Shown piece by piece: positions 1 through 64,000 of a stretch of 64,000 nucleotides of DNA. This DNA is from a virus. The stretch lies in IMG/VR virus record IMGVR_UViG_3300048033_000857, positions 1 to 64,000 of that record; one strand, written 5' to 3'. Numbering within the stretch: position 1 is the first letter of the stretch; the number at the start of each line of letters is the position of its first letter. The position numbers and the translations under genes are program-made. The notes beneath the pieces are model-generated. The model was given only the letters and a program-made list of their open reading frames with translations. It made no database searches and was not told where the DNA came from.

Positions 1-1
1 T

Positions 2-850
2 ATGGCTAACTGGAATGAACATCCAGATCGTGACGACAAATGGAAAGAAGATGAAATTGGTCGTATTGGTGAAGAAAAATTCCGTCGTGAATACGGTTGT
101 GAATTCCTAGTATTCGACGAAACTCTTATTAACTCAATTAAATTAGCAGCTATGGAAGGTGGAAATCCTGTACTTAATATGGGGCAAACACGCTGGTATA
201 AGAAGCCTACAAGCCAGTTTACGTATGCAGTAGCACTTGACCCTAGCATGGGAACAGGCGGCGACAATGCAGCTATACAAGTGTTTGAGCTACCAAGCTA
301 TGAACAGGTAGCAGAATGGCAACACAATCAAACTGCTATACCAGGACAAATTAGAATCCTATCTGATATATGTAAATATCTTGCAGATGCATCGGGTGCT
401 AACAATGTGTACTGGAGTGTGGAAAACAATGGCATAGGAGAAGCGGCGCTGATCGTTATAAACGATTTTGGGGAAGAGAACATACCGGGTTTGTTCGTTA
501 GTGAACCGATGAGAAAAGGTCACGTTAGGAAGTTCCGCAAAGGCTTTAATACTACACACAGTACAAAGATTACAGCATGTAGTCGTTTAAAAACAATGGT
601 AGAAGGCGACAAAATGACTGTACATTCAAAACCTTTAATAGGCGAGTTAAAAGGTTTTGTAGCAACAGGTTCAAGTTTTAATGCTAAATCGGGTATGACT
701 GATGATTTAATTAGTGCAACTTTATTAGCTATTAGAATGATGGCTGTACTCAAAGACTGGGATCCGAGAGTATATAATACATTTAATCAAGCAGAACATG
801 ACGAAGATTACGAACCACCAATGCCAATCTTCATTAGCAGTAACATATGA
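2..850 (+). CDS. Terminase large subunit (T4 gp17-like), C-terminal nuclease part; 5'-truncated by the window edge
   Basis: FRREYGCEF, ALDPSMGTGGDNAAIQV, VENNGIG and DDLISA motifs of the gp17 RNase H-like domain. Confidence 0.92.
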   Translation: MANWNEHPDRDDKWKEDEIGRIGEEKFRREYGCEFLVFDETLINSIKLAAMEGGNPVLNMGQTRWYKKPTSQFTYAVALDPSMGTGGDNAAIQVFELPSYEQVAEWQHNQTAIPGQIRILSDICKYLADASGANNVYWSVENNGIGEAALIVINDFGEENIPGLFVSEPMRKGHVRKFRKGFNTTHSTKITACSRLKTMVEGDKMTVHSKPLIGELKGFVATGSSFNAKSGMTDDLISATLLAIRMMAVLKDWDPRVYNTFNQAEHDEDYEPPMPIFISSNI

Positions 851-856
851 TAAATA
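851..856 (+). promoter_or_regulatory. T4-type late promoter core TAAATA
   Basis: TAAATA 4 nt upstream of ATG 861; the same motif precedes many structural and late genes in the window. Confidence 0.65.
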
Positions 857-860
857 CAAT

Positions 861-2987
861 ATGCAGAATTTAGACTTAACAGCAGAAGAACTATTCAATA
901 AAATACGAGGACGTTTTCCTAGTGTTACTATCGGCGATGCCGAAGGTAATGTAACAAACGAACCTAAGTTAGGTCGTTACTTCGACTTTAACTTTGTTAG
1001 TGAAGGACGTCCTGTAGGAAAAGTAAGCATAAGTTTAGATGAAAAAGGTGTAGCAGTTGTTTATGGTGAAGATTTAGTTGCCAACGAAGGTGACTCAACT
1101 AAGACTGGCTGGTACGACTTTTTAAAAGAATTGAGAATGTTTGCAAGAAAGCGAACACTAGCATTTGACACAAGAGATATTACTAAATCAAATTTAGATA
1201 GTAGAGATTACAAATTTTTAGCAAATAACCGTGGCGGGGACGAAAACATGAATGAATCAAAGATGTACGGCACATCAAGAGTAAGTTATCAAGACTTTGA
1301 TGGAGCACGTTTAATGATTAAACACACCGAAGGCATTAATCAAGAAATACCAGGTGGTAGAGCAAAGAAAGTTGGCTCATTATACATCGAAAGCGCAGAA
1401 GGCGAAAGATTTAAATATCCATACAAGCACTTAACTGGTGCAAGAGCAATGGCACGTCACGTAGCAGAAGGCGGAAACGCTTATGATGATTTTGGTAAGC
1501 ATATTGTTAGTATGTCAGAAGAAATGTCAAAATTGCGCAAGTTTAAAACTTACATGGGTCGTAGTGCTGTAATGGCAGAAAGCCTAAGCGAGTATATGGA
1601 CGTAGTTAAAACACGTATCGCCACAGTTAAAAAGACACTAGAATCTCTACAACGTCCTGCATATTACAAAGAAACATTTGAAGCATTTGCTCCAGCAGTA
1701 ATGGAAGATGTTCCAAGTGATGTTGCTGAAAATTGGATTGATCAATTAACTATCAAGCAGTTTAATGAAGAATTAGCAGATGTATTCCCGTACATTTATA
1801 AACTAGTAAGTGAAGCAACTAAGGCTGAAGAACTTACTGCTGAAGATTTAATGAGTGAAAAGAAAAGCTCACCAGCAGGCGGGCCAGCATGTTGGGACGG
1901 TAAAAAGATTGGCAACCCTAAAACTAAAATGAAGGGCGGCAAACGTGTCAACAATTGTGTACCAGAAGAAGCCGAACTAGAGCAAGGCTTTAACGAGATG
2001 ATGGGTCAATTTGCAGAAGGCGAAGAAGAAAAGACAAGTGAGATTGAAGCCTGGGTCAAAAAATACGAAACAAAAATTGGTAACAACGGCGACACTCTTC
2101 CAGAAGGCTACGTAAAGTTCTTAATGGATAGTGGAATCTTTAGTGATGCTTACGAACAAAATGAAACTGCAAAAGCAGAAAAAATGATTGGTAAGCCTTA
2201 CGCAGATTGGGATTACGACGATCAAGAAAAAGCACTAGAAGCTATGCCTATTACTAAAGCAATGTTTGACGATATAGAAAAAATTACCGGAACAGACGGC
2301 GAAGAAGCTGCCGAAATGGTTGCTAACGTAATGGACAACATGGATGAAGGCAATGCATACGCTAAAGCAGTACAAGATGCTAAAAGAGATGGCAAGAAAA
2401 AAGGCGACGAAATTGATGGTCCAGATGGCGAAAAGATTAAATTAGAAAAAGAAGACGAAAAAACACCGTTAGGCGAATTTATTCTTAGTTACTTCGATCG
2501 TGAAACAGGGCAGTTTCCAAAAGGCGAAACAGCAGTATTAACAATGGTAGAAAAAGACTACGGCGAGCAATACATTACTCCTGCTAAAAAGTTCATTGAA
2601 ATGATCAGTGACAAAGTTGCAGAAGTAATGGGCTACAAAGAAGCAGACATGGAAGAAGGTCTACCAGACGATGGCGGAGCAGGTGTACTTGAAAAGCTGT
2701 TACAAGGTATTACTAAAGATTTTGTTATGGGCGACGACAGTGCAGCACAAAAAATGGTTGATATGCTCAAGAAGTATAATGCACCGATGGATAAAGTTGC
2801 AGACATGCTTGAGCAGAAAGCAAAAGAATTTACTAAGAAAACATTTAGCATTTTTGACAATCCTTTAAAGAAAGATACAGCAGGCGAAGCTGCTGATAGA
2901 ATGTTAATCTTAGCAGACTACATTAGATCAAAAGCAGGACAGTCAGAAGAATTCGAAAGAATGAAAGAACTAGCAGGCTTAAGATAA
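861..2987 (+). CDS. Large acidic phage protein, probable head/prohead-core protein
   Basis: Likely start MQNLDL at 861 after a late promoter; Glu-rich; CWDG..KGGKRVNNCVP motif and C-terminal RMKELAGL of the kind seen in large-phage head proteins; follows the terminase. Confidence 0.5.
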   Translation: MQNLDLTAEELFNKIRGRFPSVTIGDAEGNVTNEPKLGRYFDFNFVSEGRPVGKVSISLDEKGVAVVYGEDLVANEGDSTKTGWYDFLKELRMFARKRTLAFDTRDITKSNLDSRDYKFLANNRGGDENMNESKMYGTSRVSYQDFDGARLMIKHTEGINQEIPGGRAKKVGSLYIESAEGERFKYPYKHLTGARAMARHVAEGGNAYDDFGKHIVSMSEEMSKLRKFKTYMGRSAVMAESLSEYMDVVKTRIATVKKTLESLQRPAYYKETFEAFAPAVMEDVPSDVAENWIDQLTIKQFNEELADVFPYIYKLVSEATKAEELTAEDLMSEKKSSPAGGPACWDGKKIGNPKTKMKGGKRVNNCVPEEAELEQGFNEMMGQFAEGEEEKTSEIEAWVKKYETKIGNNGDTLPEGYVKFLMDSGIFSDAYEQNETAKAEKMIGKPYADWDYDDQEKALEAMPITKAMFDDIEKITGTDGEEAAEMVANVMDNMDEGNAYAKAVQDAKRDGKKKGDEIDGPDGEKIKLEKEDEKTPLGEFILSYFDRETGQFPKGETAVLTMVEKDYGEQYITPAKKFIEMISDKVAEVMGYKEADMEEGLPDDGGAGVLEKLLQGITKDFVMGDDSAAQKMVDMLKKYNAPMDKVADMLEQKAKEFTKKTFSIFDNPLKKDTAGEAADRMLILADYIRSKAGQSEEFERMKELAGLR

Positions 2988-3040
2988 ATAGAATTGGATG
3001 AGTAATCCATTAAGTTTTTAAGTTTTTCTTTAAAAAAGAC

Positions 3041-3069
3041 TTGACAACGTTTGTAGAATAGCATATAAT
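3041..3069 (+). promoter_or_regulatory. Consensus sigma70 promoter of the SSB gene
   Basis: TTGACA(3041-46)-17 nt-TATAAT(3064-69). Confidence 0.9.
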
Positions 3070-3150
3070 AAGAACTGTGCTACAAACAAAACAGGCACTA
3101 GTAGCAATGTAGCTACTGCACATAGGCATAACATTTAGGAGGCATTAACT

Positions 3151-4122
3151 ATGGCATCATTAGCAGAAATCCGAGCAAAGCTCAAAGAGCAAGAATCAGG
3201 AAACAACAACCGCAATTCAGGCGGTGGTGACAACAGCATTTACCCATTTTGGAATATGAAAGAAGGCGAGAGTTCAACTCTGCGTTTCCTTCCTGATGGC
3301 AACGCTGATAACACATTCTTTTGGCAAGAGCGTTTGGTAATTAAACTACCATTTGCAGGCGTTAAAGGACAAACAGATTCGCGTCCAGTACAAGTACAAA
3401 TTCCGTGTATGGAAATGTATGGCGAAACATGTAACATTCTTAACGAAGTACGTGGTTGGTTTAAAGATCCAAGTCTAGAAGATATGGGTCGTAAGTATTG
3501 GAAAAAGCGTTCTTACATCTTCCAAGGCTTTGTAACGGATAACCCACTAAACGAGGACACTACTCCGGAGAATCCAATCCGTAGATTTATTATTGGTCCT
3601 CAAATCTTCAATATCATTAAGCAGGCGCTTATGGATCCAGATATGGAAGAATTGCCAACAGATTATACTGCTGGTGTAGACTTCCGTCTTAATAAAACTA
3701 CTAAAGGCGGATATGCAGACTATTCAACATCTAATTGGGCACGTAGAGATCGTCCACTAGGTGATAATGAAATGGCTGCTGTTAATGCACACGGATTGTT
3801 TAATCTAAGTGACTTCTTACCTAAAAAGCCAGGCGATGTTGAACTCAAAGTCATGCAAGAAATGTTCGAAGCATCAGTAGATGGTGAAGCATTTGACATG
3901 GATCGTTGGGGACAATATTTCCGTCCAGCGGGTATGGCACAACGTACAGGTGACCCTGTTGCTCCGGCAGCAAGTACTCCTGCACCAACTCCTGCGGCAG
4001 CACCTGCTCCAGTAGCAGAGGCAGCACCAGTAGCAACTCCAGCACCAGCGGCTGAAGCGGCTCCTGCAGAAGGTGGCAACGCCCAAGACATTCTAGCAAT
4101 GATTAGAAGCCGTCAAGGTTAA
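3151..4122 (+). CDS. Single-stranded DNA-binding protein (T4 gp32-like)
   Basis: LRFLPD, YWKKRSY, G.DFRL.KT.KGGYADYSTS motifs; Ala/Pro-rich tail; AGGAGG RBS; upstream of UvsX. Confidence 0.88.
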   Translation: MASLAEIRAKLKEQESGNNNRNSGGGDNSIYPFWNMKEGESSTLRFLPDGNADNTFFWQERLVIKLPFAGVKGQTDSRPVQVQIPCMEMYGETCNILNEVRGWFKDPSLEDMGRKYWKKRSYIFQGFVTDNPLNEDTTPENPIRRFIIGPQIFNIIKQALMDPDMEELPTDYTAGVDFRLNKTTKGGYADYSTSNWARRDRPLGDNEMAAVNAHGLFNLSDFLPKKPGDVELKVMQEMFEASVDGEAFDMDRWGQYFRPAGMAQRTGDPVAPAASTPAPTPAAAPAPVAEAAPVATPAPAAEAAPAEGGNAQDILAMIRSRQG

Positions 4123-4132
4123 TAAGAGCAAG

Positions 4133-4170
4133 CTAAAAGGGTTGCTTTTACTGATTGCAACCCTTTTTAG
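4133..4170 (+). terminator. Hairpin/intrinsic terminator after the SSB gene
   Basis: AAAAGGGTTGC(4135-45)...GCAACCCTTTT(4157-67) inverted repeat. Confidence 0.65.
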
Positions 4171-4199
4171 TTGCCCAACTTTTTAGATAGGAGATACAC

Positions 4200-5294
4200 A
4201 TGGCGAATAAATCATTCGACCCAACGAAGTTTAGAAACTCGTTAACTAAATCTATTTCAGGTATGAGTGCAGGTTTTAATGACCCTACTGATTGGATTAG
4301 TACAGGTAATTACGCACTCAACTATCTTATCTCAGGAGACTTTAACAAAGGTGTTCCAATGGGTAAGGTTACAGTTTTTGCAGGAGAGTCTGGTGCAGGT
4401 AAATCATATATCTGTGCAGGTAACATCGTAAAGGCAGCACAAGATCAAAATATCTTTGTAGTACTAATCGACTCAGAGAACGCACTTGACGAATCGTGGC
4501 TACATGCACTAGATGTAGACACATCGGAAGAAAAACTACTTAAACTTAATATGTCAATGATTGATGATGTAGCAAAAACTATCTCAACATTTATGACAGA
4601 CTACAAAGCAATGAACGAAGAAGACCGTCCTAAGGTATTGTTTGTTATTGATAGTTTGGGTATGTTGCTAACACCTACAGACGTTGATCAGTTTAACAAA
4701 GGTGATATGAAAGGTGATATGGGTCGTAAGCCTAAAGCACTAACATCACTTGTTCGTAACACAGTTAATATGATCGGCTCGCACAATGTAGGGCTTGTAT
4801 GTACTAACCACACATATGCATCGCAAGATATGTTTGATCCAGATGATAAGATTTCAGGTGGTCAAGGCTTTATCTATGCATCATCTATCGTAGTTGCAAT
4901 GAAAAAACTAAAACTAAAAGAAGATGAAGATGGTAACAAGATCAGTCAAGTTATGGGTATCCGTGCTGGCTGTAAGGTTATGAAGACACGTTATGCAAAA
5001 CCGTTTGAAGGTGTGCAGGTAAAGATTCCATATGAAACAGGTATGAATCCTTATAGTGGCTTGCTTGAATTGTTTGAATCTAAAGGCGTTATTGAAAAGC
5101 AAGGCAACCGTCTAAAGTATGTTACTAGCGATGGTGAAGAAATTCTTGAATATCGCAAAAAATGGATAGGCGAAAACCTCGATAAGGTTATGTCAGATTA
5201 TTTGGAAAAAGAAGCTTCTATGGTAAATACCTCTGAAGTTGACGAAGAAACAACTGATAATATCTTAATTGAGGACCCTATCACAAATGAATGA
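4200..5294 (+). CDS. uvsX: RecA-family recombinase UvsX
   Basis: Walker A GESGAGKS, IDSENA, VIDSLG, NHTY, SGGQG. Confidence 0.93.
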   Translation: MANKSFDPTKFRNSLTKSISGMSAGFNDPTDWISTGNYALNYLISGDFNKGVPMGKVTVFAGESGAGKSYICAGNIVKAAQDQNIFVVLIDSENALDESWLHALDVDTSEEKLLKLNMSMIDDVAKTISTFMTDYKAMNEEDRPKVLFVIDSLGMLLTPTDVDQFNKGDMKGDMGRKPKALTSLVRNTVNMIGSHNVGLVCTNHTYASQDMFDPDDKISGGQGFIYASSIVVAMKKLKLKEDEDGNKISQVMGIRAGCKVMKTRYAKPFEGVQVKIPYETGMNPYSGLLELFESKGVIEKQGNRLKYVTSDGEEILEYRKKWIGENLDKVMSDYLEKEASMVNTSEVDEETTDNILIEDPITNE

Positions 5295-5520
5295 AGATCA
5301 AATAGCTGATGTTTGGATGATGTTTAAAGAATATCTTGACAAAAAACATGTTGAGATGGCTGCTGAACGTTTTGTAGATTTAATAGCTGATTATGGCACA
5401 TCGGACGAAGTCTTTACTGACTTACTAGGTACCGAAACTGCTTTAGATAATGCTATTAACTACTATTTAGATTTAGATGAAGAAGAAGTGTTTGACGACG
5501 AGGAAGAGGACGATTACTAA
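5287..5520 (+). CDS. Small acidic hypothetical protein
   Basis: ATG 5287 overlaps the end of uvsX; coupled to uvsY. Confidence 0.7.
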   Translation: MNEDQIADVWMMFKEYLDKKHVEMAAERFVDLIADYGTSDEVFTDLLGTETALDNAINYYLDLDEEEVFDDEEEDDY

Positions 5521-5975
5521 TGGGTTGGTATAGCGAAGTATCTCGTGATGTTTCAAAGATTCCTAATGCAGTAGTGTACTTTGAAAAAGAACTAGGAGAC
5601 GCACGAGTTGAATGCAAACTTGCAGGCAATGTAGAAAAAGCGGCAGCAAGTATGCCGGGCATTGTTGAACATCGCTTTAACCAACTTCAAGAAATTGAAG
5701 CAATCCTTAACTACTTAAATATCGAGCTGCGTAGATTGCGTAGCTCGTACTTTAAGAAATATCTTGAAAACTATCAGCGAGCTCTGTCTAGCCGTGACGT
5801 TGAAAAATACGTTGACGGCGAGGCAGACGTTGTTGACTATGAAAAGATTATCAACGAATTTGCGCTAATGCGTAACAAATGGTTAGGTGTACTCAAAGCA
5901 CTTGATCAAAAACAATGGCAAATTACAAATGTAGTTAAGCTACGAGTTGCGGGCATGGAAGATGCATCCTTATAA
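5520..5975 (+). CDS. uvsY: Recombination mediator UvsY-like
   Basis: Helical ~150 aa protein with LSSRDVEKYVDGE and KALDQKQWQI; next to uvsX. Confidence 0.78.
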   Translation: MGWYSEVSRDVSKIPNAVVYFEKELGDARVECKLAGNVEKAAASMPGIVEHRFNQLQEIEAILNYLNIELRRLRSSYFKKYLENYQRALSSRDVEKYVDGEADVVDYEKIINEFALMRNKWLGVLKALDQKQWQITNVVKLRVAGMEDASL

Positions 5976-6606
5976 TATCCTAATAGGATGTGATCAAGCA
6001 TATTTTACTGATTGGGCAGTACCTTTACTAAGAAGTATCAATACACATAATCCTTGGATAAATTTACATTGTCATATTGTAAATCCAACAGTTGAAAATT
6101 CTTTAGATAATGTTAGTATTACTACTGAAACAAGAGAATTTGTAAACGATGAATCAAAAATATCTTATTTGCAAAGTGTAAGATTTTTAGCAGTTGCAGA
6201 TAAATTTAAAAACAATGAAAAAGTTATTACTCTCGATGCTGATAGTATCTGCACTCGACGCATAGGACAAGAAGCAGCAATACGTCGACTATTTTCAAAA
6301 CAACATGTATTAAAACACCATAAAGAAGACAGATGGCTTGCAGGGTTTGTAGTGTTTAATAATAATGGCTTTAGACAAGAATATGCAAAAGAATTAAGAT
6401 CAGTTCCGTATGATTTATGGAAATGGGGCAGAGATCAAAAAATATTAAATCAATTATCTAAAAAATACAAGTTTGTTGAATTAGATAAACTTTGGATGAG
6501 TATAGGTAAAAATAAAAACAATACTAGTGCGTTCTTAACATTAAAGGGCGAACAAAAGTTTACAGAAAAATATTTAAAAGCATATAAGAAGTATCTTACT
6601 GAATGA
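5962..6606 (+). CDS. Putative GT-A fold glycosyltransferase
   Basis: LDADS (DxD) motif, AGFV, WGRDQ. Confidence 0.6.
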   Translation: MHPYNILIGCDQAYFTDWAVPLLRSINTHNPWINLHCHIVNPTVENSLDNVSITTETREFVNDESKISYLQSVRFLAVADKFKNNEKVITLDADSICTRRIGQEAAIRRLFSKQHVLKHHKEDRWLAGFVVFNNNGFRQEYAKELRSVPYDLWKWGRDQKILNQLSKKYKFVELDKLWMSIGKNKNNTSAFLTLKGEQKFTEKYLKAYKKYLTE

Positions 6607-7541
6607 AAGTTATTGGAATTGAAGAAGTATTTAGGACACATCCTCTTCCAAATCTACCTAATTTTAAAATAGTAGATTGGAAAAATACAAAGGCACTAAA
6701 TTCGGCTGACATTTTTATACAAGCAAATATTGCAGAAAACAAACACAAAAAATTAAGACACAAATATGAATATATTAGACAATCAGGAAAACCTTGGATT
6801 GTAGCCGAAAGTGCTGTATTTAGACGTAATATGATACAACCACCAAATCCAATGTCATATCATAGATACAGTTGGTTTAGTTATTTTAGAAACGAAGGTC
6901 TTTATAATAATGTCAACTGTCCTAAAGACAGATGGGATCAAATACAAAAAGATCAAAATATAGAAATTAAATCTTGGCGTAAAGACGGTGATTATATTCT
7001 TGTTATATTACAACGTCCGGGTGATAGCAGTCTAAAAAATTTACTTGCAAAGTATAAAACTTATGATAATTTTTTAACTCAAGTTATTACAAATATAAGA
7101 CGCTATACTAATAGACCAATACGCATACGCATGCATCCTTTACGTCAAAATAAACAACAAGATATTATTAATAGATTATCTTTACCTAATGTAACAATAA
7201 GCGCAAACACACATGGTGCAGGATTATTAGAAGGCGGCGACGGATTATATAAAGATTTTGCAGATGCTTGGTGTGTTGTAGGTTTTAATAGTAATGCACT
7301 AACTGAAAGTATATGTGAAGGCATACCTACATTTAGTTTGTGTCCTAGCTCTATGGCTTGGGATTGCTCGAACACTAATTTAAAAGATATCGATAATCCT
7401 AAGTTTTTTGACCGGCAACAGTGGCTTAACAACTTAGGATATTGCCAATGGCGGGAAGATGAAATTGCACAAGGTGCGCCATATTTTCATTTAATGGAAA
7501 TATACGATCAAGCTAAAACTTATATTCAAAATGTTCGATAA
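6603..7541 (+). CDS. KpsC/KpsS-like capsular polysaccharide glycosyltransferase
   Basis: LQRPGD, IRMHP, VVGFNSNALTESICEGIP motifs. Confidence 0.65.
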   Translation: MKVIGIEEVFRTHPLPNLPNFKIVDWKNTKALNSADIFIQANIAENKHKKLRHKYEYIRQSGKPWIVAESAVFRRNMIQPPNPMSYHRYSWFSYFRNEGLYNNVNCPKDRWDQIQKDQNIEIKSWRKDGDYILVILQRPGDSSLKNLLAKYKTYDNFLTQVITNIRRYTNRPIRIRMHPLRQNKQQDIINRLSLPNVTISANTHGAGLLEGGDGLYKDFADAWCVVGFNSNALTESICEGIPTFSLCPSSMAWDCSNTNLKDIDNPKFFDRQQWLNNLGYCQWREDEIAQGAPYFHLMEIYDQAKTYIQNVR

Positions 7542-8103
7542 CATTTAAAAAGTTTTGTCTAACAATATCAGCTGTTATAGGATTGTACAGTTCTTTATAA
7601 TCTTTATTTTTTCGAGTTTCGTTTTTTACAAAAGTAGTAAGTAATTCATTATTGTAAGGTATTTGTATTTTGTGTAATTTACTATGAAGTTTTTCATACG
7701 GTATTAGATCGTCAACAACTATAGTATTATTATTAGTGTACAATTTCCAATCATTTAAACTTGCAAACTTTGTATCTTTAAGAAAATAATAAAACCCGTT
7801 TTTAACTTTTCCTGGTTTTATTTTTTGATACCAATAGTAATAACTAACAACCTTATCCCATGGATTTCTTTCAACTGCAAATTTATAATAGTTTTGCCAT
7901 TCAAATGAAAAATTGTTTTTAATATATTTCCAACTAACGTGTCCGTCATCCGTTGGAGCATTTAGTCTAGGTGTGCCGTCTCTAGGAGATCCGGTGCAAA
8001 TGTCATCGGGTCCAAGATACCTATACAAATATTTTTCAATACTCGATCCTGCTGTCTTTCTAGTTTTTAAAAATATAAACTTATGTTTGTGTGAGATAAT
8101 CAT
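7513..8103 (-). CDS. Sulfotransferase family protein
   Basis: FIFLKTRKTAGSS (5'-PSB) and RNPWDKVVSYY (3'-PB). Confidence 0.8.
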   Translation of the reverse strand: MIISHKHKFIFLKTRKTAGSSIEKYLYRYLGPDDICTGSPRDGTPRLNAPTDDGHVSWKYIKNNFSFEWQNYYKFAVERNPWDKVVSYYYWYQKIKPGKVKNGFYYFLKDTKFASLNDWKLYTNNNTIVVDDLIPYEKLHSKLHKIQIPYNNELLTTFVKNETRKNKDYKELYNPITADIVRQNFLNVIEHFEYKF

Positions 8104-8689
8104 GTACTTTGTTTTCTTTAAAAAAATTGTTTATAATAGGATACAAGTTACCAGACTTTTTAAGTCGAAGCCCTATAGAATGATTTCCTTTAAGTAATAT
8201 TTTTGTTATATTATCTTTATTGGGTATCATAGAAAGATGTTTTTCGTCTCCGTCTTCTTCTCCATTTACAATTAAATATCTAGTATTTTCACTAAATTCT
8301 AAATTTTTATATTTCCATTTTTTAATATTCTTAACATATTTGTCCCAGCGATGTTCCCAAGGTACAATATTATGATTTACCGAATACTGTGTAGCAAATG
8401 CAAGAACAGCGTCTACAGGATATAGTGTACTAAACATACAAGCATTAAATGCACCCATACTGTTACCTAAACAGAATACTTTTTCTGTTTTTATTTTTCG
8501 AGTAATACTACGAACTTTAATGCCATTAAACCAAGATCTGTTTTTATCTATTACAAAAAGTACATTATATCCTTGCTTGTTAAGATTATAAAATTCTTGA
8601 TTAATTTTTCCGTTAGGATTATTACCAACACCCGAAAATGATATTACAGTTTTATCGCTTCCTATATATTTTTCTATTACTTCAGTCAC
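8081..8689 (-). CDS. Alpha/beta-hydrolase-like protein
   Basis: GNSMG nucleophile elbow; likely GTG start at 8689, 5 nt after minus-strand TAAATA. Confidence 0.6.
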   Translation of the reverse strand: MTEVIEKYIGSDKTVISFSGVGNNPNGKINQEFYNLNKQGYNVLFVIDKNRSWFNGIKVRSITRKIKTEKVFCLGNSMGAFNACMFSTLYPVDAVLAFATQYSVNHNIVPWEHRWDKYVKNIKKWKYKNLEFSENTRYLIVNGEEDGDEKHLSMIPNKDNITKILLKGNHSIGLRLKKSGNLYPIINNFFKENKVHDYLTQT

Positions 8690-8694
8690 AAGTA

Positions 8695-8723
8695 TATTTA
8701 CCGAATAACTGCGCACATAAATA
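8695..8723. promoter_or_regulatory. Divergent pair of late promoters
   Basis: TATTTA 8695-8700 (minus-strand TAAATA) and TAAATA 8718-8723, each 5 nt from a start codon. Confidence 0.65.
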
Positions 8724-8728
8724 TCTAC

Positions 8729-9505
8729 ATGAATAAAGTAGTATTAGTTACTGGAGGATTTGATCCCTTGCACAGTGGGCATATTGCCTACTTCAAAGCA
8801 GCACGAGAACTTGGAGATCATTTAGTTGTTGGAGTTAACAGCGACGAATGGCTAACTAGGAAGAAAGGTAGACCCTTTATGCCTTTTGAAGAACGCTGCG
8901 CAATCATTAAAGAACTTGCATGTGTTAACGAAGTTATTGGATTTAATGACGATGACAATAGCGCATGTAAGGCAATAGGACAAGTGCTTGCTACTAAAGG
9001 CAGTAGTTGGCGTGTTGTGTTTGCCAATGGCGGCGATAGAACAAATAAAACTACACCAGAATACGCTACATATGGTAACACTCCTGATGTAGAGTTTGCC
9101 TGGAAAGTTGGCGGATCAAATAAAGCTAACAGCAGTAGTTGGATACTCAACGAATGGAAGGCTCCTAAAACAGAAAGAACATGGGGATACTATAGAGTGA
9201 TACATGAATATAATAACCATACAAAAGTTAAGGAATTAGCAGTTCCTCCAGGACAGAAACTATCAATGCAACGGCACAAAGAACGTAGTGAGCATTGGTT
9301 TGTTGCAGAAGGTACAGCAACAGTATATACATTAGATAGTAGTTCTGATGTTGAGTTACACGGAGTGTTTGAACAACATAGGAGTTTGCATATACCTGTA
9401 GGACAATGGCATCAACTTGCTAACGAACATGATGTAGATTTAAAATTAGTTGAAATACAATACGGCACTAATTGCGTGGAGGAAGATATTGAACGAACCC
9501 CTTAA
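8729..9505 (+). CDS. Cytidylyltransferase fused to mannose-6-phosphate isomerase-type cupin
   Basis: GGFDPLHSGH (HxGH), ANGGDR; C-terminal RTWGYY..LSMQRH..RSEHW..EIQYG..EEDIER. Confidence 0.85.
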   Translation: MNKVVLVTGGFDPLHSGHIAYFKAARELGDHLVVGVNSDEWLTRKKGRPFMPFEERCAIIKELACVNEVIGFNDDDNSACKAIGQVLATKGSSWRVVFANGGDRTNKTTPEYATYGNTPDVEFAWKVGGSNKANSSSWILNEWKAPKTERTWGYYRVIHEYNNHTKVKELAVPPGQKLSMQRHKERSEHWFVAEGTATVYTLDSSSDVELHGVFEQHRSLHIPVGQWHQLANEHDVDLKLVEIQYGTNCVEEDIERTP

Positions 9506-11183
9506 AATATTTATAGGATGGGATAGTCGAGAAGACATTGCATATCAAGTTGCAAAACAAAGTATTAAAGATACTGCTACTATTCCTGTAGAAATTATTC
9601 CTCTTAAACAAAAAAACTTGCGCAAAGACAAAGTATATTGGCGAGACGAAGATAAACTTGCAAGTACTGAGTTTACGTTTACAAGATTTCTTGTTCCGCA
9701 TCTTGCAGATTATAAAGGATGGGCACTGTTTATCGATTGTGACTTTGTTGCATTAGACGATGTTAAACGACTATACAAACAACGTGATGACAAGTATGCT
9801 ATTATGTGTGCTCAGCATGATTACACGCCTAAAGAAGGCACAAAAATGGATGGCAAAAAACAATTAAATTACCCACGTAAAAACTGGTCAAGTATGATGT
9901 TAATTAATTGTGGTCATCCAAGTAACGCACAGCTAACTAAAGAACTTGTTAATGATAAAAAGATTACTGGAAAATATTTGCATAGGTTTAGTTGGTTAGA
10001 CGACAGCGAAATTGGTAAGATAAGTCACGAATGGAATTGGTTAGTAGGATGGTATAAAGAGCCTCAAGACGGTAAACCTAAATTTTTACACTATACCGAA
10101 GGCGGTCCTTGGTTTGAAGAGTACTATAATTGTGAGTATGCTAGTGAATATTACAAAATAGAAAGAAAACATTTATCTACGACATTACATTCATATACAA
10201 AAAAGTTGACTGAAGAACGACTACTTCCAAAAACAGTAGAAAGTTTAACATTAAATCCTAAATTTAAAGATGCAATTAAAGCAGTAAATTATGCATTAAT
10301 AGATCCATCTGGACAATATTACGGATATACGGAGGAACAAGCATTGAAAATTATACAAAATAAATTTCAAGAAGGCAAAACAAATAAAGTTGCAGCAATA
10401 TTTAATGACGACATATCTTATGAAAAGAAATCGTATGATGAATATTTACAAGCCTTTACATATGGTTGTAATGGCAGACTTAGTACATTTTCGGAAGAAC
10501 TACCCGGTAAAGGTCCATTACTTATGCGAGGAGTAGGTAAAGCAACACGCGAAGCAGTTACACATTGCTGGGAAACAAAAAGAGATTTTTATTATATTGA
10601 TACAGGTTATTTTGGAAATGAAAAAAGTAAATCAAAAGGTTGGCATCGAATTACAAAAAATAATCTGCAAAATTTAGGACCTATTATAGAACGTCCAACA
10701 GATAGACTTCTACGTTGGAAATATAAAAAGTTTAGGCCAGGTAAAAAAATATTAATATGTCCCCCAAGTGAAAAGGTTATGATGTTATTTAATCAGCCAA
10801 CACCAAAAGAGTGGACAGAACAAGTTATTGCAGAATTAAAACAATATACTAATAGACCAATTGAAGTAAGATTAAAACCGAATAGAACTGAACGTATCTC
10901 AAATATGTCTATAGAAGCAGCACTAGATAATGATGTCCATTGCTTAATTACATACAATAGTATTGCTGCACTTGAAGCGTTAATGAATGGTAAGCCGGCT
11001 ATTGCCCTTGGACCTAATTGTGCATCATTGGTGTGTAATACTGATTTAGCAGATATTGAAAAATTACATATTCCTGATCAAGATGAAATGACTGCATTAA
11101 TGGCCCATTTAAGCTATGCACAATTTTCAAAAGAGGAAATGATGAACGGATATGCTTGGGATATAGTAAATGAAAGTAGTTAG
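9489..11183 (+). CDS. Two-domain glycosyltransferase (GT8-like plus KpsS-like)
   Basis: IFIGWDSRE, STEFTFTRF, DCD, YPRKNWSS, HYTEGGPW; C-terminal TYNSIAALEALMNGKP; TTG start at 9489 after GGAGGA. Confidence 0.75.
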   Translation: MNEPLKIFIGWDSREDIAYQVAKQSIKDTATIPVEIIPLKQKNLRKDKVYWRDEDKLASTEFTFTRFLVPHLADYKGWALFIDCDFVALDDVKRLYKQRDDKYAIMCAQHDYTPKEGTKMDGKKQLNYPRKNWSSMMLINCGHPSNAQLTKELVNDKKITGKYLHRFSWLDDSEIGKISHEWNWLVGWYKEPQDGKPKFLHYTEGGPWFEEYYNCEYASEYYKIERKHLSTTLHSYTKKLTEERLLPKTVESLTLNPKFKDAIKAVNYALIDPSGQYYGYTEEQALKIIQNKFQEGKTNKVAAIFNDDISYEKKSYDEYLQAFTYGCNGRLSTFSEELPGKGPLLMRGVGKATREAVTHCWETKRDFYYIDTGYFGNEKSKSKGWHRITKNNLQNLGPIIERPTDRLLRWKYKKFRPGKKILICPPSEKVMMLFNQPTPKEWTEQVIAELKQYTNRPIEVRLKPNRTERISNMSIEAALDNDVHCLITYNSIAALEALMNGKPAIALGPNCASLVCNTDLADIEKLHIPDQDEMTALMAHLSYAQFSKEEMMNGYAWDIVNESS

Positions 11184-12096
11184 TTACTATGATGTAGTAC
11201 CTTCTAAAAATAGAAGTCAAGAAAAATTTGATATACTTACTAAGTTTATTAAAGGAGTCAACGCCGCGGGCGATGTTGGCATACTGCAACGTGGTACTGA
11301 GTTAATTGAAGCTGATGTAGGAGTAATTCAAGGTTGGCAACATGAGCGCGGCAAAAATGCTCCTCATTTACGTTTACGTCAAAGTGTAATTGACTGTACT
11401 AAAAATACTCATGTTTGTTGTGCAGATGCAAACTTATTTTTATATTCAAACAAAACTAATAAACCACATCATTATTTACGATACAGTTTTGACGGAGTAT
11501 TTCCTAATACAGGACAGTATTTTGATAGCAATCCAGATCCAAAGCGTTGGCAACAAATTAGTCAAGATACTGGAATTTTTTTAGATAATAAAAAATATAA
11601 TAATGGACATATTTTAATTTGTGCGCAGCGCGAAGGTGGATGGAGTATGGGACAACAAAATCTTGACAAATGGCTTATTAATACCTGTAAAGAAATTAGA
11701 AAATATTCAGATCGTCCTATAAGGGTTAGACTTCATCCTAAAGATAATCAAACTAATAGACGGGCTACTGAAATAAGCAGACTACTTAGACAAATAAAAT
11801 TTGCTACATTACAAAGTAATCGGTATTCTTTTGAAGATGATCTTAAAGGGTGCTGGGCTGTAGTTAATCATAATAGTAGTTCGATTGTTGGGCCTATAAT
11901 ACAAGGATACAATGCATTTATAACAGACCCTAAAACAAGCCAATGTGCAGAAGTATCACATCACGGGTTTGAAAAATTAGAATCACCTCAAGAGTTTGAT
12001 AGACAAAAATGGTTAGAACGTATTAGTATGTTTCATTGGAAATTTAGTGAACTAGAAGATGGGACTGCGTGGCGTCATATGAGACAATACGTTTAG
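11170..12096 (+). CDS. KpsC/KpsS-like glycosyltransferase
   Basis: AQR, VRLHP, VVNHNSS motifs; paralog of 6603-7541. Confidence 0.6.
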   Translation: MKVVSYYDVVPSKNRSQEKFDILTKFIKGVNAAGDVGILQRGTELIEADVGVIQGWQHERGKNAPHLRLRQSVIDCTKNTHVCCADANLFLYSNKTNKPHHYLRYSFDGVFPNTGQYFDSNPDPKRWQQISQDTGIFLDNKKYNNGHILICAQREGGWSMGQQNLDKWLINTCKEIRKYSDRPIRVRLHPKDNQTNRRATEISRLLRQIKFATLQSNRYSFEDDLKGCWAVVNHNSSSIVGPIIQGYNAFITDPKTSQCAEVSHHGFEKLESPQEFDRQKWLERISMFHWKFSELEDGTAWRHMRQYV

Positions 12097-12099
12097 CTG

Positions 12100-12939
12100 T
12101 TAAGATTTCCAATACTCTTCAGGTCTGTTTATCATTAAATCTTTATTTAAACTTTTGCCAGTATCTTTGCGGCCACCTTTCATATGATCCATAAATCTAC
12201 CTAGTGGTCCGTTAATAAGCGGATGTCCTCCTCCGCCTGTTTTAGCTTCTTTAAGATACATTTCTGCACTATAGTCATGTGATGGAAATTCTTTATATTT
12301 GTTTAGTATTTCTCCAAATACATAACTATCATGCCATTCGTCTAACTTAAACATTCCATTTTCTGCATCTTCGTACATTGCTTCAAAGTCTTTCATAAAC
12401 TCGTGACACACAGGATGGTTTTTATTCATACCGTAAAACCCGCACTCGGGCCACGTTTGCGATCCTTTGCCTCTGCCAACATATGTAATGTAAGAACTTT
12501 TTGGAAGTAATGAAATAAAATCCTCGTAACTCCACGGACTATGGATATAACTATCTGCGTCCATCCACACAATCCAATCTTTGCCTTTTTCAAATGCATC
12601 AAATACTGCATAAGTTTTATTAGCAAATCTAATACCATCCCATTTAAATGCTTTATGCCAATCTCTCGGACGTCTTGCTTTTATATCATCTGGAGGAATG
12701 CCATTTGCTCTAGGATCGTTCTTGTATTTTTCTTTAAATGCATTTAGTTTAGGCAATGCTTTTTCTGCACTTAATATTTCTATTCTTCTTGTATCTGGAT
12801 TAGTTGGTAATATTCCTTCGGCATATACTACTAATTTAATTCTCGGATCTACTTGCTTTGCAAAACTTTCTAAAAATCTTTGTCCGTATTTTGAATATCC
12901 ATCTGGATGAAAAGTTGTAACCACAGTTATTGCTGACAT
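12100..12939 (-). CDS. GT-A fold glycosyltransferase
   Basis: WMDAD, ECGF, EWHDSYVF, DHMKG. Confidence 0.65.
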   Translation of the reverse strand: MSAITVVTTFHPDGYSKYGQRFLESFAKQVDPRIKLVVYAEGILPTNPDTRRIEILSAEKALPKLNAFKEKYKNDPRANGIPPDDIKARRPRDWHKAFKWDGIRFANKTYAVFDAFEKGKDWIVWMDADSYIHSPWSYEDFISLLPKSSYITYVGRGKGSQTWPECGFYGMNKNHPVCHEFMKDFEAMYEDAENGMFKLDEWHDSYVFGEILNKYKEFPSHDYSAEMYLKEAKTGGGGHPLINGPLGRFMDHMKGGRKDTGKSLNKDLMINRPEEYWKS

Positions 12940-12981
12940 TGTGTTCCTCGTGTAAATATGCTATATGAAAGTATTTAACAT

Positions 12982-13836
12982 ATGAGATTTAGTTTATGGA
13001 CAAAATATGGCGCACTTAATAGTAGAGAAGTTTTTGCTGCCTTTGCTGACAGTCTTGTGGCTGCTGGGCATGATGTTGTTTGGAATGATCCTATTTGTGA
13101 TGTTGATGTTATTTGGAGTGTGCTTTTCTCTGGTAGAATGGCTCAGAATAAAAACATCTGGGAAAGGAACGTGGCACAATCCAAACCGACCGTGGTCTTA
13201 GAAGTTGGTGGTATTAAACGTGGAACAACATGGAAGGTAGGATTAAATGGTATTAATCGCGACGGTTACTTTGGTACTAATGGCAATAATAGTGATCGTA
13301 GAATTTCCTTAGGATTACAAGCCAAGCCTTGGCGTACAGATGGCGAATATATTCTAATAGCAGGACAGCACGATAAAAGTCTACAGTGGAATAATATGCC
13401 TCGTATAAGCAATTGGTTCTTGCAAACTTACGACACAATAAGAGAACATACAGACAGGCCGATATTATTTCGACCCCACCCGCGTTGTAGATTGCCGCAT
13501 ATTGAACGTGGTCTTAAAAATGTAATTAGACAGGAGCCACAATATGTTAACGGCACTTATGATGATTTTGATATGCAGTTTAGTAATATATGGGCTACTG
13601 TTAGTTACTCGAGCAATCCTGGAATTCATTCTGTCCTTTCCGGCGTTCCTAGTTTTGTTAGTAATCACAGTCTTGCTTATCCTGTAGCCAACGACATAGA
13701 CTTTCTATACGACATAGAGAATCCTGTGATGCCAGATAGACAGCAATGGCTAAACGACTACGCACATACCGAATGGACCGTTGAAGAAATTTCTCAAGGA
13801 ATTCCACTTAAACGCTTGACATCTAAGTTATTTTAA
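12982..13836 (+). CDS. KpsC/KpsS-like glycosyltransferase
   Basis: GQHDKS, FRPHP, SYSSNPGIHSVLSGVP. Confidence 0.6.
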   Translation: MRFSLWTKYGALNSREVFAAFADSLVAAGHDVVWNDPICDVDVIWSVLFSGRMAQNKNIWERNVAQSKPTVVLEVGGIKRGTTWKVGLNGINRDGYFGTNGNNSDRRISLGLQAKPWRTDGEYILIAGQHDKSLQWNNMPRISNWFLQTYDTIREHTDRPILFRPHPRCRLPHIERGLKNVIRQEPQYVNGTYDDFDMQFSNIWATVSYSSNPGIHSVLSGVPSFVSNHSLAYPVANDIDFLYDIENPVMPDRQQWLNDYAHTEWTVEEISQGIPLKRLTSKLF

Positions 13837-13844
13837 GTTATAAT
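13816..13844 (+). promoter_or_regulatory. Consensus sigma70 promoter giving a probable leaderless mRNA
   Basis: TTGACA(13816-21)-17-TATAAT(13839-44)-6 nt-ATG(13851). Confidence 0.85.
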
Positions 13845-13850
13845 TAACTT

Positions 13851-15098
13851 ATGAATAATGTAGCTAACAGTATTGAAGATCTTCTAGAAACTCTTGCAGG
13901 ATTGCAAGGGCAAGCAACGATGCAAATTGAATCTAGCGATGCAACTATTATGCATAGTATTGCTAGACAAACATTTAGAGGCACAGCACTAACAGACAGG
14001 CAGCAAGCTCTTATAATAGAAAAGCTACAAACATATCGAGAGCAGTTTACGATATTAGACTACGACTTTGACACCGCAATTAATATACTACGCCAGCCCT
14101 TACGTGTTATTGATCGTAGTAAATATATTAAAATTGTAAACACAAATGAAGTATACAATAATGGTGGATACGAATCTTATAAAGAGAAGTGGAATTGGAT
14201 TAAAATAAGATTTCCTTTCAGCAAAAAATTAATTATAATTTTAGATTCGTTAAACAAGTCGACAGATTATTATCACGAAAAGGGCTCACACGAGCACTTC
14301 TTTCACCTTACAGAACAAAATTTATATAATGTAATTAATGCGTTTATTGATAAAAACTTTGAAATTGAAAGTACTTTACTAGAAAATTATTACATTATAA
14401 AAGATATGATTTCTAAAAAAGAAGATTATATTCCAGGAGTTTATAATTTTAAATTAAAAACAGTTACTGAAGCTTCGTACGACTATATAACTAATGTACT
14501 TGGTACTCCAAATATTCATAATCTTGCTGAATTTTATGACAAAAGAAAAACATTAGGTCTATCATATTTTGACAGTGTTGAATTAGAAAAAAGTTTAGCA
14601 TCCTATACTAATTTAACTCAAAAACTCATTATGCGTGAAAAAAATACGGTAATGGTCAATTCAAACAAATATACGTTTAATAATCTTGCAAATAGTTTAA
14701 TTGAAATGAAACGTTTTCCGTTGTTAGTAATTTTAACAGAATCGGAACCATTAGACAGTTTAATTCAAGTACACAGTGCGTTTAGTGGTTTTATTAATAA
14801 CAGCGAATGCACAGTAATGTTTAGATTAGATAATGAAAATAATTTTAATTTTAACAAATATATAAAAGATAACAATTTAAATTCTCCACTTGACAAAAAT
14901 ACAAAAGTAGTGTATATTAATACAAATAAAGTACCAAAGCCTTTAATTAAATCTAAATGGGTTGGAAGTACAGTACTAACACTACAAAGTTATTATATGA
15001 ATTCAAATATAGTAAATTACATACAAGAATATGACATGTGTGTGCAATACGATAATAATGTATCACAGTACATGCGATCGTCAATACAGGAAATTTAA
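13851..15098 (+). CDS. Hypothetical protein upstream of UvsW
   Basis: 415-aa ORF with its own promoter, coupled to the helicase; no motif recognised. Confidence 0.7.
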   Translation: MNNVANSIEDLLETLAGLQGQATMQIESSDATIMHSIARQTFRGTALTDRQQALIIEKLQTYREQFTILDYDFDTAINILRQPLRVIDRSKYIKIVNTNEVYNNGGYESYKEKWNWIKIRFPFSKKLIIILDSLNKSTDYYHEKGSHEHFFHLTEQNLYNVINAFIDKNFEIESTLLENYYIIKDMISKKEDYIPGVYNFKLKTVTEASYDYITNVLGTPNIHNLAEFYDKRKTLGLSYFDSVELEKSLASYTNLTQKLIMREKNTVMVNSNKYTFNNLANSLIEMKRFPLLVILTESEPLDSLIQVHSAFSGFINNSECTVMFRLDNENNFNFNKYIKDNNLNSPLDKNTKVVYINTNKVPKPLIKSKWVGSTVLTLQSYYMNSNIVNYIQEYDMCVQYDNNVSQYMRSSIQEI

Positions 15099-16564
15099 TG
15101 GCCAGTTGTAAACTAATAATTGAAGATGAAGTAAACATCAAGTTAGAAGGACTAGCAGTAGATGTACGAAGAAAAGTTGCAAATGCTCTTAAGTTTGAAG
15201 TGCCTTATGCAAAGTACATGCCACAGTATAAGCTAGGACGCTGGGATGGCAAAGTTGCATTCTTTGGCATTGGCGGCAGTGGATACGTTAATCACCTCGA
15301 TACTATTGTAGAAGTTCTCACAAAAAACAATGTACAAATTGTAGACATTGAAGACAACAGACATCCAATTAAATTAGACTTTACACCAGTAACAGAAAAC
15401 TATTGGAAAGATCAAGGTGTTGTATGGCCAGAGGGTCATCCAGCAGAGGGCGAAGACATTATTCTACGCGACTATCAAGTTGAAGCAATCAACAACTTTA
15501 TTTCTAATCCGCAGAGTCTACAGCAAATTGCTACAGGCGCAGGCAAAACAATTACAACAGCTACGTTATCACACATCAGTGAACCTTACGGGCGTAGCCT
15601 TGTTATTGTGCCTAATAAGTCCTTGGTTGAGCAGACAGAGGAAGACTATATTAACTGTGGATTAGACGTAGGGGTGTACTTCGGAGACAGAAAGCAACTA
15701 GGTAAGACTCACACTATCTGTACATGGCAGAGCTTAAACATTCTAGATAAGAAGTTTAAAGACGGCAGTGCAGTACTTGGACTCGCAGAGTTCTTGGAGG
15801 GTGTTAGCACTATTATTGTCGACGAAGTACACCAAGCCAAAGCAGAAGTTCTTAAGAACTTGCTTACACGCAACCTACGTAACGCTCCTATCCGTTGGGG
15901 ACTAACAGGTACAGTGCCTAAAGAGAAGTTTGAGTTTGAAAGTATTCACGCATCACTAGGTCCTGTTATCGGACAGATCAGTGCTAAGGAACTACAGGAC
16001 AAAGGTGTACTTGCACAATGTCATGTTAACGTAGTGCAATTAATTGATACAGTAGTGCATACAGATTATCAATCAGAATTAAAATATCTTGTGACAAACA
16101 AAGACAGAATAGAATACTTAGGCAAATTATTAAGCACAGTAAAAGAATCAGGCAACACACTTATACTAGTAGATAGAATTAGTGCAGGCGAAGCACTAGC
16201 AGAACTTATACCAGGCAGCACGTTTGTAAGCGGCGCTGTTAAGAACAAAGACAGAAAAGAAACATATGATACAATTCGCGAAGGCACTAATGAAGTTATT
16301 ATTGCAACCTACGGTGTTGCTGCCGTTGGTCTCAACATTCCTCGCATTTTTAACTTGGTACTTCTTGAACCTGGCAAGTCTTTTGTACGTGTAATTCAAT
16401 CTATTGGTAGAGGTGTAAGAAAGGCAAAGGACAAAGACTTCGTGCAAATATGGGATCTTACAAGTACGTGTAAGTTTGCGAAGCGGCACCTTACGCAGCG
16501 TAAAAAGTTTTACAAAGAGGCGCAGTATCCATTTACAATAGAAAAGGTAGATTGGAATGTTTAA
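15098..16564 (+). CDS. uvsW: SF2 DNA helicase UvsW-like
   Basis: LRDYQ, ATGAGKT, DEVH, GLTGT, QSIGRGVR. Confidence 0.9.
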   Translation: MASCKLIIEDEVNIKLEGLAVDVRRKVANALKFEVPYAKYMPQYKLGRWDGKVAFFGIGGSGYVNHLDTIVEVLTKNNVQIVDIEDNRHPIKLDFTPVTENYWKDQGVVWPEGHPAEGEDIILRDYQVEAINNFISNPQSLQQIATGAGKTITTATLSHISEPYGRSLVIVPNKSLVEQTEEDYINCGLDVGVYFGDRKQLGKTHTICTWQSLNILDKKFKDGSAVLGLAEFLEGVSTIIVDEVHQAKAEVLKNLLTRNLRNAPIRWGLTGTVPKEKFEFESIHASLGPVIGQISAKELQDKGVLAQCHVNVVQLIDTVVHTDYQSELKYLVTNKDRIEYLGKLLSTVKESGNTLILVDRISAGEALAELIPGSTFVSGAVKNKDRKETYDTIREGTNEVIIATYGVAAVGLNIPRIFNLVLLEPGKSFVRVIQSIGRGVRKAKDKDFVQIWDLTSTCKFAKRHLTQRKKFYKEAQYPFTIEKVDWNV

Positions 16565-17273
16565 GAAAAAAGAAAAACTTAAACTTACTGCATACGCTCC
16601 TTCTACAGGACTTATTGATTTGTTTCCAGTTGTTAAATCTCAAATGCCTTCATGGTTTAAGACATTAGGGCGAAACAACTTAAAATCAAATAAGCCATTA
16701 AATGCAAAAGTGTGTACTGGACTATTAGATTTATATGCCGACTCGATAACTATTCCTGCCTGGCAAGATATATCAATTACAGTATTTCCAAACGGTGAAA
16801 CTTCAGTTGAAGTACAAAACGAAAAATGGGGAGCAGTTGTTTTTACTCATCAATTAGATGTACAAGCACCTGGCGTATGGCCTAACCATATTGCTGTTAA
16901 ATTTGTTTCTCCGTGGTTAATGGAATGCAATAAAGATATTAAATGGCATTCAGTACAACCTACTTGGGATCAAATATCGCCGTGTGATTTTGTAATTATT
17001 CCAGGAACATTTGAATTTAAGTATTACAACAGATCAAATATATTTGCTCTGTTTCCAATAAAAGAAAAACCAGTAACTTACAACATCAAAGCAGGAGAAC
17101 CATTAGCTATGCTTCTTCCTGGTACTGATGAAGATTATGATCTAAGTTGCGAATTTATTAGTCACGATGACGCTGAAAGAATATTAACTAAAATATGGGA
17201 GTTTAAACCGGGTCTAGCTTATCAAAGATTTAGATCTTATTTAAGGAAAAAAAATGCAAATACTAACACTTGA
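16557..17273 (+). CDS. Hypothetical protein (paralog of 24843-25556)
   Basis: Shared P.WFK..K.C...D....IP.W.D..KF..PW pattern. Confidence 0.6.
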   Translation: MFKKKEKLKLTAYAPSTGLIDLFPVVKSQMPSWFKTLGRNNLKSNKPLNAKVCTGLLDLYADSITIPAWQDISITVFPNGETSVEVQNEKWGAVVFTHQLDVQAPGVWPNHIAVKFVSPWLMECNKDIKWHSVQPTWDQISPCDFVIIPGTFEFKYYNRSNIFALFPIKEKPVTYNIKAGEPLAMLLPGTDEDYDLSCEFISHDDAERILTKIWEFKPGLAYQRFRSYLRKKNANTNT

Positions 17274-17760
17274 TAATAAATGTTTTAAATTAAACAGTTT
17301 ACCGGATACAATAACAGATGAAATACATTTTAGTATTTTAGATAACTCGGACCCAAAAGTTCCAGACTTCTTTTTTGTACCTTTAATTTTTGTAGAATCT
17401 TTTTCTGCACCTGCTATTGTAATGGAAATTAATGGTAAAGAGATAATGATGCCGGTAGACTGGTGTATGGCAGTTGGCGATAGTCAAACAGGTAATGATT
17501 TAGAAATTCTGCCATTGACATCAATTAATGATAGAGGCTTTGAGGCATTTTTATTTAACCCGTTAACTAGTTATAAAACTGAGTTTGGCGACATAAAAAT
17601 TACTAATTTTTACAACGATGTAAAATGGTACTTTCCTAAGATGCGTAATGGACAATTATTAAGTGTACCAATTACTGAAGGAGACAAACCTTTGTGCGCA
17701 TTTTTTGTAAAAGATATTAGTAGACAATGCGAAGTAATTGAGTATTCACAGTTATTATAA
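17254..17760 (+). CDS. Hypothetical phage protein
   Basis: 168-aa ORF in operon context. Confidence 0.65.
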   Translation: MQILTLDNKCFKLNSLPDTITDEIHFSILDNSDPKVPDFFFVPLIFVESFSAPAIVMEINGKEIMMPVDWCMAVGDSQTGNDLEILPLTSINDRGFEAFLFNPLTSYKTEFGDIKITNFYNDVKWYFPKMRNGQLLSVPITEGDKPLCAFFVKDISRQCEVIEYSQLL

Positions 17761-18344
17761 TGATAGAACATTTACAAACACATAACAATAATGACTTTAT
17801 AAAAGGATGGTATATTAAAGATACCAATATTTGTGATAAGTTAATTAACTATATTGAGACAAATAATAATGCTTATCAAGGTAGATCGTCTAATGGTGTA
17901 GATACTAATGTAAAAGACAGTTTAGACTGTCATCTTGACAATATTGAATTATTACAAGAATATGTAAATCAATTAATGCAAGTAGCATCGGCATACACTA
18001 ACGTATTTCCCTTTGCTAACTATTATGATCCTTGGGGTATTAATGATGTAGTTAACATACAGCGATATCTTCCGGGTCAAGGATATCATGAATGGCATAC
18101 AGAACGTACTGGGACACATCCAATACCAAGTACCCGTCATTTAGTATTCATGACATATTTAAATGATGTTAACGACGGCGGCGAAACAGAATTCTATCAT
18201 CAAAACATAAAAGTTAAACCCGAGAAAGGATTAACTTTAATTTGGCCGGCAGACTGGACTTACACACATAGAGGTGTACCATCAACTACAGAAACAAAAT
18301 ATATAGTTACTGGCTGGTTTAACTATTTTGGAGGAGAAAGGTAA
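17760..18344 (+). CDS. 2OG-Fe(II) oxygenase (prolyl-hydroxylase-like)
   Basis: WHTE, YLNDVNDGGETEF, HRG, KYIVTGW. Confidence 0.85.
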   Translation: MIEHLQTHNNNDFIKGWYIKDTNICDKLINYIETNNNAYQGRSSNGVDTNVKDSLDCHLDNIELLQEYVNQLMQVASAYTNVFPFANYYDPWGINDVVNIQRYLPGQGYHEWHTERTGTHPIPSTRHLVFMTYLNDVNDGGETEFYHQNIKVKPEKGLTLIWPADWTYTHRGVPSTTETKYIVTGWFNYFGGER

Positions 18345-18706
18345 TGACAATGAAAGCAGGAAAGATTTGGGGTCAAACAGAATTGATCCACGCAAACGGT
18401 GTACTAGAGTTTCACCGTATTGAATACAAAGCAGGATACAAATGCTCGGAGCATGAGCATCAATATAAATGGAACGGATTCTTTGTTGAATCGGGCAAGA
18501 TGCTTGTCCGTGTTTGGCAAGATGATCAGGGACTAGTAGATGAAACTATCCTTGAAGCTGGTGACTTTACACAAGTAAAGCCTGGCAAAATTCACCAGTT
18601 CGAAGGTTTAGAAGACGGTGTCGCTTTTGAACTATACTGGGCTGAATTTAATCACGATGACATTGTTCGTCGTACAAGCGGCACAGCAACAAAAGGAAAG
18701 AAGTAA
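18344..18706 (+). CDS. Cupin-fold protein
   Basis: KIWG, CSEHEH..K.NGFFVESG, HQF. Confidence 0.7.
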   Translation: MTMKAGKIWGQTELIHANGVLEFHRIEYKAGYKCSEHEHQYKWNGFFVESGKMLVRVWQDDQGLVDETILEAGDFTQVKPGKIHQFEGLEDGVAFELYWAEFNHDDIVRRTSGTATKGKK

Positions 18707-18709
18707 GAA

Positions 18710-19318
18710 ATGTTTAAGAACATCGATAAAATGATGATGCTAAAACTTGCATTTTTGCACGTTGTAGTTATCACGGTAAGTAACGCACTAGTCAACATTC
18801 CAGTTGAGATTGCAGGCGTTAAACTAACGTGGGCGGCATTTACGTTCCCATTAGTTATTATTGCTACTGATTTGACAGTACGTTTGTTAGGCAAGAACAT
18901 TGCTAGAGCAACTATTGCAGCAGCATATCCAATTGCTATTATTACAAGTATTGCAGTAGTACTAGCAGAAGGTGCTCCAGAAAGTGTAGCATTACGTATT
19001 GGCTTTGCAAGTGCAACAGCATATGCAGTAGGTACATTTATTGACGTATACGTGTTCCAAGCAATTAGAGAACGTATGAGTGTATGGTGGTTAGCACCTG
19101 CATTGTCAACTGTAGTTGCAAACGTAATTGACAGTTATACATTCTTTGCAGTTGCATTCAACAACAGTGCAGACGAGTATATGGCTGCTAACTGGATGGA
19201 AATTGCAACAAGCCAAGCAGGCTTAAAGATTGCTGTAGGACTAATAATCTTCCTACCAGCATACGGTGTTCTACTACGTTACCTCAAAGGACGTATGAAT
19301 GACACAGACGCAGGATAA
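18710..19318 (+). CDS. yhhQ: VUT family / YhhQ-like queuosine precursor (preQ0/preQ1) transporter
   Basis: Multi-pass membrane protein with SNALV, TWAAFTFP, TDLTVR, R...ASA.AY..G..IDV.VF, DS..FF..AF. Confidence 0.82.
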   Translation: MFKNIDKMMMLKLAFLHVVVITVSNALVNIPVEIAGVKLTWAAFTFPLVIIATDLTVRLLGKNIARATIAAAYPIAIITSIAVVLAEGAPESVALRIGFASATAYAVGTFIDVYVFQAIRERMSVWWLAPALSTVVANVIDSYTFFAVAFNNSADEYMAANWMEIATSQAGLKIAVGLIIFLPAYGVLLRYLKGRMNDTDAG

Positions 19319-19568
19319 ACTTATTCCTGGCGAAGCCCTGATATATGAGCGTAGCAACGGTGTTGTCTACGCTCATTATCGCGACAAACCTGAGATACCT
19401 CGTTGGATTATAGGAGGAGATCCGGGTGCTGTTGCAAGAGCACAAGGTGAAATATTAGACTACGGTGAGTGGAAAAACTTATGCGAAGTAGCTTCAAAAA
19501 ATCCAACACTTAAAAACTTAATGGACAAGTTAGTTACTACGTATTATATAGTAAAGGATTCAAAATGA
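19299..19568 (+). CDS. Hypothetical protein
   Basis: ORF in operon context. Confidence 0.6.
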   Translation: MTQTQDKLIPGEALIYERSNGVVYAHYRDKPEIPRWIIGGDPGAVARAQGEILDYGEWKNLCEVASKNPTLKNLMDKLVTTYYIVKDSK

Positions 19569-20269
19569 AAGCTATTAATCATTTAATATTTCCAACAGTT
19601 ATTTCTCAAATACAGCATAACGTTTCTACTAGTGAAAAAGAAAAATGGTTTGAATTATATTTAAAAAATTCAAATACTGAAGGAGTGTCACAAGACTTTC
19701 TTGGATTTGAAGACATTCAAACAAATACTGTGTTTGAAGATCTCTTTATGAATAAATTAAGAGTCGGAATAAATGAATATTTTAAATCTCTTAGTATAGA
19801 CACAACTAAACTTGATGTACATTTAACTAAATGTTTTTTTAACGTCACTAATCAAAGTAGCATTGACATACACGATCATTCAGAGAATCATCTCTCGTTT
19901 ACATATTATCCTTATATTGCTAAATCTAAAGATAGAGATTTTATAATTTATAATGTTAACGAAGCACATAATAATGAACCGTATCCTCATTTTTTTAGCA
20001 ACTATGTTACTGAATGGACCGAAGTAAACAGTAATATTAATGCGTTTCCAATATATGAAGGTACTATGATAATATTTCCGTCAAGACTAAAACATTGTAT
20101 TGAATCACGAGAAGGCGACAGTTACGAGGACGGTAAGTCTTTTAAAGATAAGTCTTCATTGCTTCAAAGTCGATTTTGTGTAGCCGGAGATATGATATAT
20201 ACTCGAAAGTTAGAAATTAAAAATTACAATCGAGCGTTGTCAAATCCTAAAAATTGGAGAAGTTTATAA
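19565..20269 (+). CDS. Putative 2OG-Fe(II) oxygenase (TIGR02466-like)
   Basis: IFPT, HDH, EGTMIIFPSRLKH, RFCVA. Confidence 0.7.
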   Translation: MKAINHLIFPTVISQIQHNVSTSEKEKWFELYLKNSNTEGVSQDFLGFEDIQTNTVFEDLFMNKLRVGINEYFKSLSIDTTKLDVHLTKCFFNVTNQSSIDIHDHSENHLSFTYYPYIAKSKDRDFIIYNVNEAHNNEPYPHFFSNYVTEWTEVNSNINAFPIYEGTMIIFPSRLKHCIESREGDSYEDGKSFKDKSSLLQSRFCVAGDMIYTRKLEIKNYNRALSNPKNWRSL

Positions 20270-20712
20270 TGAAACATTGGGTAGAACATCATCCAGATTT
20301 TTGGTTACCTAATTGGGAATTAGTAATTGGAAACTTAGACGCCTGTCCAGACGAAGCAATTTTTCATATGGATAACTTAGGTGTTGCAGTACATCAAGTA
20401 TATTTAGAAGAGTATAAACCTATATTACATCTTGCAGATCATATTTCTAAAGAATACAATAACGCTCCTGTAACTGCTCAAACAATGATTAGTTTTATGT
20501 CTCGAAGCGGAAATTACGGAAAGCATGTTGACGAAGTAGACGTCTATATATTACAAGCATTAGGTCTAGTTAACGTGAGTGTTTGGGAAAACGAAAATGA
20601 ATACAAATATCAATTAACTCCGGGACATATGATACATATACCCAAAGGGCTATATCATCAGATAACTCCCTTATCGCCTAGAGTTAGTATTAGTTATGGA
20701 GTAGAAGAATGA
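20269..20712 (+). CDS. JmjC/cupin-like oxygenase
   Basis: HVD..DVYILQ..G, LTPG..IHIPKG.YH, RVSIS. Confidence 0.72.
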   Translation: MKHWVEHHPDFWLPNWELVIGNLDACPDEAIFHMDNLGVAVHQVYLEEYKPILHLADHISKEYNNAPVTAQTMISFMSRSGNYGKHVDEVDVYILQALGLVNVSVWENENEYKYQLTPGHMIHIPKGLYHQITPLSPRVSISYGVEE

Positions 20713-21470
20713 GAATTATAGCAGGTCCGTGTCAGCACGAAACACTAGCACAGAGTGCAGAGATTGCAAAGGAATGCAAGCGTGTATGCGACAAGTATGG
20801 CATTGAATATTACTTCAAAGCAAGTTTTGACAAAGCAAATCGCACAAGTGCTAATGGCAAACGTGGCGTAGGTTTGCATCCATTTGTACACGATATACTA
20901 GCACTCAAAGACACACTTGATGTAAAAACACTAACAGACGTACACGAAGTTGATCAAATACAATACCTCAAAGACATTGTAGATGTGCTACAGATTCCTG
21001 CATTCTTGTGTAGACAAACCGATCTTATTCGTGCAGCGTGTGATACTAACTGTGTAGTAAATATCAAAAAAGGACAGTTTCTTGCACCTTGGGACGTTGC
21101 AGGAATACTAAGTAAGTGTGAAGATGCCCGTGAGGTATGGATTACAGAGAGAGGTACTAGTTTTGGATATAATACTTTGGTTGTCGATTTTACCGGCCTT
21201 AGCTTTATGCTTGATAATTACGATTGTCCTATTGTGCTTGATGCCACGCACTCAGTACAGAAGCCAGGCGGCAACGGAACTAGTAGCGGCGGCAATAGGG
21301 ATTATGTTCCTGGCCTGGCTCGTGCAGCAAGTGCTTTGGGCGTTAGGAATTTCTTTTTAGAAGTACATGCCGATCCAGACAATGCACCTAGCGACGGTCC
21401 TAACATGCTACGCTTAGATCAATTTGAGGAGGTTGTTCGTGACATCATCAGCTATTCTTATTCCGGCTAG
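20709..21470 (+). CDS. kdsA: KDO8P synthase
   Basis: IAGPC, KASFDKANRTS, QIPAFLCRQTDL, KKGQF, ERG, DATHSVQ, SDG. Confidence 0.95.
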   Translation: MRIIAGPCQHETLAQSAEIAKECKRVCDKYGIEYYFKASFDKANRTSANGKRGVGLHPFVHDILALKDTLDVKTLTDVHEVDQIQYLKDIVDVLQIPAFLCRQTDLIRAACDTNCVVNIKKGQFLAPWDVAGILSKCEDAREVWITERGTSFGYNTLVVDFTGLSFMLDNYDCPIVLDATHSVQKPGGNGTSSGGNRDYVPGLARAASALGVRNFFLEVHADPDNAPSDGPNMLRLDQFEEVVRDIISYSYSG

Positions 21471-22128
21471 ATACGGTAGCACACGTTATCCTGGAAAGCC
21501 TTTGGCTATGTTAGATGGCGTTCCTATGATAAAGCGTGTGTATGACGCTTGTACAGCGTCTAAGATACCAACATACGTACTTACTGATGACATGCGTATA
21601 TACAATCTGTTTGGTCCTAACAAATGTTGGATTGATCAAACCGATTATGCTAACGGTACTGAACGATGTGCTGGTGCTATTAAGAATGACTTCTTTAGTG
21701 AGTACGATCAGTTTGTAAATGTACAAGGCGACATGCCAGATGTAACAGTTGAAATGATTGAGAAGTGTATTGAAAACTTATCGTACAATACTCTAGTAAG
21801 CACAGTATATACAGACATGCCGTTTGAGATGGAGATTGACCCTAACACAGTCAAAATGATAACAGCATATCCGAGCAAGGCATTATGGTTTGGTAGAGGA
21901 CTTAAAGGATACGGCGAATGGCACTTGGGTGTATATGGATACAAGCGCGGCGCACTACTAACCTATCCTAATTTAAAAGTTCCGCAAGAAGAAATTATCG
22001 AGCAACTAGAACAGCTACGCTGGTTAAAAAACGGTTGGCAAATAGTCTGTAGTAGTGTATACTTTAATGGAGTAGAGATTAATTCACCAGAGGATGTAGA
22101 AATATGGCAGCAGAAAAACTTAACTTAA
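21439..22128 (+). CDS. kdsB: CMP-KDO synthetase
   Basis: IPARYGSTRYPGKPL, GTER, NVQGD, EQLEQLRWL; GTG start after GAGGAGG. Confidence 0.92.
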   Translation: MTSSAILIPARYGSTRYPGKPLAMLDGVPMIKRVYDACTASKIPTYVLTDDMRIYNLFGPNKCWIDQTDYANGTERCAGAIKNDFFSEYDQFVNVQGDMPDVTVEMIEKCIENLSYNTLVSTVYTDMPFEMEIDPNTVKMITAYPSKALWFGRGLKGYGEWHLGVYGYKRGALLTYPNLKVPQEEIIEQLEQLRWLKNGWQIVCSSVYFNGVEINSPEDVEIWQQKNLT

Positions 22129-22571
22129 AGCAAATACTAGGCTGCGTAGATATGAACTACAAAGGCGCCTGGAAAGAATTTACCGACGACGAAAAGAAAT
22201 CAGTTGGTTTTTGGTTATTAAATAGATACGTAAGTAGTGTTAGCGGCAGTCGTGCAAAACAAGAACGAGCAGTCTTACGTACAAACAAATACTATAACAA
22301 AAATTTTAATGATATCGGTGTTGGAAAAGATAACGGGCATCAGGAATTAATGTGGCAGCTATTGTGTATGAGTGGTGCAACCGGAGACATACAGTTTCAT
22401 TCGTACATCGGTCATAAAAGAAAAGGTGAGTCAAACTCAAAGGCAGTTAAACTTATTGAACAGTTATATCCATATTTAAAAAATGACGAGGTTGAATTAC
22501 TTGCTAGAATATCTACAAAAAAAGAACTCCGAGAATTGGCTAAAGAGTATGACATTGACGTCAAACTCTGA
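22104..22571 (+). CDS. Possible clamp-loader small subunit (gp62-like)
   Basis: WLLNRYVS and H.EL.W.LL pattern; size and replication-gene context. Confidence 0.5.
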   Translation: MAAEKLNLKQILGCVDMNYKGAWKEFTDDEKKSVGFWLLNRYVSSVSGSRAKQERAVLRTNKYYNKNFNDIGVGKDNGHQELMWQLLCMSGATGDIQFHSYIGHKRKGESNSKAVKLIEQLYPYLKNDEVELLARISTKKELRELAKEYDIDVKL

Positions 22572-23250
22572 AAAGCCATATGTCTGTGAATACTGCGGCA
22601 GCGGTTATGTAAGAGAAAAAACTCTTGCAGCTCATATGTGTGAAAAGAAAAGACGCTGGATGCAAAAAGATGAAAAGCGTGTAAGGCACGGTCTGTATGC
22701 TTTTAATAGATTTTATAAACTTAGTGCAGGCGCCAAGAAAGAAAAAACATATGACGAATTTGTTAACAGTCAGTACTACAATGCATTTGTAAAGTTTGGC
22801 AGTTTTATTAGTAATGTTAAACCTTTATATCCCGAACGTTACATAGACTGGGTAGTTAAGAGTGGAGTAAAATTAGATCACTGGTGCAGAGATAGTCTAT
22901 ACGAAAAATATGTTCTTGAATTTATCCTTAAAGAAGATGTTACTACAGCATTAGAGCGTAGTGTAAAACACATGTTAGAATGGGCCGAAGAACACCAGCC
23001 CGCTCCATGGAATCATTATTTTCAACATGTAAGTTTAAATCGAGCAGTATGGCATATTAAAGACGGTAAGATTAGTCCTTGGCTCATTCTTAACTGCGAT
23101 AGCGGTCGAGAAATGTTAAGTAAGTTTAATGATGAGCAATTAGGTATGGTTTATCATGTTATTAACCCGGAACATTGGTCAATAAGATTTAAAAGATTGC
23201 CCAATGACGTACAATTAGTAAAAGATATTGCTAAGGAAAGTAAGTTATGA
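22549..23250 (+). CDS. Phage protein with N-terminal zinc finger
   Basis: KPYVCEYC..Y.....LAAHMC. Confidence 0.65.
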   Translation: MTLTSNSEKPYVCEYCGSGYVREKTLAAHMCEKKRRWMQKDEKRVRHGLYAFNRFYKLSAGAKKEKTYDEFVNSQYYNAFVKFGSFISNVKPLYPERYIDWVVKSGVKLDHWCRDSLYEKYVLEFILKEDVTTALERSVKHMLEWAEEHQPAPWNHYFQHVSLNRAVWHIKDGKISPWLILNCDSGREMLSKFNDEQLGMVYHVINPEHWSIRFKRLPNDVQLVKDIAKESKL

Positions 23251-23675
23251 AAATTTTAATATGCGGCTTGCCTGGTAGTGGTAAAACCACACTAGCAGAA
23301 CCGTTTGCAAAACTAATTGGTGCTGTACACATTAACGCAGATGCAGTACGTAAAGAATATGACGATTGGGACTTTACACCCGAAGGACGTATTCGTCAAG
23401 CACAACGTATGCGCTATCTAGCAGACGGAGTTGTAAAGGCAGGCAAAGTTGCAGTAGCAGACTTTGTTGCACCAACGCCAAAAGCACGTGAAGAGTTTGG
23501 TGCAGACTATGTAGTGTGGATGGATACTATCAAAGAAGGTAGATTCGAAGATACAAACGCAATGTATGTACCTTTAGAAAAAGATCAATATGACTATCAT
23601 GTATCTGAGTGGTTTGAAGATACTCATTTACAGTTAATGCAAATAGTGTCAAAGTATTTAGAAGATGGAAAATAA
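23247..23675 (+). CDS. Adenylylsulfate kinase-like P-loop kinase
   Basis: GLPGSGKTT, NADAVR, DF...GR.RQA.RM, DFVAP. Confidence 0.72.
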   Translation: MKILICGLPGSGKTTLAEPFAKLIGAVHINADAVRKEYDDWDFTPEGRIRQAQRMRYLADGVVKAGKVAVADFVAPTPKAREEFGADYVVWMDTIKEGRFEDTNAMYVPLEKDQYDYHVSEWFEDTHLQLMQIVSKYLEDGK

Positions 23676-23880
23676 AGTATCCCCTAAGCGTCACTTAGCA
23701 AAGGCAATAACGTGGCGTGTTATAGCAAGTATTACTACAGTACTTATTGCATGGTATTTTGGATTGCCTCCAAAAGCAATAGGAGCAGTATTCATAGCAG
23801 ACTTAGTTATCAAGTTTGCTTTGTATTATGCTCACGAACGTGTGTGGTATAAACATATACAGTATGGAGTTAAAGAATGA
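23665..23880 (+). CDS. DUF2061-like small membrane protein
   Basis: RHLAKAITWR...YYAHERVW. Confidence 0.75.
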   Translation: MENKVSPKRHLAKAITWRVIASITTVLIAWYFGLPPKAIGAVFIADLVIKFALYYAHERVWYKHIQYGVKE

Positions 23881-24290
23881 GTTTTGATTGGCAAAAACCT
23901 ACAGCACAAATGTTAGGCAGATGGCAACCGTGGCACGATGGTCACACAGCACTATTTAAAAAAGCACTTATGGAGACTGGCCAAGTAGCCATTATGATAC
24001 GCGATGTCGGCGGCATCGTAGGGCAAGATGCAGGTGCTGGACGTACTGTAGCACAAGACGATAACCCATTTGACTTTGAAGTAGTTTATAACAATATTGA
24101 AATGGGACTAGCCGAAGCAGGATTTACATATGGCATAGAATATATTATAATGAAAGTTCCAAACATTGTAGATATTAGTTATGGCCGTGGTGTTGGTTAC
24201 ACATTTACACAACACGACTTAGGTGAAGAGATACACAATATTAGTGCTACACAGATTAGAGCTAAACTAAGAGAAGAAGGTAAACTATAA
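23877..24290 (+). CDS. HxGH nucleotidyltransferase-like protein
   Basis: GRWQPWHDGH, DNPF, YGRGVGY, ISATQIR. Confidence 0.75.
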   Translation: MSFDWQKPTAQMLGRWQPWHDGHTALFKKALMETGQVAIMIRDVGGIVGQDAGAGRTVAQDDNPFDFEVVYNNIEMGLAEAGFTYGIEYIIMKVPNIVDISYGRGVGYTFTQHDLGEEIHNISATQIRAKLREEGKL

Positions 24291-24859
24291 TGCCTGATAT
24301 TGATATTGACTTTGCTGACAGAAATATTATACTATCTAAACTAAAGCATCGTGTAGCTAAACTCGACAGCGGCAAGAAGCATAACACCGGCGTATATGTA
24401 ACTGAGATACCACATAACCCGTTTAACGAAATTGCAACAATCGAACACAAGGCAGCAGAAGACCGCGGCTACTTTAAATTAGACTTTCTAAATGTAAGCA
24501 TTTATAAAGATGTAAAAGATGATAAACACTTAACAGCACTTATGGAGCGTGAACCTTTATGGGAACTTTTACAACACGAAGAATTTGTGGATCAACTATT
24601 TCATTTACACGGGCATACGGAAATACTCAAGAAGACTTGCCCTACTTCCGTGGAACAATTAGCTGCCGTCCTTGCTATGATAAGACCAGCGAAGAGACAT
24701 TTGATTGGGAAGACATGGAACGAGATAATGAACGAAGTTTGGACTAAGCCGGAAGACGATGCTTACTACTTTAAAAAAGCACACGCAATGAGTTATGCGT
24801 TTGCTGTAATAGTACATATGAATTTATTATGTGAGGAATTTAATGACAGTAAAGGTTAA
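24290..24859 (+). CDS. Short DNA polymerase III alpha (DnaE)-like protein (palm fragment)
   Basis: MPDIDIDF, KHNTGVY, GYFKLDFL, LAMIRP, YYFKKAHA.SYA. Confidence 0.82.
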   Translation: MPDIDIDFADRNIILSKLKHRVAKLDSGKKHNTGVYVTEIPHNPFNEIATIEHKAAEDRGYFKLDFLNVSIYKDVKDDKHLTALMEREPLWELLQHEEFVDQLFHLHGHTEILKKTCPTSVEQLAAVLAMIRPAKRHLIGKTWNEIMNEVWTKPEDDAYYFKKAHAMSYAFAVIVHMNLLCEEFNDSKG

Positions 24860-25556
24860 ATTTTATTCTAAATTTAAAGAGTTAGAAATGTCTCTGCCGC
24901 CGGTTCCTGCTAGTAAATTTTGGCCTGAATGGTTTAAAAACCAAAGACCAATTATAGACGGTAACGATCAACAATATGCAAGTACTGTACGTAAATGTCC
25001 GGCAATACTGGATATTCTTAGTACTGGTTATATTATTCCTTTATGGAGTGATTTTAAATTAAAACGTACAAATAAAAATGAAATGGGTTACTTAATGCCT
25101 CCAGCAGCTTCAGAATTATTTGGAGGCATTACTACACATGCTAAACCTCAAATTGATAATTATCCTTTTGACAATGATACATTTCCGGGCAGTGTAAAAT
25201 TTATGAATCCTTGGGGAATAGTAACTCCACCAGGTTATAGTTGTATGGTTGTTAGTCCGTATTATCATTCTCATCCTCATATACGAGCAATGAACGGAAT
25301 TATTGAAACAGACAGATATCACGAAGCACATATTAATACATTTTTTAATGCAAAAATAAATGAAGAAATTGAGCTTAAAAGAGGAATGCCGCTAGTCCAA
25401 GTAATTCCGTTTAAAAGAGAAGAATACGAAATGGAAACAATTACCGGAGACGGTCGTAGTTGGATTAGCAGAATTCGTGATTTTGTTTCTGATACTCAGT
25501 TTCTTGGTGACGTAAAAAGATATAGAGACGAGTTATATACTAAACGTTATAAGTAA
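24843..25556 (+). CDS. Hypothetical protein (paralog of 16557-17273)
   Basis: PEWFK, TVRKCPAILD, GYIIPLWSD, KFMNPW, TPPGYS, PLVQVIPFKRE. Confidence 0.65.
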   Translation: MTVKVKFYSKFKELEMSLPPVPASKFWPEWFKNQRPIIDGNDQQYASTVRKCPAILDILSTGYIIPLWSDFKLKRTNKNEMGYLMPPAASELFGGITTHAKPQIDNYPFDNDTFPGSVKFMNPWGIVTPPGYSCMVVSPYYHSHPHIRAMNGIIETDRYHEAHINTFFNAKINEEIELKRGMPLVQVIPFKREEYEMETITGDGRSWISRIRDFVSDTQFLGDVKRYRDELYTKRYK

Positions 25557-25558
25557 TT

Positions 25559-25930
25559 TTAATTTTTAGGATTCTTTATAAGTTGGACATTTTTACGTTT
25601 CACTCGTTTGACTGCTAAGTTATTTAGATTAACACATGGTCCTAATGTAACCTTTACATCTTTAGAATTCATAGTCATGAGTGCATAACGAAATAATTCC
25701 ATTTCTCGTCTTAAAAAGATATTAATAGGAATCATTCGATTTGACTCCCACCACCAAGCTTCGCCTGCTTCTAAAAATAATTCTTTATCCTGCACAGACC
25801 TTAACGAAGTAAAGACATACATAGTGGTAACATGCTGATCTTGATTAGCAATAAGACCAACGTATTCGTTCCCCCCGTAAGTTACTACGCTTATAAATGG
25901 ATAATTTTCTTGTATGTCTTTTGTTAACAT
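25559..25930 (-). CDS. Hypothetical phage protein
   Basis: Likely start MLTKD at 25930; WWWESNRMIPINIFL. Confidence 0.7.
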   Translation of the reverse strand: MLTKDIQENYPFISVVTYGGNEYVGLIANQDQHVTTMYVFTSLRSVQDKELFLEAGEAWWWESNRMIPINIFLRREMELFRYALMTMNSKDVKVTLGPCVNLNNLAVKRVKRKNVQLIKNPKN

Positions 25931-25951
25931 GTTATTCCGATAAATATAATT

Positions 25952-26719
25952 ATGCAATTAATACCTAGATATTTAGTCTCAAACAAAACTACAATTGTAG
26001 CTAATGAAGCAGGATTCGTCACGGAGTACAAACCAGTGTATCAAAAACATATAAACATATATAAAGGCATTGATAATGTCTTAGAATTTAAAATTTTAAA
26101 TGTAGATCAAAAATCAATTGATTTAACAAATTATATTACAAAGTTTCAGGCTTACGATGAAACTAACAGACTTGTTATTGAGCACGATGGTATTAATGTA
26201 AATGCTACAAAAGGACTAGTTAAAGTTACAGTTACACAAAATGATTTACTTAATTTTGATCAACAATACTTTAGCTATAATATTCACTTAGTTAATCAAA
26301 ATTCTGAGTCTGTAATAACTTATACAGATTCGCATTTTGGTATGAATGGTACTATATATGTTAGTGACGAAGCAATGCCAGGACCAGCAGATACAGCAGA
26401 AGTTTCTGCAATATCAGTTCTTGGTAACGACGAATGGGAAATTGGTCCAGTGACTGCCGAACCGGGAATTAATGGTAACGAAGCTCTCCATACAGCAGCA
26501 ATATATACATCTGGATATATTGGAGATGTAATTGTACAAGCAACATTAGATAGTCAAGTAACTAATCAAACTAACTGGGCAGATGTAACTACAGTTACAT
26601 TTACAGGTTCTGAAAATCAACCCAAGGCTATAAACTTCAACGGAGTATTTAATCATTTAAGATTCTATACGCAATCAGATCCAACAGATAAAATAACTAA
26701 AATCTTAGTCAGAAACTGA
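25952..26719 (+). CDS. Probable virion structural protein (beta-rich)
   Basis: TAAATA 25941-46 five nt before ATG; IYKGIDNVLEF..N.DQK. Confidence 0.55.
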   Translation: MQLIPRYLVSNKTTIVANEAGFVTEYKPVYQKHINIYKGIDNVLEFKILNVDQKSIDLTNYITKFQAYDETNRLVIEHDGINVNATKGLVKVTVTQNDLLNFDQQYFSYNIHLVNQNSESVITYTDSHFGMNGTIYVSDEAMPGPADTAEVSAISVLGNDEWEIGPVTAEPGINGNEALHTAAIYTSGYIGDVIVQATLDSQVTNQTNWADVTTVTFTGSENQPKAINFNGVFNHLRFYTQSDPTDKITKILVRN

Positions 26720-26748
26720 TTGACAACTCGCACACTCTGCGCTATAAT
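26720..26748 (+). promoter_or_regulatory. Consensus sigma70 promoter, probable leaderless mRNA
   Basis: TTGACA(26720-25)-17-TATAAT(26743-48)-6 nt-ATG(26755). Confidence 0.85.
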
Positions 26749-26754
26749 AAGAGT

Positions 26755-27738
26755 ATGAGTGTAGTTAATGAAACAGTTCTGACATACTTGCCTGCTAAGA
26801 GGAAACAAACTCCTAGTGGCTGGCTAAGTTTCAATGCGCCCTGTTGTCATAACAATGGCAACAGTGCAGATACTCGTGGCAGGGGTGGTTTAATTAGCAA
26901 CCCCGATGGAGGCGTAAGTTATCATTGCTTTAACTGCGGCTTCAAAGCATCCTGGCAACCGGGCAGGAATTTCTCACACAAGTTACGAAAACTCCTACAG
27001 TGGATGGGAGCGCCTGACGATATAATCAATAAGGTGGCGTTGGAAGTGATGAGAGAGAATGAAGGTGTAGAGGCTAAAACACGCATTGCCGAACTGCCCT
27101 CATTCAACACTGTCCCGTTGCCAGAAGATGCTATAAAGATTACAGACATTACAGACTTTAATAAGTTTAGTATGGCAGTGCTTGAGTATATGGCTGCACG
27201 TAATCTAAATGTAGATGATACAGACTATTACTGGTCACCTAGCTTAGGCTATCGTGATAGATTGATTATACCATTCTACTTTGAAGGACGTATAGTAGGA
27301 TGGACGGCAAGAACTATCACAGCAGACAAAAAGCCCAAGTACCTTACAGAAGTACAGCCGGGCTTTGTATACGGACTAGACGAACAGGGCTACAACAAAG
27401 TATTTGCTATTGTGTGCGAAGGTCAACTAGATGCTATTCATATAGAAGGCTGCGCAATAGGCGGGTCAGAAATTTCTGACCAGCAAGCAATGTTGTTAAA
27501 TAGACTACAGAAGCAAATTATTGTTGTGCCTGATAGAGACAGTGCAGGTAAGAAACTTGTCGAACGTGCTATTGAATTAGGTTTTAGTGTTAGTATGCCT
27601 GAGTGGACTGATGACATAAACGACATAGGCGATTGCGTACAACGTAACGGTAGACTATATACACTACATAGTATTGCAACTAGTGCATTAGATAGCGCAC
27701 TTAAAATTAGACTAAGGGCAAAGAAATGGTTTATATAA
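26755..27738 (+). CDS. DNA primase (T4 gp61-like)
   Basis: Zn-binding NAPCC...YHCFNC, RLIIPF..GRIVGW.AR, TOPRIM CEGQLDA, PDRD, DIGD. Confidence 0.9.
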   Translation: MSVVNETVLTYLPAKRKQTPSGWLSFNAPCCHNNGNSADTRGRGGLISNPDGGVSYHCFNCGFKASWQPGRNFSHKLRKLLQWMGAPDDIINKVALEVMRENEGVEAKTRIAELPSFNTVPLPEDAIKITDITDFNKFSMAVLEYMAARNLNVDDTDYYWSPSLGYRDRLIIPFYFEGRIVGWTARTITADKKPKYLTEVQPGFVYGLDEQGYNKVFAIVCEGQLDAIHIEGCAIGGSEISDQQAMLLNRLQKQIIVVPDRDSAGKKLVERAIELGFSVSMPEWTDDINDIGDCVQRNGRLYTLHSIATSALDSALKIRLRAKKWFI

Positions 27739-27848
27739 AAAAGTTTTGGGGGTGGATTGCAACTCCGTATCGACGTTATAAAGAACGCCGAGCAATTAAA
27801 AAACGTTTAGAAGAACTTAAAAAATCAGATCCGTTTATTTACAAATGA
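27726..27848 (+). CDS. 40-aa basic microprotein (not in ORF track)
   Basis: MVYIKKFWGWIATPYRRYKERRAIKKRLEELKKSDPFIYK*; fills the gap and overlaps the next ATG (ATGA). Confidence 0.65.
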   Translation: MVYIKKFWGWIATPYRRYKERRAIKKRLEELKKSDPFIYK

Positions 27849-29311
27849 TCACATGGGGCATATCAGCAAATAGTCACGATGCTGCACTAGCAGTGTTTAC
27901 TGACGAAGGACTAGAGTTTGCTAGTCACGCCGAACGCTTTAGTGGAGTTAAGAACGATGCACATCTTAATAAAGAGATAATTAACTATGCACGTCGATGG
28001 GGAGAGCCTGATGAAATTATTTGGTACGAAAGACCCTTTAGAAAAACTCTTAGACAGCTTCGAGCAGGACAAGGATTCAACTTTAGGGAAAACAATATCA
28101 ATCGTTATCTTCGATCTTATGATATATCTGCTCCTATTAAGTATACTAGTCATCACCATTCCCATGCTGCTGCCGGTTTTTATACTAGTCCTTTTGCAGA
28201 AGCCACTGTTGTTTGTATTGACAGTATTGGAGAATTCGAAACGCTGACTATATGGGAAGGCAAGGACAACGGACTAAAGCAAGTTTATAGTCAAGGGTAT
28301 CCGCACAGCATAGGACTATGGTACAGTGCAATGACGCAACGTGTGGGCCTTAAGCCTAACGAAGACGAATACATCCTAATGGGTATGGCAGCATATGGGG
28401 ACCCCCATAGACTGTTTATGGACATACTCAACGACTTTATTGACAAGACTGGTATAGGGTACGATCCTAAGATTAAAATAAAGCATAACCTACATCGAGG
28501 GTGCAAGTGGTGGCGTCCTGATCTTACTACCGAACAAGACATGTATGACATTGCAGCAGCTACCCAAAAGGTATATGAATATATACTATGTAACACTCTG
28601 CTATGGGCCAGTAGAAACTTTGCTAGCAAGAACCTTGTACTCATGGGAGGGTGTGCGCTTAACTGTAGTGCTAACAGTATTGCTTATCGCTTTTACGACA
28701 ACGTATGGATTATGCCCAACCCAGGAGACGCAGGCAGTGCTATAGGTGCTGTGCTTGCACACAAAAAAGAAACATTGCCTATGACACATGCGTACTTGGG
28801 CTACAACATCGAAGGAGAGTATCCAGTTGAAGAAACAATCAGCGAACTCAAGAAAACGGGAATCGTGGGTGTTGCGAATGGTAGGGCGGAGTTTGGCCCT
28901 CGTGCTTTTGGCAATCGCAGCCTACTTGCTGATCCCCGTGGTAACGACATCAAGCACAGAGTCAATGACATCAAGCAGCGACAGCAGTTCCGACCCTTTG
29001 CCCCAGTGGTGCTCGAAGAGTATGCAAGTGACAATTTTGAAGGGTACTACAACAACTATATGCAGTTTACCTCCACCTGCACCAATCCAGACTTGTATCC
29101 TGCCATCGTACACGCAGACGGCACCAGTAGAGTCCAAGTGGTACCAAGAGATGGTAGCGGAATACGAGCTTTGTTAGAGCGTTGGTATGAAGAAACAGGA
29201 TGTCCTATGTTACTAAACACAAGCCTAAATATCAAAGGAAAACCGATGGTAAATGATAAACAAGATGCACAGGAATTTACAAAAAAGTATGGAGTTAAAG
29301 TATGCAGTTAG
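27845..29311 (+). CDS. Carbamoyltransferase (NodU/CmcH family)
   Basis: HDAA, ERFSG.K, HHHSHAA, D.IGE, GGCALNC, PGDAG, EFGPRA.GNRS, FRPFAP, LLNTSLN. Confidence 0.93.
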   Translation: MITWGISANSHDAALAVFTDEGLEFASHAERFSGVKNDAHLNKEIINYARRWGEPDEIIWYERPFRKTLRQLRAGQGFNFRENNINRYLRSYDISAPIKYTSHHHSHAAAGFYTSPFAEATVVCIDSIGEFETLTIWEGKDNGLKQVYSQGYPHSIGLWYSAMTQRVGLKPNEDEYILMGMAAYGDPHRLFMDILNDFIDKTGIGYDPKIKIKHNLHRGCKWWRPDLTTEQDMYDIAAATQKVYEYILCNTLLWASRNFASKNLVLMGGCALNCSANSIAYRFYDNVWIMPNPGDAGSAIGAVLAHKKETLPMTHAYLGYNIEGEYPVEETISELKKTGIVGVANGRAEFGPRAFGNRSLLADPRGNDIKHRVNDIKQRQQFRPFAPVVLEEYASDNFEGYYNNYMQFTSTCTNPDLYPAIVHADGTSRVQVVPRDGSGIRALLERWYEETGCPMLLNTSLNIKGKPMVNDKQDAQEFTKKYGVKVCS

Positions 29312-29814
29312 AAGATGGTATACATTATAAAGTGGTAGATGATTTTTTGCCACAAGATCATTTTGACGAAATTCAAAATTATGTTATTTTAAATAAAAAT
29401 AATATGTTAGGCTGGACATTTGTATCTAATATTAATACTAAACATACTGACAATGATAATAACTGTTACTTCGAACATCTTATATATCATCAAGGGCCGC
29501 AAAGTGCATTATATGAATTATTTGATCCACTGTGGAATATGTTACAAATTAAATCATTAATTAGAATAAAAGCAAATTGTTATCCTGCAAAAGATACTTT
29601 AGTTACACATGCAGCACACAAGGATGCTGAATTTGATCATAACGGTGCTATCTTATCGTTAAATGACTGTGACGGTTATACACAATTACTCGACGGGACT
29701 AAAATAGAAAGTAAAGCAAATAGATTATTAATTTTTAATGCAGGGTTAGACCATAGCAGTACTAATTGTACTGATCAAAAAGCAAGGTTTAATATTAATA
29801 TAAATTATTTCTAA
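29302..29814 (+). CDS. 2OG-Fe(II) oxygenase-like protein
   Basis: VDDFL, RIKAN, H.D, NRLLIF...H, RFNININY. Confidence 0.72.
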   Translation: MQLEDGIHYKVVDDFLPQDHFDEIQNYVILNKNNMLGWTFVSNINTKHTDNDNNCYFEHLIYHQGPQSALYELFDPLWNMLQIKSLIRIKANCYPAKDTLVTHAAHKDAEFDHNGAILSLNDCDGYTQLLDGTKIESKANRLLIFNAGLDHSSTNCTDQKARFNININYF

Positions 29815-29843
29815 TTGACATATGTTGTAAAAGGTTATATAAT
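29815..29843 (+). promoter_or_regulatory. Consensus sigma70 promoter, probable leaderless mRNA
   Basis: TTGACA(29815-20)-17-TATAAT(29838-43)-6 nt-ATG(29850). Confidence 0.85.
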
Positions 29844-29849
29844 ATACAC

Positions 29850-31271
29850 ATGACTAGACAAAATACAGATTACGGATACGATATACAAAAGGTATATCTT
29901 GAAATGTTTATGACAGACGCTGAGAGCTTTGTACGCTGTCAGGGTGTGTTTGAACCTAATACATTTGACAGACGCTTAGTAGAACCAGCTAAGTTTATTA
30001 AGACATATGTAGAAGAGCATAATGCACTGCCTACATTTGATATTGTTAATGCAGCAACTGATAGTAACTTAAAACATCCAGGAGATCTTGCAGAGAATCA
30101 CTATGATTGGTTGTTGCAAGACTTTGAGACATTTAGTAAACACAAAGCACTAGAAGCTGCTATTCTTAAAAGTGCAGACTTGTTAGAGAACGGTGAGTAT
30201 GGCGCATGCGAAGACCTAGTCAAGCAAGCAGTACAGATTGGTCTGCAAAAAGATCTAGGTACGGATTATTTTGCAGATCCAAGAAGCAGACTTGAAGCAA
30301 TCAAAGACAAGAACGGACAAGTAAGCACAGGCTGGCCTGCACTTGACAAGAAACTGTTTGGCGGATTCAACAGAGGCGAGCTGAATATCTTTGCAGGCGG
30401 ATCAGGTTCGGGTAAAAGTTTGTTTATGGCGAACATGGGTGTTAACTGGTGTTTAGCAGGTATGAATGTTATGTACTTAACATTCGAGCTTAGTGAAGCA
30501 CTGGTTAGTATGCGTCTTGATGCAATGACTACAGAAATTCCAAGTCGTGATGTATTTAAGAGCATCGACGATGTTGAAATGAAAGTTAAGATGATTGGCA
30601 AGAAGTCAGGAGCCTTCCAGGTCAAGTATATGCCTACAGGCAAGAACGCAAATGACATTAGAGCATACTTAAAAGAATATGAGATCAAAACAGGACGTAA
30701 AGTAGACGTACTACTAATTGACTACTTGGATCTTATGCATCCAATTGGACAAAAGATTAGTGCAGAGAACTTGTTTGTTAAGGACAAGTATGTATCGGAA
30801 GAGCTACGCAACTTGGCAATGGAACTAAACTGTATCTTTGTTACAGCATCGCAGTTAAACAGATCGAGTGTTGAAGAGATTGAGTTTGATCACTCACACA
30901 TCTCGGGTGGTATATCTAAGATCAATACAGCAGATAACTTGATTGGTATCTTTACAAGTAGAGCAATGCGCGAACGTGGACGCTATCAAATCCAGCTTAT
31001 GAAAACACGTAGTAGTTCGGGTGTTGGCATGAAAGTTGATCTAGGCTTTGATGTAGACACATTACGTATCTTTGATATTGGCGACGAAGATGATGATAAT
31101 TATTCAAACGCAAATAGTACATCGGGATCTAGTTCTATTGTTGATGCGCTAAAACGTACTAATACTCCCGAATCAATTAATGAGTCTCCAGACGAAGGAG
31201 CGCCTGTAAAGAAAATAAAAGCAGAAGCAGATTCAGGTAAGTTAAGAGACTTTTTAAATAGACTAGGTTAA
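29850..31271 (+). CDS. Replicative DnaB-family helicase (T4 gp41-like)
   Basis: GGSGSGKS, IDYLDL, TASQLNR, KTR. Confidence 0.92.
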   Translation: MTRQNTDYGYDIQKVYLEMFMTDAESFVRCQGVFEPNTFDRRLVEPAKFIKTYVEEHNALPTFDIVNAATDSNLKHPGDLAENHYDWLLQDFETFSKHKALEAAILKSADLLENGEYGACEDLVKQAVQIGLQKDLGTDYFADPRSRLEAIKDKNGQVSTGWPALDKKLFGGFNRGELNIFAGGSGSGKSLFMANMGVNWCLAGMNVMYLTFELSEALVSMRLDAMTTEIPSRDVFKSIDDVEMKVKMIGKKSGAFQVKYMPTGKNANDIRAYLKEYEIKTGRKVDVLLIDYLDLMHPIGQKISAENLFVKDKYVSEELRNLAMELNCIFVTASQLNRSSVEEIEFDHSHISGGISKINTADNLIGIFTSRAMRERGRYQIQLMKTRSSSGVGMKVDLGFDVDTLRIFDIGDEDDDNYSNANSTSGSSSIVDALKRTNTPESINESPDEGAPVKKIKAEADSGKLRDFLNRLG

Positions 31272-31525
31272 TCTATTGCTACAAGTAGTTGCTTATCTTT
31301 TTCGTGTTGAAAATGTATCATAGGCTGCCAATCAGTAGTACCTAACGTTTTATTTTCATTTAAACTATTAGCAAATTCTCTACTACGAATTTTAGCTTGC
31401 TCGAGACTAGCAAGTTTTTTCATTCTTTCAGTTTCTGTTGCTAGAACTAATTGACGTATTTTTTTTGTTGCTGGGCTATATGCTTCTACAATATAATACG
31501 GTTTAAATTTTTTTGGATCTGACAT
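31268..31525 (-). CDS. Small hypothetical protein (paralog of 34849-35127)
   Basis: Start MSDPKK at 31525 with AGGAG; AYS...FA..LN.....G.TDW pattern shared with the paralog. Confidence 0.65.
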   Translation of the reverse strand: MSDPKKFKPYYIVEAYSPATKKIRQLVLATETERMKKLASLEQAKIRSREFANSLNENKTLGTTDWQPMIHFQHEKDKQLLVAID

Positions 31526-31537
31526 AGTGTCTCCTTT

Positions 31538-31558
31538 CTTATATTTAATAAATATAAG
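31538..31558. promoter_or_regulatory. Palindromic back-to-back late promoters
   Basis: CTTATATTTA-A-TAAATATAAG perfect inverted repeat between divergent genes. Confidence 0.7.
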
Positions 31559-31575
31559 CAAAGGAATAACATTTT

Positions 31576-33228
31576 ATGACAGTACCAGTACGTAGCCTAC
31601 GATTACAAAAAAGATCAGCAAGAAGTCTTGATACCCTAAGCGGAGCATCTGGTGAAATCTTTTTTGATGCAGACCAAAACACATTAAGAATTTATACTGC
31701 TAACCAAGCAGATAGTATTGTGTTAGCTGACCGAGAATGGGTTGATGAAAACACTTTTAGCGGCAACTATGCAGAGTTAACTAATACTCCTTTCATACCA
31801 ACAGATGTTAGCGAACTGTCTGATAGCGGTAATACTTTGTTTAGTGGCAATTACTTAGATTTAGTTGGTGCTCCTGACTTAGACAGCCTTAGTGTAGATA
31901 TTAGCACAATTGATAGTATAGGTGATGTTGATACATCTACTAATCCTTTAGTAGCAGGACAGCTATTAGAATGGGACGGCAGTAATTGGGTTAACACTAC
32001 TGTAACAGGATTTACAGATACTAACACTACGTATTCTTTTGGGATTGCTACTAACGTTGACGGCGGCGTTGATTTAAATTTAACCGATAGTGATGCTAAT
32101 GTCGAACCAGTAAATGTAGTTGGGTTAAACGGTATTGACGTTGTATTAAATTTAAGTGGAAACTTAGAAATACAAAATAATACAGTATACACTATCGATG
32201 AGCTTTCTAATGTTAATATTTCAAATCCAAGTACCGGCCAAGCAGTAATATGGGACGGCACACAATGGGCAAATGGTAGCGCCGCAGCGCAAGGAGGTGT
32301 TGCACTTTCAGATTTAAGCGTAGGTCCAGCAGCTAGTGCTTCTAGCGATGGCGCTATATCATACGATAACACTACCGGAGTCTTTACATATACACCCCCA
32401 GATCTCACAGCGTATGCAGCATTAACTGCGTTTAGTGTATCAGTTGGTACAGCTCAAAGTGCAGGTAATTTAAGCTATAATAGCGATACAGGAGTATTTA
32501 CGTTTAATCCAGCTAACTTGTCAGGATACGCACAACTTGACGATTTAAGTGTTACACAAAATGCTGCAAGCGGCTCAGGTTCGTTAAGTTATTCTAATAG
32601 TACCGGAGTATTTGAATATACTCCTCCTGATTTATCTGGCGCAGGTGGAGGAGAAGTTATAGATGATACTACTCCGCAACTTGGCGGTAATTTAGATCTA
32701 AATACATTTGATATTATCGGCCCAGGCGATATTAACGTTTCAGGCTCCGGTACGTTTACTGGACCAATTAGCGCATCTAGTTTCTCAAGTAGTGCAACAG
32801 GTGCTCCATCAATTACAAGTGCAAGCACAATTACACTAACAGCACCAGATGGCATTATTGCAGACGGATTTATAGTAAAAAATACTATCTCTTATAATGT
32901 AAACGCTGCTACATTTGATTTTGATTGTGGTAATGGTGATAGTATCTTTACAGTTGCTAATAATAGCACTTCTGCAAATTACACAGCAAACTTTACTAAC
33001 TTTCCTATTAGTGACGGTAGCAATAAGCATACAAGAGTTGTAATATACGATATATTTGGTACAGGTCCAACTGCTATACAAATAGGAGGATCAGCTGAAA
33101 GTGTAGCTTGGAGTGGAGGCATTACTCCTACGTATTCAGGGGCATCAAGAATTACATTTGATATCTTTAGTAGTGGAGGAAGCAATCTTACAGTATTTGG
33201 ATTTGTTGATACAGGCTGGAGCACTTAG
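31576..33228 (+). CDS. Tail-fibre/virion fibre-like protein
   Basis: GEIFFD, SG.Y.DL, L.WDG..W, three SY...TGVF.Y.PPDL-like repeats, DTTPQLGGNLD. Confidence 0.72.
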   Translation: MTVPVRSLRLQKRSARSLDTLSGASGEIFFDADQNTLRIYTANQADSIVLADREWVDENTFSGNYAELTNTPFIPTDVSELSDSGNTLFSGNYLDLVGAPDLDSLSVDISTIDSIGDVDTSTNPLVAGQLLEWDGSNWVNTTVTGFTDTNTTYSFGIATNVDGGVDLNLTDSDANVEPVNVVGLNGIDVVLNLSGNLEIQNNTVYTIDELSNVNISNPSTGQAVIWDGTQWANGSAAAQGGVALSDLSVGPAASASSDGAISYDNTTGVFTYTPPDLTAYAALTAFSVSVGTAQSAGNLSYNSDTGVFTFNPANLSGYAQLDDLSVTQNAASGSGSLSYSNSTGVFEYTPPDLSGAGGGEVIDDTTPQLGGNLDLNTFDIIGPGDINVSGSGTFTGPISASSFSSSATGAPSITSASTITLTAPDGIIADGFIVKNTISYNVNAATFDFDCGNGDSIFTVANNSTSANYTANFTNFPISDGSNKHTRVVIYDIFGTGPTAIQIGGSAESVAWSGGITPTYSGASRITFDIFSSGGSNLTVFGFVDTGWST

Positions 33229-34838
33229 TGGAACGAGAATACACAGTAGTAGCAAACACTAGAGAAGACTTGCCCGCACTTGAAGCAGAGATTACTGCGA
33301 GCAGTGGAGCAGGCCCTATACCTAGTCGCTCAGTAGACGTTGCTAACCCACGCCCTGGATCAAAGATACAAACACACTTTATGCTTACTGATGAAGAAGC
33401 AGAAGCTCTACGTAGCGATCCTAGAGTACGTGCTGTAGAGATACCTCCGGACCAACGTGACGATATTAGCATTGGACTAAACGCATCACAATCAGGTACA
33501 TTTTTTAGAGGTAGTGGTTTAGACAACAATTATGTAAACTGGGGCCTAAGACGTTGCATGGCTGAAGCTAACAATTTTGTTAGTGGTGGTAGTAGATCAG
33601 ATACTATAGAAGGTGGCTACGAATACGCAATGGACGGAACAGGAGTTGATGTAGTAATACAAGACAGTGGCATAGATCCTGATCATCCGGACTGGAATGA
33701 TTATAACGGCACATCGAGACTACAACAAATTGATTGGTATACTGAGTCGGGTGTTGTAGGAACACAGAGTCAAGACCATTACAGAGACCTAGATGGACAC
33801 GGATCACATTGTGCAAGTATTGCCGCTGGACTGTTGTATGGATGGGCTAAAGGTGCGCAAATATACTCACAGAAACTAGGAGGCCTAGAAACGCTACAAG
33901 GCAGTGACGGAACTGGAATTCCAATTGCTGATGCATTTGATTGTATACGTCTTTGGCACACTGCAAAAACAAACGGCCGTCCGACAGTTGTAAACATGTC
34001 GTGGGGATATGGTGCTAACGTAACTGGTGATCCAACCAGCGGCACATACAGAGGAACAGCTTGGACATATGGTGTTGACTATACTAACAGAGCACAACTA
34101 ATGGCTGCTACAGGTGTAAGTCAAAACTTCTTTGGTGGCGGAACAAGTCATCGTATTCCTGTTAGAGTAGCAAGTGTTGATGCAGAAGTTGACGACATGA
34201 TTCTCGATGGCATACACGTTTGTATTGCAGCTGGCAACAATCTACACAAAGCAGACTTGCCTGCAGGTGCTGACTACGATAACACATCAACATTTGGCGG
34301 TACATCTAGAACCTATCACAGAGGTAGCTCGCCTTATAGTTTAGATGCGTTTATGGTAGGCAACATAGACAGTGGAGCACAAACAAGCGGTGGTGCAACA
34401 GATAACTCAATACTATTAGATCAAACTAGTTCAAGCACAACACGTGGTCCAGGAGTTAACATATTTGCACCAGGAACAGACATAATGGCAGCTACTAGTA
34501 CAGGTTACGACACAGGTAGTTATTCGGTTACTGGTTATCCGGGTACTCCAGGATTTCCTATTATGAGCATTAGCGGAACATCAATGGCAAGCCCACAAGT
34601 ATGCGGAGTAGTAGCACAACACCTTCAGGTATTTCCAAACCTAACACCTGCACAAATGCAAACAAGAATATTTAATGATTCAAAGTCAGTACTGTTTACC
34701 ACAAACTCAGACACAGACTACGAACGTATATACGACAGTCTAATGGGAGCACCTAATCGTATGCTCTACAGTAGATACGGCAAGCAAGCAATAACAGTGA
34801 ATACTGTAGATTTATTAGAAGCAATATCTGTTACATAA
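33228..34838 (+). CDS. Subtilisin-like S8 serine protease
   Basis: Catalytic D (VVIQDSG), H (HGSHCA), oxyanion N (AAGN), S (SGTSMASP). Confidence 0.9.
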   Translation: MEREYTVVANTREDLPALEAEITASSGAGPIPSRSVDVANPRPGSKIQTHFMLTDEEAEALRSDPRVRAVEIPPDQRDDISIGLNASQSGTFFRGSGLDNNYVNWGLRRCMAEANNFVSGGSRSDTIEGGYEYAMDGTGVDVVIQDSGIDPDHPDWNDYNGTSRLQQIDWYTESGVVGTQSQDHYRDLDGHGSHCASIAAGLLYGWAKGAQIYSQKLGGLETLQGSDGTGIPIADAFDCIRLWHTAKTNGRPTVVNMSWGYGANVTGDPTSGTYRGTAWTYGVDYTNRAQLMAATGVSQNFFGGGTSHRIPVRVASVDAEVDDMILDGIHVCIAAGNNLHKADLPAGADYDNTSTFGGTSRTYHRGSSPYSLDAFMVGNIDSGAQTSGGATDNSILLDQTSSSTTRGPGVNIFAPGTDIMAATSTGYDTGSYSVTGYPGTPGFPIMSISGTSMASPQVCGVVAQHLQVFPNLTPAQMQTRIFNDSKSVLFTTNSDTDYERIYDSLMGAPNRMLYSRYGKQAITVNTVDLLEAISVT

Positions 34839-34848
34839 GGAAATTATA

Positions 34849-35127
34849 ATGGCTAAAAAAGATCCATCCCACATATATGCAATACTAGCATACAGCAAAC
34901 AAGAAAACACAACCAAAAGAATTTTTGACGAGGACAGTTTACTTGCTCCGTATCAACACACCACACAGCTCAAGCTAGCAGAACAAAAGGCAATTGCATT
35001 TGCAGCACAACTAAATCAGCAGCGACACAAAGGAGCAACTGACTGGGTTGCTAGAACCGAACGTCAAGAATACAAACCTTCAGGACTAGTACGCGGTGCT
35101 CAAATCCGTAGACCAAAAATAGGCTAG
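34849..35127 (+). CDS. Small hypothetical protein (paralog of 31268-31525)
   Basis: Shared motif pattern; AAGGA RBS. Confidence 0.65.
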   Translation: MAKKDPSHIYAILAYSKQENTTKRIFDEDSLLAPYQHTTQLKLAEQKAIAFAAQLNQQRHKGATDWVARTERQEYKPSGLVRGAQIRRPKIG

Positions 35128-35143
35128 TAGTGTAAGTATACAC

Positions 35144-35830
35144 ATGCCCAAGAAACAAACAGCGTTCTATCAATACAGTTGCGAGCTGCAAATTGCTATC
35201 CCCCATCTTGCTTTTAGACAAGCAACAGAAATACACATGGAAAAAATGCTGCGTAGAAAAATCTCGCACACAAAAACTGTAGATTGTTTGCCCATGTGGT
35301 ATTACTTTTACTGTGTGGACATAGAAGATCCTCTTACTATAATGCAGCATCCCAATGATGATGTAGAGCTACATCCAGGACAGAATAGATTTATCGGACG
35401 CAGCATACGCGGCGATAAGCCTTGGGTTCCAGCTAGAATAATCTCAATTGGTCAAGAGTGGAAATATCATTTGAATGGCATTAGAGAAGTGCGCATGATG
35501 GACAACAGGACGTTTGAATACGAAACCAAAGAAGACTTTTATTCACAAGTAGATCTCTACACATGGAGTCACGGCAGTTATGCACCCACTCGCGGTGACT
35601 GGCTCACATATCCTGAGCGTTGGGCACAACAGCATCTAGGTGAATGGGGCGGAAAAATATATCTGCCCAACCGCAAGGTACATATTATAAATCGTCATGC
35701 TAAAAAATGGCTAGTAGAAGATGTGCGAACCCACCCAGGTCTTATGAGTGCTGTGCAAGAATTGTTTCGCAAACTCAAACAAAAGCAAGACAAATACCTA
35801 CGTAAAAGCCTCAAAGCTGCTAGAGATTAA
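35144..35830 (+). CDS. Hypothetical protein
   Basis: 228-aa ORF; TAAGTA 5 nt upstream; ELHPGQNR. Confidence 0.65.
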   Translation: MPKKQTAFYQYSCELQIAIPHLAFRQATEIHMEKMLRRKISHTKTVDCLPMWYYFYCVDIEDPLTIMQHPNDDVELHPGQNRFIGRSIRGDKPWVPARIISIGQEWKYHLNGIREVRMMDNRTFEYETKEDFYSQVDLYTWSHGSYAPTRGDWLTYPERWAQQHLGEWGGKIYLPNRKVHIINRHAKKWLVEDVRTHPGLMSAVQELFRKLKQKQDKYLRKSLKAARD

Positions 35831-35996
35831 CTTTGCCCACTACAACGATACACAACACACATATAAAAAAAGAAATCCACTAACCATAACGACAGATACA
35901 TTGCATAGCCCTGCAACACCCCGTAAATAACGATTTACAAAAAGATGGTAGTTTATACTCAACCCACTAGTGTAAAACAGCACTAGCCCACACAAG

Positions 35997-36071
35997 CCGC
36001 AGAGCGGTCCGCGCAAATTCTAGACAGCCGCGAAGCGGTAAACGCTTTTTGCAAAATTTTTAGCGTTTACC
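35997..36071. repeat. Cluster of GC-rich hairpins between convergent genes
   Basis: CCGC-AGA-GCGG, CCGC-GAA-GCGG and GGTAAACGCT..AGCGTTTACC. Confidence 0.6.
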
Positions 36072-36081
36072 TAAAACAAGC

Positions 36082-36297
36082 TCAATCAATGCACACGGGT
36101 GTAAAGCTAGTGCTGTCCGATAGTATCAACAAGCCTATGATTCTATCTCTATCCGATTCAAACACAATACGCGATGCGCTTGATTGTGATGTATGGATGC
36201 CTCTTAAGAATAGTTCTACTGTAGCACAGTATGTGATTGACTCTTTTAGTATAGTAGATGTTGGTTCTGGATTGTATACTAGTTTGACTTCATACAT
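36082..36297 (-). CDS. Hypothetical protein
   Basis: 71-aa ORF downstream of a structured leader. Confidence 0.5.
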   Translation of the reverse strand: MYEVKLVYNPEPTSTILKESITYCATVELFLRGIHTSQSSASRIVFESDRDRIIGLLILSDSTSFTPVCID

Positions 36298-36316
36298 ATA
36301 TAAGACTCTTTAATAA

Positions 36317-36418
36317 AGTGTATGCACAGTGCGGTCAGCTAGTCTGCTGAGTGTATATAGCGTATAACGCATATCTGTTGACATGTGTTCAAACTGTGAT
36401 GCGCACTGTGCATACACT
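36317..36418 (-). ncRNA. Candidate structured RNA or 5' leader (17-bp closing stem with internal hairpins)
   Basis: AGTGTATGCACAGTGCG / CGCACTGTGCATACACT perfect inverted repeat; minus-strand TAAGTA at 36421-26 immediately upstream. Confidence 0.45.
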
Positions 36419-36740
36419 ATTACTTATATTAGAGCTAGCGTGGTTCCACAGTTAAGAGGTTCTGTTTTACATACACTAGAGCTAAAGCTCTAACACGCTA
36501 CGCTAGTTCGCTTGCGTGTGTTTGCTTCGCTTTACTGTGTAGCGTAAGTTAGGTCCGAAATGGGTCCTGCAGGGTAAAAATTTTGCTGCGCAGTTTTTTT
36601 AGGTGAAGTACTTACAGAAGTGGGGTGGTGATTTTGCCTCTGTACGTTTTTAAATCATTAAGCGCAGCTAAGTTGTTGTTTTTAAAAGTCTTTTATACCC
36701 CACCGTACCCCCGACGCCTCGAGAAAAATTTTTTTTTTTG

Positions 36741-36774
36741 AAAAAGAAAAAAGACAAGTGTTGCCACTTGCCTT
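36741..36774 (-). terminator. Intrinsic terminator ending the early module
   Basis: Minus strand AAGGCAAGUG-GCAA-CACUUGUCUU followed by a U-tract. Confidence 0.75.
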
Positions 36775-36821
36775 TCTCTTACATGCAGATCTGAGCCTGC
36801 CGTCTACACTCTTATTGTTCT

Positions 36822-37166
36822 CTAGTCTAGTCTGCTACCTGCGTAGGCTTTGTCAAAGCCATACTTCTTAAGCACATCAGCTGCTGCTCTAGCACCTGCT
36901 TCTAGTGTGTCCACGTTCTGTGTAGGATACTTACTAGGGTTCCATATCTGGTAAGCGCCGTTGTAGGCTTTGTTAATACCTGCTTGTTTCATAGCACGAC
37001 CCAACTTGGTGTTGCCTTTAATGCCGAAGATGTCTACCCAAGCAAAGCCACAAGCACCCCAGCCACCATTGGGGAAGTGTGTGTTCTCAAAAGCATCAGC
37101 TGCTTCATATGCTGCTTCAGTTGCTTCACGTAGTGCTTGCTTGATTGTGTTTACTGTAATGTCCAT
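36822..37166 (-). CDS. Early hypothetical protein
   Basis: WGACGFAWV; own promoter and GAGGGC RBS. Confidence 0.75.
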   Translation of the reverse strand: MDITVNTIKQALREATEAAYEAADAFENTHFPNGGWGACGFAWVDIFGIKGNTKLGRAMKQAGINKAYNGAYQIWNPSKYPTQNVDTLEAGARAAADVLKKYGFDKAYAGSRLD

Positions 37167-37221
37167 AGTGTTTAGCCCTCTTGCTATGTTTAACTTACTC
37201 TATTAGTATAGCATCTATATG

Positions 37222-37401
37222 CTATGTGTCAACCCCTAATGGCTCTGCTTCAACACTTGCTTCTGCCATTTCAAACATTGCATACAGCATGTCAATGCAC
37301 TTGGCTTCGTTCTTCATGCTCAATGGCAGCTCACGGATCAGTTCTTCTACTGTGTCTAGTGTTGTGTCCAATTGCTCAAGTGTGTGTGCTACAGTCTTCA
37401 T
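37222..37401 (-). CDS. 59-aa acidic early protein (not in ORF track)
   Basis: MKTVAHTLEQLDTTLDTVEELIRELP...; AGGAG RBS. Confidence 0.65.
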   Translation of the reverse strand: MKTVAHTLEQLDTTLDTVEELIRELPLSMKNEAKCIDMLYAMFEMAEASVEAEPLGVDT

Positions 37402-37411
37402 AGTGTTCTCC

Positions 37412-37687
37412 TTAGTACAGTTCGTATACAGTTGGTGCGTTTAGATTGTTTGCGTTACAGTATGCTTCAAGCTCACGGCATACTGTAGCTAGGAAGCGAT
37501 ACTTGCGCTGTGCTTCTGCGTTAGATATCTCTCCATCACAGTGCAAGTTCTCTGGCGATAGTTTGCTGTCCAGTGTACGTGCCAAGTCATTCACTTGAGT
37601 CTGGCTCAGTGGAAATGTCATTGGAGCTGTGTTGAAGAATGCGATCCAACGGTTGTTGTCATCGATGAAGTTCTTTAGGTTTTGCAT
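37412..37687 (-). CDS. Early hypothetical protein
   Basis: LSPENLHCDGE motif; promoter and GAGGGC RBS. Confidence 0.75.
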   Translation of the reverse strand: MQNLKNFIDDNNRWIAFFNTAPMTFPLSQTQVNDLARTLDSKLSPENLHCDGEISNAEAQRKYRFLATVCRELEAYCNANNLNAPTVYELY

Positions 37688-37770
37688 GTGTTTGCCCTCT
37701 ATTGCTTAACTGTTATATACAGTATATGATCAATTAGAGGATATGTCAACCCCTAATTGCAAAAAAGATC

Positions 37771-37977
37771 AAAAAAAAGCCCTAGCATTGGACGAGGGCA
37801 CATCCTGCTAGGGCTTAGTCTAGGAAGCAGAGCGTGAGGGCATACGCTGTTCCACTACCTTAGTTACCTTGCAGCTCTAATGGGCTGCTTCGGTGTACAC
37901 ACACTCGGACGAGGGCTGTCCTCCTGTGTGTTCGAACTAGCACGAGGGCACATGCTAGTTCTACAGTATGCGGAGCT
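37771..37977 (-). ncRNA. Candidate small RNA with four GCCCUC-displaying hairpins ending in an intrinsic terminator
   Basis: Plus-strand GAGGGC at 37794, 37836, 37911, 37944, each centred in a stem; G-U pairs and a U8 tail work on the minus strand. Confidence 0.7.
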
Positions 37978-38979
37978 CTATGCTCGACGCATCACTGTAT
38001 TCTCTGCCATTGCTTCCCACTTGGTAGGGAACGCTTCGGCTAAGTCTGCTACCTTGAGCACTGTACGCAAGCTCAGTTCGCGCAGACGATTTTTATTAAT
38101 ATCTACAAAGTCCATGATGTCCTCTTTGACTTCATCATCAATCTTGCGATCGTCTAACATACCATCCGACACCACTTGCTTGATGCGCAGTACTTTGTCC
38201 TTGTCCGTATCGATAGTCAAGTCCATGTAGTGGCAACGGCTCTCTAGCGCACTCAAGTGCTCACGCAGTTTGCCTTTGACTTTGTCGAACTTCAAGTTGG
38301 TAATGAAGATCGCACTTGCTTCGAACTTAAACTTGTCCGGCACACCTTCGTTGCGCAATTTGAAGCTGTCGGTGTTCCAATGGATCCAACGATTCTTCTT
38401 TGAGTCTAGTGCTGCTTTCAAAATATTAAGGCTTAGATCATCTTGGAAGATGCTGTCACAGTCATCGAACACAACAACCTTGCCTTTGTCTGCCATGTTA
38501 AACAGTTTGCAGTAGAGTCCAATTGGGCTCATCGCACCTTTGATCACTTCGTGTGTCTTGCCTGCACCCAGTGTCTCCATCATAGCATAGCGTTCTAGTA
38601 CTTCTTCTACACCGTGGCTCTTGCCTACACCCGGAGGGCCGCTAACGATCATTGCTCGAACGCTGCCTTTCTTGACGGCTTTGGTCATATCTTTGAGCAT
38701 GTCAAACCGTTCGCGGATGCGCTCTACAATCTCAGCGTCTGACTCTTCGCGTTCGGTTGTCTCGACATTTGCTCCAACCTGCTCGTAACCCTCCGGGCCA
38801 GCAACCTTGATCTTGATGTTGCGATCCGGAAACCCATTTACTGCCGCGCCGTCGACAGTTACGTAACCTCCTCGAGCTCCTACTTTGAAACCTTCTACTA
38901 GTGGAAAGACCATGCCTGTCATGTCTACATCTTTACCACGAATCTTATATGTGCCTTCTGTAATTCTAACGTTTGTCAT
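37978..38979 (-). CDS. AAA+/P-loop ATPase, early
   Basis: Walker A GPPGVGKS, Walker B VVVFDDCD, LKAALD, IFITN, ALESR. Confidence 0.85.
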   Translation of the reverse strand: MTNVRITEGTYKIRGKDVDMTGMVFPLVEGFKVGARGGYVTVDGAAVNGFPDRNIKIKVAGPEGYEQVGANVETTEREESDAEIVERIRERFDMLKDMTKAVKKGSVRAMIVSGPPGVGKSHGVEEVLERYAMMETLGAGKTHEVIKGAMSPIGLYCKLFNMADKGKVVVFDDCDSIFQDDLSLNILKAALDSKKNRWIHWNTDSFKLRNEGVPDKFKFEASAIFITNLKFDKVKGKLREHLSALESRCHYMDLTIDTDKDKVLRIKQVVSDGMLDDRKIDDEVKEDIMDFVDINKNRLRELSLRTVLKVADLAEAFPTKWEAMAENTVMRRA

Positions 38980-39018
38980 ATCGCCCTCTTTGTTTCTAAC
39001 TATACGTATACTATACTA

Positions 39019-39183
39019 TCAGTTTCGAATCCTGTCAACCAAAGATTCGTCTGTTTGTTCAACAATTAATTTAGCACCAGAGTTGATTTGGCTGCGAGCA
39101 AAGTCACTCAGCTGCTGAGTCTGCTCAGGGAATGTGGTCATTGCAGCCACACCAATCACGATACCAATTGCTAGTTTGATCAT
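39019..39183 (-). CDS. Small protein with N-terminal hydrophobic segment
   Basis: Start MIKLAIGIVIGVAAM after GGAGGAG. Confidence 0.6.
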   Translation of the reverse strand: MIKLAIGIVIGVAAMTTFPEQTQQLSDFARSQINSGAKLIVEQTDESLVDRIRN

Positions 39184-39184
39184 C

Positions 39185-39526
39185 TTAAAACTCCTCCGGA
39201 TAACCACGTGTAACTGAGTTACCACGCTTGGGCGACACTACCATCACCTGCTCTTTGAGGAAGTCACGATAGTCTGCATCGTCTGGCAGCTTGCTGATCC
39301 ACTCAGCTTCTGACTGCCACTCTACTGGAAACTCCTTAGCACCAATGCCATTCTCCATTGCAATTGCTGCAACGAACGCAACAGCATCCTGGATGCGATC
39401 CAAGTCCTGGACTAGGTAGTCACTGCCACCCTTCATCTTCCAGTATGCATTGCCTGAGGAGAACTTACCGTCCTCGCAGTGTGCGCCGTAGTTTTCAAGG
39501 AACTGTGTTGTGATTACGAAATTCAT
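39185..39526 (-). CDS. Early hypothetical protein
   Basis: TQFLENYGAH..YWKMKGG; GAGGG RBS. Confidence 0.72.
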   Translation of the reverse strand: MNFVITTQFLENYGAHCEDGKFSSGNAYWKMKGGSDYLVQDLDRIQDAVAFVAAIAMENGIGAKEFPVEWQSEAEWISKLPDDADYRDFLKEQVMVVSPKRGNSVTRGYPEEF

Positions 39527-39573
39527 TTGCAAACCCTCTTGCTGTTGCCCTAACTGTTATATACAGTATATGA

Positions 39574-39849
39574 TCACTTGCGCTCGATGTCAACCTTTTT
39601 CTGCATGAATTTGGAAATTAATTCCATGTCAGCTTCGGAGAAGTCGTTGCGGCCTGTGCCAAATGGAGCACCATAATGAGTGAGTGCATTGCCTACATGG
39701 CTTAGATCGTTGAGTGTACGCAAGCCGTTATCCGTTACACCTTTGAGTCCGTGGATCTTACCGTACTCTTCGGAGAAGTCCATCATCTCGCGTCCAATGG
39801 AGATCAGTTTGCGTTCTTGTGCTGTTGCTTCGTAGAATGATTGTGCCAT
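39574..39849 (-). CDS. Early hypothetical protein
   Basis: Start MAQSFY after GAGGGC and a promoter. Confidence 0.7.
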   Translation of the reverse strand: MAQSFYEATAQERKLISIGREMMDFSEEYGKIHGLKGVTDNGLRTLNDLSHVGNALTHYGAPFGTGRNDFSEADMELISKFMQKKVDIERK

Positions 39850-39956
39850 GTTTGCCCTCGTTTGTTTAATTGTTATATACAGTATACGCTCACTTAGAAC
39901 GTTTGTCAACCCCTAATTTGGGAGTCCGCTCCAATCATCACATGGATCATCATACA

Positions 39957-40244
39957 TTATGCTGGCTCCTCTTCACCAAAGGTTGCATCATCTAACTCGG
40001 CCAACTCTTCTACTTCACGACCTTCTGCGAACAACAACAACTCTACAGCCAACATCCGTGCTTGGTGCTTGGTCAACTCTATGTGATTGTGAAAGCCATC
40101 TGATGTAGTAGGTTTCTGGAAGCCTCGTGGTTTGCGTTGAGTTATCTGTATGCAAGTCAATCGATCCTTGCCACCCCAGAAGCGAGTCTGAGTCAATTCG
40201 TTCTGTGCTACACAGTCTGGGACGTTTCTTAATTCTGTTGACAT
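39957..40244 (-). CDS. Early hypothetical protein
   Basis: TRFWGG.DR..C.Q.T; promoter and GGAGGGC. Confidence 0.7.
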   Translation of the reverse strand: MSTELRNVPDCVAQNELTQTRFWGGKDRLTCIQITQRKPRGFQKPTTSDGFHNHIELTKHQARMLAVELLLFAEGREVEELAELDDATFGEEEPA

Positions 40245-40315
40245 TTGGATTGCCCTCCTAATTTCTAACTATACATACAGTATATGATCTAAAGTTGAGT
40301 TTGTCAACCCCTAAT

Positions 40316-40513
40316 TTAATCTAAATCACATTCCCACACATCATTGCGGAACTGTGCTCGCAGCGCACCTAGCGGATAGTCTGCGTGTTCGAACAGCATG
40401 TAAGGTGCACCATCATAGTCCAACTTGATTGTGTGTACAGTGACTTCGTCCATTGGCAACCACTTTGGTGCTTCGATGCTTCCGTTGTATGCTGAGTTGA
40501 ATACTTTGATCAT
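40316..40513 (-). CDS. Early hypothetical protein
   Basis: Promoter and GGAGGGC RBS. Confidence 0.65.
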   Translation of the reverse strand: MIKVFNSAYNGSIEAPKWLPMDEVTVHTIKLDYDGAPYMLFEHADYPLGALRAQFRNDVWECDLD

Positions 40514-40584
40514 TGGATGCCCTCCATTGCTTCTAACTATACATACACTATAGCACAGGATTCTTTACCTGTCAACCGAAAAAG

Positions 40585-40652
40585 TACGGGGAGGAGCAAT
40601 TAATTCTCCTACGATGAGGGCGGTCGCTTAGAGTATGCTACCACTCCCCGTA
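40585..40652 (-). ncRNA. 68-nt structured element 3' of tRNA-Leu with a GCCCUC loop
   Basis: 9-bp closing stem TACGGGGAG/CTCCCCGTA; internal CGACC-GCCCTC-ATCG and GGAG..CTCC hairpins; U-tract follows on the minus strand. Confidence 0.5.
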
Positions 40653-40655
40653 TTC

Positions 40656-40739
40656 TGGTGCCGCCACCGAGACTCGAACTCGGACGCCATAAGCGAGGGA
40701 TTTTAAGTCCCTTGTGTCTACCTATTCCACCATGGCGGC
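40656..40739 (-). tRNA. tRNA-Leu(UAA)
   Basis: GCCGCCA/TGGCGGC acceptor, anticodon loop CTTAAAA, long variable arm, GTTCGA, encoded CCA. Confidence 0.93.
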
Positions 40740-40844
40740 TTATGTCCACGCCAACCCCGGGCAAATCTATTAATAGTCCCAGAGCCTGACAGTCGCTATG
40801 TGATCTCCTACCTCAGCGTAATCGGTAAGGAACGCTGTCGTTGT

Positions 40845-40921
40845 TGGCCTGCCCTGCAGGATTCGAACCTGCGACCCACAGCTTAGAAGGCTGTTGCTCT
40901 ATCCAGCTGAGCTAAGGGCAG
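40845..40921 (-). tRNA. tRNA-Arg(UCU)
   Basis: CTGCCCT/AGGGCAG acceptor, loop CTTCTAA, GGTTCGAATCC, CCA. Confidence 0.93.
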
Positions 40922-40926
40922 TTATT

Positions 40927-41003
40927 TGGTGGGCCCTCCGAGACTCGAACTCGGAACCTACGGATTATGAGTCCGGTGCTCTAACCAATTGAGCTAAGAG
41001 CCC
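40927..41003 (-). tRNA. tRNA with CAU anticodon, probably Ile2 (lysidine type)
   Basis: GGGCTCTTAGCTCAATTGGTTAGAGCA..CTCATAA..GTTCGAGTC..CCA; lacks the initiator C1:A72 mismatch and GGG/CCC anticodon stem. Confidence 0.85.
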
Positions 41004-41011
41004 TTAGGATC

Positions 41012-41182
41012 TTACGATCCTGAAAAAGCAAACTCCTCTTGTATATCAGATTCAAACTGAGCAACCTTTTGCTCTGCTTCTTCGATCATGCCTAGCAAGA
41101 TAACATCTGCTAGGTCTGTGTTGTTGTGTATAATGCGGCGAACGCCTTCAAGTCTTTCGATCAGTTGTAGTTGGTCTACCAT
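41012..41182 (-). CDS. 56-aa early protein (not in ORF track)
   Basis: MVDQLQLIERLEGVRR...; promoter at 41237 and GAGGG RBS. Confidence 0.6.
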   Translation of the reverse strand: MVDQLQLIERLEGVRRIIHNNTDLADVILLGMIEEAEQKVAQFESDIQEEFAFSGS

Positions 41183-41251
41183 TCTGTTTCCCTCTTCGTT
41201 TCAACTTATATACAGTATGCACTCGAAAGCGCATACTGTCAACCATTATTT

Positions 41252-41734
41252 TTAGATATCGTAGCCTTGTGCCTTCAAGCGAGCCACTTCAAGTGTTACC
41301 TGAGTCTCCAAGTCGTCGAAGATTGGAAAGCCGTTTGCATCGTTGCCTACGTTATAACGATCGTGTACAATCCAACCTGCTGCGGTGTGCAGGTAAAAGT
41401 ATTCGCATCCGCTGTCTGTGTAGTATTCAACCATCTCCTGCACAGTGTCAAACTCTTGTGCGTCTACACGAGTCTCGCCACGGTCACGTCCGTAAAATAC
41501 AGTAACGCCTTCTTCCGGAGTGTCAAAGCTGTGTCCGCTGCCTGGCATTGGAAAAATTTCTTCTGCCATGTAGCTCTGATCGCCTAGCTCTACCATCTGC
41601 GCAATCTTGCGAGCCTGTTGGTAGTGCTCTTGCAGCGTACGGCCTGCGCCTACTACATAGCCATCATAGTGTGAATATTTTGCACGGATCTTGCCTTCTG
41701 GTGTTTTGTAACCAATTGCAGCTCTAGTTCCCAT
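41252..41734 (-). CDS. Early phage protein (MGTR..IG / H.DGY family)
   Basis: MGTRAAIG, YSHYDGY, YGRDRGE, EYFYL. Confidence 0.78.
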   Translation of the reverse strand: MGTRAAIGYKTPEGKIRAKYSHYDGYVVGAGRTLQEHYQQARKIAQMVELGDQSYMAEEIFPMPGSGHSFDTPEEGVTVFYGRDRGETRVDAQEFDTVQEMVEYYTDSGCEYFYLHTAAGWIVHDRYNVGNDANGFPIFDDLETQVTLEVARLKAQGYDI

Positions 41735-41780
41735 TGTAGTACCCTCTTTGCTAATTTATATATACACTATAACACAGCTC

Positions 41781-41990
41781 TTAGACTGTGTCAACCTCTT
41801 TTTCATACATTTCTACAGTTTCTTCAAACTGCTCTGCAAGCGAACGCAAGCTCATCATCGCAAACTCTTCTGTGATGCTGCCCGCTTCTGCTTCGTCTAG
41901 TGTCCGGATGCGTTCTGCCATCATCTCTGCGATTGCTTTATAGCTGCCACATTCACGTGCTGTCTTCATGCTGTGATCAATAAATGTCAT
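41781..41990 (-). CDS. Early hypothetical protein
   Basis: Promoter and GAGGGC RBS. Confidence 0.65.
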   Translation of the reverse strand: MTFIDHSMKTARECGSYKAIAEMMAERIRTLDEAEAGSITEEFAMMSLRSLAEQFEETVEMYEKEVDTV

Positions 41991-42053
41991 TGTGTTGCCC
42001 TCTTTGCTAATTTATATATACAGTATATGATCTAACTGCGGGGTTGTCAACCC

Positions 42054-42332
42054 CTAATTTGCATATTCACGATTCTTTTTGAGCTGCCACTTCTCTAGCA
42101 CAGGCAAGCCAAACTCGTCCTCGTCTACGCAGACATATGCCACAGTCTTCTTGACAATACCGTAACGGTAGCCTCGCATGCCGCACACGCCTTCGCCGCC
42201 TACCCAAACCTTGTGTGGGAAGTCTTCGCACATGCTGATCGGATCGTCGTTGACACTATACTCGAAATAGTTGCCGGTGTCCCGCTCTACGAAACAACCT
42301 ATTGGATCTTTGGTGTGTGTCCAGTATGCCAT
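42054..42332 (-). CDS. Early hypothetical protein
   Basis: G.F.E...GN.FEY, KKTVAY...DEDE.G; coupled to the upstream stop codon. Confidence 0.7.
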   Translation of the reverse strand: MAYWTHTKDPIGCFVERDTGNYFEYSVNDDPISMCEDFPHKVWVGGEGVCGMRGYRYGIVKKTVAYVCVDEDEFGLPVLEKWQLKKNREYAN

Positions 42333-42439
42333 TACTTGTGCCCTTTCAACAGTGCGTGAATCAGTTTGGCTTCTTTGCCTTTGATGCGAGGATCTTTTTT
42401 GATCGCTTCATCTACTGCTTTCTTGTTGTAAGTTGCCAT
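42332..42439 (-). CDS. 35-aa basic microprotein (not in ORF track)
   Basis: MATYNKKAVDEAIKKDPRIKGKEAKLIHALLKGHK*; promoter at 42495 and GGAGGGC. Confidence 0.65.
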   Translation of the reverse strand: MATYNKKAVDEAIKKDPRIKGKEAKLIHALLKGHK

Positions 42440-42496
42440 TGGAGCCCTCCGTTTGCCTAACTGTTAATAATACTATAACACCGAAGGGCTCACTTG

Positions 42497-42670
42497 TCAA
42501 CCTTTTTCTGCGATTTTTCTTCCGATCATGCTGAGTAGTAGACTGCGAGCAAGATCAACACGACCACAATCGATCTGACGCAACACTGCTTCAAGACTCT
42601 CCTGACTGGTGTCATAGCCACCTGCGTTAGGTTCAACTGCCCACAGCATAGGGTTCTCTGGTTTACTCAT
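42497..42670 (-). CDS. Early hypothetical protein
   Basis: Start MSKPEN overlapping the end of the upstream gene. Confidence 0.55.
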   Translation of the reverse strand: MSKPENPMLWAVEPNAGGYDTSQESLEAVLRQIDCGRVDLARSLLLSMIGRKIAEKG

Positions 42671-43208
42671 CTGCCATTTCTTCTTCTTTCCACATCTCGA
42701 AGTTCTCAACCAGAGCATACTCTTCGTCTAGGCGATTAAACAAGTCCGAACGCTCGTCTTCTGGCAGCTCGCATTGCTCTGTGAGGTTGTCGCAGTATTC
42801 GTCGCCACCTTCGCTATGCCAAAAGCCTGCAAAGTCCATACCAGGCTCGTGATAACTTGCCTGGATGTCACAGTTATCCATATCGTCACAGAACTGCTCG
42901 TAAGCACCAATAGGCGGAGCCCATGCACTGTCAAACCAACCAGTGATCTCGGCTGTTCCGTCTTCGTTGTCGATATACTCCAATCCTTCGTCGGAGACAT
43001 CCCACTTGGTGCCCCAACTGTTGACTCGCCACGAATACCAATCTGGACCGTCTGGGTTAGGAGCAGTTGTGCCTTCTAGCTCTTTAGGCATAGGCGCCAT
43101 TGCATTGAGTAGACCAAAGTCCTCGCCTACGTGAGCATCGTCCCACAGTTGCTTGATGGTCTCAGTTGGACCGGAGATTGTGATTGAGTTGTTGCACCAA
43201 TTTGGCAT
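42663..43208 (-). CDS. DUF1281/YubB ferredoxin-like family protein
   Basis: MPNWCNN, WYSWRVNSWGTKWD, FDSAWAPP, Y.EPG.DF.G. Confidence 0.78.
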   Translation of the reverse strand: MPNWCNNSITISGPTETIKQLWDDAHVGEDFGLLNAMAPMPKELEGTTAPNPDGPDWYSWRVNSWGTKWDVSDEGLEYIDNEDGTAEITGWFDSAWAPPIGAYEQFCDDMDNCDIQASYHEPGMDFAGFWHSEGGDEYCDNLTEQCELPEDERSDLFNRLDEEYALVENFEMWKEEEMADE

Positions 43209-43222
43209 AGTAGTTCTCCCTC

Positions 43223-43405
43223 TTAGTATTCGTCGATTAAAAATGCGTCTTCGTCTTCCTGGAAGCGTTCGGAAAGCTCGTTTGCGTCTAGCATGTCTTC
43301 AACTTCGTCTGTTGACATATACTTGAGTGCCATAGTCAGCATGTCTTCTGCTGATACTAGGCCTTCTTCTACCAATGCTAGTGCTGCGTCTCTTGAATCA
43401 AACAT
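43223..43405 (-). CDS. Small acidic early protein
   Basis: LKYMSTDEVEDMLDANEL; promoter and GAGGGC. Confidence 0.7.
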   Translation of the reverse strand: MFDSRDAALALVEEGLVSAEDMLTMALKYMSTDEVEDMLDANELSERFQEDEDAFLIDEY

Positions 43406-43556
43406 ATTGTTGCCCTCTTTTGTTTAACTTATACATACACTATAGCACGGGTGTATGCAGTTGTCAACCCCTAAATTAAACTTTTTTAAAGTGTGTTACA
43501 GCGGGGCCTGCGGGTGTGCGCACTATAGCACAGTGTGCGCTATAGTGCAAGTTTTT

Positions 43557-43829
43557 TTAACTTTCGTATTTTACTCCTACTAAGCGCAAATAGCGTCCTC
43601 CAAATGTAGTATGCACTTTGTCACATCCTACTAGCAGCTTTAACCATTTGCAGTCACCTTCTGTAAAACGTTCTCCTACAATACCAAAGCACAAGTTGCG
43701 TTTAGCTGCATCCTTAGCATTGTCTTTCCAAACTACGTTAGTCCAACTGTTCCAAAAACTAGCATTCTTTTCTGCTAGTACAGTTGCAACCAATTTACGT
43801 GCTTGTTTAGTGTTTAGTTCATAGCGCAT
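43557..43829 (-). CDS. Early hypothetical protein (GA/GG-free zone)
   Basis: Start MRYELN after GGAGGGC; no Pro. Confidence 0.68.
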   Translation of the reverse strand: MRYELNTKQARKLVATVLAEKNASFWNSWTNVVWKDNAKDAAKRNLCFGIVGERFTEGDCKWLKLLVGCDKVHTTFGGRYLRLVGVKYES

Positions 43830-43905
43830 ATAAAGCCCTCCATATGCTGTTACGTTATACAAGCACTATAGCATAAACTACAGTGCTTGTCAAGTGTTTT
43901 TTAAA

Positions 43906-44259
43906 TTATGTTTCTAAGCTAGCAACTCCGTCGTCTTGCATGCCTTGCTCCGTAAATGTTACGTCAAAGCCTAGCGCAACACTTATGCTCTCCTCAAAGC
44001 CATCGTCTGTGTATATGCGCCAATCGCCTGTGCCGTTTGCGTTGTGCTCCACATAAATCATTGTGCTAGTGTCGCCATCCTCATATGTCATCTCATGTAC
44101 TTCCACAGCACTAACACCTACACGCAAGTCACCTGCATATCCCCATATGCTGCTGCCGTTGCACTCCGCAAAGCCGTTTGCGTCCCAACGTGTTACAACA
44201 CAGCTATAGTCTTCGTCTGCGTGTGTTGTACGTGTTGTTTTGTTTTTTAATGTAAGCAT
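43906..44259 (-). CDS. Acidic early hypothetical protein (GA/GG-free zone)
   Basis: Start MLTLKN after GAGGGC; IYTDDGFE...FTEQGMQ; no Pro. Confidence 0.72.
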   Translation of the reverse strand: MLTLKNKTTRTTHADEDYSCVVTRWDANGFAECNGSSIWGYAGDLRVGVSAVEVHEMTYEDGDTSTMIYVEHNANGTGDWRIYTDDGFEESISVALGFDVTFTEQGMQDDGVASLET

Positions 44260-44351
44260 AGTTTGCCCTCTTTGCTTTGTTAACTTATACATACACTATA
44301 GCACAAGTGTGCGCTGCTGTCAACTAAAAAATGCTAACAGCAGCAACTTTT

Positions 44352-44702
44352 TTATGCAGCAAGCGCACTAGTATACTTTGCATAGTTGTTGCGTAGTTTA
44401 GCATACTGCGGATAAGCTGCGTCTGCTTGCTGCTGTAGCTTAAACAATAGCACACTGTTAGCACTAGTGCATGTGTAGTTGGGATAGCTTTTAGCTAAGT
44501 GTATAAACTGTTTAGCGGGCACACTTGTTAGCTGCACTGTGCTTGCATGCACACGGTAGTCGCTTGCTATGCTTGCGTTAGCAAACAAATACATAGTTAC
44601 GTTTAGCATGTTAGTGTTTTTGTTTACGCTTTTAACTAGTGCTAAACGCTGTGTGTTTTTATAGTTTACTAGTACTACGCTGTTACGTTTAATGTTTTGC
44701 AT
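44352..44702 (-). CDS. Basic early hypothetical protein
   Basis: Start MQNIKR after AGAGGGC; no Glu, Gly or Trp. Confidence 0.65.
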   Translation of the reverse strand: MQNIKRNSVVLVNYKNTQRLALVKSVNKNTNMLNVTMYLFANASIASDYRVHASTVQLTSVPAKQFIHLAKSYPNYTCTSANSVLLFKLQQQADAAYPQYAKLRNNYAKYTSALAA

Positions 44703-44794
44703 ATTATAGCCCTCTATGCTGTTAACGTTATATAAACAATATAGCACAAGCAGCGCACTTTGTAAAGTAAAAAATGCGCTGCTGTGTAAGTTTT

Positions 44795-45058
44795 TTATGC
44801 TAGTGCTTCAAATGCTTCATCTATTATATTATGCGCACTTGCGTCACTTGCAAAGCCCTCTTCTTCTGCAAAATCTATGCTGCTGCTACACATAATAACG
44901 TCTGTAAGCACATTAACGTTATGTGTTAAAAACACTTGCACAAGTGCGTCTGCTGTTTGTACGTCTGTTGCTACAACTGTGTTATTTACAGTTACAACAA
45001 TTGCAGCGTTGCAAGCGTTTAAAAATACGTTGTTTGTTTTTGTAGTTGTGTTTTGCAT
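44795..45058 (-). CDS. Early hypothetical protein
   Basis: Start MQNTTT; CSSSIDFAEEEGF. Confidence 0.68.
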   Translation of the reverse strand: MQNTTTKTNNVFLNACNAAIVVTVNNTVVATDVQTADALVQVFLTHNVNVLTDVIMCSSSIDFAEEEGFASDASAHNIIDEAFEALA

Positions 45059-45138
45059 ATTATAGCCCTCTATGCTTGTTAACTTATACATACACTATAG
45101 CATTAAAAGTGTAGTTTGTAAAGAGAAAAGTTTTGTTT

Positions 45139-45180
45139 AAAAACAAGCACTTAGCATTTTTCTTGTAAGTGCTTGTTTTT
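45139..45180. repeat. Inverted repeat made of two IHF-like sites (possible terminator)
   Basis: AAAAACAAGCACTTA ... TAAGTGCTTGTTTTT. Confidence 0.6.
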
Positions 45181-45185
45181 GTTAG

Positions 45186-45353
45186 TTAAATTTCCTCTAA
45201 GCAGCGTTCTACTGTGTCTACTACAACGTAAGCGTCTGCTGCTGCGTTAAGCAGTACTAGTGCTTTTTGTGCTTCTTCAAATGTAGCAAAAGCACTAGCA
45301 ACGCCTGTTGTTAAGTTACAAATAAAGTACGGAAAGTTTACAACGTTTTGCAT
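45186..45353 (-). CDS. 55-aa early protein (not in ORF track)
   Basis: MQNVVNFPYFICNLTTGVASAFATFEEAQKAL...; same leader as its two neighbours. Confidence 0.62.
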   Translation of the reverse strand: MQNVVNFPYFICNLTTGVASAFATFEEAQKALVLLNAAADAYVVVDTVERCLEEI

Positions 45354-45498
45354 ATTATACCCTCTATGCTGTTTAAGTTATACATACACTATAGCACAAA
45401 CGGACACAGCTGTCAACTACTAAATGCATTTAAACGAACAAAAGAACCCTTTGTTTTCAATAGGTTAGCACCTAAAGATTCCTAACGATATCAAACGG

Positions 45499-45831
45499 TT
45501 ACATGCTCCAGTATGTCTCGCTGCTAGGTGACATGTAGTTGGGTGTGTTAACTGGCTCCATAAACTCTTTGCCACCAAACCCCTCTAGCACACGGCGCAG
45601 CACTTTCTTCTCTATAGTAGTGTGGAAATAGTCTGCCTCTGCTATACCATAACGGAACACAGCATGATTCGGATCAGTCTTCAACAACCCCTCTGCCTTT
45701 GCAATTCGAGTGACTGCTGCCTTCGCTGCTGCCATTGTCTTGTAGCTGCAACGGTGATCCGGACGAGCAATACCTGTGCGATCTGGCTTGCCAATAATGT
45801 AGGTTGAAGTCTTTTCATATACGTAGTACAT
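45499..45831 (-). CDS. Early hypothetical protein
   Basis: YKTMAAAKAAVTR, NTPNYMSPSSETYWSM; promoter and GAGGGC. Confidence 0.75.
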   Translation of the reverse strand: MYYVYEKTSTYIIGKPDRTGIARPDHRCSYKTMAAAKAAVTRIAKAEGLLKTDPNHAVFRYGIAEADYFHTTIEKKVLRRVLEGFGGKEFMEPVNTPNYMSPSSETYWSM

Positions 45832-45879
45832 AGTAGTGCCCTCTTTGTTTCTAACTTATACATACACTATACAGTCATA

Positions 45880-46047
45880 CTAGCACCTTGTCAACCGATA
45901 TTTTCGTTTGAGTTCACTAAAATTCCCTCTCACATACTCATCGAACGTATACGGCTGAGTCTGACGCCATGCTTCCCATTCATCTCGGTTCTCCCAATAC
46001 TGAGTCCACAGATAGGCACGAAAAGGTTTCAATTTAAATTTATTCAT
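45880..46047 (-). CDS. Small hypothetical protein
   Basis: Start MNKFKL after GAGGAG; promoter at 46077-46105. Confidence 0.6.
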   Translation of the reverse strand: MNKFKLKPFRAYLWTQYWENRDEWEAWRQTQPYTFDEYVRGNFSELKRKYRLTRC

Positions 46048-46109
46048 CAGTTTCTCCTCTACACTGTAGTATATATAGTATACAACCAAACGACACCTTT
46101 GTCAAGACC

Positions 46110-46804
46110 ACAAGCAGCGGGGCCTATAGTATGTTCGAACTGCTCTATAGTGTATAGTTCATCCTATACACGCACTCGACACTATAAGTCATTGATATCA
46201 TTACACTATACACTATAGTAGAGTCACAGTGCGTGTATAGTGTGTATAGTGTGTATAGTGTGTATATAGAGGCCTCTGGCCGAACGGTAGTAAGTGTTTG
46301 AATAATAAGGGAATTATATACACACTCAAAACCGGCCTACAGCAGCGGGGCCTAGTAGGATCTAGAGTGGATTTATGGTAGAGATGGTTCAGGTTTTGGA
46401 TGAATTGGTGTGAATAAACCATTGATTTTTATACACTTTGGTGTACAATAACGCTAGGTTTTTATACACCATCTCGCGGTGACGAGAGGCATAGTTTAAA
46501 TACTTTTCGACCCATTTCTGTACGTCTAATATCTGTATGTTTTTGTACACCCTGTTAGATTATTCACGCATAATGCACACACAACCTAGCAGCGGGGCCT
46601 CTACACTAGCATGAGAGTGTGCAGCCACGCTCGCACAAGTGTCTCACTCTACTATAGTGTATAGTGTGTATAGTGCGCTACTGCTACTACTACTACTACT
46701 ACTGTAGTCTATAGTGTATAGCGTATATGCGTTAACCGTAGTGTATAGTTCGAACTCATCTATATACGTGCGCATGTATAGTGTGTGATCTAGCAGCGGG
46801 GTCT
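46110..46804. repeat. Non-coding repeat block: 4x GCAGCGGGG(C/T)CT, GTGTATAGT tandem, (CTA)n, IHF-consensus sites
   Basis: Motif at 46115, 46343, 46590, 46794; 9-mer tandem at 46233-46266; CTA run at ~46685-46702. Confidence 0.8.
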
Positions 46805-47026
46805 TTATCGATATTTGTCTGCTGGATTATCACACACTGTACTATCTGATTGTTCGCACAGTTTAAATGTAAGAGCTTTGCGTGGACCACGGGTTGTGTT
46901 TAGTGTGACTTCTCCACTCTTTTCATGAAACTCTATCTTAGTTATAGTTGCACGATCATTGTTAGGACCTACTAATATCTCTTGTCCTAGCTCTAGATTT
47001 AGATTGATAGTTCTCAGTGTTGCCAT
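46805..47026 (-). CDS. Small hypothetical protein
   Basis: AAGGAG RBS; minus-strand TAAATA near 47053. Confidence 0.68.
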   Translation of the reverse strand: MATLRTINLNLELGQEILVGPNNDRATITKIEFHEKSGEVTLNTTRGPRKALTFKLCEQSDSTVCDNPADKYR

Positions 47027-47071
47027 GGGAAGTCTCCTTGTTTACTACTAATATTTATTGACACATTCAGC

Positions 47072-47099
47072 TTGACAATCTAAATCTAGACACTATAAT
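47072..47099 (+). promoter_or_regulatory. sigma70 promoter
   Basis: TTGACA(47072-77)-16-TATAAT(47094-99); AAGGAG downstream. Confidence 0.75.
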
Positions 47100-47122
47100 A
47101 AGTAGTACAAAGGAGTGGATAT

Positions 47123-47404
47123 ATGTATGAATCGATCAATGATGTTGTAGAGGGCACAAGTGTTGCTTGTAAGTTTCGAGTGGAGACTATGTTGGATACC
47201 CTAGGTCGTCCGGCACCAAATCTTTCGGACACGCCCTTGGCAGGGGTTGGAGTCTATGAGAGCTTGGGCGTTATTATGCAGCGTGATCATGCTCAGGGTG
47301 TGGTCAAGCTAGAAGACACAGCAAGCAAACGTCAGTTTGTTGTGGAGTATGCCAACATATGGGACATCGATGACGTTGAGTGGCAGGACCCATTGGATGG
47401 CTAG
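47123..47404 (+). CDS. Hypothetical protein
   Basis: Promoter and RBS. Confidence 0.68.
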   Translation: MYESINDVVEGTSVACKFRVETMLDTLGRPAPNLSDTPLAGVGVYESLGVIMQRDHAQGVVKLEDTASKRQFVVEYANIWDIDDVEWQDPLDG

Positions 47405-48272
47405 ACGTGTTGAAATACACACTGATAGCTCTTGCGTAGAGTTTGAGTTGGCTGATACCTCAGCTGCAAACGCTTGGTTTGACTATGCACGTGATGTGGT
47501 TAGATACACCACCAACAGTTTTTATTGTACGCATGTGTGGAGAGAAGCAGCCACAAGTGCAGAGCAGACCAATTGGCAGCAGATCAAACGTTTGACACAG
47601 GAGCTAGACCATCACATTCAAACACTAGTACGTCACACAGGTCAAGACTATGCCAGTGTGAAGGCTGCAATTCGCAGTCTAGAGTCACAGCCCACACAAG
47701 CAGCCTGCAACACCATACACAGATTGTTTACCAGTGTGTGTCAATCAGGGCAATTAGCAGAGCACAACTCAGCTGACCTAGAACAGAGTGTACACGCTAT
47801 CAATGGTTGTGTACACGAGATAGAAGTCAGCTTTGGTCAACCCTTGCGTGAGCAATGGGATGGCAGAGTATTTCAAGTGTTGTTCACCGACGCACTCACA
47901 CGTGAAGGCGTGGACTTTAGTGTGTGGAACACCAGCCTTAGACATCAACAGTTTGATCATCGCACTCAAAACACTGACTATGATGTGTGGCTCAATGACG
48001 ACATATTGGGCAAAGATCTACCCAGATGTTTTCTTGATCAAGATGACCCTTGCGAATCAGACATCACAGGCAATCAGTTTCTAACACCCAGCCTTTATTT
48101 CGATCTAGATCGACACTATCATCGTATAGTAACAAGCCCAGAGTTTAACACATGGCTGGACGATACCAAGTGTGGCAAAACACTAGACAGATGGCCCTTG
48201 GGCACCATTACTAACATAACACAACTGCCTGAGGAATACACTCAGGTCTTGGAGTATAAATTTTATGACTGA
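47397..48272 (+). CDS. Hypothetical protein
   Basis: Likely start MARRVE; N.IHR.F, IN..VH.IE, ILGKD....F.DQD. Confidence 0.65.
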   Translation: MARRVEIHTDSSCVEFELADTSAANAWFDYARDVVRYTTNSFYCTHVWREAATSAEQTNWQQIKRLTQELDHHIQTLVRHTGQDYASVKAAIRSLESQPTQAACNTIHRLFTSVCQSGQLAEHNSADLEQSVHAINGCVHEIEVSFGQPLREQWDGRVFQVLFTDALTREGVDFSVWNTSLRHQQFDHRTQNTDYDVWLNDDILGKDLPRCFLDQDDPCESDITGNQFLTPSLYFDLDRHYHRIVTSPEFNTWLDDTKCGKTLDRWPLGTITNITQLPEEYTQVLEYKFYD

Positions 48273-49458
48273 CAAACGATGCCTTGCGCCTTGGATACAC
48301 CTACACACTTGGCCCAATGGCAGCACCTATCCCTGTTGTCTAACAGACATGCGAGACATAGTAGGCAACACCAACAACAACACTCTCAAAGAAATATTCA
48401 ACGACAAACCCATGCGTGATCTACGTTTGGATTTTATAGCAGGCAAAGAACCCAAGACCTGTAGTCGTTGTTTCGAACAAGAGCGTATGGGTCAAAGCAG
48501 CCTGCGCAATCATATCGATCGCAATTTTGGACAACACAAAGATCTTATCGCAACTACACTACAAGATGGAACAGTAGAAGACATGCGTCTAGTATACTGG
48601 GACTTTCGATTCTCTAACATCTGTAACATGAAGTGTCGCAGTTGTGGACCGCAGTTGAGTTCGGGTTGGTACGAAGATGAAAAGAAACTCAACGGACGTT
48701 TGCCTCCGGATGTACCAGATCGAACAATAGAGAGTAACCTATGGGAAGATCTACTACCACATTTTGATTGGGTAGAAGAAATTTACTTTGCAGGCGGTGA
48801 GCCTCTTATAATGGAGGAACACTATCGTATTCTAAACAGACTGTTAGAACTAGAAAAAACTGATGTGCGCATACGATATAACACTAACTTTTCAACCATG
48901 CGTTACAAAAAGCTAGATGCTATTGATGCTTGGAGTAACTTTAAAAATGTAGAAATTGGTGCTAGCCTAGACGGCATGGGCAAACAAGCTGAGTACATTC
49001 GTTCTGGTACTAAATGGCAGCAGGTACTAGACAATAGAGAACGTATGAAACTCAAAGTGCCGCATGCAAACTTCTACATCAATTGTACTGTGAGTGTGCA
49101 GAATGCATATCACATTGTAGATTTTTATAAATGGGCTGTTGAATCAGACTTTATTCCTTATGTTGATAGTTTTAGAATTAATATAGTTCAAAACCCTCTC
49201 AAATTAAGGATGCAGATGCTTCCTACTCATCATAAACAGGCTCTTACCAAACTGTATAAAGAAACAGCAGAATGGGCCAAGACCAAAGGCAGTAACGGAT
49301 TGGTAGTAGATCAGTGGGAAAGTTTGATTAATTTCTTAAATGATCAAGATCAGCCTGAAAACTTAGAGCAGTTTAAAACATACATGGGTGCTATAGATAA
49401 CATAAGGAATGAAAGTTTTGCTGAAACGTTTCCTGAAATGAGAGACCTAATTGAATGA
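48265..49458 (+). CDS. Radical SAM protein with N-terminal SPASM/twitch-like domain
   Basis: CLAPW..PCC; CNMKCRSC; FAGGEP; YNTN; ASLDG. Confidence 0.88.
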   Translation: MTDKRCLAPWIHLHTWPNGSTYPCCLTDMRDIVGNTNNNTLKEIFNDKPMRDLRLDFIAGKEPKTCSRCFEQERMGQSSLRNHIDRNFGQHKDLIATTLQDGTVEDMRLVYWDFRFSNICNMKCRSCGPQLSSGWYEDEKKLNGRLPPDVPDRTIESNLWEDLLPHFDWVEEIYFAGGEPLIMEEHYRILNRLLELEKTDVRIRYNTNFSTMRYKKLDAIDAWSNFKNVEIGASLDGMGKQAEYIRSGTKWQQVLDNRERMKLKVPHANFYINCTVSVQNAYHIVDFYKWAVESDFIPYVDSFRINIVQNPLKLRMQMLPTHHKQALTKLYKETAEWAKTKGSNGLVVDQWESLINFLNDQDQPENLEQFKTYMGAIDNIRNESFAETFPEMRDLIE

Positions 49459-50546
49459 GTAAGCCGTGCTTATTACCATTTATACATTTAGAAACTGACA
49501 CAGTAGGCAATGTTCGTCCTTGTTGTATGTGGCGCGGCGAACCAATGGGCAATCTAAACAATCAAAGTATCGACGAAGTATGGAATGGAGAGCGTTATTC
49601 AGCTCTTCGAGAACAGTTTCGCACAAGCAAACAATTGCCTAGTGGTTGTGAATTTTGTTGGCGTGCCGAACAAGGAGGCATGCAGAGCAAAAGACAAAAT
49701 GATAATGCTAGATTTGACCATCATCAGCACGGAGTTACGCTCGATGCTCCTGTTTATTTAGATCTTAAACTAGGATCAATATGCAACATTAAATGTCGTA
49801 CTTGTTCGTCACAGCATTCACAAAAATGGGCTGCTGATGAGAAAATAATATACGGCGAACAACGTTTCCCTACAGTTCTTAATTGGCTAGATGACGACAG
49901 TCAGTTTTGGAAAGACTTAGAAAAAATTGCTCCTACTATTGAGTTTATTGATTTTACTGGAGGAGAACCTTTTCTAGTAAAAGGCCACTGGCAACTATTA
50001 GAGTATCTTGTCGAGCACGGATACGCTGCTAATATTAAAATACATTACAACACAAACGGAACAGTACTACCCAAGCCAGAGCAACGCGACTTATGGTTGC
50101 ACTTTGAATGGGTAGAAACTATGTTTTCTTTTGATGGCATAGGCAGCAAGTTTGAGTATTTACGTCATCCTGCACGTTGGGATAAAGTCCTGCATACCTT
50201 TAACACAATACTTGATGAAGCTGTTACTCATACAACATTATGTTACACAGTTAGTTTAATGAATGTATTAGACATGAGAGAGTTTGCAGAGTGGGCCCCT
50301 GTTGATGTGTATTGGAATATGTTACACGGACCAGAGTATTATAGTATACGTAATCTACCAGAAAATGTAAAAGACATTATTGCTGATAAAATAGATAGAC
50401 AAGATGTAATAGATTACATGTACGCCGGCGAGCATAGTAAAGGTCTATGGGAAGATTTTGTAAAAACTACAAAACAAATTGATATAATACGTAACGAAAA
50501 CTTTAGTACAGTATTTCCAGAACTTTCTCAACTAATAAATATCTAA
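49455..50546 (+). CDS. Radical SAM protein with N-terminal SPASM/twitch-like domain (paralog)
   Basis: CLLPF..PCC; CNIKCRTC; FTGGEP; YNTNG; FSFDG. Confidence 0.88.
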   Translation: MSKPCLLPFIHLETDTVGNVRPCCMWRGEPMGNLNNQSIDEVWNGERYSALREQFRTSKQLPSGCEFCWRAEQGGMQSKRQNDNARFDHHQHGVTLDAPVYLDLKLGSICNIKCRTCSSQHSQKWAADEKIIYGEQRFPTVLNWLDDDSQFWKDLEKIAPTIEFIDFTGGEPFLVKGHWQLLEYLVEHGYAANIKIHYNTNGTVLPKPEQRDLWLHFEWVETMFSFDGIGSKFEYLRHPARWDKVLHTFNTILDEAVTHTTLCYTVSLMNVLDMREFAEWAPVDVYWNMLHGPEYYSIRNLPENVKDIIADKIDRQDVIDYMYAGEHSKGLWEDFVKTTKQIDIIRNENFSTVFPELSQLINI

Positions 50547-50605
50547 CGAGAGTAAATCTACACTAAATATATACAACGCACGTACAAATTTAAACAGGAG
50601 AGAAA

Positions 50606-52870
50606 ATGCCTCTATCAGTATCAGTTTACGGGTTCCAGACACAGCCCGGATTTCAAACAGCAGGGCGATGGGCAACTGCAAATGTTGCACAAGAAGACGG
50701 AGCCGATATTCTTGTGTATACTTGCCCAGGTGAGCTTATAGCAGAATATATGATTGTTGCTGTTAGTATAACAAACAGAGATGTAGTTGCAGCTAATAAC
50801 GTAAGTTTTGCAGTATCGTCAACAGAAAAACCACAACCTTATGAGTTTGTTGAATACAACTCTGCACTAGTTCCTGGAGGTACACTAGAAAGAACACAGA
50901 TTATTCTTTCACCAGGTGACAAAATTGTTGTACGTTGGGGTGTACAATATCCAGGCAATTCGATTACAAGTGACGACGGCAAAGCAATGCTTGTAAGCTC
51001 AAGCACTCCAGGTGATAATAACGAAAATGATCTACTCCAACTAGAAAGTAGAGGCGTAGCACCTACACAATCATTTGTACAGGGTGTATTTGATAGATCT
51101 ACTTGGGCATATGGAACTAAGTCTGGATATCGTTTTGATGCTAGTACTATTTCTAGTCTCACAGTAGAAGATCAAGTTGCTACTGTAGAGTTCCTTGATA
51201 TTAATTATGGAACCTCAACACCTTTACAAATATCAGAGTCGGTTGAAATTGGTACTATTGTAGGTGATACTACCGATGGCACAACACTAGACACTTCACA
51301 GCCTTTCTATCCTGTTACTGTTTCTAGCTTTGATGCAGACGAAGGTATTCCTGGCAATTTTAATCTAGTATTAAATGCAGCAAGTGACGGTAGACTGTTT
51401 GATCAAGCAGGCGGGCAATGGCCAGTTGGTTCTTTTGTTTATGGTCAAAGATCAGCAGCTAACGGAGAAATTACAGGAATTTCTGGAAGTACTTTAATTT
51501 TACAAAATGTTACAGATATATTTGAAGAAAATGAAACATTGTTTACAGTTGAGCCCGGTTCAATTGCTGGCCTATCATTTGCGCAAGGTTCTCCTTTATG
51601 GGTTAATCCTGAGGCAGGACAAGGCCCAGGCGGCGGTGGCGGAGCAGGTGACGGTTCAGGCAGTGGCGGCAATCCACAGTCCGGCGGCGATGTAGGACAC
51701 ACAGGCTCAGATGGTGACTATTTAGATTTAACAGCTAAGACAAATACAGCAGTGTTTGACTTTGAAGAAGATAGTGGTAACAGTGTTAGAGTCAGCGAAG
51801 AGTATTGGTATGATACTACAGATGGTACTGAAATACCGTTTACACCTGGCACAACATACACAATTAAATTTTTCTGGAGCGGTGGATCAAACAGCTTAGA
51901 AATTAATCGTGTGTACGAACGCACAGGACAGATTCAACTTACATCAGCAACAGGATTCCGTGGCAATCTAAACGGTAATGCTTGGAACATTGGTTTAGAT
52001 GATACAGACGGTACAGATTGGTATAACACTATTCAAAGTGCAAACGGCGGACGTTGGTTTGAGTTTTATGAAACTGCACCGTTAGGTGGCGGCGGTGGCG
52101 GCGGTGGCGGCGGTGGCAACCCTGCAACCTATGCTGTTACTCCGGCTGCAACTTCAGTGAATGAAGGCGAAGCACTTACAGTTGATGTCGCAGTTACTGG
52201 TGTTCCAGGCGGCACTACACTATACTGGAGTGTAACAAGACAAGCTGACTTTACTGAGTCCACAGGATCGTTTACAGTACAAAGCGGAGTAGGACAGTTC
52301 ACAGTTACACCTTTAGCAGATGCAACAACAGAAGGTGCAGAAACATTTACAGTTAGCATTAGAACTGACAGCGTTTCAGGTACAATAGTTGCTACAAGTG
52401 ATCCTATTACAATCAACGATGTTAGTTTAGATTCTCCAGCACCAGTTATAGGTCCGGACGGATCAAGTCTAGTAGATACTACAACAGGTACAACAGATCC
52501 AATACTTGATCCAAAAGTTAACGGAACTGTCAACGGACAAGAAATTGACGGCGACACCTACACAATACCAGGTTGGGGAGTACTTACACCTAACGGAGCA
52601 CAAGAAAACTTCACAGTTGGTGATAGCTATGTTATAGAATTCTTCTACAACGATGGAGCAAATAGTGTACAGTTAACAAGAACATTTGAGTTTGTTGGTT
52701 TAGAAGAAGACGGTGTTACAAGACACGGTGTTGAAGAAGTTACAACTAATGGATTCCGTTGTAACAAGCGTGGCGATACTTGGACTATTGGTGATGGAAC
52801 AAATACAGGCTGGATAACCACGCTACAGAATTCTACCGGAACACGTTGGTTTGAGATTAATCCAGCTTAA
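50606..52870 (+). CDS. Virion structural/adhesin-like protein with Calx-beta-like domain and an internal duplication
   Basis: Gly linkers; SVNEG...ADATTEGAETFTV; two copies of F..G..Y.I.FF...G.NS....R..E...GFR.N..G..W.IG..W..T.Q...G.RWFE; TAAATA upstream. Confidence 0.65.
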   Translation: MPLSVSVYGFQTQPGFQTAGRWATANVAQEDGADILVYTCPGELIAEYMIVAVSITNRDVVAANNVSFAVSSTEKPQPYEFVEYNSALVPGGTLERTQIILSPGDKIVVRWGVQYPGNSITSDDGKAMLVSSSTPGDNNENDLLQLESRGVAPTQSFVQGVFDRSTWAYGTKSGYRFDASTISSLTVEDQVATVEFLDINYGTSTPLQISESVEIGTIVGDTTDGTTLDTSQPFYPVTVSSFDADEGIPGNFNLVLNAASDGRLFDQAGGQWPVGSFVYGQRSAANGEITGISGSTLILQNVTDIFEENETLFTVEPGSIAGLSFAQGSPLWVNPEAGQGPGGGGGAGDGSGSGGNPQSGGDVGHTGSDGDYLDLTAKTNTAVFDFEEDSGNSVRVSEEYWYDTTDGTEIPFTPGTTYTIKFFWSGGSNSLEINRVYERTGQIQLTSATGFRGNLNGNAWNIGLDDTDGTDWYNTIQSANGGRWFEFYETAPLGGGGGGGGGGGNPATYAVTPAATSVNEGEALTVDVAVTGVPGGTTLYWSVTRQADFTESTGSFTVQSGVGQFTVTPLADATTEGAETFTVSIRTDSVSGTIVATSDPITINDVSLDSPAPVIGPDGSSLVDTTTGTTDPILDPKVNGTVNGQEIDGDTYTIPGWGVLTPNGAQENFTVGDSYVIEFFYNDGANSVQLTRTFEFVGLEEDGVTRHGVEEVTTNGFRCNKRGDTWTIGDGTNTGWITTLQNSTGTRWFEINPA

Positions 52871-52886
52871 TTAAGGTAAATACTGT

Positions 52887-53141
52887 ATGCGCATAGACGA
52901 AGTACTAACAGACGAAGAAGATTTAATTGATTGGAGAGCAAGCAAAGAGCTGTGCTTAGGCGACAAGCCTGACAAAGCAATCGGTGCCAGTGCTTTATCC
53001 AGTTGCAAAAGCCAAGGCTATAGAAAACGCAAAGGCAAAAAGAGTCATAAAGTAGGAAAACGTAGAGTTACAGTAGGCGGTAAGAAAATACGCGGCAAGA
53101 AGTATGGAGGCCCATTACCTGACTGGGGGACACGTAAATGA
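52887..53141 (+). CDS. Small basic late protein
   Basis: TAAATA 4 nt before ATG; MRIDEV N-terminus; Lys/Arg-rich. Confidence 0.7.
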   Translation: MRIDEVLTDEEDLIDWRASKELCLGDKPDKAIGASALSSCKSQGYRKRKGKKSHKVGKRRVTVGGKKIRGKKYGGPLPDWGTRK

Positions 53142-53527
53142 AAATATTCGAAGTAACAAACGAACAAGAACAAACACCTCAGAATGTAGCTGACCTAGCT
53201 ACACAACGTGATCAGCCAATGTCAGGGGAGACTAGAGACTTACCTATTCCTGTAGAGATTGCAGAACCTGCATTACGTTTAGCACCAAGTCTGAGACAGT
53301 TTGTTATATATGATTCCACACACGGAGTTGTAGGCATAAAAACAGTTAATGGCAACACAATTAGACAATTACAGCAAAGTTTAAACAGAGCAGGATACGA
53401 TTTACAAGTTGATGGTGTTGCAGGTAATAGTACAAGAGCAGCAATAATAGATATTTTTTACACAATAGCAGACGCACAGAATAACTTTGGAGTTGACCCG
53501 ACAATGCCTGCACCAGGGACGAATTAA
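53138..53527 (+). CDS. Peptidoglycan-binding domain protein
   Basis: IRQLQQSLNRAGYDLQVDGVAGNSTRAAI. Confidence 0.78.
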   Translation: MKIFEVTNEQEQTPQNVADLATQRDQPMSGETRDLPIPVEIAEPALRLAPSLRQFVIYDSTHGVVGIKTVNGNTIRQLQQSLNRAGYDLQVDGVAGNSTRAAIIDIFYTIADAQNNFGVDPTMPAPGTN

Positions 53528-54540
53528 TGAGATATACAGATTTTAAACTTGTAGAAACACATTTCAAAGAACAAGAGAATCCGTTTGGTGATATTGTAGA
53601 CGCAGCAAATGGCGGCAATTCAACAACTACACCAGCACCAGATGACGGCTCACGTGGTCAAAACAATCAAACATCACCAACTGATGACAGCAGCAGCGAT
53701 CAACAAGAAGAAACAGTTGGCTTAGAAGCAGGCCCCCCTTACCCACAAGAAGATAGAGATGCTGTTCGTACTATGCAAACTAAGTTAGAAGAGCTAGGTT
53801 ACTCAGTAGGTAGTACAGGCATTGATGGTAAGTATGGTCCTAGAACAAGTCGTGCAGTTAGAGCATTTAAACGAGATAATAACATTCCTACACCTAACGC
53901 AGGGCGTAGTATGAGTCAAGACGAGTTGACTACACTTTCGTCAGCAACCCCAGTTGACAACCCAACAGCTACAGGTAATGAAGGCGCAGACGGCGGCTCA
54001 GCTAGATACGATTTACCACCATTATTGCAGTCAGACGTGCAAGGTAGGGTAGGTAGTATATTAGACTTTATTTCACAATACGAAAGTCGAGGCCGTTATG
54101 ATATGCGCAACGGCGGAACAAGGGATCCTCGCATACTTGACATGACTATTGCAGAAATATTACAGTATCAACGATCTGCACCTTGGCCAAACGGCGAAAG
54201 TAGTGCTATTGGACGTTATCAATATATACCCACCACATTAAGAAATACTGCTAGACAAATGGGTCTAGATATTAATAATGTAAAATTTGACGAAGATACT
54301 CAAGATCAATTAGCAATTTATACTCTAAGACAAAGTTGTGGATTAGATCAATGGCTAAGAAGCGACGGCGGCGAGAGAGCAAACACACGTTTTATAAACG
54401 GAGTTGCACAAATATGGTCAGCTATTCCGCAGTCAAATAATCGCAGTGCGCATAGAGGAATTGGCAGCAATCGTAGAGGACTTGATTTCTCGCAAGCTCT
54501 TGCTATGGTAGGAGACATTCATCAAAGTGGAATGTCGTAA
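53527..54540 (+). CDS. Muramidase with peptidoglycan-binding domain
   Basis: VRTMQTKLEELGY...DGKYGPRTSRAVRAFK; YESRG.Y, SSAIGRYQYIPTTL, FDEDTQD, WSAIP. Confidence 0.82.
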   Translation: MRYTDFKLVETHFKEQENPFGDIVDAANGGNSTTTPAPDDGSRGQNNQTSPTDDSSSDQQEETVGLEAGPPYPQEDRDAVRTMQTKLEELGYSVGSTGIDGKYGPRTSRAVRAFKRDNNIPTPNAGRSMSQDELTTLSSATPVDNPTATGNEGADGGSARYDLPPLLQSDVQGRVGSILDFISQYESRGRYDMRNGGTRDPRILDMTIAEILQYQRSAPWPNGESSAIGRYQYIPTTLRNTARQMGLDINNVKFDEDTQDQLAIYTLRQSCGLDQWLRSDGGERANTRFINGVAQIWSAIPQSNNRSAHRGIGSNRRGLDFSQALAMVGDIHQSGMS

Positions 54541-54548
54541 GGAGTAGC

Positions 54549-55094
54549 ATGCTAGGAAAACTTTTAATTGCACACCCTAATCTTCCTGCAACAAATCCTT
54601 TTTACAAAAGTGTAATTTACATATTTGACGACGGTCCCGACGGAACACAAGGACTTATATTAAACAAACCTAGCGATTTTAGAATAACAGATTTTTTTAG
54701 ATCAAAAGGGTTTGAATTGCCAATAATTAAAGAAACAATGCGTTTCGGCGGCCCTGTTAAAACAAATATGGTTGTTATGTTACATTCTGATGGTTGGTAT
54801 TCTAGTTCGACATCATATACACGAAATGGAATATCATTAAGTTGCGATGATTTAATGCTACAAAAGATATGTATTGGTGACTTTCCTACTTATTATAGAA
54901 TGTTTATGGGTGTAAGTACTTGGCGCCCAGGACAGCTTGATGCCGAATTGCAAGGAATTCGACCTTATAAATCAGAAAATAGTTGGTTAATTGCAGAAGC
55001 AGACCCTAATATTATATTTGATTATGATAGCCAACGACAATGGGATAAAGCAGTTTCTAGAAGTAGTCAAGAAATGATAAACAACTACTTCTAA
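54549..55094 (+). CDS. YqgE/AlgH (UPF0301) family protein
   Basis: GKLLIA.P, F.KSVI, GLILNKP, GGPV, G.S.W.PGQL..E, NSWL. Confidence 0.88.
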   Translation: MLGKLLIAHPNLPATNPFYKSVIYIFDDGPDGTQGLILNKPSDFRITDFFRSKGFELPIIKETMRFGGPVKTNMVVMLHSDGWYSSSTSYTRNGISLSCDDLMLQKICIGDFPTYYRMFMGVSTWRPGQLDAELQGIRPYKSENSWLIAEADPNIIFDYDSQRQWDKAVSRSSQEMINNYF

Positions 55095-55119
55095 ATGTAT
55101 TATAAAAAGGAATGACTCT

Positions 55120-55464
55120 ATGAAATGGCTAGTAACAATTTCTATGTGTCTACTAGCTAGTATAGCAGTTGCACAAGAACAAACTCCAGAGATGTTAATG
55201 TTCCCCATGGGGATACCCTGCACACCGCCTGTTCCAGACCTATACGACAACTTTGAAAACAACATGGGCGAGCTGCCTATGTTGCGTGGCCGGGCTAAGG
55301 TAATGAGTGTTCGTGGAACAGAATACCCTGTAACAATGGAAATGTTTGTCAATCCCGACACAAGAGACTTTACTATTATTGTGCTGTTTGACGATGACGA
55401 AATGGCATGCATACTAACTGTTGGAAAAGAACTTATACCCTTTATACAAGGCGATCAGATATAA
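55120..55464 (+). CDS. Secreted hypothetical protein
   Basis: Signal peptide MKWLVTISMCLLASIAVA. Confidence 0.68.
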   Translation: MKWLVTISMCLLASIAVAQEQTPEMLMFPMGIPCTPPVPDLYDNFENNMGELPMLRGRAKVMSVRGTEYPVTMEMFVNPDTRDFTIIVLFDDDEMACILTVGKELIPFIQGDQI

Positions 55465-55513
55465 CATTGTAATGTAATCCTTTTTGTAAATATATGAAAT
55501 AGAGGATAATCAT

Positions 55514-56269
55514 TTGCGTACATTTTATTTAGGTATCGGCGCACAAAAAGCCGGTACTAGTTGGTTGTTTAATCAATTAAAAACAAATCCAAATTTTGTA
55601 TTTTGTGCAAAAGAAATGCACACATTTGATGTTGCTTGGCTTGGTTCTCCAATACCTAAAGACGTTCGGATCAATCCCTATCGTGATCAAAACAAAATTA
55701 AAAAATCTTTAATGAAATCTCCAAAACAATATTTTGATTTTTATGACGAACTTATGGTTAATGAAAATTCAGAAAGCGGCGATTTTACACCGGAGTATTG
55801 TAATTTAAAAGCATCACATTTAGATTATATTAAAAACGAATTTAAAAAACGAGGAATAAAATTAAAGGTAGTCTTTTTAATGCGTGAGCCAGTATCGAGA
55901 ATTGCTAGTATGATGAAAATGAGAAAGCGTAACAGTGGGAAATTTCCTGCAATAGAATCCTTAATAAAACAAAGACATGGAGATGCAATTTATTCTAACT
56001 ATAAACAAACAGTTACTGAAATTGATTGTACAATGGAAAAACAAGATGTGTTCTATGCATTTTATGAATTAATGTTCTTTCAAGAAGATCGAATAGCTAA
56101 ATTTTTTAATTTAGATGTTGACAAAATTAATGTAAATAAAAAATGGAATGCTTCGACAATACATGAAAGATTTAAATTTACTAAAAAAGAACGTAAGTTT
56201 TTAAAAGAACACTATGCTCCCCAATACGAATTTATTAGTCAAAGATTTGGCAGTGTATGGAAGAAATAA
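55514..56269 (+). CDS. Sulfotransferase family protein
   Basis: GIGAQKAGTSWL, KEMH.FD, GDFTPEY, MREPVSR..S. Confidence 0.82.
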   Translation: MRTFYLGIGAQKAGTSWLFNQLKTNPNFVFCAKEMHTFDVAWLGSPIPKDVRINPYRDQNKIKKSLMKSPKQYFDFYDELMVNENSESGDFTPEYCNLKASHLDYIKNEFKKRGIKLKVVFLMREPVSRIASMMKMRKRNSGKFPAIESLIKQRHGDAIYSNYKQTVTEIDCTMEKQDVFYAFYELMFFQEDRIAKFFNLDVDKINVNKKWNASTIHERFKFTKKERKFLKEHYAPQYEFISQRFGSVWKK

Positions 56270-56294
56270 ATATTATTATAGATAGGAAGATAAA

Positions 56295-56804
56295 GTGGCA
56301 GACACACTTGTATTAAATGCAGACGGACAACCTATTAGCCTACTACCGCCTTCTACGATACAGTGGAAAGAAGCAATTACATATCTATGGCTAGACAAAG
56401 TAAACGTACTCGAATGGTATGACGATTGGGTAGTGAGCAGTGCAAGTTGGGAAACAAGAGTACCAGCAGTAATCATGTTAAAAGAAATGTATCGGCGGCG
56501 ACGGCATCCAAGATTCTCTCGCTACAACCTACACCTCCGTGACATGTTTACCTGTCAATACTGTTCCATAAAACTCCCCCAATCACAACTAACACTAGAC
56601 CATGTACTACCTATCAGTCGTGGAGGTAAAACCAATTGGGAAAATATTGTAAGTGCATGTGGACCATGCAACAGCAGAAAGGGCAGCAAGTTAATTAAGC
56701 CTAAGCAATTACCTTACCGCCCTGATTATTATGATCTTGCTAACAAACGCAAGCAACTAGAGTTTACTATTAAACATCCTAGTTGGTCTAATTGGTTGTC
56801 TTAA
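56295..56804 (+). CDS. HNH endonuclease (McrA-like)
   Basis: LVLNAD, RD.FTCQYC, TLDHVLP.SRGG...WENIV.AC..CN..K. Confidence 0.9.
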   Translation: MADTLVLNADGQPISLLPPSTIQWKEAITYLWLDKVNVLEWYDDWVVSSASWETRVPAVIMLKEMYRRRRHPRFSRYNLHLRDMFTCQYCSIKLPQSQLTLDHVLPISRGGKTNWENIVSACGPCNSRKGSKLIKPKQLPYRPDYYDLANKRKQLEFTIKHPSWSNWLS

Positions 56805-57696
56805 TTGGTATGTTTGGATTTAACGTTTTTTCAGATTCAAATAATACATCTTTACTCACATTACCATAAAGAACACCTTTGATGTTACACTTGTTACAAG
56901 GATGACATCCACGTCCGTTAGAAAGTTTTTGTCTAAACTTCCATAGCTTTTGGCTTTTTAACCAAATATCTTGTACACTAGTCTTCATTACATTACCCAT
57001 AACTTGTTTCTTTTCCCAGTCATGTGAGCAAAGTAATACATCGCCGTCCCAGTGTAAACTCATTGCATAGAACGGAATGTTGCAACCTAGTGCAGGGAGT
57101 TTTTCATTAAACAAATATCCTGCTCTATTACTTAGATATAAGAATCCATAATTTTCCTCTGGTGGCTTATAATAATGTTGAAGTATAAAGTTATCTTCAG
57201 ATAATCCTACTCTAGCAAAGAGTTCTCTAAATTTATCTTCTTGCTCAGGGCCATCGTACATTGACACAAAGAATTTGTTTAGTCCAGCATCAATTAATTC
57301 AACAGTCTTGTCGTATGTAAGCCTATCACCATTAGTAACCATATGTATGTTTTCTTGCCAAGGCATATGTTTTTTAAATAATTTTATACTTTTGGTAAGA
57401 TCCTTGTACAACAAACTTTCTCCAAACCCACAATAGAGTAATCTATTTTGATAATGACTGTTAGCTAGATCACTTCCAACTTTATCTATTATCTTTAGAT
57501 CCATATGTAAGTTTAAGTTTGGATAACCGTGTGCTCTAGGACAGAATTCACAAGTTAAATTGCATAGTTCTGTAGCCATTACATCTATCAACATTAACGA
57601 GCTAAAAGGATCATCAGTAGTCATCCGATCTTCCATAGGATCGTACATTGATTCTCTGTCTTTAGCAATATAGTTTGTACTTTTCATCTCTGGCAT
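56788..57696 (-). CDS. Radical SAM/SPASM protein
   Basis: CNLTCEFC; GFGE; TNG; C-terminal C..PF...WDG.V.LC..D..C..C. Confidence 0.85.
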   Translation of the reverse strand: MPEMKSTNYIAKDRESMYDPMEDRMTTDDPFSSLMLIDVMATELCNLTCEFCPRAHGYPNLNLHMDLKIIDKVGSDLANSHYQNRLLYCGFGESLLYKDLTKSIKLFKKHMPWQENIHMVTNGDRLTYDKTVELIDAGLNKFFVSMYDGPEQEDKFRELFARVGLSEDNFILQHYYKPPEENYGFLYLSNRAGYLFNEKLPALGCNIPFYAMSLHWDGDVLLCSHDWEKKQVMGNVMKTSVQDIWLKSQKLWKFRQKLSNGRGCHPCNKCNIKGVLYGNVSKDVLFESEKTLNPNIPIKTTN

Positions 57697-57699
57697 ATT

Positions 57700-58245
57700 T
57701 TATTTAACCTTAATATTAAATGCTATACTAATTCTATCTTTGTTAGATTTATTTGTACTTACACTGTGCAATGTGTTGCCTGGAAATAAAATTATAACAC
57801 CTTGTTCAGGCGTAAGTACATGTCCAGTAGGACAATGCGATGCATTTGGAAATATATCTATTATATTATTAATAGGAGCATTGTAATTGTGTATTATTAA
57901 ATCTCCACTTTGCTCTGGTACGCTAACATAAAACACTCCACTGAAATCGCAACCGCCATGATGATGTACAGTATTTGATGACAGTGGAGGATTAATATTC
58001 GCCCACTGATCAATTATTTCAAAGTCTACATTTTTATTACCTAAATCTTCAAAATAGTTTGTAACATGTTTTATAATAACATTGTCAATTAAATTTAATT
58101 CACAGCTCTCACTTTGCCATCCGCCATCGTTAGAAATACTTACACTTTCTTTTTGTTGTTTTATTGCATATATTTCTTTTGCAATTTTTTGTGTTTCTAA
58201 ATTGTCTTTGGCAATGTAAAGCGGAATTGAAAATAAATTATGCAC
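57700..58245 (-). CDS. 2OG-Fe(II) oxygenase (TIGR02466-like)
   Basis: SNDGGWQS, WANIN, HHH, SGVFYV, FP..L.HSV, RISIAFN. Confidence 0.82.
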   Translation of the reverse strand: MHNLFSIPLYIAKDNLETQKIAKEIYAIKQQKESVSISNDGGWQSESCELNLIDNVIIKHVTNYFEDLGNKNVDFEIIDQWANINPPLSSNTVHHHGGCDFSGVFYVSVPEQSGDLIIHNYNAPINNIIDIFPNASHCPTGHVLTPEQGVIILFPGNTLHSVSTNKSNKDRISIAFNIKVK

Positions 58246-58665
58246 TCACTTGATCCAACCTATTTTTTTGCCATATGCTAAACGTCTATTATGTTCTTTA
58301 ACACTGCCGGGATAACGCCAAGCCCAAATAGCAACTAATGCCATAAAGCCTCCGCTCCATAGTGCAGCCTTAACATTACCTGTACTAAACCATAGGAATG
58401 CAAGCGACGATGCCATTACTAACACCATTGCATATTTTCCTTTGGTTGGAAATACACGTTTTTTTGTCCAATTAGTTAAAAATTCTCCAAACCATGGATG
58501 GTTATATAACCAGTTGTGTAATCTCGGTGAGCTCTTTGCAAAAGCCCATGCAGCAATTACAAGGAAAATACTAAAAGGTATTCCCGGTACTACAAATCCT
58601 ACGTAAGCCATGCCAACACAGAATAATCCTAGCGCAATGTATGCGTATTTTTTAATTGTATTCAT
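58246..58665 (-). CDS. YbaN/DUF454 membrane protein
   Basis: G.VVPGIP...F...[20 protein letters not shown]. Confidence 0.85.
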
Positions 58666-59851
58666 TAAACACTCTTTCTAATGCGTCAACGAGGTCATTC
58701 ATCATACTGTCTGTATGATAAGGAGTAGGTGCTATTCGTAAACGCTCTGTACCCTCAGCGACTGTAGGGTAGTTAATAGGCTGAATGAATATACCATAAT
58801 CATTCAACAGGGTGTCGCTCATTGCCTTGCACCTAAAGGCATCTCCAACCATTACTGGAACAATGTGTGTGCAGGCACTATCATGTATTTCTAAACCTCT
58901 ATCACGAAGCATGTGTGATAGTGTTTCTGCACGTTCTTGATGTTGCATCCTAAGCTCAGGATGATCTCTAAGATACTTTACACTAGCTAGAGCACCTGCA
59001 CAGAGTACAGGGCTCATGCTTGTTGTAAAAATAAACCCAGATGCTACTGAGCGAACAGCATCTATGATGACTGCATCCGCTGCTATGTATCCGCCAGTAA
59101 CACCAAAGGCTTTGCCTAACGTTCCGTTGACTATGTCAACCCGATGCTCCCCAATGTGTTCGCAGTATCCTGCACCTGTTTCTCCATAAAGTCCAACAGC
59201 GTGTACTTCATCAATGTAGGTAATCGCATCGTAACGTTCGGCTAAGTCGCAAATCTCTCGAATAGGGCCGACATCACCATCCATACTATATACAGATTCA
59301 AATACGATGCACGGCGTACCGCCATCCTTGACTACTTCGGCTAATTTATTTTCGAGATCCTCTAGATCGTTGTGCCTCCATACCTTCTTAGGTGCACCAC
59401 TGTGTCTTATACCTTGGATAAGGGAGGCGTGATTCATAGAATCACTAAGATACACAATGTCGGGAACGATTGATTTAAGAGCGATAAGTGTCCACTCATT
59501 TGCGACATATGCTGACGAGTATAAAAGCGCACCACCCTTGCTATGCAAGGACGCTAGTTCTCCTTCCAGCGCAACATGATAGTGTGAAGTACCGCCTATA
59601 TTGCGTGTACCGCCAGAGCCTGCACCAGTTTGATTTAATGCAGTATGCATTGCATCAACTACTACTTTGTTCTGACCCATTCCGAGGTAATCATTTGAGC
59701 ACCAGTTTACAATCTCTTTGATTGCATACTTTCCGTACCAAATAGCTTTAGGAAACTTTCCGCGTTCACGAAGTATATCGTTGAATACACGGTACTTGCC
59801 TTCCTGTTTTAGCTCATCAAGTTTTTGTTGGAATGGTTTCTTATCTATCAT
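58652..59851 (-). CDS. hemA: 5-aminolevulinate synthase (Shemin pathway)
   Basis: [71 protein letters not shown]; start MIDKK 4 nt after minus-strand TAAATA. Confidence 0.95.
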
Positions 59852-59881
59852 AGTGTATTTAACAACGAGATAAGTATCATT

Positions 59882-60499
59882 ATGACAGTAATGAATAACA
59901 TTTTTCCGATATTGATATATCAAAAAAACTACACAGGTGACTTAAATAAGTTGCAAGATGACATAATTCCAAATATGGAACCTGTAGTAACTGCCTCAAC
60001 TGAGAACAATCAGTTAGCAATGCGTAATGGCGCAGTATGTTCTGCAGTATCAAATTTAGATTTGTATAATATGTTTGATCTTTCTGAGTTGGAATCTTTT
60101 GTAAGATCCTGTGCATTAGAATATTGTAACAAGTTAGGTTATCGAGAAGCTAATATTATCGTTGCAAGCACTTGGATTAACAAATATCCTAAAGGAGGTT
60201 ATATAGATAATCATCATCATGCACCAAGTATAATGGGTGCAACATTTTATTTAAATAAACCTAACGGCTCGGGTGATATTGTTTTTGAAAATCCTATAGC
60301 TGCGCTAAGGAGATACGAACCTTTTAAGGCATTAGATCATGCAAATGCATATGCTGAAGAAAGTACAATTTTAAATCATAAAATTGAAGTTAAAGAAGGT
60401 GATTTAGTGTTATTCCCAGGTTGGATATTACACAGAACAGAACCAAACATGTCAAATGAAGATAGAATAGTTATTGGATTTGACATAGTATTAGATTAA
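59882..60499 (+). CDS. 2OG-Fe(II) oxygenase (TIGR02466-like)
   Basis: [28 protein letters not shown]. Confidence 0.8.
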
Positions 60500-60517
60500 T
60501 ATTTTAAGGAAAAATAA

Positions 60518-61177
60518 ATGATACCAAGAATACCAGAAGAACACCCATTAATTGAAACTAGGCAGCAATGCAGAATATATTCAGCATCAATTAAAAAGTT
60601 TAATGACCATTTTGAATATGTTTCTTTGTTTAAACGATTTAATACTATGCAATTAACTGAAGGTCATGTTGCTGACTTAGGTTCAGGCGAATGTACATTT
60701 ACAATTGCATTAGCAAAGGCATTTCCAAATATGACATTTGATTGTTACGAATTGTCAGATGAAATGATTGCAATAGCAAACGAACAAATAACACAAAATT
60801 TACTAACTGACAGAATTAATGTAATTAAACAAGATGCAACAACCGCAACTGGAAACTACGATCTTGTTATTGCAAATAGATTTTATCATCATGTACTTGA
60901 TACTAAAGCATTTTGGAATACAGTACAATCGTTAAGTGAAAATGTTTTTATAACTGACGGTATTAGGCCAGAGAGTTATGAATTAGTAAACACTTTATTA
61001 GGAGCAATGGCTCCTTTATTCGAACAGCTTTATATAGAGGAAACAAAAAATTCTATCTATGCTTGGTTTTCAGAAGCCGAATTACTAAATGATATACCTG
61101 CAAAATATAATTTAGAAATATTTAATAATGATGATATTCCTTTAAGAGAAGCGGTGATAACTACGATAAATACGTAA
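60518..61177 (+). CDS. Class I SAM-dependent methyltransferase
   Basis: VADLGSG motif I, ELSDEM, YDLV....YHH. Confidence 0.8.
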   Translation: MIPRIPEEHPLIETRQQCRIYSASIKKFNDHFEYVSLFKRFNTMQLTEGHVADLGSGECTFTIALAKAFPNMTFDCYELSDEMIAIANEQITQNLLTDRINVIKQDATTATGNYDLVIANRFYHHVLDTKAFWNTVQSLSENVFITDGIRPESYELVNTLLGAMAPLFEQLYIEETKNSIYAWFSEAELLNDIPAKYNLEIFNNDDIPLREAVITTINT

Positions 61178-61195
61178 TAGAATACGGAGATATTA

Positions 61196-61465
61196 ATGCG
61201 AGCAACAGACATTATTAGACAAATATTAGATATTATAGACGATGTTGAAACTCAAACCTCTAATATCGAAGTAAAAGTAGATAACGACGACGATGGACAT
61301 TTTAAACAAATACTGTCTATGTTAACAAACAAACAATCGTCTTATACAACCCAACCAAACGAAGTAGTTGCTCCTATTGAAGCAGTAACAACAGATGCTG
61401 GAGGCGGATTAAATGGACCTAAGCATCCAGACGATATTAGAGTAAAAGATCCAAGAGGATACTAA
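61196..61465 (+). CDS. Small late protein
   Basis: TAAATA upstream; MRATDII; AGGGLNGPKHPDDIR. Confidence 0.68.
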   Translation: MRATDIIRQILDIIDDVETQTSNIEVKVDNDDDGHFKQILSMLTNKQSSYTTQPNEVVAPIEAVTTDAGGGLNGPKHPDDIRVKDPRGY

Positions 61466-61942
61466 ATGTTTAGTTTTGACGTAGAGAACATAACCAAAGG
61501 TATCGGTGTAGTAACAGCAACGTTTGCACTGATTGGTGGCGGCTATACGTTATGGGACAAAGTAGAATCAAAAGACATACTAACTTGGGCACCGGAACAC
61601 TTCACTATATCTGATGCACCTGTTAACGGAACATTTGATGCAATCGTTGCCCGTGAAAAGCACAGAGACGATTGCAGTGTAGAAGGGTTTACACTTGAGG
61701 TAAAGGACAGCAAATACATGGTACACAAAGCAGTCCCAGGTATAACAAAGTTCTCAGGACCTGCCAGCGATAAGATAGACAAATTTGGATTTACATTTAC
61801 TATCGATGAAGAACACAGGCATATGATTGATCCAGGACCAGCAACACTATTAGCACGTATTGATTATGCTTGTCCGGAAGGACCAGTTGTTGTAGCATAT
61901 CCAGATCATGAAAATTTAACATTTAAAATACTAGAGGAATAG
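61466..61942 (+). CDS. Membrane-anchored hypothetical protein
   Basis: N-terminal transmembrane segment followed by a beta-rich domain with two Cys. Confidence 0.65.
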   Translation: MFSFDVENITKGIGVVTATFALIGGGYTLWDKVESKDILTWAPEHFTISDAPVNGTFDAIVAREKHRDDCSVEGFTLEVKDSKYMVHKAVPGITKFSGPASDKIDKFGFTFTIDEEHRHMIDPGPATLLARIDYACPEGPVVVAYPDHENLTFKILEE

Positions 61943-61945
61943 ACA

Positions 61946-62428
61946 ATGGCAAACATCACTCTCAACTATAGAGGACTCACAGGCAAGCGTGGCACAGTTA
62001 CAGTAGATGATACCGGTAATGTTTTAAGTATTATTACTGCCATCCGTGCTGATGAAGATCCTACACTAGGAATACTTACTGGCAACGACTATGACATAGC
62101 ACTCGAGCGTGACACAAGCATTACAGATGTTAATAACGGAACAGATGTTATTAGTGCCGCAGGTATAGTTGATGGTGATACTATTATTTGTATTGACGAT
62201 AAAAAGAACCTAACATCAACAAATACCAAAGAAGTAAGACAGAATCGCAAGTTAAGAATTGCAAGTGTGAAAAGATTAGCAGACAGTGTAGCAAACATTG
62301 GATCACCTAGCAATGACAGATACACCCTAAATACAGCACAGATTCCCAACCCATACGAAGGCAATGCAGTTAATCCAGACGATGATGAAAACACAGGCAG
62401 TCTTGTAGTTGGGAGACCCTGGACCTAA
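61946..62428 (+). CDS. Hypothetical protein with possible ubiquitin-like N-terminal domain
   Basis: ITLNYRGLTGKRGTVTVD..V.SI..AI..DE ... ISAAGIVDGDTIICI. Confidence 0.55.
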   Translation: MANITLNYRGLTGKRGTVTVDDTGNVLSIITAIRADEDPTLGILTGNDYDIALERDTSITDVNNGTDVISAAGIVDGDTIICIDDKKNLTSTNTKEVRQNRKLRIASVKRLADSVANIGSPSNDRYTLNTAQIPNPYEGNAVNPDDDENTGSLVVGRPWT

Positions 62429-63189
62429 TGGCAAGTAACGACAAACACATAGATTGGCACAGTGCTGTCGCATTAGGTAAAAGCGGAGGAAACAGTGTTC
62501 GCAATATTTTTGGATACAATGCGGCAATACCTAGTACCTTTGTGCCGGCCTGGGAGAACGCAACAGCCTACACCTATCCTACCACAGCTGAAACAATGAC
62601 CCTACGCTGGGACACAGCAGACGCAGGATACACAATCCTTATCAAAGGGTTAGATGCTAACTACGATGAGATACAAGAAACCATCACACTCACAGCAAGC
62701 CCAGTTACACAAACAACACAGAATCAATACTTGAGAATAAATGATTTGATTACTGTGGGCAACAACAATGGTGGTTTTAGCGATCCAGACAATGATGTTT
62801 CACTTACCAACGCAGGCAACACTGTGACCTATGCTAAGATAGCGGCAAACACAGGTAAGAACCAAGCAAGTATCTACACCGTGCCAAGAGGCTATCAGTT
62901 TGCTCTACTTCGTATCTCAGCGTTCTGTGCCTCAGCCGCACTCAACAACAGAACACTGGCTTTCCGCAATGTGGCAAGACTCAAGACTGGAGTGATTCTG
63001 CGTGTTGCTCAAACAGAGTTCTTAGAGCAGATGATTATTGATAGACAGATTCCGTTTGTGTATGATGAATGTACAGACATTGAGTTCCAACTAAAAGGAT
63101 CAGCAGGCACACAGTTTGTTGGTGTGTTCGGCGAAGGCATCCTACACGAAAAAGACTATCAGACCCAACTTAATAATCTAAGTCCATAA
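62428..63189 (+). CDS. Beta-sandwich phage protein, probably structural
   Basis: IFGYN, GLDANY.E..E, YLRIN, Q.SIYTVP.G, E.TDIE. Confidence 0.55.
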   Translation: MASNDKHIDWHSAVALGKSGGNSVRNIFGYNAAIPSTFVPAWENATAYTYPTTAETMTLRWDTADAGYTILIKGLDANYDEIQETITLTASPVTQTTQNQYLRINDLITVGNNNGGFSDPDNDVSLTNAGNTVTYAKIAANTGKNQASIYTVPRGYQFALLRISAFCASAALNNRTLAFRNVARLKTGVILRVAQTEFLEQMIIDRQIPFVYDECTDIEFQLKGSAGTQFVGVFGEGILHEKDYQTQLNNLSP

Positions 63190-63281
63190 ACGATTAACCC
63201 CTAGCTAAATTAATAACTAGGGGCTGCTACTTTATTACTTGTTATTACAGGGCTATGCCCCAAATGTTCTTTTTTATAATT

Positions 63282-63599
63282 TTATTTAGTTGGCTTACCG
63301 TTTACAAAATTGTAAAACTTATCAGCAGCTTCTAGTACAGCATCAACACCTGGTACTTCTGGCATTGCTACAGTAGTTACTACTTCATCGCCTTCTTTAG
63401 CAACGGTAGTTTCGAACGCACCCATTTTAGCATGATAGTCTTGCCATGCTTGATTCTGAGCAAACTCTAGAACCTTTGTGCGGATCTCATAACCGTTTTT
63501 ATTTGTTGTTACTTTTGGCATTGCCTGTTTAAACATATCGGCAATTTCTTGTGTTTGCTTGAGGATAGTTTCCCCGTATGTTGTTTCCACTTTTGACAT
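63282..63599 (-). CDS. Hypothetical phage protein
   Basis: KNGYEIR..VL..A, VLE.A.KFY.FV; AAAGGAG RBS; upstream TTGACA(63668-73) and TAAATA(63657-62) on the minus strand. Confidence 0.75.
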   Translation of the reverse strand: MSKVETTYGETILKQTQEIADMFKQAMPKVTTNKNGYEIRTKVLEFAQNQAWQDYHAKMGAFETTVAKEGDEVVTTVAMPEVPGVDAVLEAADKFYNFVNGKPTK

Positions 63600-63669
63600 T
63601 GTTTTCTCCTTTGTGTCTGTATGTGTGTAGTTGGCTACATTAATAATGTAACAGAGTATTTAGTGTTTG

Positions 63670-63849
63670 TCAACCACTAACATAATCTTCTTTGGGTCTG
63701 TACCAATTCTTCTGATGATGTAGTTTAGCACGAAGTTCTTGTATCTCACGCTTGCCTTCATTATCAGCATTTGATTGTAGTAGAAATAGAGCTGACTCAA
63801 TCAGCTCTAAATCTTTTACGTCTAGGTTAAACTTAGTGTTTGGTTTCAT
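63670..63849 (-). CDS. 59-aa protein (not in ORF track)
   Basis: [21 protein letters not shown]...[18 protein letters not shown]. Confidence 0.68.
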
Positions 63850-64000
63850 TGATTGTATCTGCCATCTTATGATTTACATCCGCATGACCTTGTTCATCAT
63901 TGCGAACAGCAATTACAACATCTCTAAGAGTTGCGTCATAGTGTAAATCGTAATAGTCTTTTGCAATGTTTGGTGCAGGTATATTAGTTATTCTACCTGC
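63833..64000 (-). CDS. aox: Alternative oxidase (AOX), C-terminal 55 aa; truncated by the window edge
   Basis: Manual translation [48 protein letters not shown] matches the AOX signature PAP.IA..Y..L...A.LRDV...VR.DE..H..VNH. Confidence 0.85.

Follow-up and report, generated by a model that had tools for sequence, protein, structure and literature searches.

In RNAIII and RsaE/RoxS, several loops with a short C-rich motif pair with the ribosome-binding sites of many mRNAs, and in the phages P1 and P7 the antisense RNA c4 (Rfam RF01695) blocks the ribosome-binding site of a phage gene, controlling one operon (icd/ant) from a position upstream of its target in the same transcript. RNAIII and RsaE/RoxS are named, as C-rich-loop sRNAs of the Firmicutes, in PMC4615179, which describes what appear to be the closest known systems to the element presented here, the cuckoo/CcsR1-4 RNAs (RSs0680, NfeR) of the Alphaproteobacteria, as 2-4 adjacent hairpins with the same loop motif and variable stems. 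The CcsR RNAs are reported to be bound by a protein encoded upstream of them, CcaF1 (PMC8034643), and the mature cuckoo/CcsR sRNAs are described as being freed from a 3' UTR by RNase E. In the icaR message of Staphylococcus aureus, as PMC3868564 reports it, a 3'-UTR motif pairs with the Shine-Dalgarno region, blocks initiation and forms a substrate for RNase III. In phage T4, according to PMC3014915, RegB cuts GGAG in early Shine-Dalgarno sites, and about 30 mRNAs are subject to competition between RegA and the ribosome.

The present element lies in a window of 64,000 nucleotides, which is the whole stretch of DNA analysed, from a contig (83 kb, open-ended) of an uncultured marine phage with structural, helicase, ribonucleotide-reductase and endolysin genes. 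It resembles the cuckoo/CcsR RNAs, as described in PMC4615179, in that adjacent hairpins share an anti-Shine-Dalgarno-like loop motif on highly variable stems, in forming what would be the co-transcribed 3' UTR of an upstream protein gene with a Rho-independent terminator at its end, and in that the number of modules differs among relatives. It differs from what is described for them in that its loop is GCCCUC (or UUCGCUCC and others) rather than CCUCCUCCC, in being borne by a phage, in following a gene for an AAA+ ATPase rather than for the DUF1127 protein of the Alphaproteobacteria, and in that its apparent targets are the phage's own promoter-proximal genes, addressed via a private extension of the ribosome site which co-evolves with the loop. 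With icaR it shares a C-rich 3'-UTR motif to which the Shine-Dalgarno region of the transcript is complementary (PMC3868564), but the motif described there is a single one aimed at its own message, whereas the present element has at most five looped copies, and its candidate targets, about 14-19, are on separate transcripts. The likeness to the T4 proteins is a functional analogy, in that a phage factor recognises the initiation regions of the early class and switches them off; the factors described there are proteins, whereas an RNA that base-pairs with a private tag is proposed here. As in RNAIII and RsaE, several hairpin loops carry a short C-rich anti-ribosome-site motif, but the UCCC/CCCC of those RNAs fits the generic Shine-Dalgarno sequence of the host, while the present loop fits the non-generic extension of one gene class. 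Like c4, the element would be a phage-encoded antisense RNA aimed at the ribosome-binding site of a phage gene; c4, however, has neither a multi-loop array nor a class-wide tag.

Membership of a known RNA family, with the Betaproteobacteria toxic sRNA (RF02278), RF01695, RsaE and 6C among the candidates, was rejected, since Rfam returned only tRNAs or sub-threshold matches. At the gathering threshold, Rfam 15 gave only three tRNAs in the window and only tRNAs in 11 related loci, and ARAGORN found three tRNAs in the window and nothing else. Within 37600-38100 at E <= 10, the best match was suhB/mmgR (RF00519), whose 21.7 bits fall short of its threshold of 41, the others scored 12.9-21.2, and there was no match to c4 (RF01695) or to families of the RNAIII/RsaE type. 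A blastn search of 37400-38300 against phage records found no cultured relatives; the ATPase protein matches 1310 phage records, all at less than 60% identity.

The element and its surroundings comprise the following features:

37978..38979, minus strand: ORF of the AAA+ ATPase gene, 333 aa, with its own promoter at 39038-39010 and a GAGGGCG ribosome site
37771..37985, minus strand: the whole candidate anti-ribosome-site RNA, 6 hairpins and a U8 tail (RNAfold)
37973..37985, minus strand: hairpin 0, GAGC-AUAGA-GCUC, with the ATPase stop UAG (37980-37978) inside it and without the motif here (RNAfold)
37934..37961, minus strand: hairpin 1, 11-bp stem, loop UGCCCU, motif at 37949-37944
37897..37931, minus strand: hairpin 2, 7-bp outer stem, inner GGAC/GUCC at 37921-37907, loop AGCCCUC, motif at 37916-37911
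37866..37894, minus strand: hairpin 3, motif-less, loop region CCAUUAGA
37820..37863, minus strand: hairpin 4, inner part 37848-37831, loop AUGCCCUC, motif at 37841-37836
37771..37816, minus strand: hairpin 5, the predicted intrinsic terminator, long stem 37816-37777, inner GGAUG/CGUCC, loop UGCCCU, motif at 37799-37794, U8 at 37778-37771
37721..37749, minus strand: the next promoter, TTGACA-17-TATACT, directly past the terminator

An earlier note on this DNA had described four minus-strand hairpins with a shared GCCCUC motif, the last of them a terminator stem with a U8 tail, and both the letters and the RNAfold structures agree with that description; the CCCU core is unpaired in all four motif-bearing hairpins. 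Folding of both strands of 37771-37985, which the note had proposed as a check, gives a minus-strand minimum free energy of -86.6 kcal/mol with z = -4.40 (no equally stable fold in 200 shuffles) and a plus-strand z of -2.50 (5 of 200). Hairpin 5 has the features of an intrinsic terminator, a G+C-rich stem-loop followed directly by U8 on the transcribed strand; a simple terminator scanner did not list it because of the internal loop in its stem. Two statements of the note did not hold: the element had been placed in the 3' part of the ATPase coding region, but since the ORF occupies 37978..38979 the element is intergenic and belongs to the 3' UTR of the gene, overlapping the coding region only with hairpin 0 at the stop codon, and the designation as a jumbo phage is not established by an open-ended contig of 83 kb and relatives whose contigs span 4.6-358 kb. 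A promoter-like site directly upstream of the element was looked for within the end of the ATPase gene and none was found; the closest match on the minus strand, at 38421-38392, is weak (9 of 12), while the 3' end is set by the predicted terminator.

The sequence complementary to the loops marks a particular class of genes in the window. There are 26 copies of GCCCTC, compared with 8.98 +/- 2.98 in shuffled sequences, none of 100 of which reaches 26, and the 14 plus-strand positions listed in the earlier note are all present, each of them preceding the ATG of a minus-strand ORF by 5-10 nt:

37166..45843, minus strand: proposed target sites, GAGGGC 5-10 nt upstream of the ATG of 14 leftward genes
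37175, 37694, 38983, 39854, 40252, 40519 and 41997: plus-strand GCCCTC of the first seven target sites
42444, 43412, 43835, 44265, 44709, 45065 and 45838: plus-strand GCCCTC of the last seven target sites

Five further genes in 37166..45843 bear GAGGGU or GAGGGA. Strict sigma-70-like promoter cassettes contain GAGGGC in 12 of 20 cases on the minus strand and in 0 of 7 on the plus strand, and 15 of the 20 minus-strand cassettes contain GAGGG or AGGGC; GC follows GAGG at 14 of 27 minus-strand starts and at 0 of 12 plus-strand starts. The promoter-proximal small genes of this strand have a class-specific ribosome site. When two of the leaders were folded, the motif was unpaired in both. The short duplex UGCCCUC:GAGGGCA has a predicted energy of -12.0 kcal/mol, and the same site with an E. 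coli-type 16S tail, from which the host's own tail may differ, has -6.1 kcal/mol. Only such short-duplex energies were used; predictions of duplexes between the whole element and leaders (mean -23.5 kcal/mol for early leaders, -16.9 kcal/mol for 53 plus-strand leaders) were discounted, because they ignore intramolecular structure and yield unrealistically long duplexes. Among other copies in the window, the plus-strand GCCCTC at 40933 lies inside tRNA-Met and that at 44855 is internal, neither being a ribosome site, and the copy at 38634 is Walker-A coding sequence and is kept as such in relatives. The minus-strand GCCCTC of the 47152 region does not fall within a stable hairpin when folded.

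The window also contains a candidate second element with one loop:

40586..40651, minus strand: second, single-loop element just 3' of tRNA-Leu, 9-bp outer stem, inner loop CCGCCCUCA, motif at 40621-40616, U-rich tail

Its fold has -28.3 kcal/mol and a z of -1.6, with 10 of 200 shuffles equally stable, and comparable post-tRNA hairpins occur in relatives (L009:339, L023:4313, L026:5875 and L014:3962).

Arrays homologous to this one stand behind the ATPase gene in 49 of 63 related loci, a figure that becomes 50 if a displaced copy in L006 is included, and the adjacency of ATPase gene and element is kept in all clades. Of 121 motifs counted in 42 distinct related regions, 110 fall within the loop of a hairpin, compared with 6-14 (mean 9.05) in 20 shuffles, and the number of GCCCUC hairpins per element, four here, varies from 1 to 5. 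In a set of 44 distinct hairpins of the hairpin-5 type, 85.9% of the cells are paired, compared with 65.3% after shuffling, and 47 cells show two-sided changes, compared with 15.7; none of 500 shuffles reached either value, and slid registers of the set gave at most 47.7% paired. A U.G wobble, which speaks for the minus strand, is kept in 36 of the 44, and U-rich tails follow the last hairpin in many relatives, though not in all. The RNA structure and its strand are conserved, with compensatory stem changes on the minus strand, and the loops are fixed on variable stems, their sequences being invariant while the stems drift. Of the 42 regions, only 25 fold more stably in the sense than in the antisense orientation. 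A plus-strand RNA with GAGGGC loops, which could act as a ribosome or CsrA-type sponge, was considered and rejected: there is no plus-strand promoter match in 37500-38200, the U.G wobbles would become C.A mismatches, and no T-run follows the hairpin on that strand.

Individual hairpins differ in their conservation. The 3' arm of hairpin 4, ACGCUCUGC, is the most sequence-conserved part among relatives; the loop of hairpin 0 carries GCCCUC in many of them (e.g. L001, L022 and L039); and hairpin 3 is conserved only in the nearest relatives, with similar hairpins in L001, L004, L040 and L059. An alignment of the two-hairpin module (A1; MAFFT and RNAalifold) covered 22 of 28 distinct sequences, with L007, L008, L012, L024, L029 and L039 omitted for length or architecture, and gave a poor consensus of 9 pairs and -3.08 kcal/mol, since the registers do not align when loop sizes differ; it was superseded by a fixed-register set (A2) and per-sequence folds. 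When viral contigs were scanned for an exact 15-mer match to the conserved 3' arm, 116 stretches were found, of which 25 had at least two motifs nearby and 91 a lone motif, about the chance number for a 15-mer in such a collection by our estimate; the scan was unspecific and was left unused.

The evidence that connects loops and ribosome sites most directly comes from comparison between clades. In a table of 121 distinct loci, each of four loop classes goes only with its own complementary site extension, with no cross-matches among single-class loci: GCCCUC is found with GAGGGC and UUCGCUCC with GGAGCGAA, and the loops of sister clades are UUCGCUCC, UGGCUCC or CU-rich. Loci with GCCCTC only (n=46) have GAGGGC in 238 of 419 cassettes and the other three tags in none; those with TCGCTCC only (n=20) have GGAGCGA in 67 of 149, those with TGGCTCC only (n=3) have GGAGCCA in 5 of 13, and those with TCTCACTC only (n=7) have GAGTGAGA in 8 of 25, in each case with none of the other tags. 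Among loci without a loop motif (n=40), GAGGGC occurs in 1 and GGAGCGA in 9 of 125 cassettes. The cassettes of promoter and leader resemble each other, so these counts are not independent. The third and fourth pairs were found post hoc, as reverse complements of enriched ribosome-site 6-mers, and under a strict test that requires the motif to be fully unpaired in a hairpin loop they score 0 of 5 and 0 of 6, owing to small 2-bp helices within large apical loops, while clade 2 scores 16 of 28. In a quick ATPase tree, the 41 rows of the GCCCUC/GAGGGC group form a single clade, placed among UUCGCUCC/GGAGCGA groups.

Loop and site extension, as read from these sequences, have changed in concert between clades, and to that extent the core of the earlier note, that the loops are meant for the ribosome sites of early genes, is supported. 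Since both motifs are nearly invariant within the GCCCUC clade, the co-variation reflects a small number of clade-level switches (at least three) rather than numerous independent events. The finer co-variation that the note proposed examining in relatives is absent for flank bases within the clade: its matching of loop variants to leader variants is seen in the window but not in 28 relatives (per-locus rho of 0.19, -0.07 and -0.08). Nor does the proportion of tagged cassettes rise with the number of loops (rho 0.15, p 0.37, 37 loci). In favour of the pairing, L033, a degenerate case, has one GCCCUC loop only and GAGGGC in just 1 of 9 cassettes.

The explanation that we consider probable is that a multivalent anti-ribosome-site RNA ends early transcripts and that its loops pair with the marked sites. 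The structured RNA would form the 3' end of putative early ATPase transcripts, holding GCCCUC out in open loops, and its last hairpin would double as intrinsic terminator. The promoter-proximal small genes of the same strand would be marked by a short Shine-Dalgarno core, GAGG, with GC (the next base is often A or U) as a private extension that should not pair with an ordinary 16S tail. The loops may base-pair with the extended site over 6-7 bp, at about -10 to -12 kcal/mol, and the duplex would compete with the 30S subunit and could be a substrate for a double-stranded RNase. Because the RNA would be made from early promoters, it would accumulate during early transcription and exert feedback on the whole early class, including the ATPase's own message. 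We infer the physical pairing of loop and site, repression as the sign of its effect, action in trans, release of a separate small RNA, and expression of the target genes early in infection. Between 6 and 9% of the sampled words were present in each of six metatranscriptome runs. In four of these (X15, X16, X18 and X20), contigs of relatives with 88-99% identity span portions of the ATPase gene and the promoter cassette, and one in X15 also spans 37799-37912; these contigs carry no information on strand, ends or level and may reflect DNA carry-over, and stretches that they leave uncovered count neither for nor against a transcript.

The same co-variation would be predicted by a model confined to cis, in which the 3' UTR pairs with the 5' site of its own transcript, as in icaR, or with the next gene's site in read-through transcripts and so insulates that gene, with no diffusible regulator and no class-wide control. 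Consistent with it, the ATPase message has both the GAGGGCG site (38983-38988) and the GCCCUC loops on one predicted transcript, a relation of complementarity only; a matching cassette lies within about 100 nt past the terminator; clade-2 phages mostly have a single loop; and icaR, as PMC3868564 describes it, is a precedent. Some relatives, moreover, have GCCCUCC in the spacer of a promoter, where it faces the GGAGGGC site of the same phage and is predicted to form a stem of 13 bp. This clear cis pairing of GCCCUCC with GGAGGGC around a promoter is an independent use of the same complementarity, and as such it also speaks for the pairing of loops and sites in general. One cis target would not need up to five loops per element, however, and 4 of 39 distinct loci retain 1-4 loops although the next gene has neither a GAGGG nor an AGGGC site. 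Next genes carry the tag no more often (26 of 39) than cassettes do in general (222 of 381), some ATPase genes, such as that of L032, have a ribosome site of another type, and the second loop element follows a tRNA cluster, with no upstream coding leader to regulate. Regulation in cis alone is judged unlikely.

Repeated identical loop motifs on variable stems, as found here, are a hallmark of protein sponges such as CsrB/RsmZ, and the loops might be sites for a phage or host RNA-binding protein, on a sponge or assembly platform, with the complementarity secondary. The conserved upstream ATPase would be in keeping with such a role, as would the binding of CcsR RNAs by an upstream-encoded protein reported in PMC8034643; the ATPase, however, has no RNA-binding domain in its Pfam and PHROG matches, which are AAA-type (Pfam AAA_16 and AAA) or of unknown function (PHROG 1250) only. 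The exact complementarity of loop and extension through at least three clade-level switches would not be predicted by this alternative, which the earlier note had also offered, and we regard it as quite improbable. Very improbable, in our view, is recognition at the DNA level, where GAGGGC/GCCCTC would be an asymmetric double-stranded site for a sequence-specific phage protein, present at early leaders and, in the opposite orientation, in a cluster behind the ATPase gene. A shift in the specificity of such a protein would change all sites together and so produce the co-variation, and the sites do lie just downstream of promoters, but the placement of the clustered sites in hairpin loops, the compensatory stems, the U.G wobbles, the constant inverse orientation relative to the leader sites, and the Shine-Dalgarno core of the leader sites and its distance from the ATG would be left unexplained. 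Stacked 3' hairpins can shield transcripts from exonucleases, and the last hairpin here is a predicted terminator, so the array might consist of ordinary 3'-end stabilisers or terminators whose complementarity to ribosome sites is functionless; given loops that are invariant while stems drift, motifs that lie in a loop in 110 of 121 cases, and a diagonal loop/tag table unexpected by chance, this is exceedingly improbable.

The multivalent anti-ribosome-site RNA might be part of a wider scheme, an RNA counterpart of RegA/RegB in T4, which we put forward tentatively and with more doubt than confidence: an RNA-only temporal switch in a large group of uncultured marine and freshwater phages, in which a private Shine-Dalgarno extension would mark immediate-early genes, a multivalent hairpin RNA, produced as the tail of early transcripts, would accumulate and silence the marked class through pairing of loop and site, tag and loop would drift as an orthogonal code (at least four codes), and the adjacent AAA+ ATPase may load or remodel the RNA as CcaF1 does with CcsR. 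The literature search surfaced no paper describing such a phage ribosome-site code with a multivalent RNA, and if the pairing is functional this would be the first case found of a virus that marks the genes of one temporal class by a ribosome-site code of its own and controls them through one multivalent RNA. The four co-varying pairs allow direct reporter tests in a laboratory strain even though the hosts are uncultured, and they would provide a natural set of mutually orthogonal ribosome-site/anti-site pairs of use in synthetic gene circuits. If the explanation is true, the loop motif of the element would predict the early regulon and serve as a signature for early genes in uncultured phage genomes, and the mechanism would explain the shut-off of early translation in phages that lack proteins like RegA and RegB.

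The window makes up the first 64 kb of one contig of 83,337 bp (38.6% G+C), on which phage genes encode virion proteins and helicases as well as a tail fibre, an endolysin and ribonucleotide reductase. Public runs containing the stretch come from seawater, marine and estuary metagenomes and from viral metagenomes. The earlier note had placed the multi-hairpin element in the 3' region of the AAA+ ATPase gene, but the open reading frame ends at 37978 and the array lies directly behind the stop codon, so the element is a 3' untranslated region and not 3' coding sequence. When minus-strand positions 37765-37985 are folded with RNAfold, an energy of -86.6 kcal/mol is obtained (z = -4.40, with none of 200 shuffles equally stable), and the four proposed minus-strand hairpins with GCCCUC loops, the last of them a terminator with a U8 tail, are confirmed among six hairpin domains, CCCU being unpaired in each of the four. 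The features, with hairpins as predicted by RNAfold, are the following.

37978..38979, minus strand: AAA+ ATPase gene, 333 aa
37985-37973, minus strand: hairpin holding the ATPase stop codon
37961-37934, minus strand: hairpin domain
37931-37897, minus strand: hairpin domain
37894-37866, minus strand: hairpin domain without the motif
37863-37820, minus strand: hairpin domain
37816-37777, minus strand: last hairpin domain, then U8 at 37778-37771
37749-37721, minus strand: next early promoter, TTGACA-17-TATACT, directly after the terminator
40586-40651: further GCCCUC loop behind the tRNA cluster, with comparable loops in relatives

The motif-less hairpin at 37866-37894, whose loop region is CCAUUAGA, sits among the motif hairpins and is resembled by hairpins in the nearest relatives only (L001, L004, L040 and L059, among the related IMG/VR loci); a role as a second seed or as a protein site is possible. 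In many relatives the 3' end of the ATPase coding sequence (the last ~20 nt, ACUGUGAUGCG.., window 37978-37995) pairs in a long-range stem with post-stop sequence, so that the first hairpin would be opened by a ribosome terminating there.

The loop motif is the reverse complement of GAGGGC, an extension of the ribosome site referred to here as the tag. In the window GCCCTC is found at 26 positions compared to 9.0 +/- 3.0 expected, and 14 plus-strand copies between 37175 and 45843 each correspond to a GAGGGC placed 5-10 nt ahead of the start codon (ATG) of a leftward ORF, which bears out the claim that ribosome sites on the element's own strand carry its exact complement. Among ATG-initiated ORFs of at least 40 aa with GAGG upstream, counted on both strands of the window, GC follows GAGG at 14 of 27 minus-strand starts versus 0 of 12 plus-strand starts. 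Under a strict cassette pattern (a sigma-70-like promoter and leader before a start codon), GAGGGC is present in 12/20 minus-strand cassettes versus 0/7 on the plus strand, and GAGGG or AGGGC in 15 of those 20. The tag is unpaired in both folded leaders (n = 2). An ordinary 16S tail would not pair with the extension: the short duplex of loop and tag has a predicted energy of -12.0 kcal/mol, versus -6.1 for an E. coli-type 16S tail with the tag. We infer that the tagged genes are temporally early, as they are small and have strong sigma-70-like promoters. Sixteen minus-strand promoter matches (11/12 consensus positions) lie within 10 kb in window 36000-47500, where a simple scan picks up few terminators; read-through of transcripts from several promoters into both loop elements (40586-40651 and 37771-37985) is probable.

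The plus strand at 43501-45000 is nearly devoid of both GA (0, 2 and 0 per 500 nt) and GG (5, 3 and 3), the neighbouring 500-nt bins (35001-48000) holding mostly ~12-38 GA and 8-31 GG, with 8 in bins 37001 and 45001; early mRNAs from this region are therefore nearly without UC and CC. The dearth far exceeds what the avoidance of internal anti-tag sequences would need, and nuclease or deaminase avoidance is one possible cause.

Conservation of the element was evaluated in 63 related loci retrieved with the ATPase protein; in 49 of them the ATPase stop codon is followed within 330 nt by one to five GCCCTC copies on that strand. MFE folding of 42 distinct regions places 110 of the 121 motifs in hairpin loops; when the inter-motif segments are shuffled, 6-14 motifs do so (mean 9.05, 20 shuffles). 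Fixed-register alignment of 44 distinct UGCCCUCG-type hairpins gives 85.9% paired cells versus 65.3% after shuffling; both sides have changed in 47 cells versus 15.7, and slid registers reach at most 47.7% paired. The assertion that the G-U pairs and U-tail work only on the minus strand is upheld by a U.G wobble beside the closing G-C pair, which is retained in 36/44 hairpins and would turn into a C.A mismatch if read from the opposite strand; the strand is fixed as minus by these conserved wobbles and the U-tracts, whole-region MFE favouring the sense strand in only 25/42 regions. GCCCUC loops also occur behind relatives' tRNA clusters and in a few terminators. At one locus (L006) the same array is displaced ~720-870 nt further on, past an inserted gene; there, at L006:2190-3100, ~700 nt of other sequence, including a possible opposite-strand gene, separate the ATPase gene from an array otherwise like that of L003.

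Some relatives show further arrangements around their ribosome sites. In early promoters at L007:1902, L023:2842 and L030:2298 the -35/-10 spacer contains GCCCTCC, the complement of the promoter's own GGAGGGC site, and the two form a predicted 13-bp stem, which would sequester the site only in read-through transcripts and not in those from the promoter itself. A divergent member (L033:3258-8600) has a single GCCCUC loop and GAGGGC in only 1/9 cassettes; its leaders contain a conserved hairpin-like box, GAGCGAAC..GCUC, and CUCC a few nt ahead of a GGAG site, possibly as a cis anti-SD.

Inside the GCCCUC clade, loop and tag are both nearly invariant, and neither a dose relation between loop number and the share of tagged cassettes nor a correlation between the flanking bases of loops and tags was found. 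A profile search added 80 loci. Both loop and tag are present at 68-69% ATPase identity (L185, L186); at 64% or less, a single GCCCTC follows the gene in 1/74 loci, and 3/74 have one or two GAGGGC..ATG. In distant clades the same genomic position holds hairpins with another fixed loop. Two CCG-AUUCGCUCC-CGG loops directly follow the ATPase gene in L234, L238, L249 and L260, and one such loop with a separate terminator lies ~600-930 nt on, past intervening coding sequence, in L187-L210 and L236; cassettes of these loci carry the exact complement GGAGCGA(A) in 74/170 cases (23 distinct loci) and GAGGGC in none. A UGGCUCC loop pairs off with GGAGCCA sites (L253, L256), and a large CU-rich apical loop with UCUCACUC and ACUCCU accompanies AGGAGUGAGA sites (L212, L213, L220-222, L226, L237). 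Complementary tag/loop pairs include GAGGGC/GCCCUC and AGGAGCGAA/UUCGCUCC. The earlier note had named co-variation of loops and early ribosome sites in relatives as a check, and it is found: there are four loop classes, and the table across 121 distinct loci is strictly diagonal among loci with a single loop class.

Table. Loop class and tag in 121 distinct loci; cassettes are not independent, because they are alike within one genome.
GCCCTC (46 loci): own tag in 238/419 cassettes, other tag 0
TCGCTCC (20 loci): own tag in 67/149 cassettes, other tag 0
TGGCTCC (3 loci): own tag in 5/13 cassettes, other tag 0
TCTCACTC (7 loci): own tag in 8/25 cassettes, other tag 0
No loop motif (40 loci): 1 GAGGGC and 9 GGAGCGA among 125 cassettes
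Two motifs (5 loci): tags present fit one of the two in 4/5; the 4 cassettes of L043 (motifs 3 and 4) are without any of the four tags

Pairs 3 and 4, the two smaller groups, were found post hoc, and their motif is fully unpaired in the MFE fold in 0/5 and 0/6 cases respectively; for the TCGCTCC group the figure is 16/28 versus 3/140 shuffled. The co-variation perhaps represents three concerted loop/tag switches, not many. A quick tree of the ATPase gathers the GCCCUC/GAGGGC loci into a single clade (41 rows, SH-aLRT 87), which is itself nested among groups of the UUCGCUCC/GGAGCGA kind. Its sister clade comprises nine low-G+C loci (32-39%; L206, L208, L209, L211, L214, L218, L219, L228, L252) without loop or tag, in which another gene stands directly behind the ATPase gene and neither a loop array there nor an enriched ribosome-site extension was found; this clade may have lost the system.

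Complementary motifs that change in concert are most simply explained by RNA-RNA pairing, and the element is therefore read as a multivalent anti-ribosome-site RNA. The main rival is a purely cis role, exerted on the leader of the ATPase message itself or, in read-through transcripts, on the next gene; it is made less likely by a valency that reaches five loops and by the 4/39 loci in which the loops persist although the next gene lacks the tag. If the loops were instead a protein sponge, co-varying complementarity would not be predicted; it would be expected if loop and leader motifs were a double-stranded DNA site, which leaves the loop placement, the wobble pairs and the Shine-Dalgarno spacing unexplained.

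Under the anti-ribosome-site reading, the motif is displayed in open loops where early transcripts end, and the tag stands at Shine-Dalgarno spacing from the start codon in the unstructured leaders of a single class of genes; their pairing would block 30S binding and may yield an RNase substrate, and because the RNA would be made from early promoters, delayed negative feedback on the early class would result. The interpretation as an anti-RBS RNA offered in the earlier note is partly supported: for the pairing it is that loop and tag change together across clades that speaks, and judged from sequence it is very probable in this element; the repressive sign, the action in trans and the processing into a free RNA are parts that we infer.

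The architecture is closest to that of the cuckoo/CcsR family, which has two to four adjacent hairpins with a single anti-SD motif in every loop and variable stems, and originates in the 3' UTR behind a protein gene with a terminator at its end (PMC4615179, PMC8034643). The element differs in motif, upstream gene and host and is not a member of that family, and no Rfam model scores on it. A precedent for an anti-SD motif within a 3' UTR is provided by icaR, where the motif blocks initiation and recruits RNase III. Protein analogues are T4 RegB and RegA, which act at initiation regions to shut off early genes as a class, and for an antisense RNA of a phage with a single target there is the precedent of c4. 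Literature searches found no paper on these motifs or on such a phage RNA. The element appears to belong with the known anti-Shine-Dalgarno loop RNAs, among which it stands out by a private, co-evolving ribosome-site code in phages.

Follow-up and report, generated by a model that had tools for sequence, protein, structure and literature searches.

The described systems closest to the RNA element analysed here approach it in different respects, namely origin, design, host and role. By origin, the nearest is 3′ETS-leuZ, a 3′ external transcribed spacer that RNase E releases from the transcript of the E. coli glyW-cysT-leuZ tRNA operon and that, as summarised in a preprint, acts on Hfq as a sponge for the sRNAs RyhB and RybB through a single-stranded ARN-rich sequence (bioRxiv 10.1101/2021.04.25.441314). 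By design, the element is close to two groups of cellular RNAs. The cuckoo/CcsR RNAs of Alphaproteobacteria are described as RNAs processed from 3′ UTRs, with variable stems and a C-rich loop word, CCUCCUCCC (PMC4615179, PMC8034643). RsaE and other Firmicutes Rsa RNAs carry a UCCC motif which pairs with the Shine-Dalgarno region and blocks the initiation complex (PMC2790875); the 3′ UTR of icaR likewise pairs with the Shine-Dalgarno region through a UCCCCUG motif (PMC3868564). By host, the closest is the c4 RNA of phages P1 and P7, which is described as cut from a longer precursor by RNase P, with loops that pair around a ribosome site and block translation (PMC12197685, PMC11143913). By role, it is the RegB/RegA pair of phage T4: RegB cleaves the word GGAG, common among early Shine-Dalgarno sequences, and RegA acts as a competitor of the ribosome on about 30 mRNAs (PMC3014915).

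The element considered here is a 68-nt hairpin RNA located directly behind a tRNA gene cluster of an uncultured aquatic phage. It belongs to none of the above systems (3′ETS-leuZ, cuckoo/CcsR, UCCC-loop/icaR, c4 or RegB/RegA) and is related in kind, by analogy, to tRNA-trailer RNAs and to anti-ribosome-site loop RNAs. As in 3′ETS-leuZ, the trailer, terminal hairpin included, follows the last tRNA of a polycistronic transcript, lying between the CCA of that tRNA and the transcript end; unlike in 3′ETS-leuZ, the partner proposed here is a tag at the ribosome sites of about 13-16 early mRNAs of the phage, and the word that would pair is displayed in a hairpin loop. With cuckoo/CcsR RNAs the element shares variable stems combined with a single C-rich loop word, in this case GCCCUC. 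However, the cuckoo RNAs are cellular, occur in a DUF1127 context and comprise 2-4 adjacent hairpins with CCUCCUCCC loops, whereas the element is a single phage hairpin behind tRNAs, with the loop CCGCCCUCA and no Rfam match. The resemblance to RsaE-type RNAs and icaR lies in an unpaired C-rich word directed at a G-rich ribosome site, the icaR word also being located in a 3′ UTR, and here an open C-rich word indeed faces a 6-7-nt complement positioned 3-8 nt before 13 ATGs. The targets of those RNAs are ordinary cellular Shine-Dalgarno sequences, whereas here the tag, GAGGGC, is confined to phage genes of a single temporal class and the complementary word resides on a tRNA trailer. Like the proposed role of the element, that of c4, a phage small RNA, is exerted at ribosome sites, but c4 has a single target operon (ant), a function in the immunity of temperate phages, no tRNA neighbours and a different fold; no match to the c4 family was obtained on the element with Rfam. 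RegB and RegA effect a class-wide shut-off of early messages at initiation regions and are proteins, as opposed to the RNA agent proposed here. A search of mostly openly accessible literature found no description of the element, or of GCCCUC loops or GAGGGC tags in phages.

The element is encoded by IMGVR_UViG_3300048033_000857, an 83-kb IMG/VR fragment of an uncultured aquatic phage (about 23% complete according to the CheckV estimate), of which the first 64 kb, hereafter the window, were analysed. The fragment encodes phage helicases, structural proteins and a tail-fibre-like protein. Its minus strand, on which all features described below are located, contains a block of small early-type genes, most of which are preceded by their own near-consensus sigma-70-like promoter. 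Among 10 early proteins searched against Pfam, DUF1281_C and AAA were the sole matches and no RNA-binding domain was detected. When 801 nt surrounding the element were searched against a phage collection at the DNA level, the tRNAs alone were matched (≤26% of the query), and there is thus no cultured close relative in that collection.

The transcription unit that ends in the element begins with a promoter-like sequence, TTGACA-17-CATACT (41242-41214), a GAGGGA leader and a 56-aa ORF (41182-41012), which together span positions 41012-41242. These are followed, in order, by tRNA-Met(cat) (40927-41003), tRNA-Arg(tct) (40845-40921), a spacer of 105 nt (40740-40844) and tRNA-Leu(taa) (40656-40739), the whole cluster extending over 40656-41003 and each of the three tRNAs being recognized both by ARAGORN and by the Rfam tRNA model (58.5-70.5 bits). 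The hairpin element comes last. Three nucleotides past the U run that follows it lies the promoter-like sequence TTGACA-17-TATAGT of the next early cassette (40547-40575), which precedes a gene at 40316-40513 with the tag GAGGGC at 40519-40524.

The element itself occupies positions 40585-40652, is read from 40652 to 40585 and is separated from the CCA of tRNA-Leu by 3 nt (GAA). The MFE and centroid folds agree on a single extended, bulged hairpin. Its closing stem consists of 9 bp between a 5′ arm, UACGGGGAG (40644-40652), and a 3′ arm, CUCCCCGUA (40585-40593), both of which are backed by the fold and by covariation. The inner part (40594-40641), delineated from the sequences of relatives and an RNAalifold consensus, comprises a second helix, internal loops and the apical hairpin. 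The second helix is formed by element nucleotides G12 and A14-A17 with U55-C59, with one bulged U, and is homologous to GAGCA/UGCUC in two related loci (L025 and L011); RNAalifold applied to the three closest sequences (window, L025 and L011) also returned one unbranched extended hairpin. In the MFE and centroid folds, the apical hairpin (40611-40627) has a 4-bp stem GCGA/UCGU, one pair being G.U (40624-40627 with 40611-40614), which closes the 9-nt loop CCGCCCUCA (40615-40623). Within this loop, the word GCCCUC (40616-40621) is the exact complement of the early tag GAGGGC. The closing stem is followed by a CUUUUU run (40579-40584), a possible terminator tail that is also part of a conserved pre-promoter block. 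The initial annotation, made from the sequence alone, had described a 68-nt element 3 nt past the CCA of tRNA-Leu, with a 9-bp closing stem followed by Us, and all of this is seen in the sequence and the fold. It had also placed GCCCUC at the tip of a central hairpin, correctly, but on a CGAC/AUCG stem that contains a C.A mismatch and is displaced by the GCGA/UCGU stem. The second hairpin it proposed, GGAG/CUCC, does not appear in the MFE or centroid fold, could form only at the expense of the final closing-stem pair, and is impossible in relatives.

With an MFE of -24.9 kcal/mol, the element has a z score of -2.8 (2 of 200 shuffles as good), and with its flanks included the z score is -3.2 (1 of 200). 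In a crude control of stem length, 20 of 300 shuffles had a stem as long as that observed; a lenient version, with G.U allowed and the stem placed anywhere in 100 nt, gave runs of at least 8 pairs in 999 of 3300 shuffles, which is too permissive. The single-sequence fold statistics are moderate. Unlike these, comparison across relatives provides what we consider strong evidence.

Relatives were collected through the ATPase protein encoded in the early block (63 loci) and through a conserved word of early leaders (59 loci), yielding 122 loci, 46 of which contain tRNAs (107 in total, ARAGORN). The Met/Arg/Leu cluster recurs in these relatives with the order of the tRNAs shuffled. We compared 31 distinct 3′ flanks of such clusters, one further flank being excluded as too short, and found a GCCCTC-tipped hairpin with a closing stem of 8-14 bp in 10 of them, or in 11 of 32 with the window included. 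All 10 homologues are on the tRNA strand and start 1-11 nt past the CCA that ends the last tRNA of the cluster, namely tRNA-Arg in five cases, tRNA-Leu in four and tRNA-Met in one; the shortest are 43 nt long (L016 and L009). The element is optional: it is missing from 21 of the 31 distinct flanks, including those of close relatives such as L003 and L061, with ATPases 89% and 87% identical, respectively. A separate set of 30 loci (L066-L095), retrieved from viral contigs by an exact 16-mer of the loop region, has only a word of 16-20 nt in common with the element; this was taken as chance, and the set was excluded from the counts.

In an alignment of 11 sequences (10 of them distinct), window included, the closing stem pairs in 97.7% of cells, the two unpaired cells resulting from misregistered gaps in L011, and both sides have changed in seven of the nine pairs. 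The alignment contains 31 compensatory cells compared to 10.0 ± 2.8 in column shuffles, none of 500 of which attained 31, and when the partner was slid by 1-3 columns as a control only 39-63% of cells paired. Covariation was counted for the closing stem only, because MAFFT aligned this stem and not the interior. The second helix is replaced by other complementary sequences in L014, L140 and L028, while the columns of the loop word are invariant or nearly so. A covariance model of the 11 sequences, R1, was searched over the 851 kb of window and loci and recovered its 11 elements, as it must by construction; its best match in the window is the element itself (44.1 bits, a training sequence), and otherwise it produced only weak matches. 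The conservation in related phages that the initial annotation had proposed as a check is therefore borne out by a homologous hairpin in 10 contigs, with a covarying stem and an invariant loop word. Judged by this comparison, the element is a genuine and conserved structured RNA that is linked to the 3′ end of the tRNA cluster and had not been annotated before.

The loop word and its complement are both conspicuous in the early region. The window contains 26 copies of GCCCTC where 9.0 ± 3.0 would be expected, a count that none of 100 shuffles matched, and the plus-strand copies correspond to GAGGGC on the minus strand. In 13 early genes between 37175 and 45843, GAGGGC is found 3-8 nt upstream of the ATG, and these genes are the proposed targets. 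Each tag runs for 6 nt downward, from 45843, 45070, 44714, 44270, 43840, 43417, 42002, 40524, 40257, 39859, 38988, 37699 and 37180, respectively. More broadly, GAGGG(N) is present in 16 of the 17 promoter-proximal minus-strand genes of the early block, and in relatives GAGGGC marks 218 of 784 gene starts. On the minus strand of the 83-kb record, GCCCTC is found eight times, in five cases at the tips of convincing hairpins, namely the element and four hairpins behind the ATPase gene; of the other three copies, one is a coding word in the ATPase gene and two, at 47155 and 15451, have short stems and are doubtful.

The four hairpins in the 3′ UTR of the ATPase gene (37794-37949) carry their loop words at 37944-37949, 37911-37916, 37836-37841 and 37794-37799, and the last is followed by a U run. 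Homologous arrays are found behind the ATPase gene of close relatives, with 111 GCCCTC copies in 39 such 3′ UTRs. In 47 close loci, the ATPase strand carries 185 copies, 133 of them downstream of the ATPase gene and nine downstream of tRNAs, whereas most of the 40 classed as “other” are either the coding word in the ATPase gene or due to a mis-set gene end in L008. The element shares the characteristics of this GCCCUC-tipped family, with a varying stem and a constant loop, a location on the early strand at the non-coding 3′ end of a unit, and co-occurrence with GAGGGC. Its assignment to the same system of GCCCUC loops as the ATPase array, suggested in the initial annotation, is upheld by the identical, invariant loop word, the shared strand and the covarying stem in relatives.

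The joint occurrence of loop and tag is also apparent from other clades. In a sister clade (13 non-identical loci), GAGGGC is absent from all 195 gene starts and GCCCTC from the region behind the ATPase gene; instead, the ribosome sites bear AGGAG(T), and a conserved 3′UTR RNA bears CUCCUC, with 13 copies in the 13 loci, so that this clade possesses a complementary pair of its own. No trailer hairpin of the element's kind was found at the tRNA clusters of the sister clade. A more distant clade, with an ATPase about 47% identical, has neither GCCCTC nor GAGGGC. Loop and tag, as read from these sequences, thus co-occur at the level of the clade, and the contrast between clades counts as one evolutionary event. 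Within the GCCCUC clade, no fine-scale co-variation of loop and tag was found: L006 and L022 favour AAGGGC tags (6:2 and 8:2) yet retain GCCCUC loops.

Given that the tip of the hairpin is the exact complement of the early ribosome-binding word, the element probably helps to control early protein synthesis. Specifically, we give an even chance to the reading that it is a trailer- or terminator-derived RNA that would pair with early ribosome-binding sites and thereby damp or time early translation. The element would constitute the structured 3′ trailer of an early unit, with an accessible 9-nt tip presenting GCCCUC. Excision of the tRNAs from the precursor would leave the hairpin as a small stable RNA; such release by tRNA processing is plausible, and the distance of 1-11 nt from the last CCA fits. 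The loop would then form 6 bp with the GAGGGC tags of early messages, or 7 bp at the ATPase site of this phage, compete with the ribosome and thus damp or time translation of early genes, the trailer hairpin adding to the pool of loops derived from the ATPase 3′ UTR. In computed energies, keeping the loop of the element open costs 0.1 kcal/mol, opening of the targets requires 0.6-5.2 kcal/mol, and the loop-tag duplexes with the 13 tags range from -13.3 to -15.8 kcal/mol. The usual 16S tail (CCUCC) pairs with only four bases of GAGGGC, so that, in a host with this tail, the loop would be a strong competitor. Stable RNAs in the tRNA cluster of T4 might be a further analogue, but no mention of them was found in the T4 review (PMC3014915).

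Expression data bear on this scheme to a limited extent. In assembled contigs from four metatranscriptome runs, positions 40556-40655 are at or near zero cover, which is uninformative either way as regards transcription. Contigs cannot show RNA ends, and these RNA-library contigs stem from relatives with other arrangements, for example, with tRNA-Leu following tRNA-Arg directly and the 105-nt spacer missing. One contig of 868 nt from a relative spans tRNA-Met, tRNA-Arg and tRNA-Leu as well as 127 letters past the CCA of tRNA-Leu, the start of which resembles an L025-type element. Because DNA carry-over is possible, we regard this as a weak hint that the tRNAs and the trailer hairpin are co-transcribed.

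An alternative is that the element serves only as an intrinsic terminator or as a protective hairpin of the 3′ end, with GCCCUC as a passenger acquired, for instance, as a recombination copy of the terminal hairpin of the ATPase 3′ UTR. The G+C-rich closing stem of 9 bp followed by CUUUUU is suggestive in this respect, and the element probably does terminate transcription in the window. A U run also follows the stem in L025, L014 and L140, and four U in L028. In addition, the weak matches of R1 (20-31 bits) fall on terminal hairpins of the ATPase 3′ UTR in L016, L012, L034, L015 and L011, so that the two kinds of hairpin resemble each other. However, there is no U run after the stem in the remaining six of the 11 homologues (L011, L016, L009, L042, L022 and L033), and a consensus terminator scan did not call the element. 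The U run is, moreover, partly a conserved pre-promoter block: the block ...TTTTCGGTTGACA, which includes the U run of the window, is situated directly behind the tRNAs in L006, L032, L038 and L063, all of which lack the element. Many relatives pass straight from CCA into the next promoter with no hairpin between, which indicates that a terminator is unneeded there. Furthermore, the loop word is invariant although the stem and inner parts vary freely, unlike what would be expected of a passenger. Judging from the homologues, termination is not the property that has been conserved, and we consider this explanation unlikely.

It is also conceivable, if somewhat less probable still, that GCCCUC loops bind a phage or host protein, as a sponge or as a signal for processing or antitermination, and that the complementarity to the tag is indirect or coincidental. 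The same loop word on stems of any sequence is typical of protein-binding hairpins, and a protein reading the loop would explain its invariance on arbitrary stems equally well. The retention of GCCCUC where the tags of relatives drift to AAGGGC points in the same direction. Against this, the two hexamers that are best conserved in the early region are the exact reverse complement of one another, and the sister clade lacks both; the absence of an RNA-binding domain among the Pfam matches of the 10 early proteins is a weak negative.

We regard as very unlikely the more specific proposal of the initial annotation, according to which the CGCCCUC tip is tuned to the ATPase site and exerts feedback on the ATPase in particular. 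The observation behind it was accurate: CGCCCUC exactly complements the GAGGGCG found 3 nt upstream of the ATPase ATG (38982-38988), and this is the sole GAGGGCG among the 13 tags of the window, with a 7-bp match, compared to 6 bp at the other 12 targets, and the best duplex (-15.8 vs about -13.3 kcal/mol). Nevertheless, conservation does not extend to the seventh base pair. In the three relatives that have a CGCCCUC tip, the tag at the ATPase site is never followed by G, the sequence being AAGGGCA in L016, GAGGGCU in L025 and AAGGGCA in L028, whereas two tip-bearing relatives that do have ...GGGCG at this site (L014 and L033) have UGCCCUC tips. G follows the tag in only nine of 260 tag contexts and C precedes the loop word in 11 of 55 hairpins, and on this comparison the seventh pair at the ATPase site of the window is best read as chance. 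In the phage collection, the best match to the ATPase is from the PA5oct group (46% identity over 76% of the query); in PA5oct, there is no hairpin array behind the ATPase homologue, the next gene starting 44 nt on. Finally, a degenerate tRNA or tRNA-like mimic, in line with the roughly tRNA-like shape previously ascribed to the element and with its location in a tRNA cluster, length of about 68 nt and acceptor-like closing stem, can be dismissed almost entirely, because the MFE, centroid and alignment folds are unbranched, homologues are as short as 43 nt, ARAGORN called only the three tRNAs, as had been anticipated, and an Rfam search of 40500-40760 with E values up to 10 placed no family on the element, its tRNA and mascRNA matches falling on the tRNA.

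The reading in which the hairpin loop pairs with early ribosome-binding sites may be extended, more tentatively and at somewhat below even probability, to a widespread clade of large uncultured aquatic phages possessing an RNA-only timer of early genes, in which about 15-20 GAGGGC-tagged messages would be read by GCCCUC loops derived from two sources of stable 3′ fragments, the ATPase 3′ UTR and the tRNA trailer, the latter in about one-third of the flanks examined. The 6-nt tag/anti-tag pair is small enough for compensatory-mutation reporter tests without the host. If the loop-tag pairing is real, it would represent an RNA-only phage circuit in which a class-specific address on early messages is read by loops from leftover 3′ ends. 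Functional tRNA spacers, so far known from 3′ETS-leuZ of E. coli, would thereby be extended to viruses. An RNA-only timer of this kind would be the RNA counterpart of T4 RegA/RegB, with its tRNA-linked loops tying the end of early translation to the processing of the tRNA precursor, and would provide a simple explanation for the switch-off of early genes in abundant uncultured aquatic phages.

In many related phages (loci L003, L014, L024, L041, and others), the early AAA ATPase gene has a stop codon that overlaps with the first GCCCUC-tipped hairpin, which reads ...GAGC-AUAGCCCUCAC-GCUC..., whereas the window has no GCCCUC at this stop codon. The GCCCTC located inside the ATPase gene (38634-38639, minus strand), at the same position in many relatives, was rejected as a hairpin tip: the word is coding and conserved, lying close to the G-P-P-G that is invariant in the alignment, and simple counts of the GCCCTC motif are inflated by it. 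The sister clade (L155-L171) has its own conserved 3′ UTR RNA, 30-120 nt downstream of the ATPase stop, formed by a long stem around CUCCUCUGUC...CACUCUCACUC. This RNA co-occurs with AGGAG(T) ribosome sites, and the GAGGGC tags, which are exact complements of the GCCCUC loop word, are absent from the clade.

Within the tRNA cluster, tRNA-Arg and tRNA-Leu are separated by 105 nt (40740-40844, minus strand), compared with gaps of 2-13 nt between tRNAs in most relatives; in RNA-library contigs of relatives, Arg is joined to Leu without this spacer. The spacer folds weakly (z -1.2), and a copy with 86% identity lies upstream of the tRNA-Leu of L140 (L140:66-156). GAGGGC can also be read on the minus strand within the 3′ part of tRNA-Met (window 40933-40938 (+)), but it is probably a chance match, because relatives carry different bases at this position.

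In the ~100 nt behind the trailer hairpin, the GCCCUC-tipped RNA that directly follows the last tRNA, four relatives whose hairpins lack a U run (L009, L011, L016, and L042) have a block in common. It includes ...ATTATAACA... and terminates in a short hairpin (GGTTG..CAACC) followed by a T run; thus, the trailers of these phages may be longer RNAs. Contigs assembled from two riverine metatranscriptomes, X19 and X20, match the small early gene at 40316-40513 together with its leader at 90-95% identity (window 40284-40555), with high contig depth (270 and 636, respectively), although DNA carry-over is possible in both libraries. Immediately 5′ of TTGACA lies the block (A/C)TTTTTCGG, at 40579-40590 in the window and also after the tRNAs of L006, L032, L038, and L063. 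The same block is repeated upstream of early promoters, with or without a preceding hairpin, and may represent an upstream promoter element rather than the tail of a terminator.

Follow-up and report, generated by a model that had tools for sequence, protein, structure and literature searches.

The window analysed here, a 64,000-nucleotide stretch corresponding to positions 1 to 64,000 of the IMG/VR virus record IMGVR_UViG_3300048033_000857, contains on its minus strand five small genes (g1 to g5) organised as self-contained early cassettes. Each cassette combines one small orphan gene with a sigma-70-type promoter of consensus sequence, a leader common to all of them, a strong ribosome site and a hairpin. 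The message strand of these cassettes is nearly devoid of the dinucleotides TC and CC (YC, pyrimidine-C). The source phage is an uncultured marine giant phage, whose contig represents 23% of a genome. The features of the region are the following:

43514..45381, minus strand: YC-free zone, beginning near the first promoter's transcription start and ending shortly beyond the 3' hairpin
45388..45416, minus strand: g5 promoter, TTGACA-17-TATAGT, with TG before the -10
45186..45353, minus strand: g5, 55-aa orphan (MQNVVNF...), 1 Pro
45139..45180, both strands: two-way terminator after g5, canonical (A run, hairpin, U run)
45094..45122, minus strand: g4 promoter, TTTACA-17-TATAGT
44795..45058, minus strand: g4, 87 aa, acidic C-terminus; few GA/GG
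44738..44766, minus strand: g3 promoter, TTTACA-17-TATATT
44352..44702, minus strand: g3, 116 aa, four-dinucleotide ban; free of GG; lacks Glu, Gly and Trp
44295..44323, minus strand: g2 promoter, overlapped by a 12-bp hairpin whose 3' arm contains the -35
43906..44259, minus strand: g2, 117 aa, member of a 29-member family with the motif IYTD...TEQGMQ
43865..43893, minus strand: g1 promoter, with its spacer and -10 spanned by a 13-bp hairpin
43557..43832, minus strand: g1, 91 aa
43520..43548, minus strand: 13-bp hairpin closing the zone on its 3' side
43499..43508, minus strand: GGCCCCGCTG motif bordering the zone on its 3' side; the window has 5 copies, each on the minus strand

The promoter and leader units, seven in number, are near-identical, and the hairpins showed z-scores from -2.7 to -6.1. 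Two details that an earlier note on this DNA had described, TTTACA as the -35 of two promoters and CAGCGGGGCCT at the left edge (43499-43509), were both located as stated. The ban sets in at about the -10 of the first promoter, the last YC upstream of the zone being found at 45402-45403 in the spacer of the g5 promoter, and it ends 3 nt after the 3' hairpin, where the first YC lies. On the plus strand, this hairpin and its T run form a terminator facing into the zone. The zone retains 10 YC, located in four Pro codons and at one Tyr|Arg junction, plus 2 within the terminator-to-promoter gap; the latter, at 45123 and 45125 on the plus strand, are the sole two internal intergenic YC and lie between the g5 terminator and the next -35. 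Over the slightly longer interval 43515-45430, what remains sits in the same four Pro codons and Tyr|Arg junction, with 4 YC in probably untranscribed spacers.

The earlier note had claimed a plus-strand stretch without GA or GG at 43515-44409, and an exact count over 43514-44409 indeed gave 0 GA and 0 GG, with 38.0 GA and 26.5 GG expected from base composition over 43515-44409 (895 nt). Its estimate for 43515-45430, about 14 GA/GG with more than 100 expected, was equally accurate: 6 GA and 8 GG were counted (14 vs 152 expected), and 5000 mononucleotide shuffles produced a mean of 151.8 and a minimum of 122. As the genes are encoded on the minus strand, it is the message (non-template) strand that lacks YC. 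The GA/GG-free runs of the zone measure 897, 568 and 206 nt, the next longest across the 83,337-nt contig being 137 nt, and at the contig-wide frequency a run of 897 nt would arise with a probability of about 2e-40 per start. The zone had 7.3 YC per kb, and the early genes flanking it 71.8 and 72.7. Its message strand contains 18.0% C and 21.5% G.

The depletion was compared with amino-acid-preserving synonymous shuffles (5000 per gene, with codon usage taken from 31 long genes of the contig). Message-strand YC were observed 2, 0, 8, 0 and 0 times in g5, g4, g3, g2 and g1, vs shuffle means of 7.3, 10.1, 20.1, 10.4 and 7.2, respectively (P <=0.001 in each case), so that chance is rejected for each of the five genes. 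The same test detected no YC depletion in five neighbouring control genes. Two neighbours, at 43223-43405 and 45499-45831, have the promoter, leader and ribosome site of the cassettes in common and yet a normal YC content, and one neighbouring early gene with a zone-type promoter contains 46 YC vs 30 expected. As banned and normal YC contents are found behind the same promoter and leader, the ban is gene-specific.

The effects reach the proteins. Pro is absent from three of the five, and Ser is encoded by AGY in 27 of 27 codons, both as previously proposed. The absence of Glu, Gly and Trp from the 44352-44702 protein was also confirmed. In this gene, g3, YC is confined to 3 Pro codons and the Tyr|Arg junction and GA to 2 Asp codons, with 2 message GA/GG observed vs 9.8 expected; g3 is the only one of the five genes that follows this additional ban. 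Its homologue in a related locus (L011, 4350-4700) has 2 GA, no GG, and likewise no Glu, Gly or Trp. Homologues of g4 in L011, L012, L015 and L018 all have 0 YC, and 70 of the 87 g1 homologue clusters are Pro-free.

Zones like this one were sought in relatives, and same-strand YC-free runs longer than 300 nt were present in 16 of 80 related loci. Over 2423 called genes the density of YC was bimodal, with exactly 0 in 50 genes; among the 64 low-YC genes counted once near-duplicate loci had been dropped, 47 had 0 YC (12,216 nt together). Within the 29-member g2 family, banned and normal genes occur together (0 to 85 YC per kb), and some homologues are intermediate, at 10-32 YC per kb. In the 64 low-YC genes, NYC represents 14 of 2414 NYN codons, Pro falls to 0.10% vs 3.5%, and AGY accounts for 229 of 231 Ser codons. 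Immediately before a C-starting codon, a purine was found in 643 cases and a pyrimidine in 9, vs 48% pyrimidine in 1793 normal genes. This avoidance at codon junctions implies that selection acts on the nucleic acid and not on codon choice. Pooled composition was only mildly shifted (C 16.9% vs 19.6%; purines 59% vs 55%), and AC and GC reached 1.51 and 1.91 times expectation. At ten promoters classed as 5' edges, some of which, including the g2 promoter of the window, are internal, the sequence upstream, spacer included, holds 10-100 YC per kb, and 0 from the -10 onward. Leftover intergenic YC were located mainly in promoter spacers, terminator hairpins or gaps and the GGCCCCGCTG motif, with a few between ribosome site and ATG (L011, L037, L047). 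With edges at the -10 and near hairpins, the ban is bounded like a transcript.

Three zero-YC genes of the related loci are inverted (L016 14762-15106; L085 18947-19075 and 19446-19694), and the stretches around them are free of GA/GG on the plus strand of the locus. Thus the ban flips with gene inversion, which ties it to the message strand. This bears directly on the first of the three explanations offered in the earlier note, avoidance of restriction on first-entering double-stranded DNA. Every palindrome with GA, TC, GG or CC is indeed absent, as follows logically from the lack of GA/GG on one strand, but we consider this loss to be a by-product of the ban, and restriction as its driver to be highly improbable: over 43514-44409 the ban is one-stranded and tracks the coding strand, with no strand-symmetric loss of palindromes; non-palindromic steps and the codon junctions of one strand are also affected; at the edges the ban stops at about the -10 and the YC of promoter spacers are kept; and the zone sits midway along the 83-kb contig.

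The pattern is also upheld in natural variants. In four public runs, 0 of 39 listed zone variants added a message YC (plus-strand GA/GG) when applied run by run, the variants being those listed (40 of 241 differences) and phasing by run being assumed. Three of them would on their own have created a GA or GG, and each is accompanied by an adjacent second change that prevents the site. Random placement of the same substitutions yielded 9.1 new sites on average, and 0 of 5000 trials gave none. The lack of new sites among the listed variants, together with the paired changes, implies that selection is acting in nature now. A mutational footprint without selection, left in very active genes whose exposed non-template strand is repeatedly deaminated (C to U) at YC, would agree with the increase of TT on the message strand (1.34 vs 1.08 times expectation). 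Nevertheless, such an origin is scarcely credible, as most of the C content is retained, CT shows no increase (1.08 vs 1.11), AC and GC are strongly increased, neighbours with equal promoters are untouched, the proteins stay conserved (22 invariant columns in 31 g1 sequences), and the paired changes of the listed variants avoid new sites.

These data show that natural selection purged the transcribed sequence of 5'-pyrimidine-C-3' on the message/non-template strand. The purge spans synonymous sites, codon junctions, leaders and intergenic spacers, and also removed Pro and TCN Ser. We read the ban as target avoidance, and infer that YC on single-stranded RNA or DNA is recognised inside the infected cell by some factor, each YC being costly. 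The bimodal density and the 47 of 64 genes at exactly 0 make this reader look non-cooperative.

Modification of the template strand, the second explanation of the earlier note, would reverse the logic: the phage would modify G at GA/GG and spare the template of its urgent genes for the host RNA polymerase. The coliphage CAjan reportedly carries preQ0 in GA/GG contexts, and the strand, the onset where transcription begins, the reversal in inverted genes and the cost of every site all fit this explanation. A YhhQ/Vut_1 gene is present in the window at 18827-19264, as had been noted, and FolE and QueD were detected in 4/5 and 3/5 of the related records searched. However, no TGT/DpdA family match was found in the phage's own contig (23% complete) or in the 5 related records (DpdA 0/5), of which 3 are rated complete and in which a divergent DpdA could be missed; QueC reached the cut-off in 0/5; and the early genes with the same promoter retain GA/GG on their template strand. 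FolE, QueD and QueC had no match in the contig of the window. We therefore regard modification as very unlikely.

The alternatives of the earlier note did not include Rho. According to this explanation, a YC-free message cannot load Rho, and the cassettes would be transcribed fully even with lagging ribosomes. By DnaB, the closest cultured relatives (49-54% identity) are phages of Proteobacteria, hosts that have Rho. The ban covers leaders and intergenic RNA, starts with transcription and tolerates YC in terminator hairpins, all in line with Rho evasion. Each Rho subunit binds 5'-YC on naked nascent RNA, and a ban on UC and CC equals the specificity of the Rho primary binding clefts (PMC12360218); moreover, Bacillus subtilis has been shown to avoid pyrimidine-rich sense strands and thereby to escape Rho (PMC13323073). 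On the other hand, Rho binding is reported to be cooperative, with several subunits each holding an RNA segment (PMC12360218), and a lone YC per kilobase should consequently be neutral. This agrees poorly with 47 genes at exactly 0 YC and with listed variants that dodge even single new sites by paired changes. Neighbours with the same promoter and leader are undepleted, as the one with 46 YC illustrates, C content is barely lower, and leftover YC show no bias to the 3' end (mean relative position 0.46, in a small sample of 30 sites). The GA/GG ban of g3 would be left unexplained. On balance, Rho evasion appears less likely than not.

We tentatively favour over Rho a one-hit enzyme acting on single strands. 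This is close to the third explanation of the earlier note, avoidance of deaminases or DarT-type toxins targeting TC/CC; an enzyme that reads TC/CC on single strands fits all of the anatomy. For YC, the message lacks the target dinucleotide wherever the protein permits in all five genes. Candidate readers include an endoribonuclease, a base-modifying ADP-ribosyltransferase of the CmdT/DarT kind and a cytosine deaminase with a preference for pyrimidine at -1. Such an enzyme may be a defence of the host or a tool with which the phage shuts the host off, and would attack mRNA, or the non-template strand while it is displaced, during the first minutes of infection. Messages lacking the target would then escape damage and could be translated even in the presence of the active enzyme, and the cassette products would still be made; these are presumably takeover or counter-defence proteins, and an antidote role is a guess. 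Several data count against the enzyme. The remaining phage genes, other early ones included, are YC-rich and would be equally exposed, homologues with 10-32 YC per kb exist, and the match of UC and CC to the exact Rho primary-site specificity would be a coincidence. The ban on message GA and GG in g3 points to a further, CmdT-like reader (GA). In its broadest form, our proposal is that marine bacteria or giant phages own an undescribed class of enzyme attacking single-stranded RNA or DNA at YC, and in the second case at GA/GG, to which phages would answer with target-free, Pro-losing stealth cassettes, a possibility that we hold loosely.

Avoidance of target words by viruses is already known. 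Phage DNA purged of restriction words is one example, and phage T7 has strand-biased Type III sites. Such words are specific and have 4-6 letters, and strand bias is known only for T7, for one site. Rho avoidance shares with the zone the same two dinucleotides on nascent RNA, the synonymous recoding of the sense strand and the logic of hiding the message, and the cases described are statistical and genome-wide (PMC12360218, PMC13323073), whereas the zone ban is absolute, limited to single cassettes, missing from equally promoted neighbours and costly in amino acids. A precedent for a dinucleotide-specific, single-strand, one-hit reader of messages is CmdT, of the CmdTAC defence, which is reported to ADP-ribosylate the adenine of GA in single-stranded mRNA and to block translation; its authors thought escape through site loss implausible (10.1101/2024.02.24.581662). 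The lack of GA in g3 except at its 2 Asp codons resembles avoidance of such an enzyme, but CmdT reads GA and not YC, the ribosome sites here retain GA, and no CmdT-type gene is linked to the host of this phage. Messages without ACA are described as resistant to MazF (PMC9102682, PMC5408214), another instance of site-free messages surviving a sequence-specific RNase, although the cases in those reports are engineered or concern a three-letter site, while the zone is natural, two-lettered and spans whole transcription units. In layout, the cassettes resemble the PeSL cassettes of T4-type phages, described for shuffling, in which an early promoter is combined with a stem-loop (PMC2839356, PMC4122927). 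Both have small orphan early genes between a conserved early promoter and a hairpin, shuffled among genomes; a dinucleotide ban is not among the properties for which PeSLs are described. An absolute, strand-specific two-letter ban in single early cassettes with an amino-acid cost is not described in the literature searched.

The ban would show that a YC reader acts in infected cells and give its exact specificity. If the reader is Rho, the cassettes would represent a new cis-acting phage route past termination; an enzymatic reader would mean that immunity or host shut-off of a new kind is involved, and under the undescribed-enzyme reading the banned words would be a direct readout of its specificity. 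Matched controls exist in nature, namely one promoter with and without the ban and one protein family with and without it, and with them the reader could be found by a simple reporter screen.

Searches for a function of the five proteins gave no matches in PHROG and Pfam, and tblastn against 50,697 phage records returned nothing for g1, g2, g3 and g4. The g2 model (pLDDT 87.6) had no Foldseek match at E <=0.001; its best VIA match, Pur-alpha (Z 6.5 over 45 residues), was under the noise level of the tool (7-8). For g1 (pLDDT 93.0), only generic ACT/S6-like alpha/beta matches were obtained (best Z 6.9). The Atlas offered no usable lead on the function of the five proteins. No candidate reader gene was detected among the window proteins scanned, and the literature searched yielded no enzyme of bacteria or phages that is specific for YC on RNA. 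Fisher tests for protein families linked to zones, comparing zone-bearing with other loci, recovered clade membership only and were discarded.

Contigs from public runs join the cassettes in different arrangements (for example 45180 to 43906, and 43558 to 44802), which points to shuffling between genomes, although contigs of mixed populations are weak evidence. In the metatranscriptome X19, a 277-nt contig over 43576-43850 and small pieces elsewhere were present, although contigs cannot show a transcript and DNA is possibly included in the library, so that neither covered nor uncovered parts are informative on expression. A blastn search of 43000-46000 against phage records gave no match. The first 50 kb of Pseudomonas phage PA5oct, a long terminal repeat with small early genes, has no zone, the longest YC-free run being 187 nt. 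The first 14 kb of Roseobacter phage CRP-207 has none either (longest run 113 nt), and contains a homologue, 55% identical, of the neighbouring 181-aa gene of the window.

On the plus strand, the absence of GA and GG that the earlier note had reported from a manual count was borne out: positions 43515-44409 contain 0 GA and 0 GG against 64.5 expected, and 43515-45430 contain 14 against 152 expected (5000 shuffles: mean 151.8, minimum 122). The GA/GG-free runs on this strand measure 897, 568 and 206 nt, the next longest elsewhere in the contig being 137 nt. As the five small early genes of this zone (43514-45381) lie on the minus strand, it is their message strand, equivalent to the non-template DNA strand, that lacks TC and CC (hereafter YC).

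43557-43832, minus strand: gene g1
43906-44259, minus strand: gene g2
44352-44702, minus strand: gene g3
44795-45058, minus strand: gene g4
45186-45353, minus strand: gene g5

YC density on the message strand was 7.3 per kb in the zone, compared with 71.8 and 72.7 in the flanking early genes. Of 14 remaining YC, nine fall at four Pro codons plus the preceding junctions, one at a Tyr|Arg junction within a gene where AGR is avoided too, two between the sole canonical terminator and the next -35, and two inside the spacer of the first promoter. In g3 and its homologue in the related viral locus L011 (4350-4700), TC, CC, GA and GG are all avoided on the message, with GA at two Asp codons only and no GG, and Glu, Gly and Trp are missing from the protein; some cassettes carry the ban on both strands.

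The depletion withstood protein-preserving synonymous shuffling, which for every one of the five genes produced many more YC than it actually contains (P <=0.001). In the same type of test YC was not depleted in five neighbouring genes, and two of these neighbours, at 43223-43405 and 45499-45831, share promoter, leader and ribosome site with the zone genes. All 27 Ser codons in the five genes are AGY, and Pro makes up 0.9% of residues versus 4.0% in reference genes. Sixty-four low-YC genes of relatives were analysed, near-duplicates having been removed beforehand. The base preceding a C-starting codon was a purine in 643 cases and a pyrimidine in 9 (48% pyrimidine in normal genes), 14 of 2414 NYN codons were NYC, Pro amounted to 0.10%, and C content was nearly that of normal genes with AC and GC raised. 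Together, these counts place the constraint on the nucleic acid itself and are not those of decay by deamination, since C is nearly kept and AC and GC are raised in these genes. Natural variation was also considered in contigs of four public runs, with variants assumed to be phased by run: 39 differences lie in the zone among the 40 listed of 241, and none of these 39, applied per run, creates a plus-strand GA or GG. Taken singly, three of them would, but in each case an adjoining second change prevents it. Random placement of the same types of change would create 9.1 new GA/GG, and none of 5000 trials was free of them.

Relatives were retrieved by a search with a neighbouring gene.

42663-43208, minus strand: 181-aa gene with a DUF1281_C (Api92-like ferredoxin-like) domain

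Ninety-eight viral contig stretches carry relatives of this gene, as do Roseobacter phage CRP-207, Puniceispirillum phage HMO-2011 and Prochlorococcus phage P-HM1; its own YC count exceeds the synonymous expectation (46 versus 30). Comparable zones do occur in relatives: in 16 of the 80 related loci, YC-free runs longer than 300 nt, reaching 1259 nt, were found on the strand of the 181-aa gene, and in locus L085 such a run is solely on the opposite strand. With a looser rule (<=3 YC per 300 nt), zones were detected in 27 of the 80. Open reading frames with ribosome sites sit on the YC-free strand of these loci, and where genes in L016 and L085 are inverted, their own sense strand is free of YC. 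The distribution of YC density across 2423 called genes was bimodal, and 50 of these genes contained no YC. Proteins homologous to g1 fall into 87 clusters, 70 without Pro and 16 with a single Pro at position 41; two more viral contigs with g1 homologues (92% and 54% identity) have 0 YC there, inside long YC-free runs. The 29 members of the g2 family range from 0 to 85 YC per kb, indicating that the ban is a state acquired by a gene and not a property of the protein. Confident structure models for two of the five proteins yielded no clear fold relatives, and the parts checked of two cultured phage genomes (PA5oct and CRP-207) showed no YC-free zone.

The zone belongs to a block of small minus-strand genes (~36.8-47.0 kb) flanked by plus-strand genes, in which seven units have a near-identical promoter (TTGACA or TTTACA, 17 nt, TATAGT or TATATT, in most with a preceding TG), leader and ribosome site. 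Stable hairpins of 12-16 bp overlap the -35, spacer or -10 of internal promoters, and a further one marks the 3' edge.

44290-44360, minus strand: stable hairpin
44735-44800, minus strand: stable hairpin
43860-43915, minus strand: stable hairpin
43536-43560, plus strand: 13-bp hairpin at the 3' edge of the zone, followed by a T run

The internal promoters with their hairpins resemble promoter-plus-stem-loop cassettes, and other cassette orders are joined in contigs of public runs, suggesting that the cassettes shuffle. With its T run on the plus strand, the 3'-edge hairpin has the form of a terminator for antisense transcription coming from the left into the zone; the ban stops 3 nt beyond it. 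Ten promoters, including a few internal ones, were classed as zone-edge; at these, YC occurs through the promoter spacer and then drops to 0 from -10 onward. Most internal YC sit in promoter spacers, in terminator hairpins or gaps, or in a motif GGCCCCGCTG, and a few fall between ribosome site and ATG. From these bounds, the ban applies to the transcript, or to the strand displaced during its making, and not to the duplex. Given such bounds and the strand-specificity, the restriction avoidance proposed in the earlier note (ALTERNATIVES (a)) becomes a by-product of the ban.

What reads YC may be an enzyme acting at single sites on single strands, a possibility that we put forward tentatively, at somewhat less than even chance. 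Such an enzyme would better fit the per-site cost, the gene-limited need and the second banned word. The literature searched gave no YC-specific single-strand enzyme of a kind like CmdT, and to our knowledge none is known, so this enzyme step is one that we infer. As a precedent, CmdT is described as ADP-ribosylating GA in single-stranded mRNA (bioRxiv 10.1101/2024.02.24.581662). Escape from the termination factor Rho is judged slightly less likely than such an enzyme, although Rho is the one well-known YC reader, whose primary binding clefts are reported to take 5'-YC (PMC12360218), its specificity accounts for the exact set of banned words, and escape by avoiding pyrimidine-rich sense strands is reported as demonstrated in B. 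subtilis (PMC13323073). Rho is described as engaging RNA through several subunits simultaneously (PMC12360218), so a lone YC should be neutral, whereas 47 genes stand at exactly 0 YC and natural populations avoid even one new site. Moreover, neighbours with equal promoters are not depleted at all, C is hardly lowered, and the GA and GG ban on the message of g3 and its L011 homologue also fits Rho poorly. The deaminase or DarT-type toxin suggested earlier comes close to the single-site enzyme.

Modification of template-strand G, also put forward in the earlier note, fits the anatomy of the zone but leaves the normal neighbours unexplained and lacks its key enzyme: no TGT/DpdA match was found in the contig or in five related records. 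A transporter gene is present in the window.

18827-19264: YhhQ/Vut_1 transporter gene

Among four related large virus records (G001-G004), FolE was found in 4/4 and a QueD-like PTPS in 3/4, with no QueC above the cut-off and no TGT. Together, the transporter, FolE and QueD make up a 7-deazaguanine or pterin pathway that is incomplete.

The motif (G/A)(G/A)CCCCGCTG occurs five times in the window, against 0.09 expected.

43499-43508, minus strand: motif copy
46115-46124, minus strand: motif copy
46343-46352, minus strand: motif copy
46590-46599, minus strand: motif copy
46794-46803, minus strand: motif copy

In 1.34 Mb comprising the contig and loci L009-L088, GGCCCCG[CG]TG has 59 copies, 58 on the sense strand of early genes, often directly after a gene end or ahead of a promoter and sometimes in arrays spaced by 31-72 nt. 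It stands at the 3' edge of the zone in the window and of those in L011, L015, L016 and L069, and may serve as a signal for processing or termination, as a binding site for a protein, or as iterons. The minus strand of 46100-46800 holds no convincing gene, only repeated CACTATACA-like units, a GTA/AGT triplet run and three copies of the edge motif; this stretch possibly serves as a regulatory region or origin.

The window makes up the first 64 kb of its source, an IMG/VR virus record; this record, 83,337 nt long yet 23% complete by CheckV, is thus a fragment of a very large phage. Among cultured phages, jumbo phages infecting Proteobacteria, e.g. PA5oct and Atu_ph07, are closest by DnaB (49-54% identity), and contigs from seawater and estuary runs of 19 studies contain the window stretch or large parts of it. 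Products encoded in the window include gp32-like, RecA/UvsX-like, DnaB-like helicase and Toprim primase proteins; a carbamoyltransferase, an aminotransferase, sugar-nucleotide enzymes and several 2OG-Fe(II) oxygenases are also encoded. Three radical-SAM/SPASM proteins (48265-50546 and 56788-57696) lie next to 2OG-Fe(II) oxygenases, an aminotransferase, a sulfotransferase-like protein and a methyltransferase, possibly as a set of genes for peptide or sugar modification. Within the early block, 40656-41003 (minus strand) carries three tRNA genes, Leu (TAA), Arg (TCT) and Met (CAT). Leu UUR and Arg AGR codons have no C at the codon start, yet the AGR share of Arg is lower in low-YC genes (22%) than in normal ones (31%).
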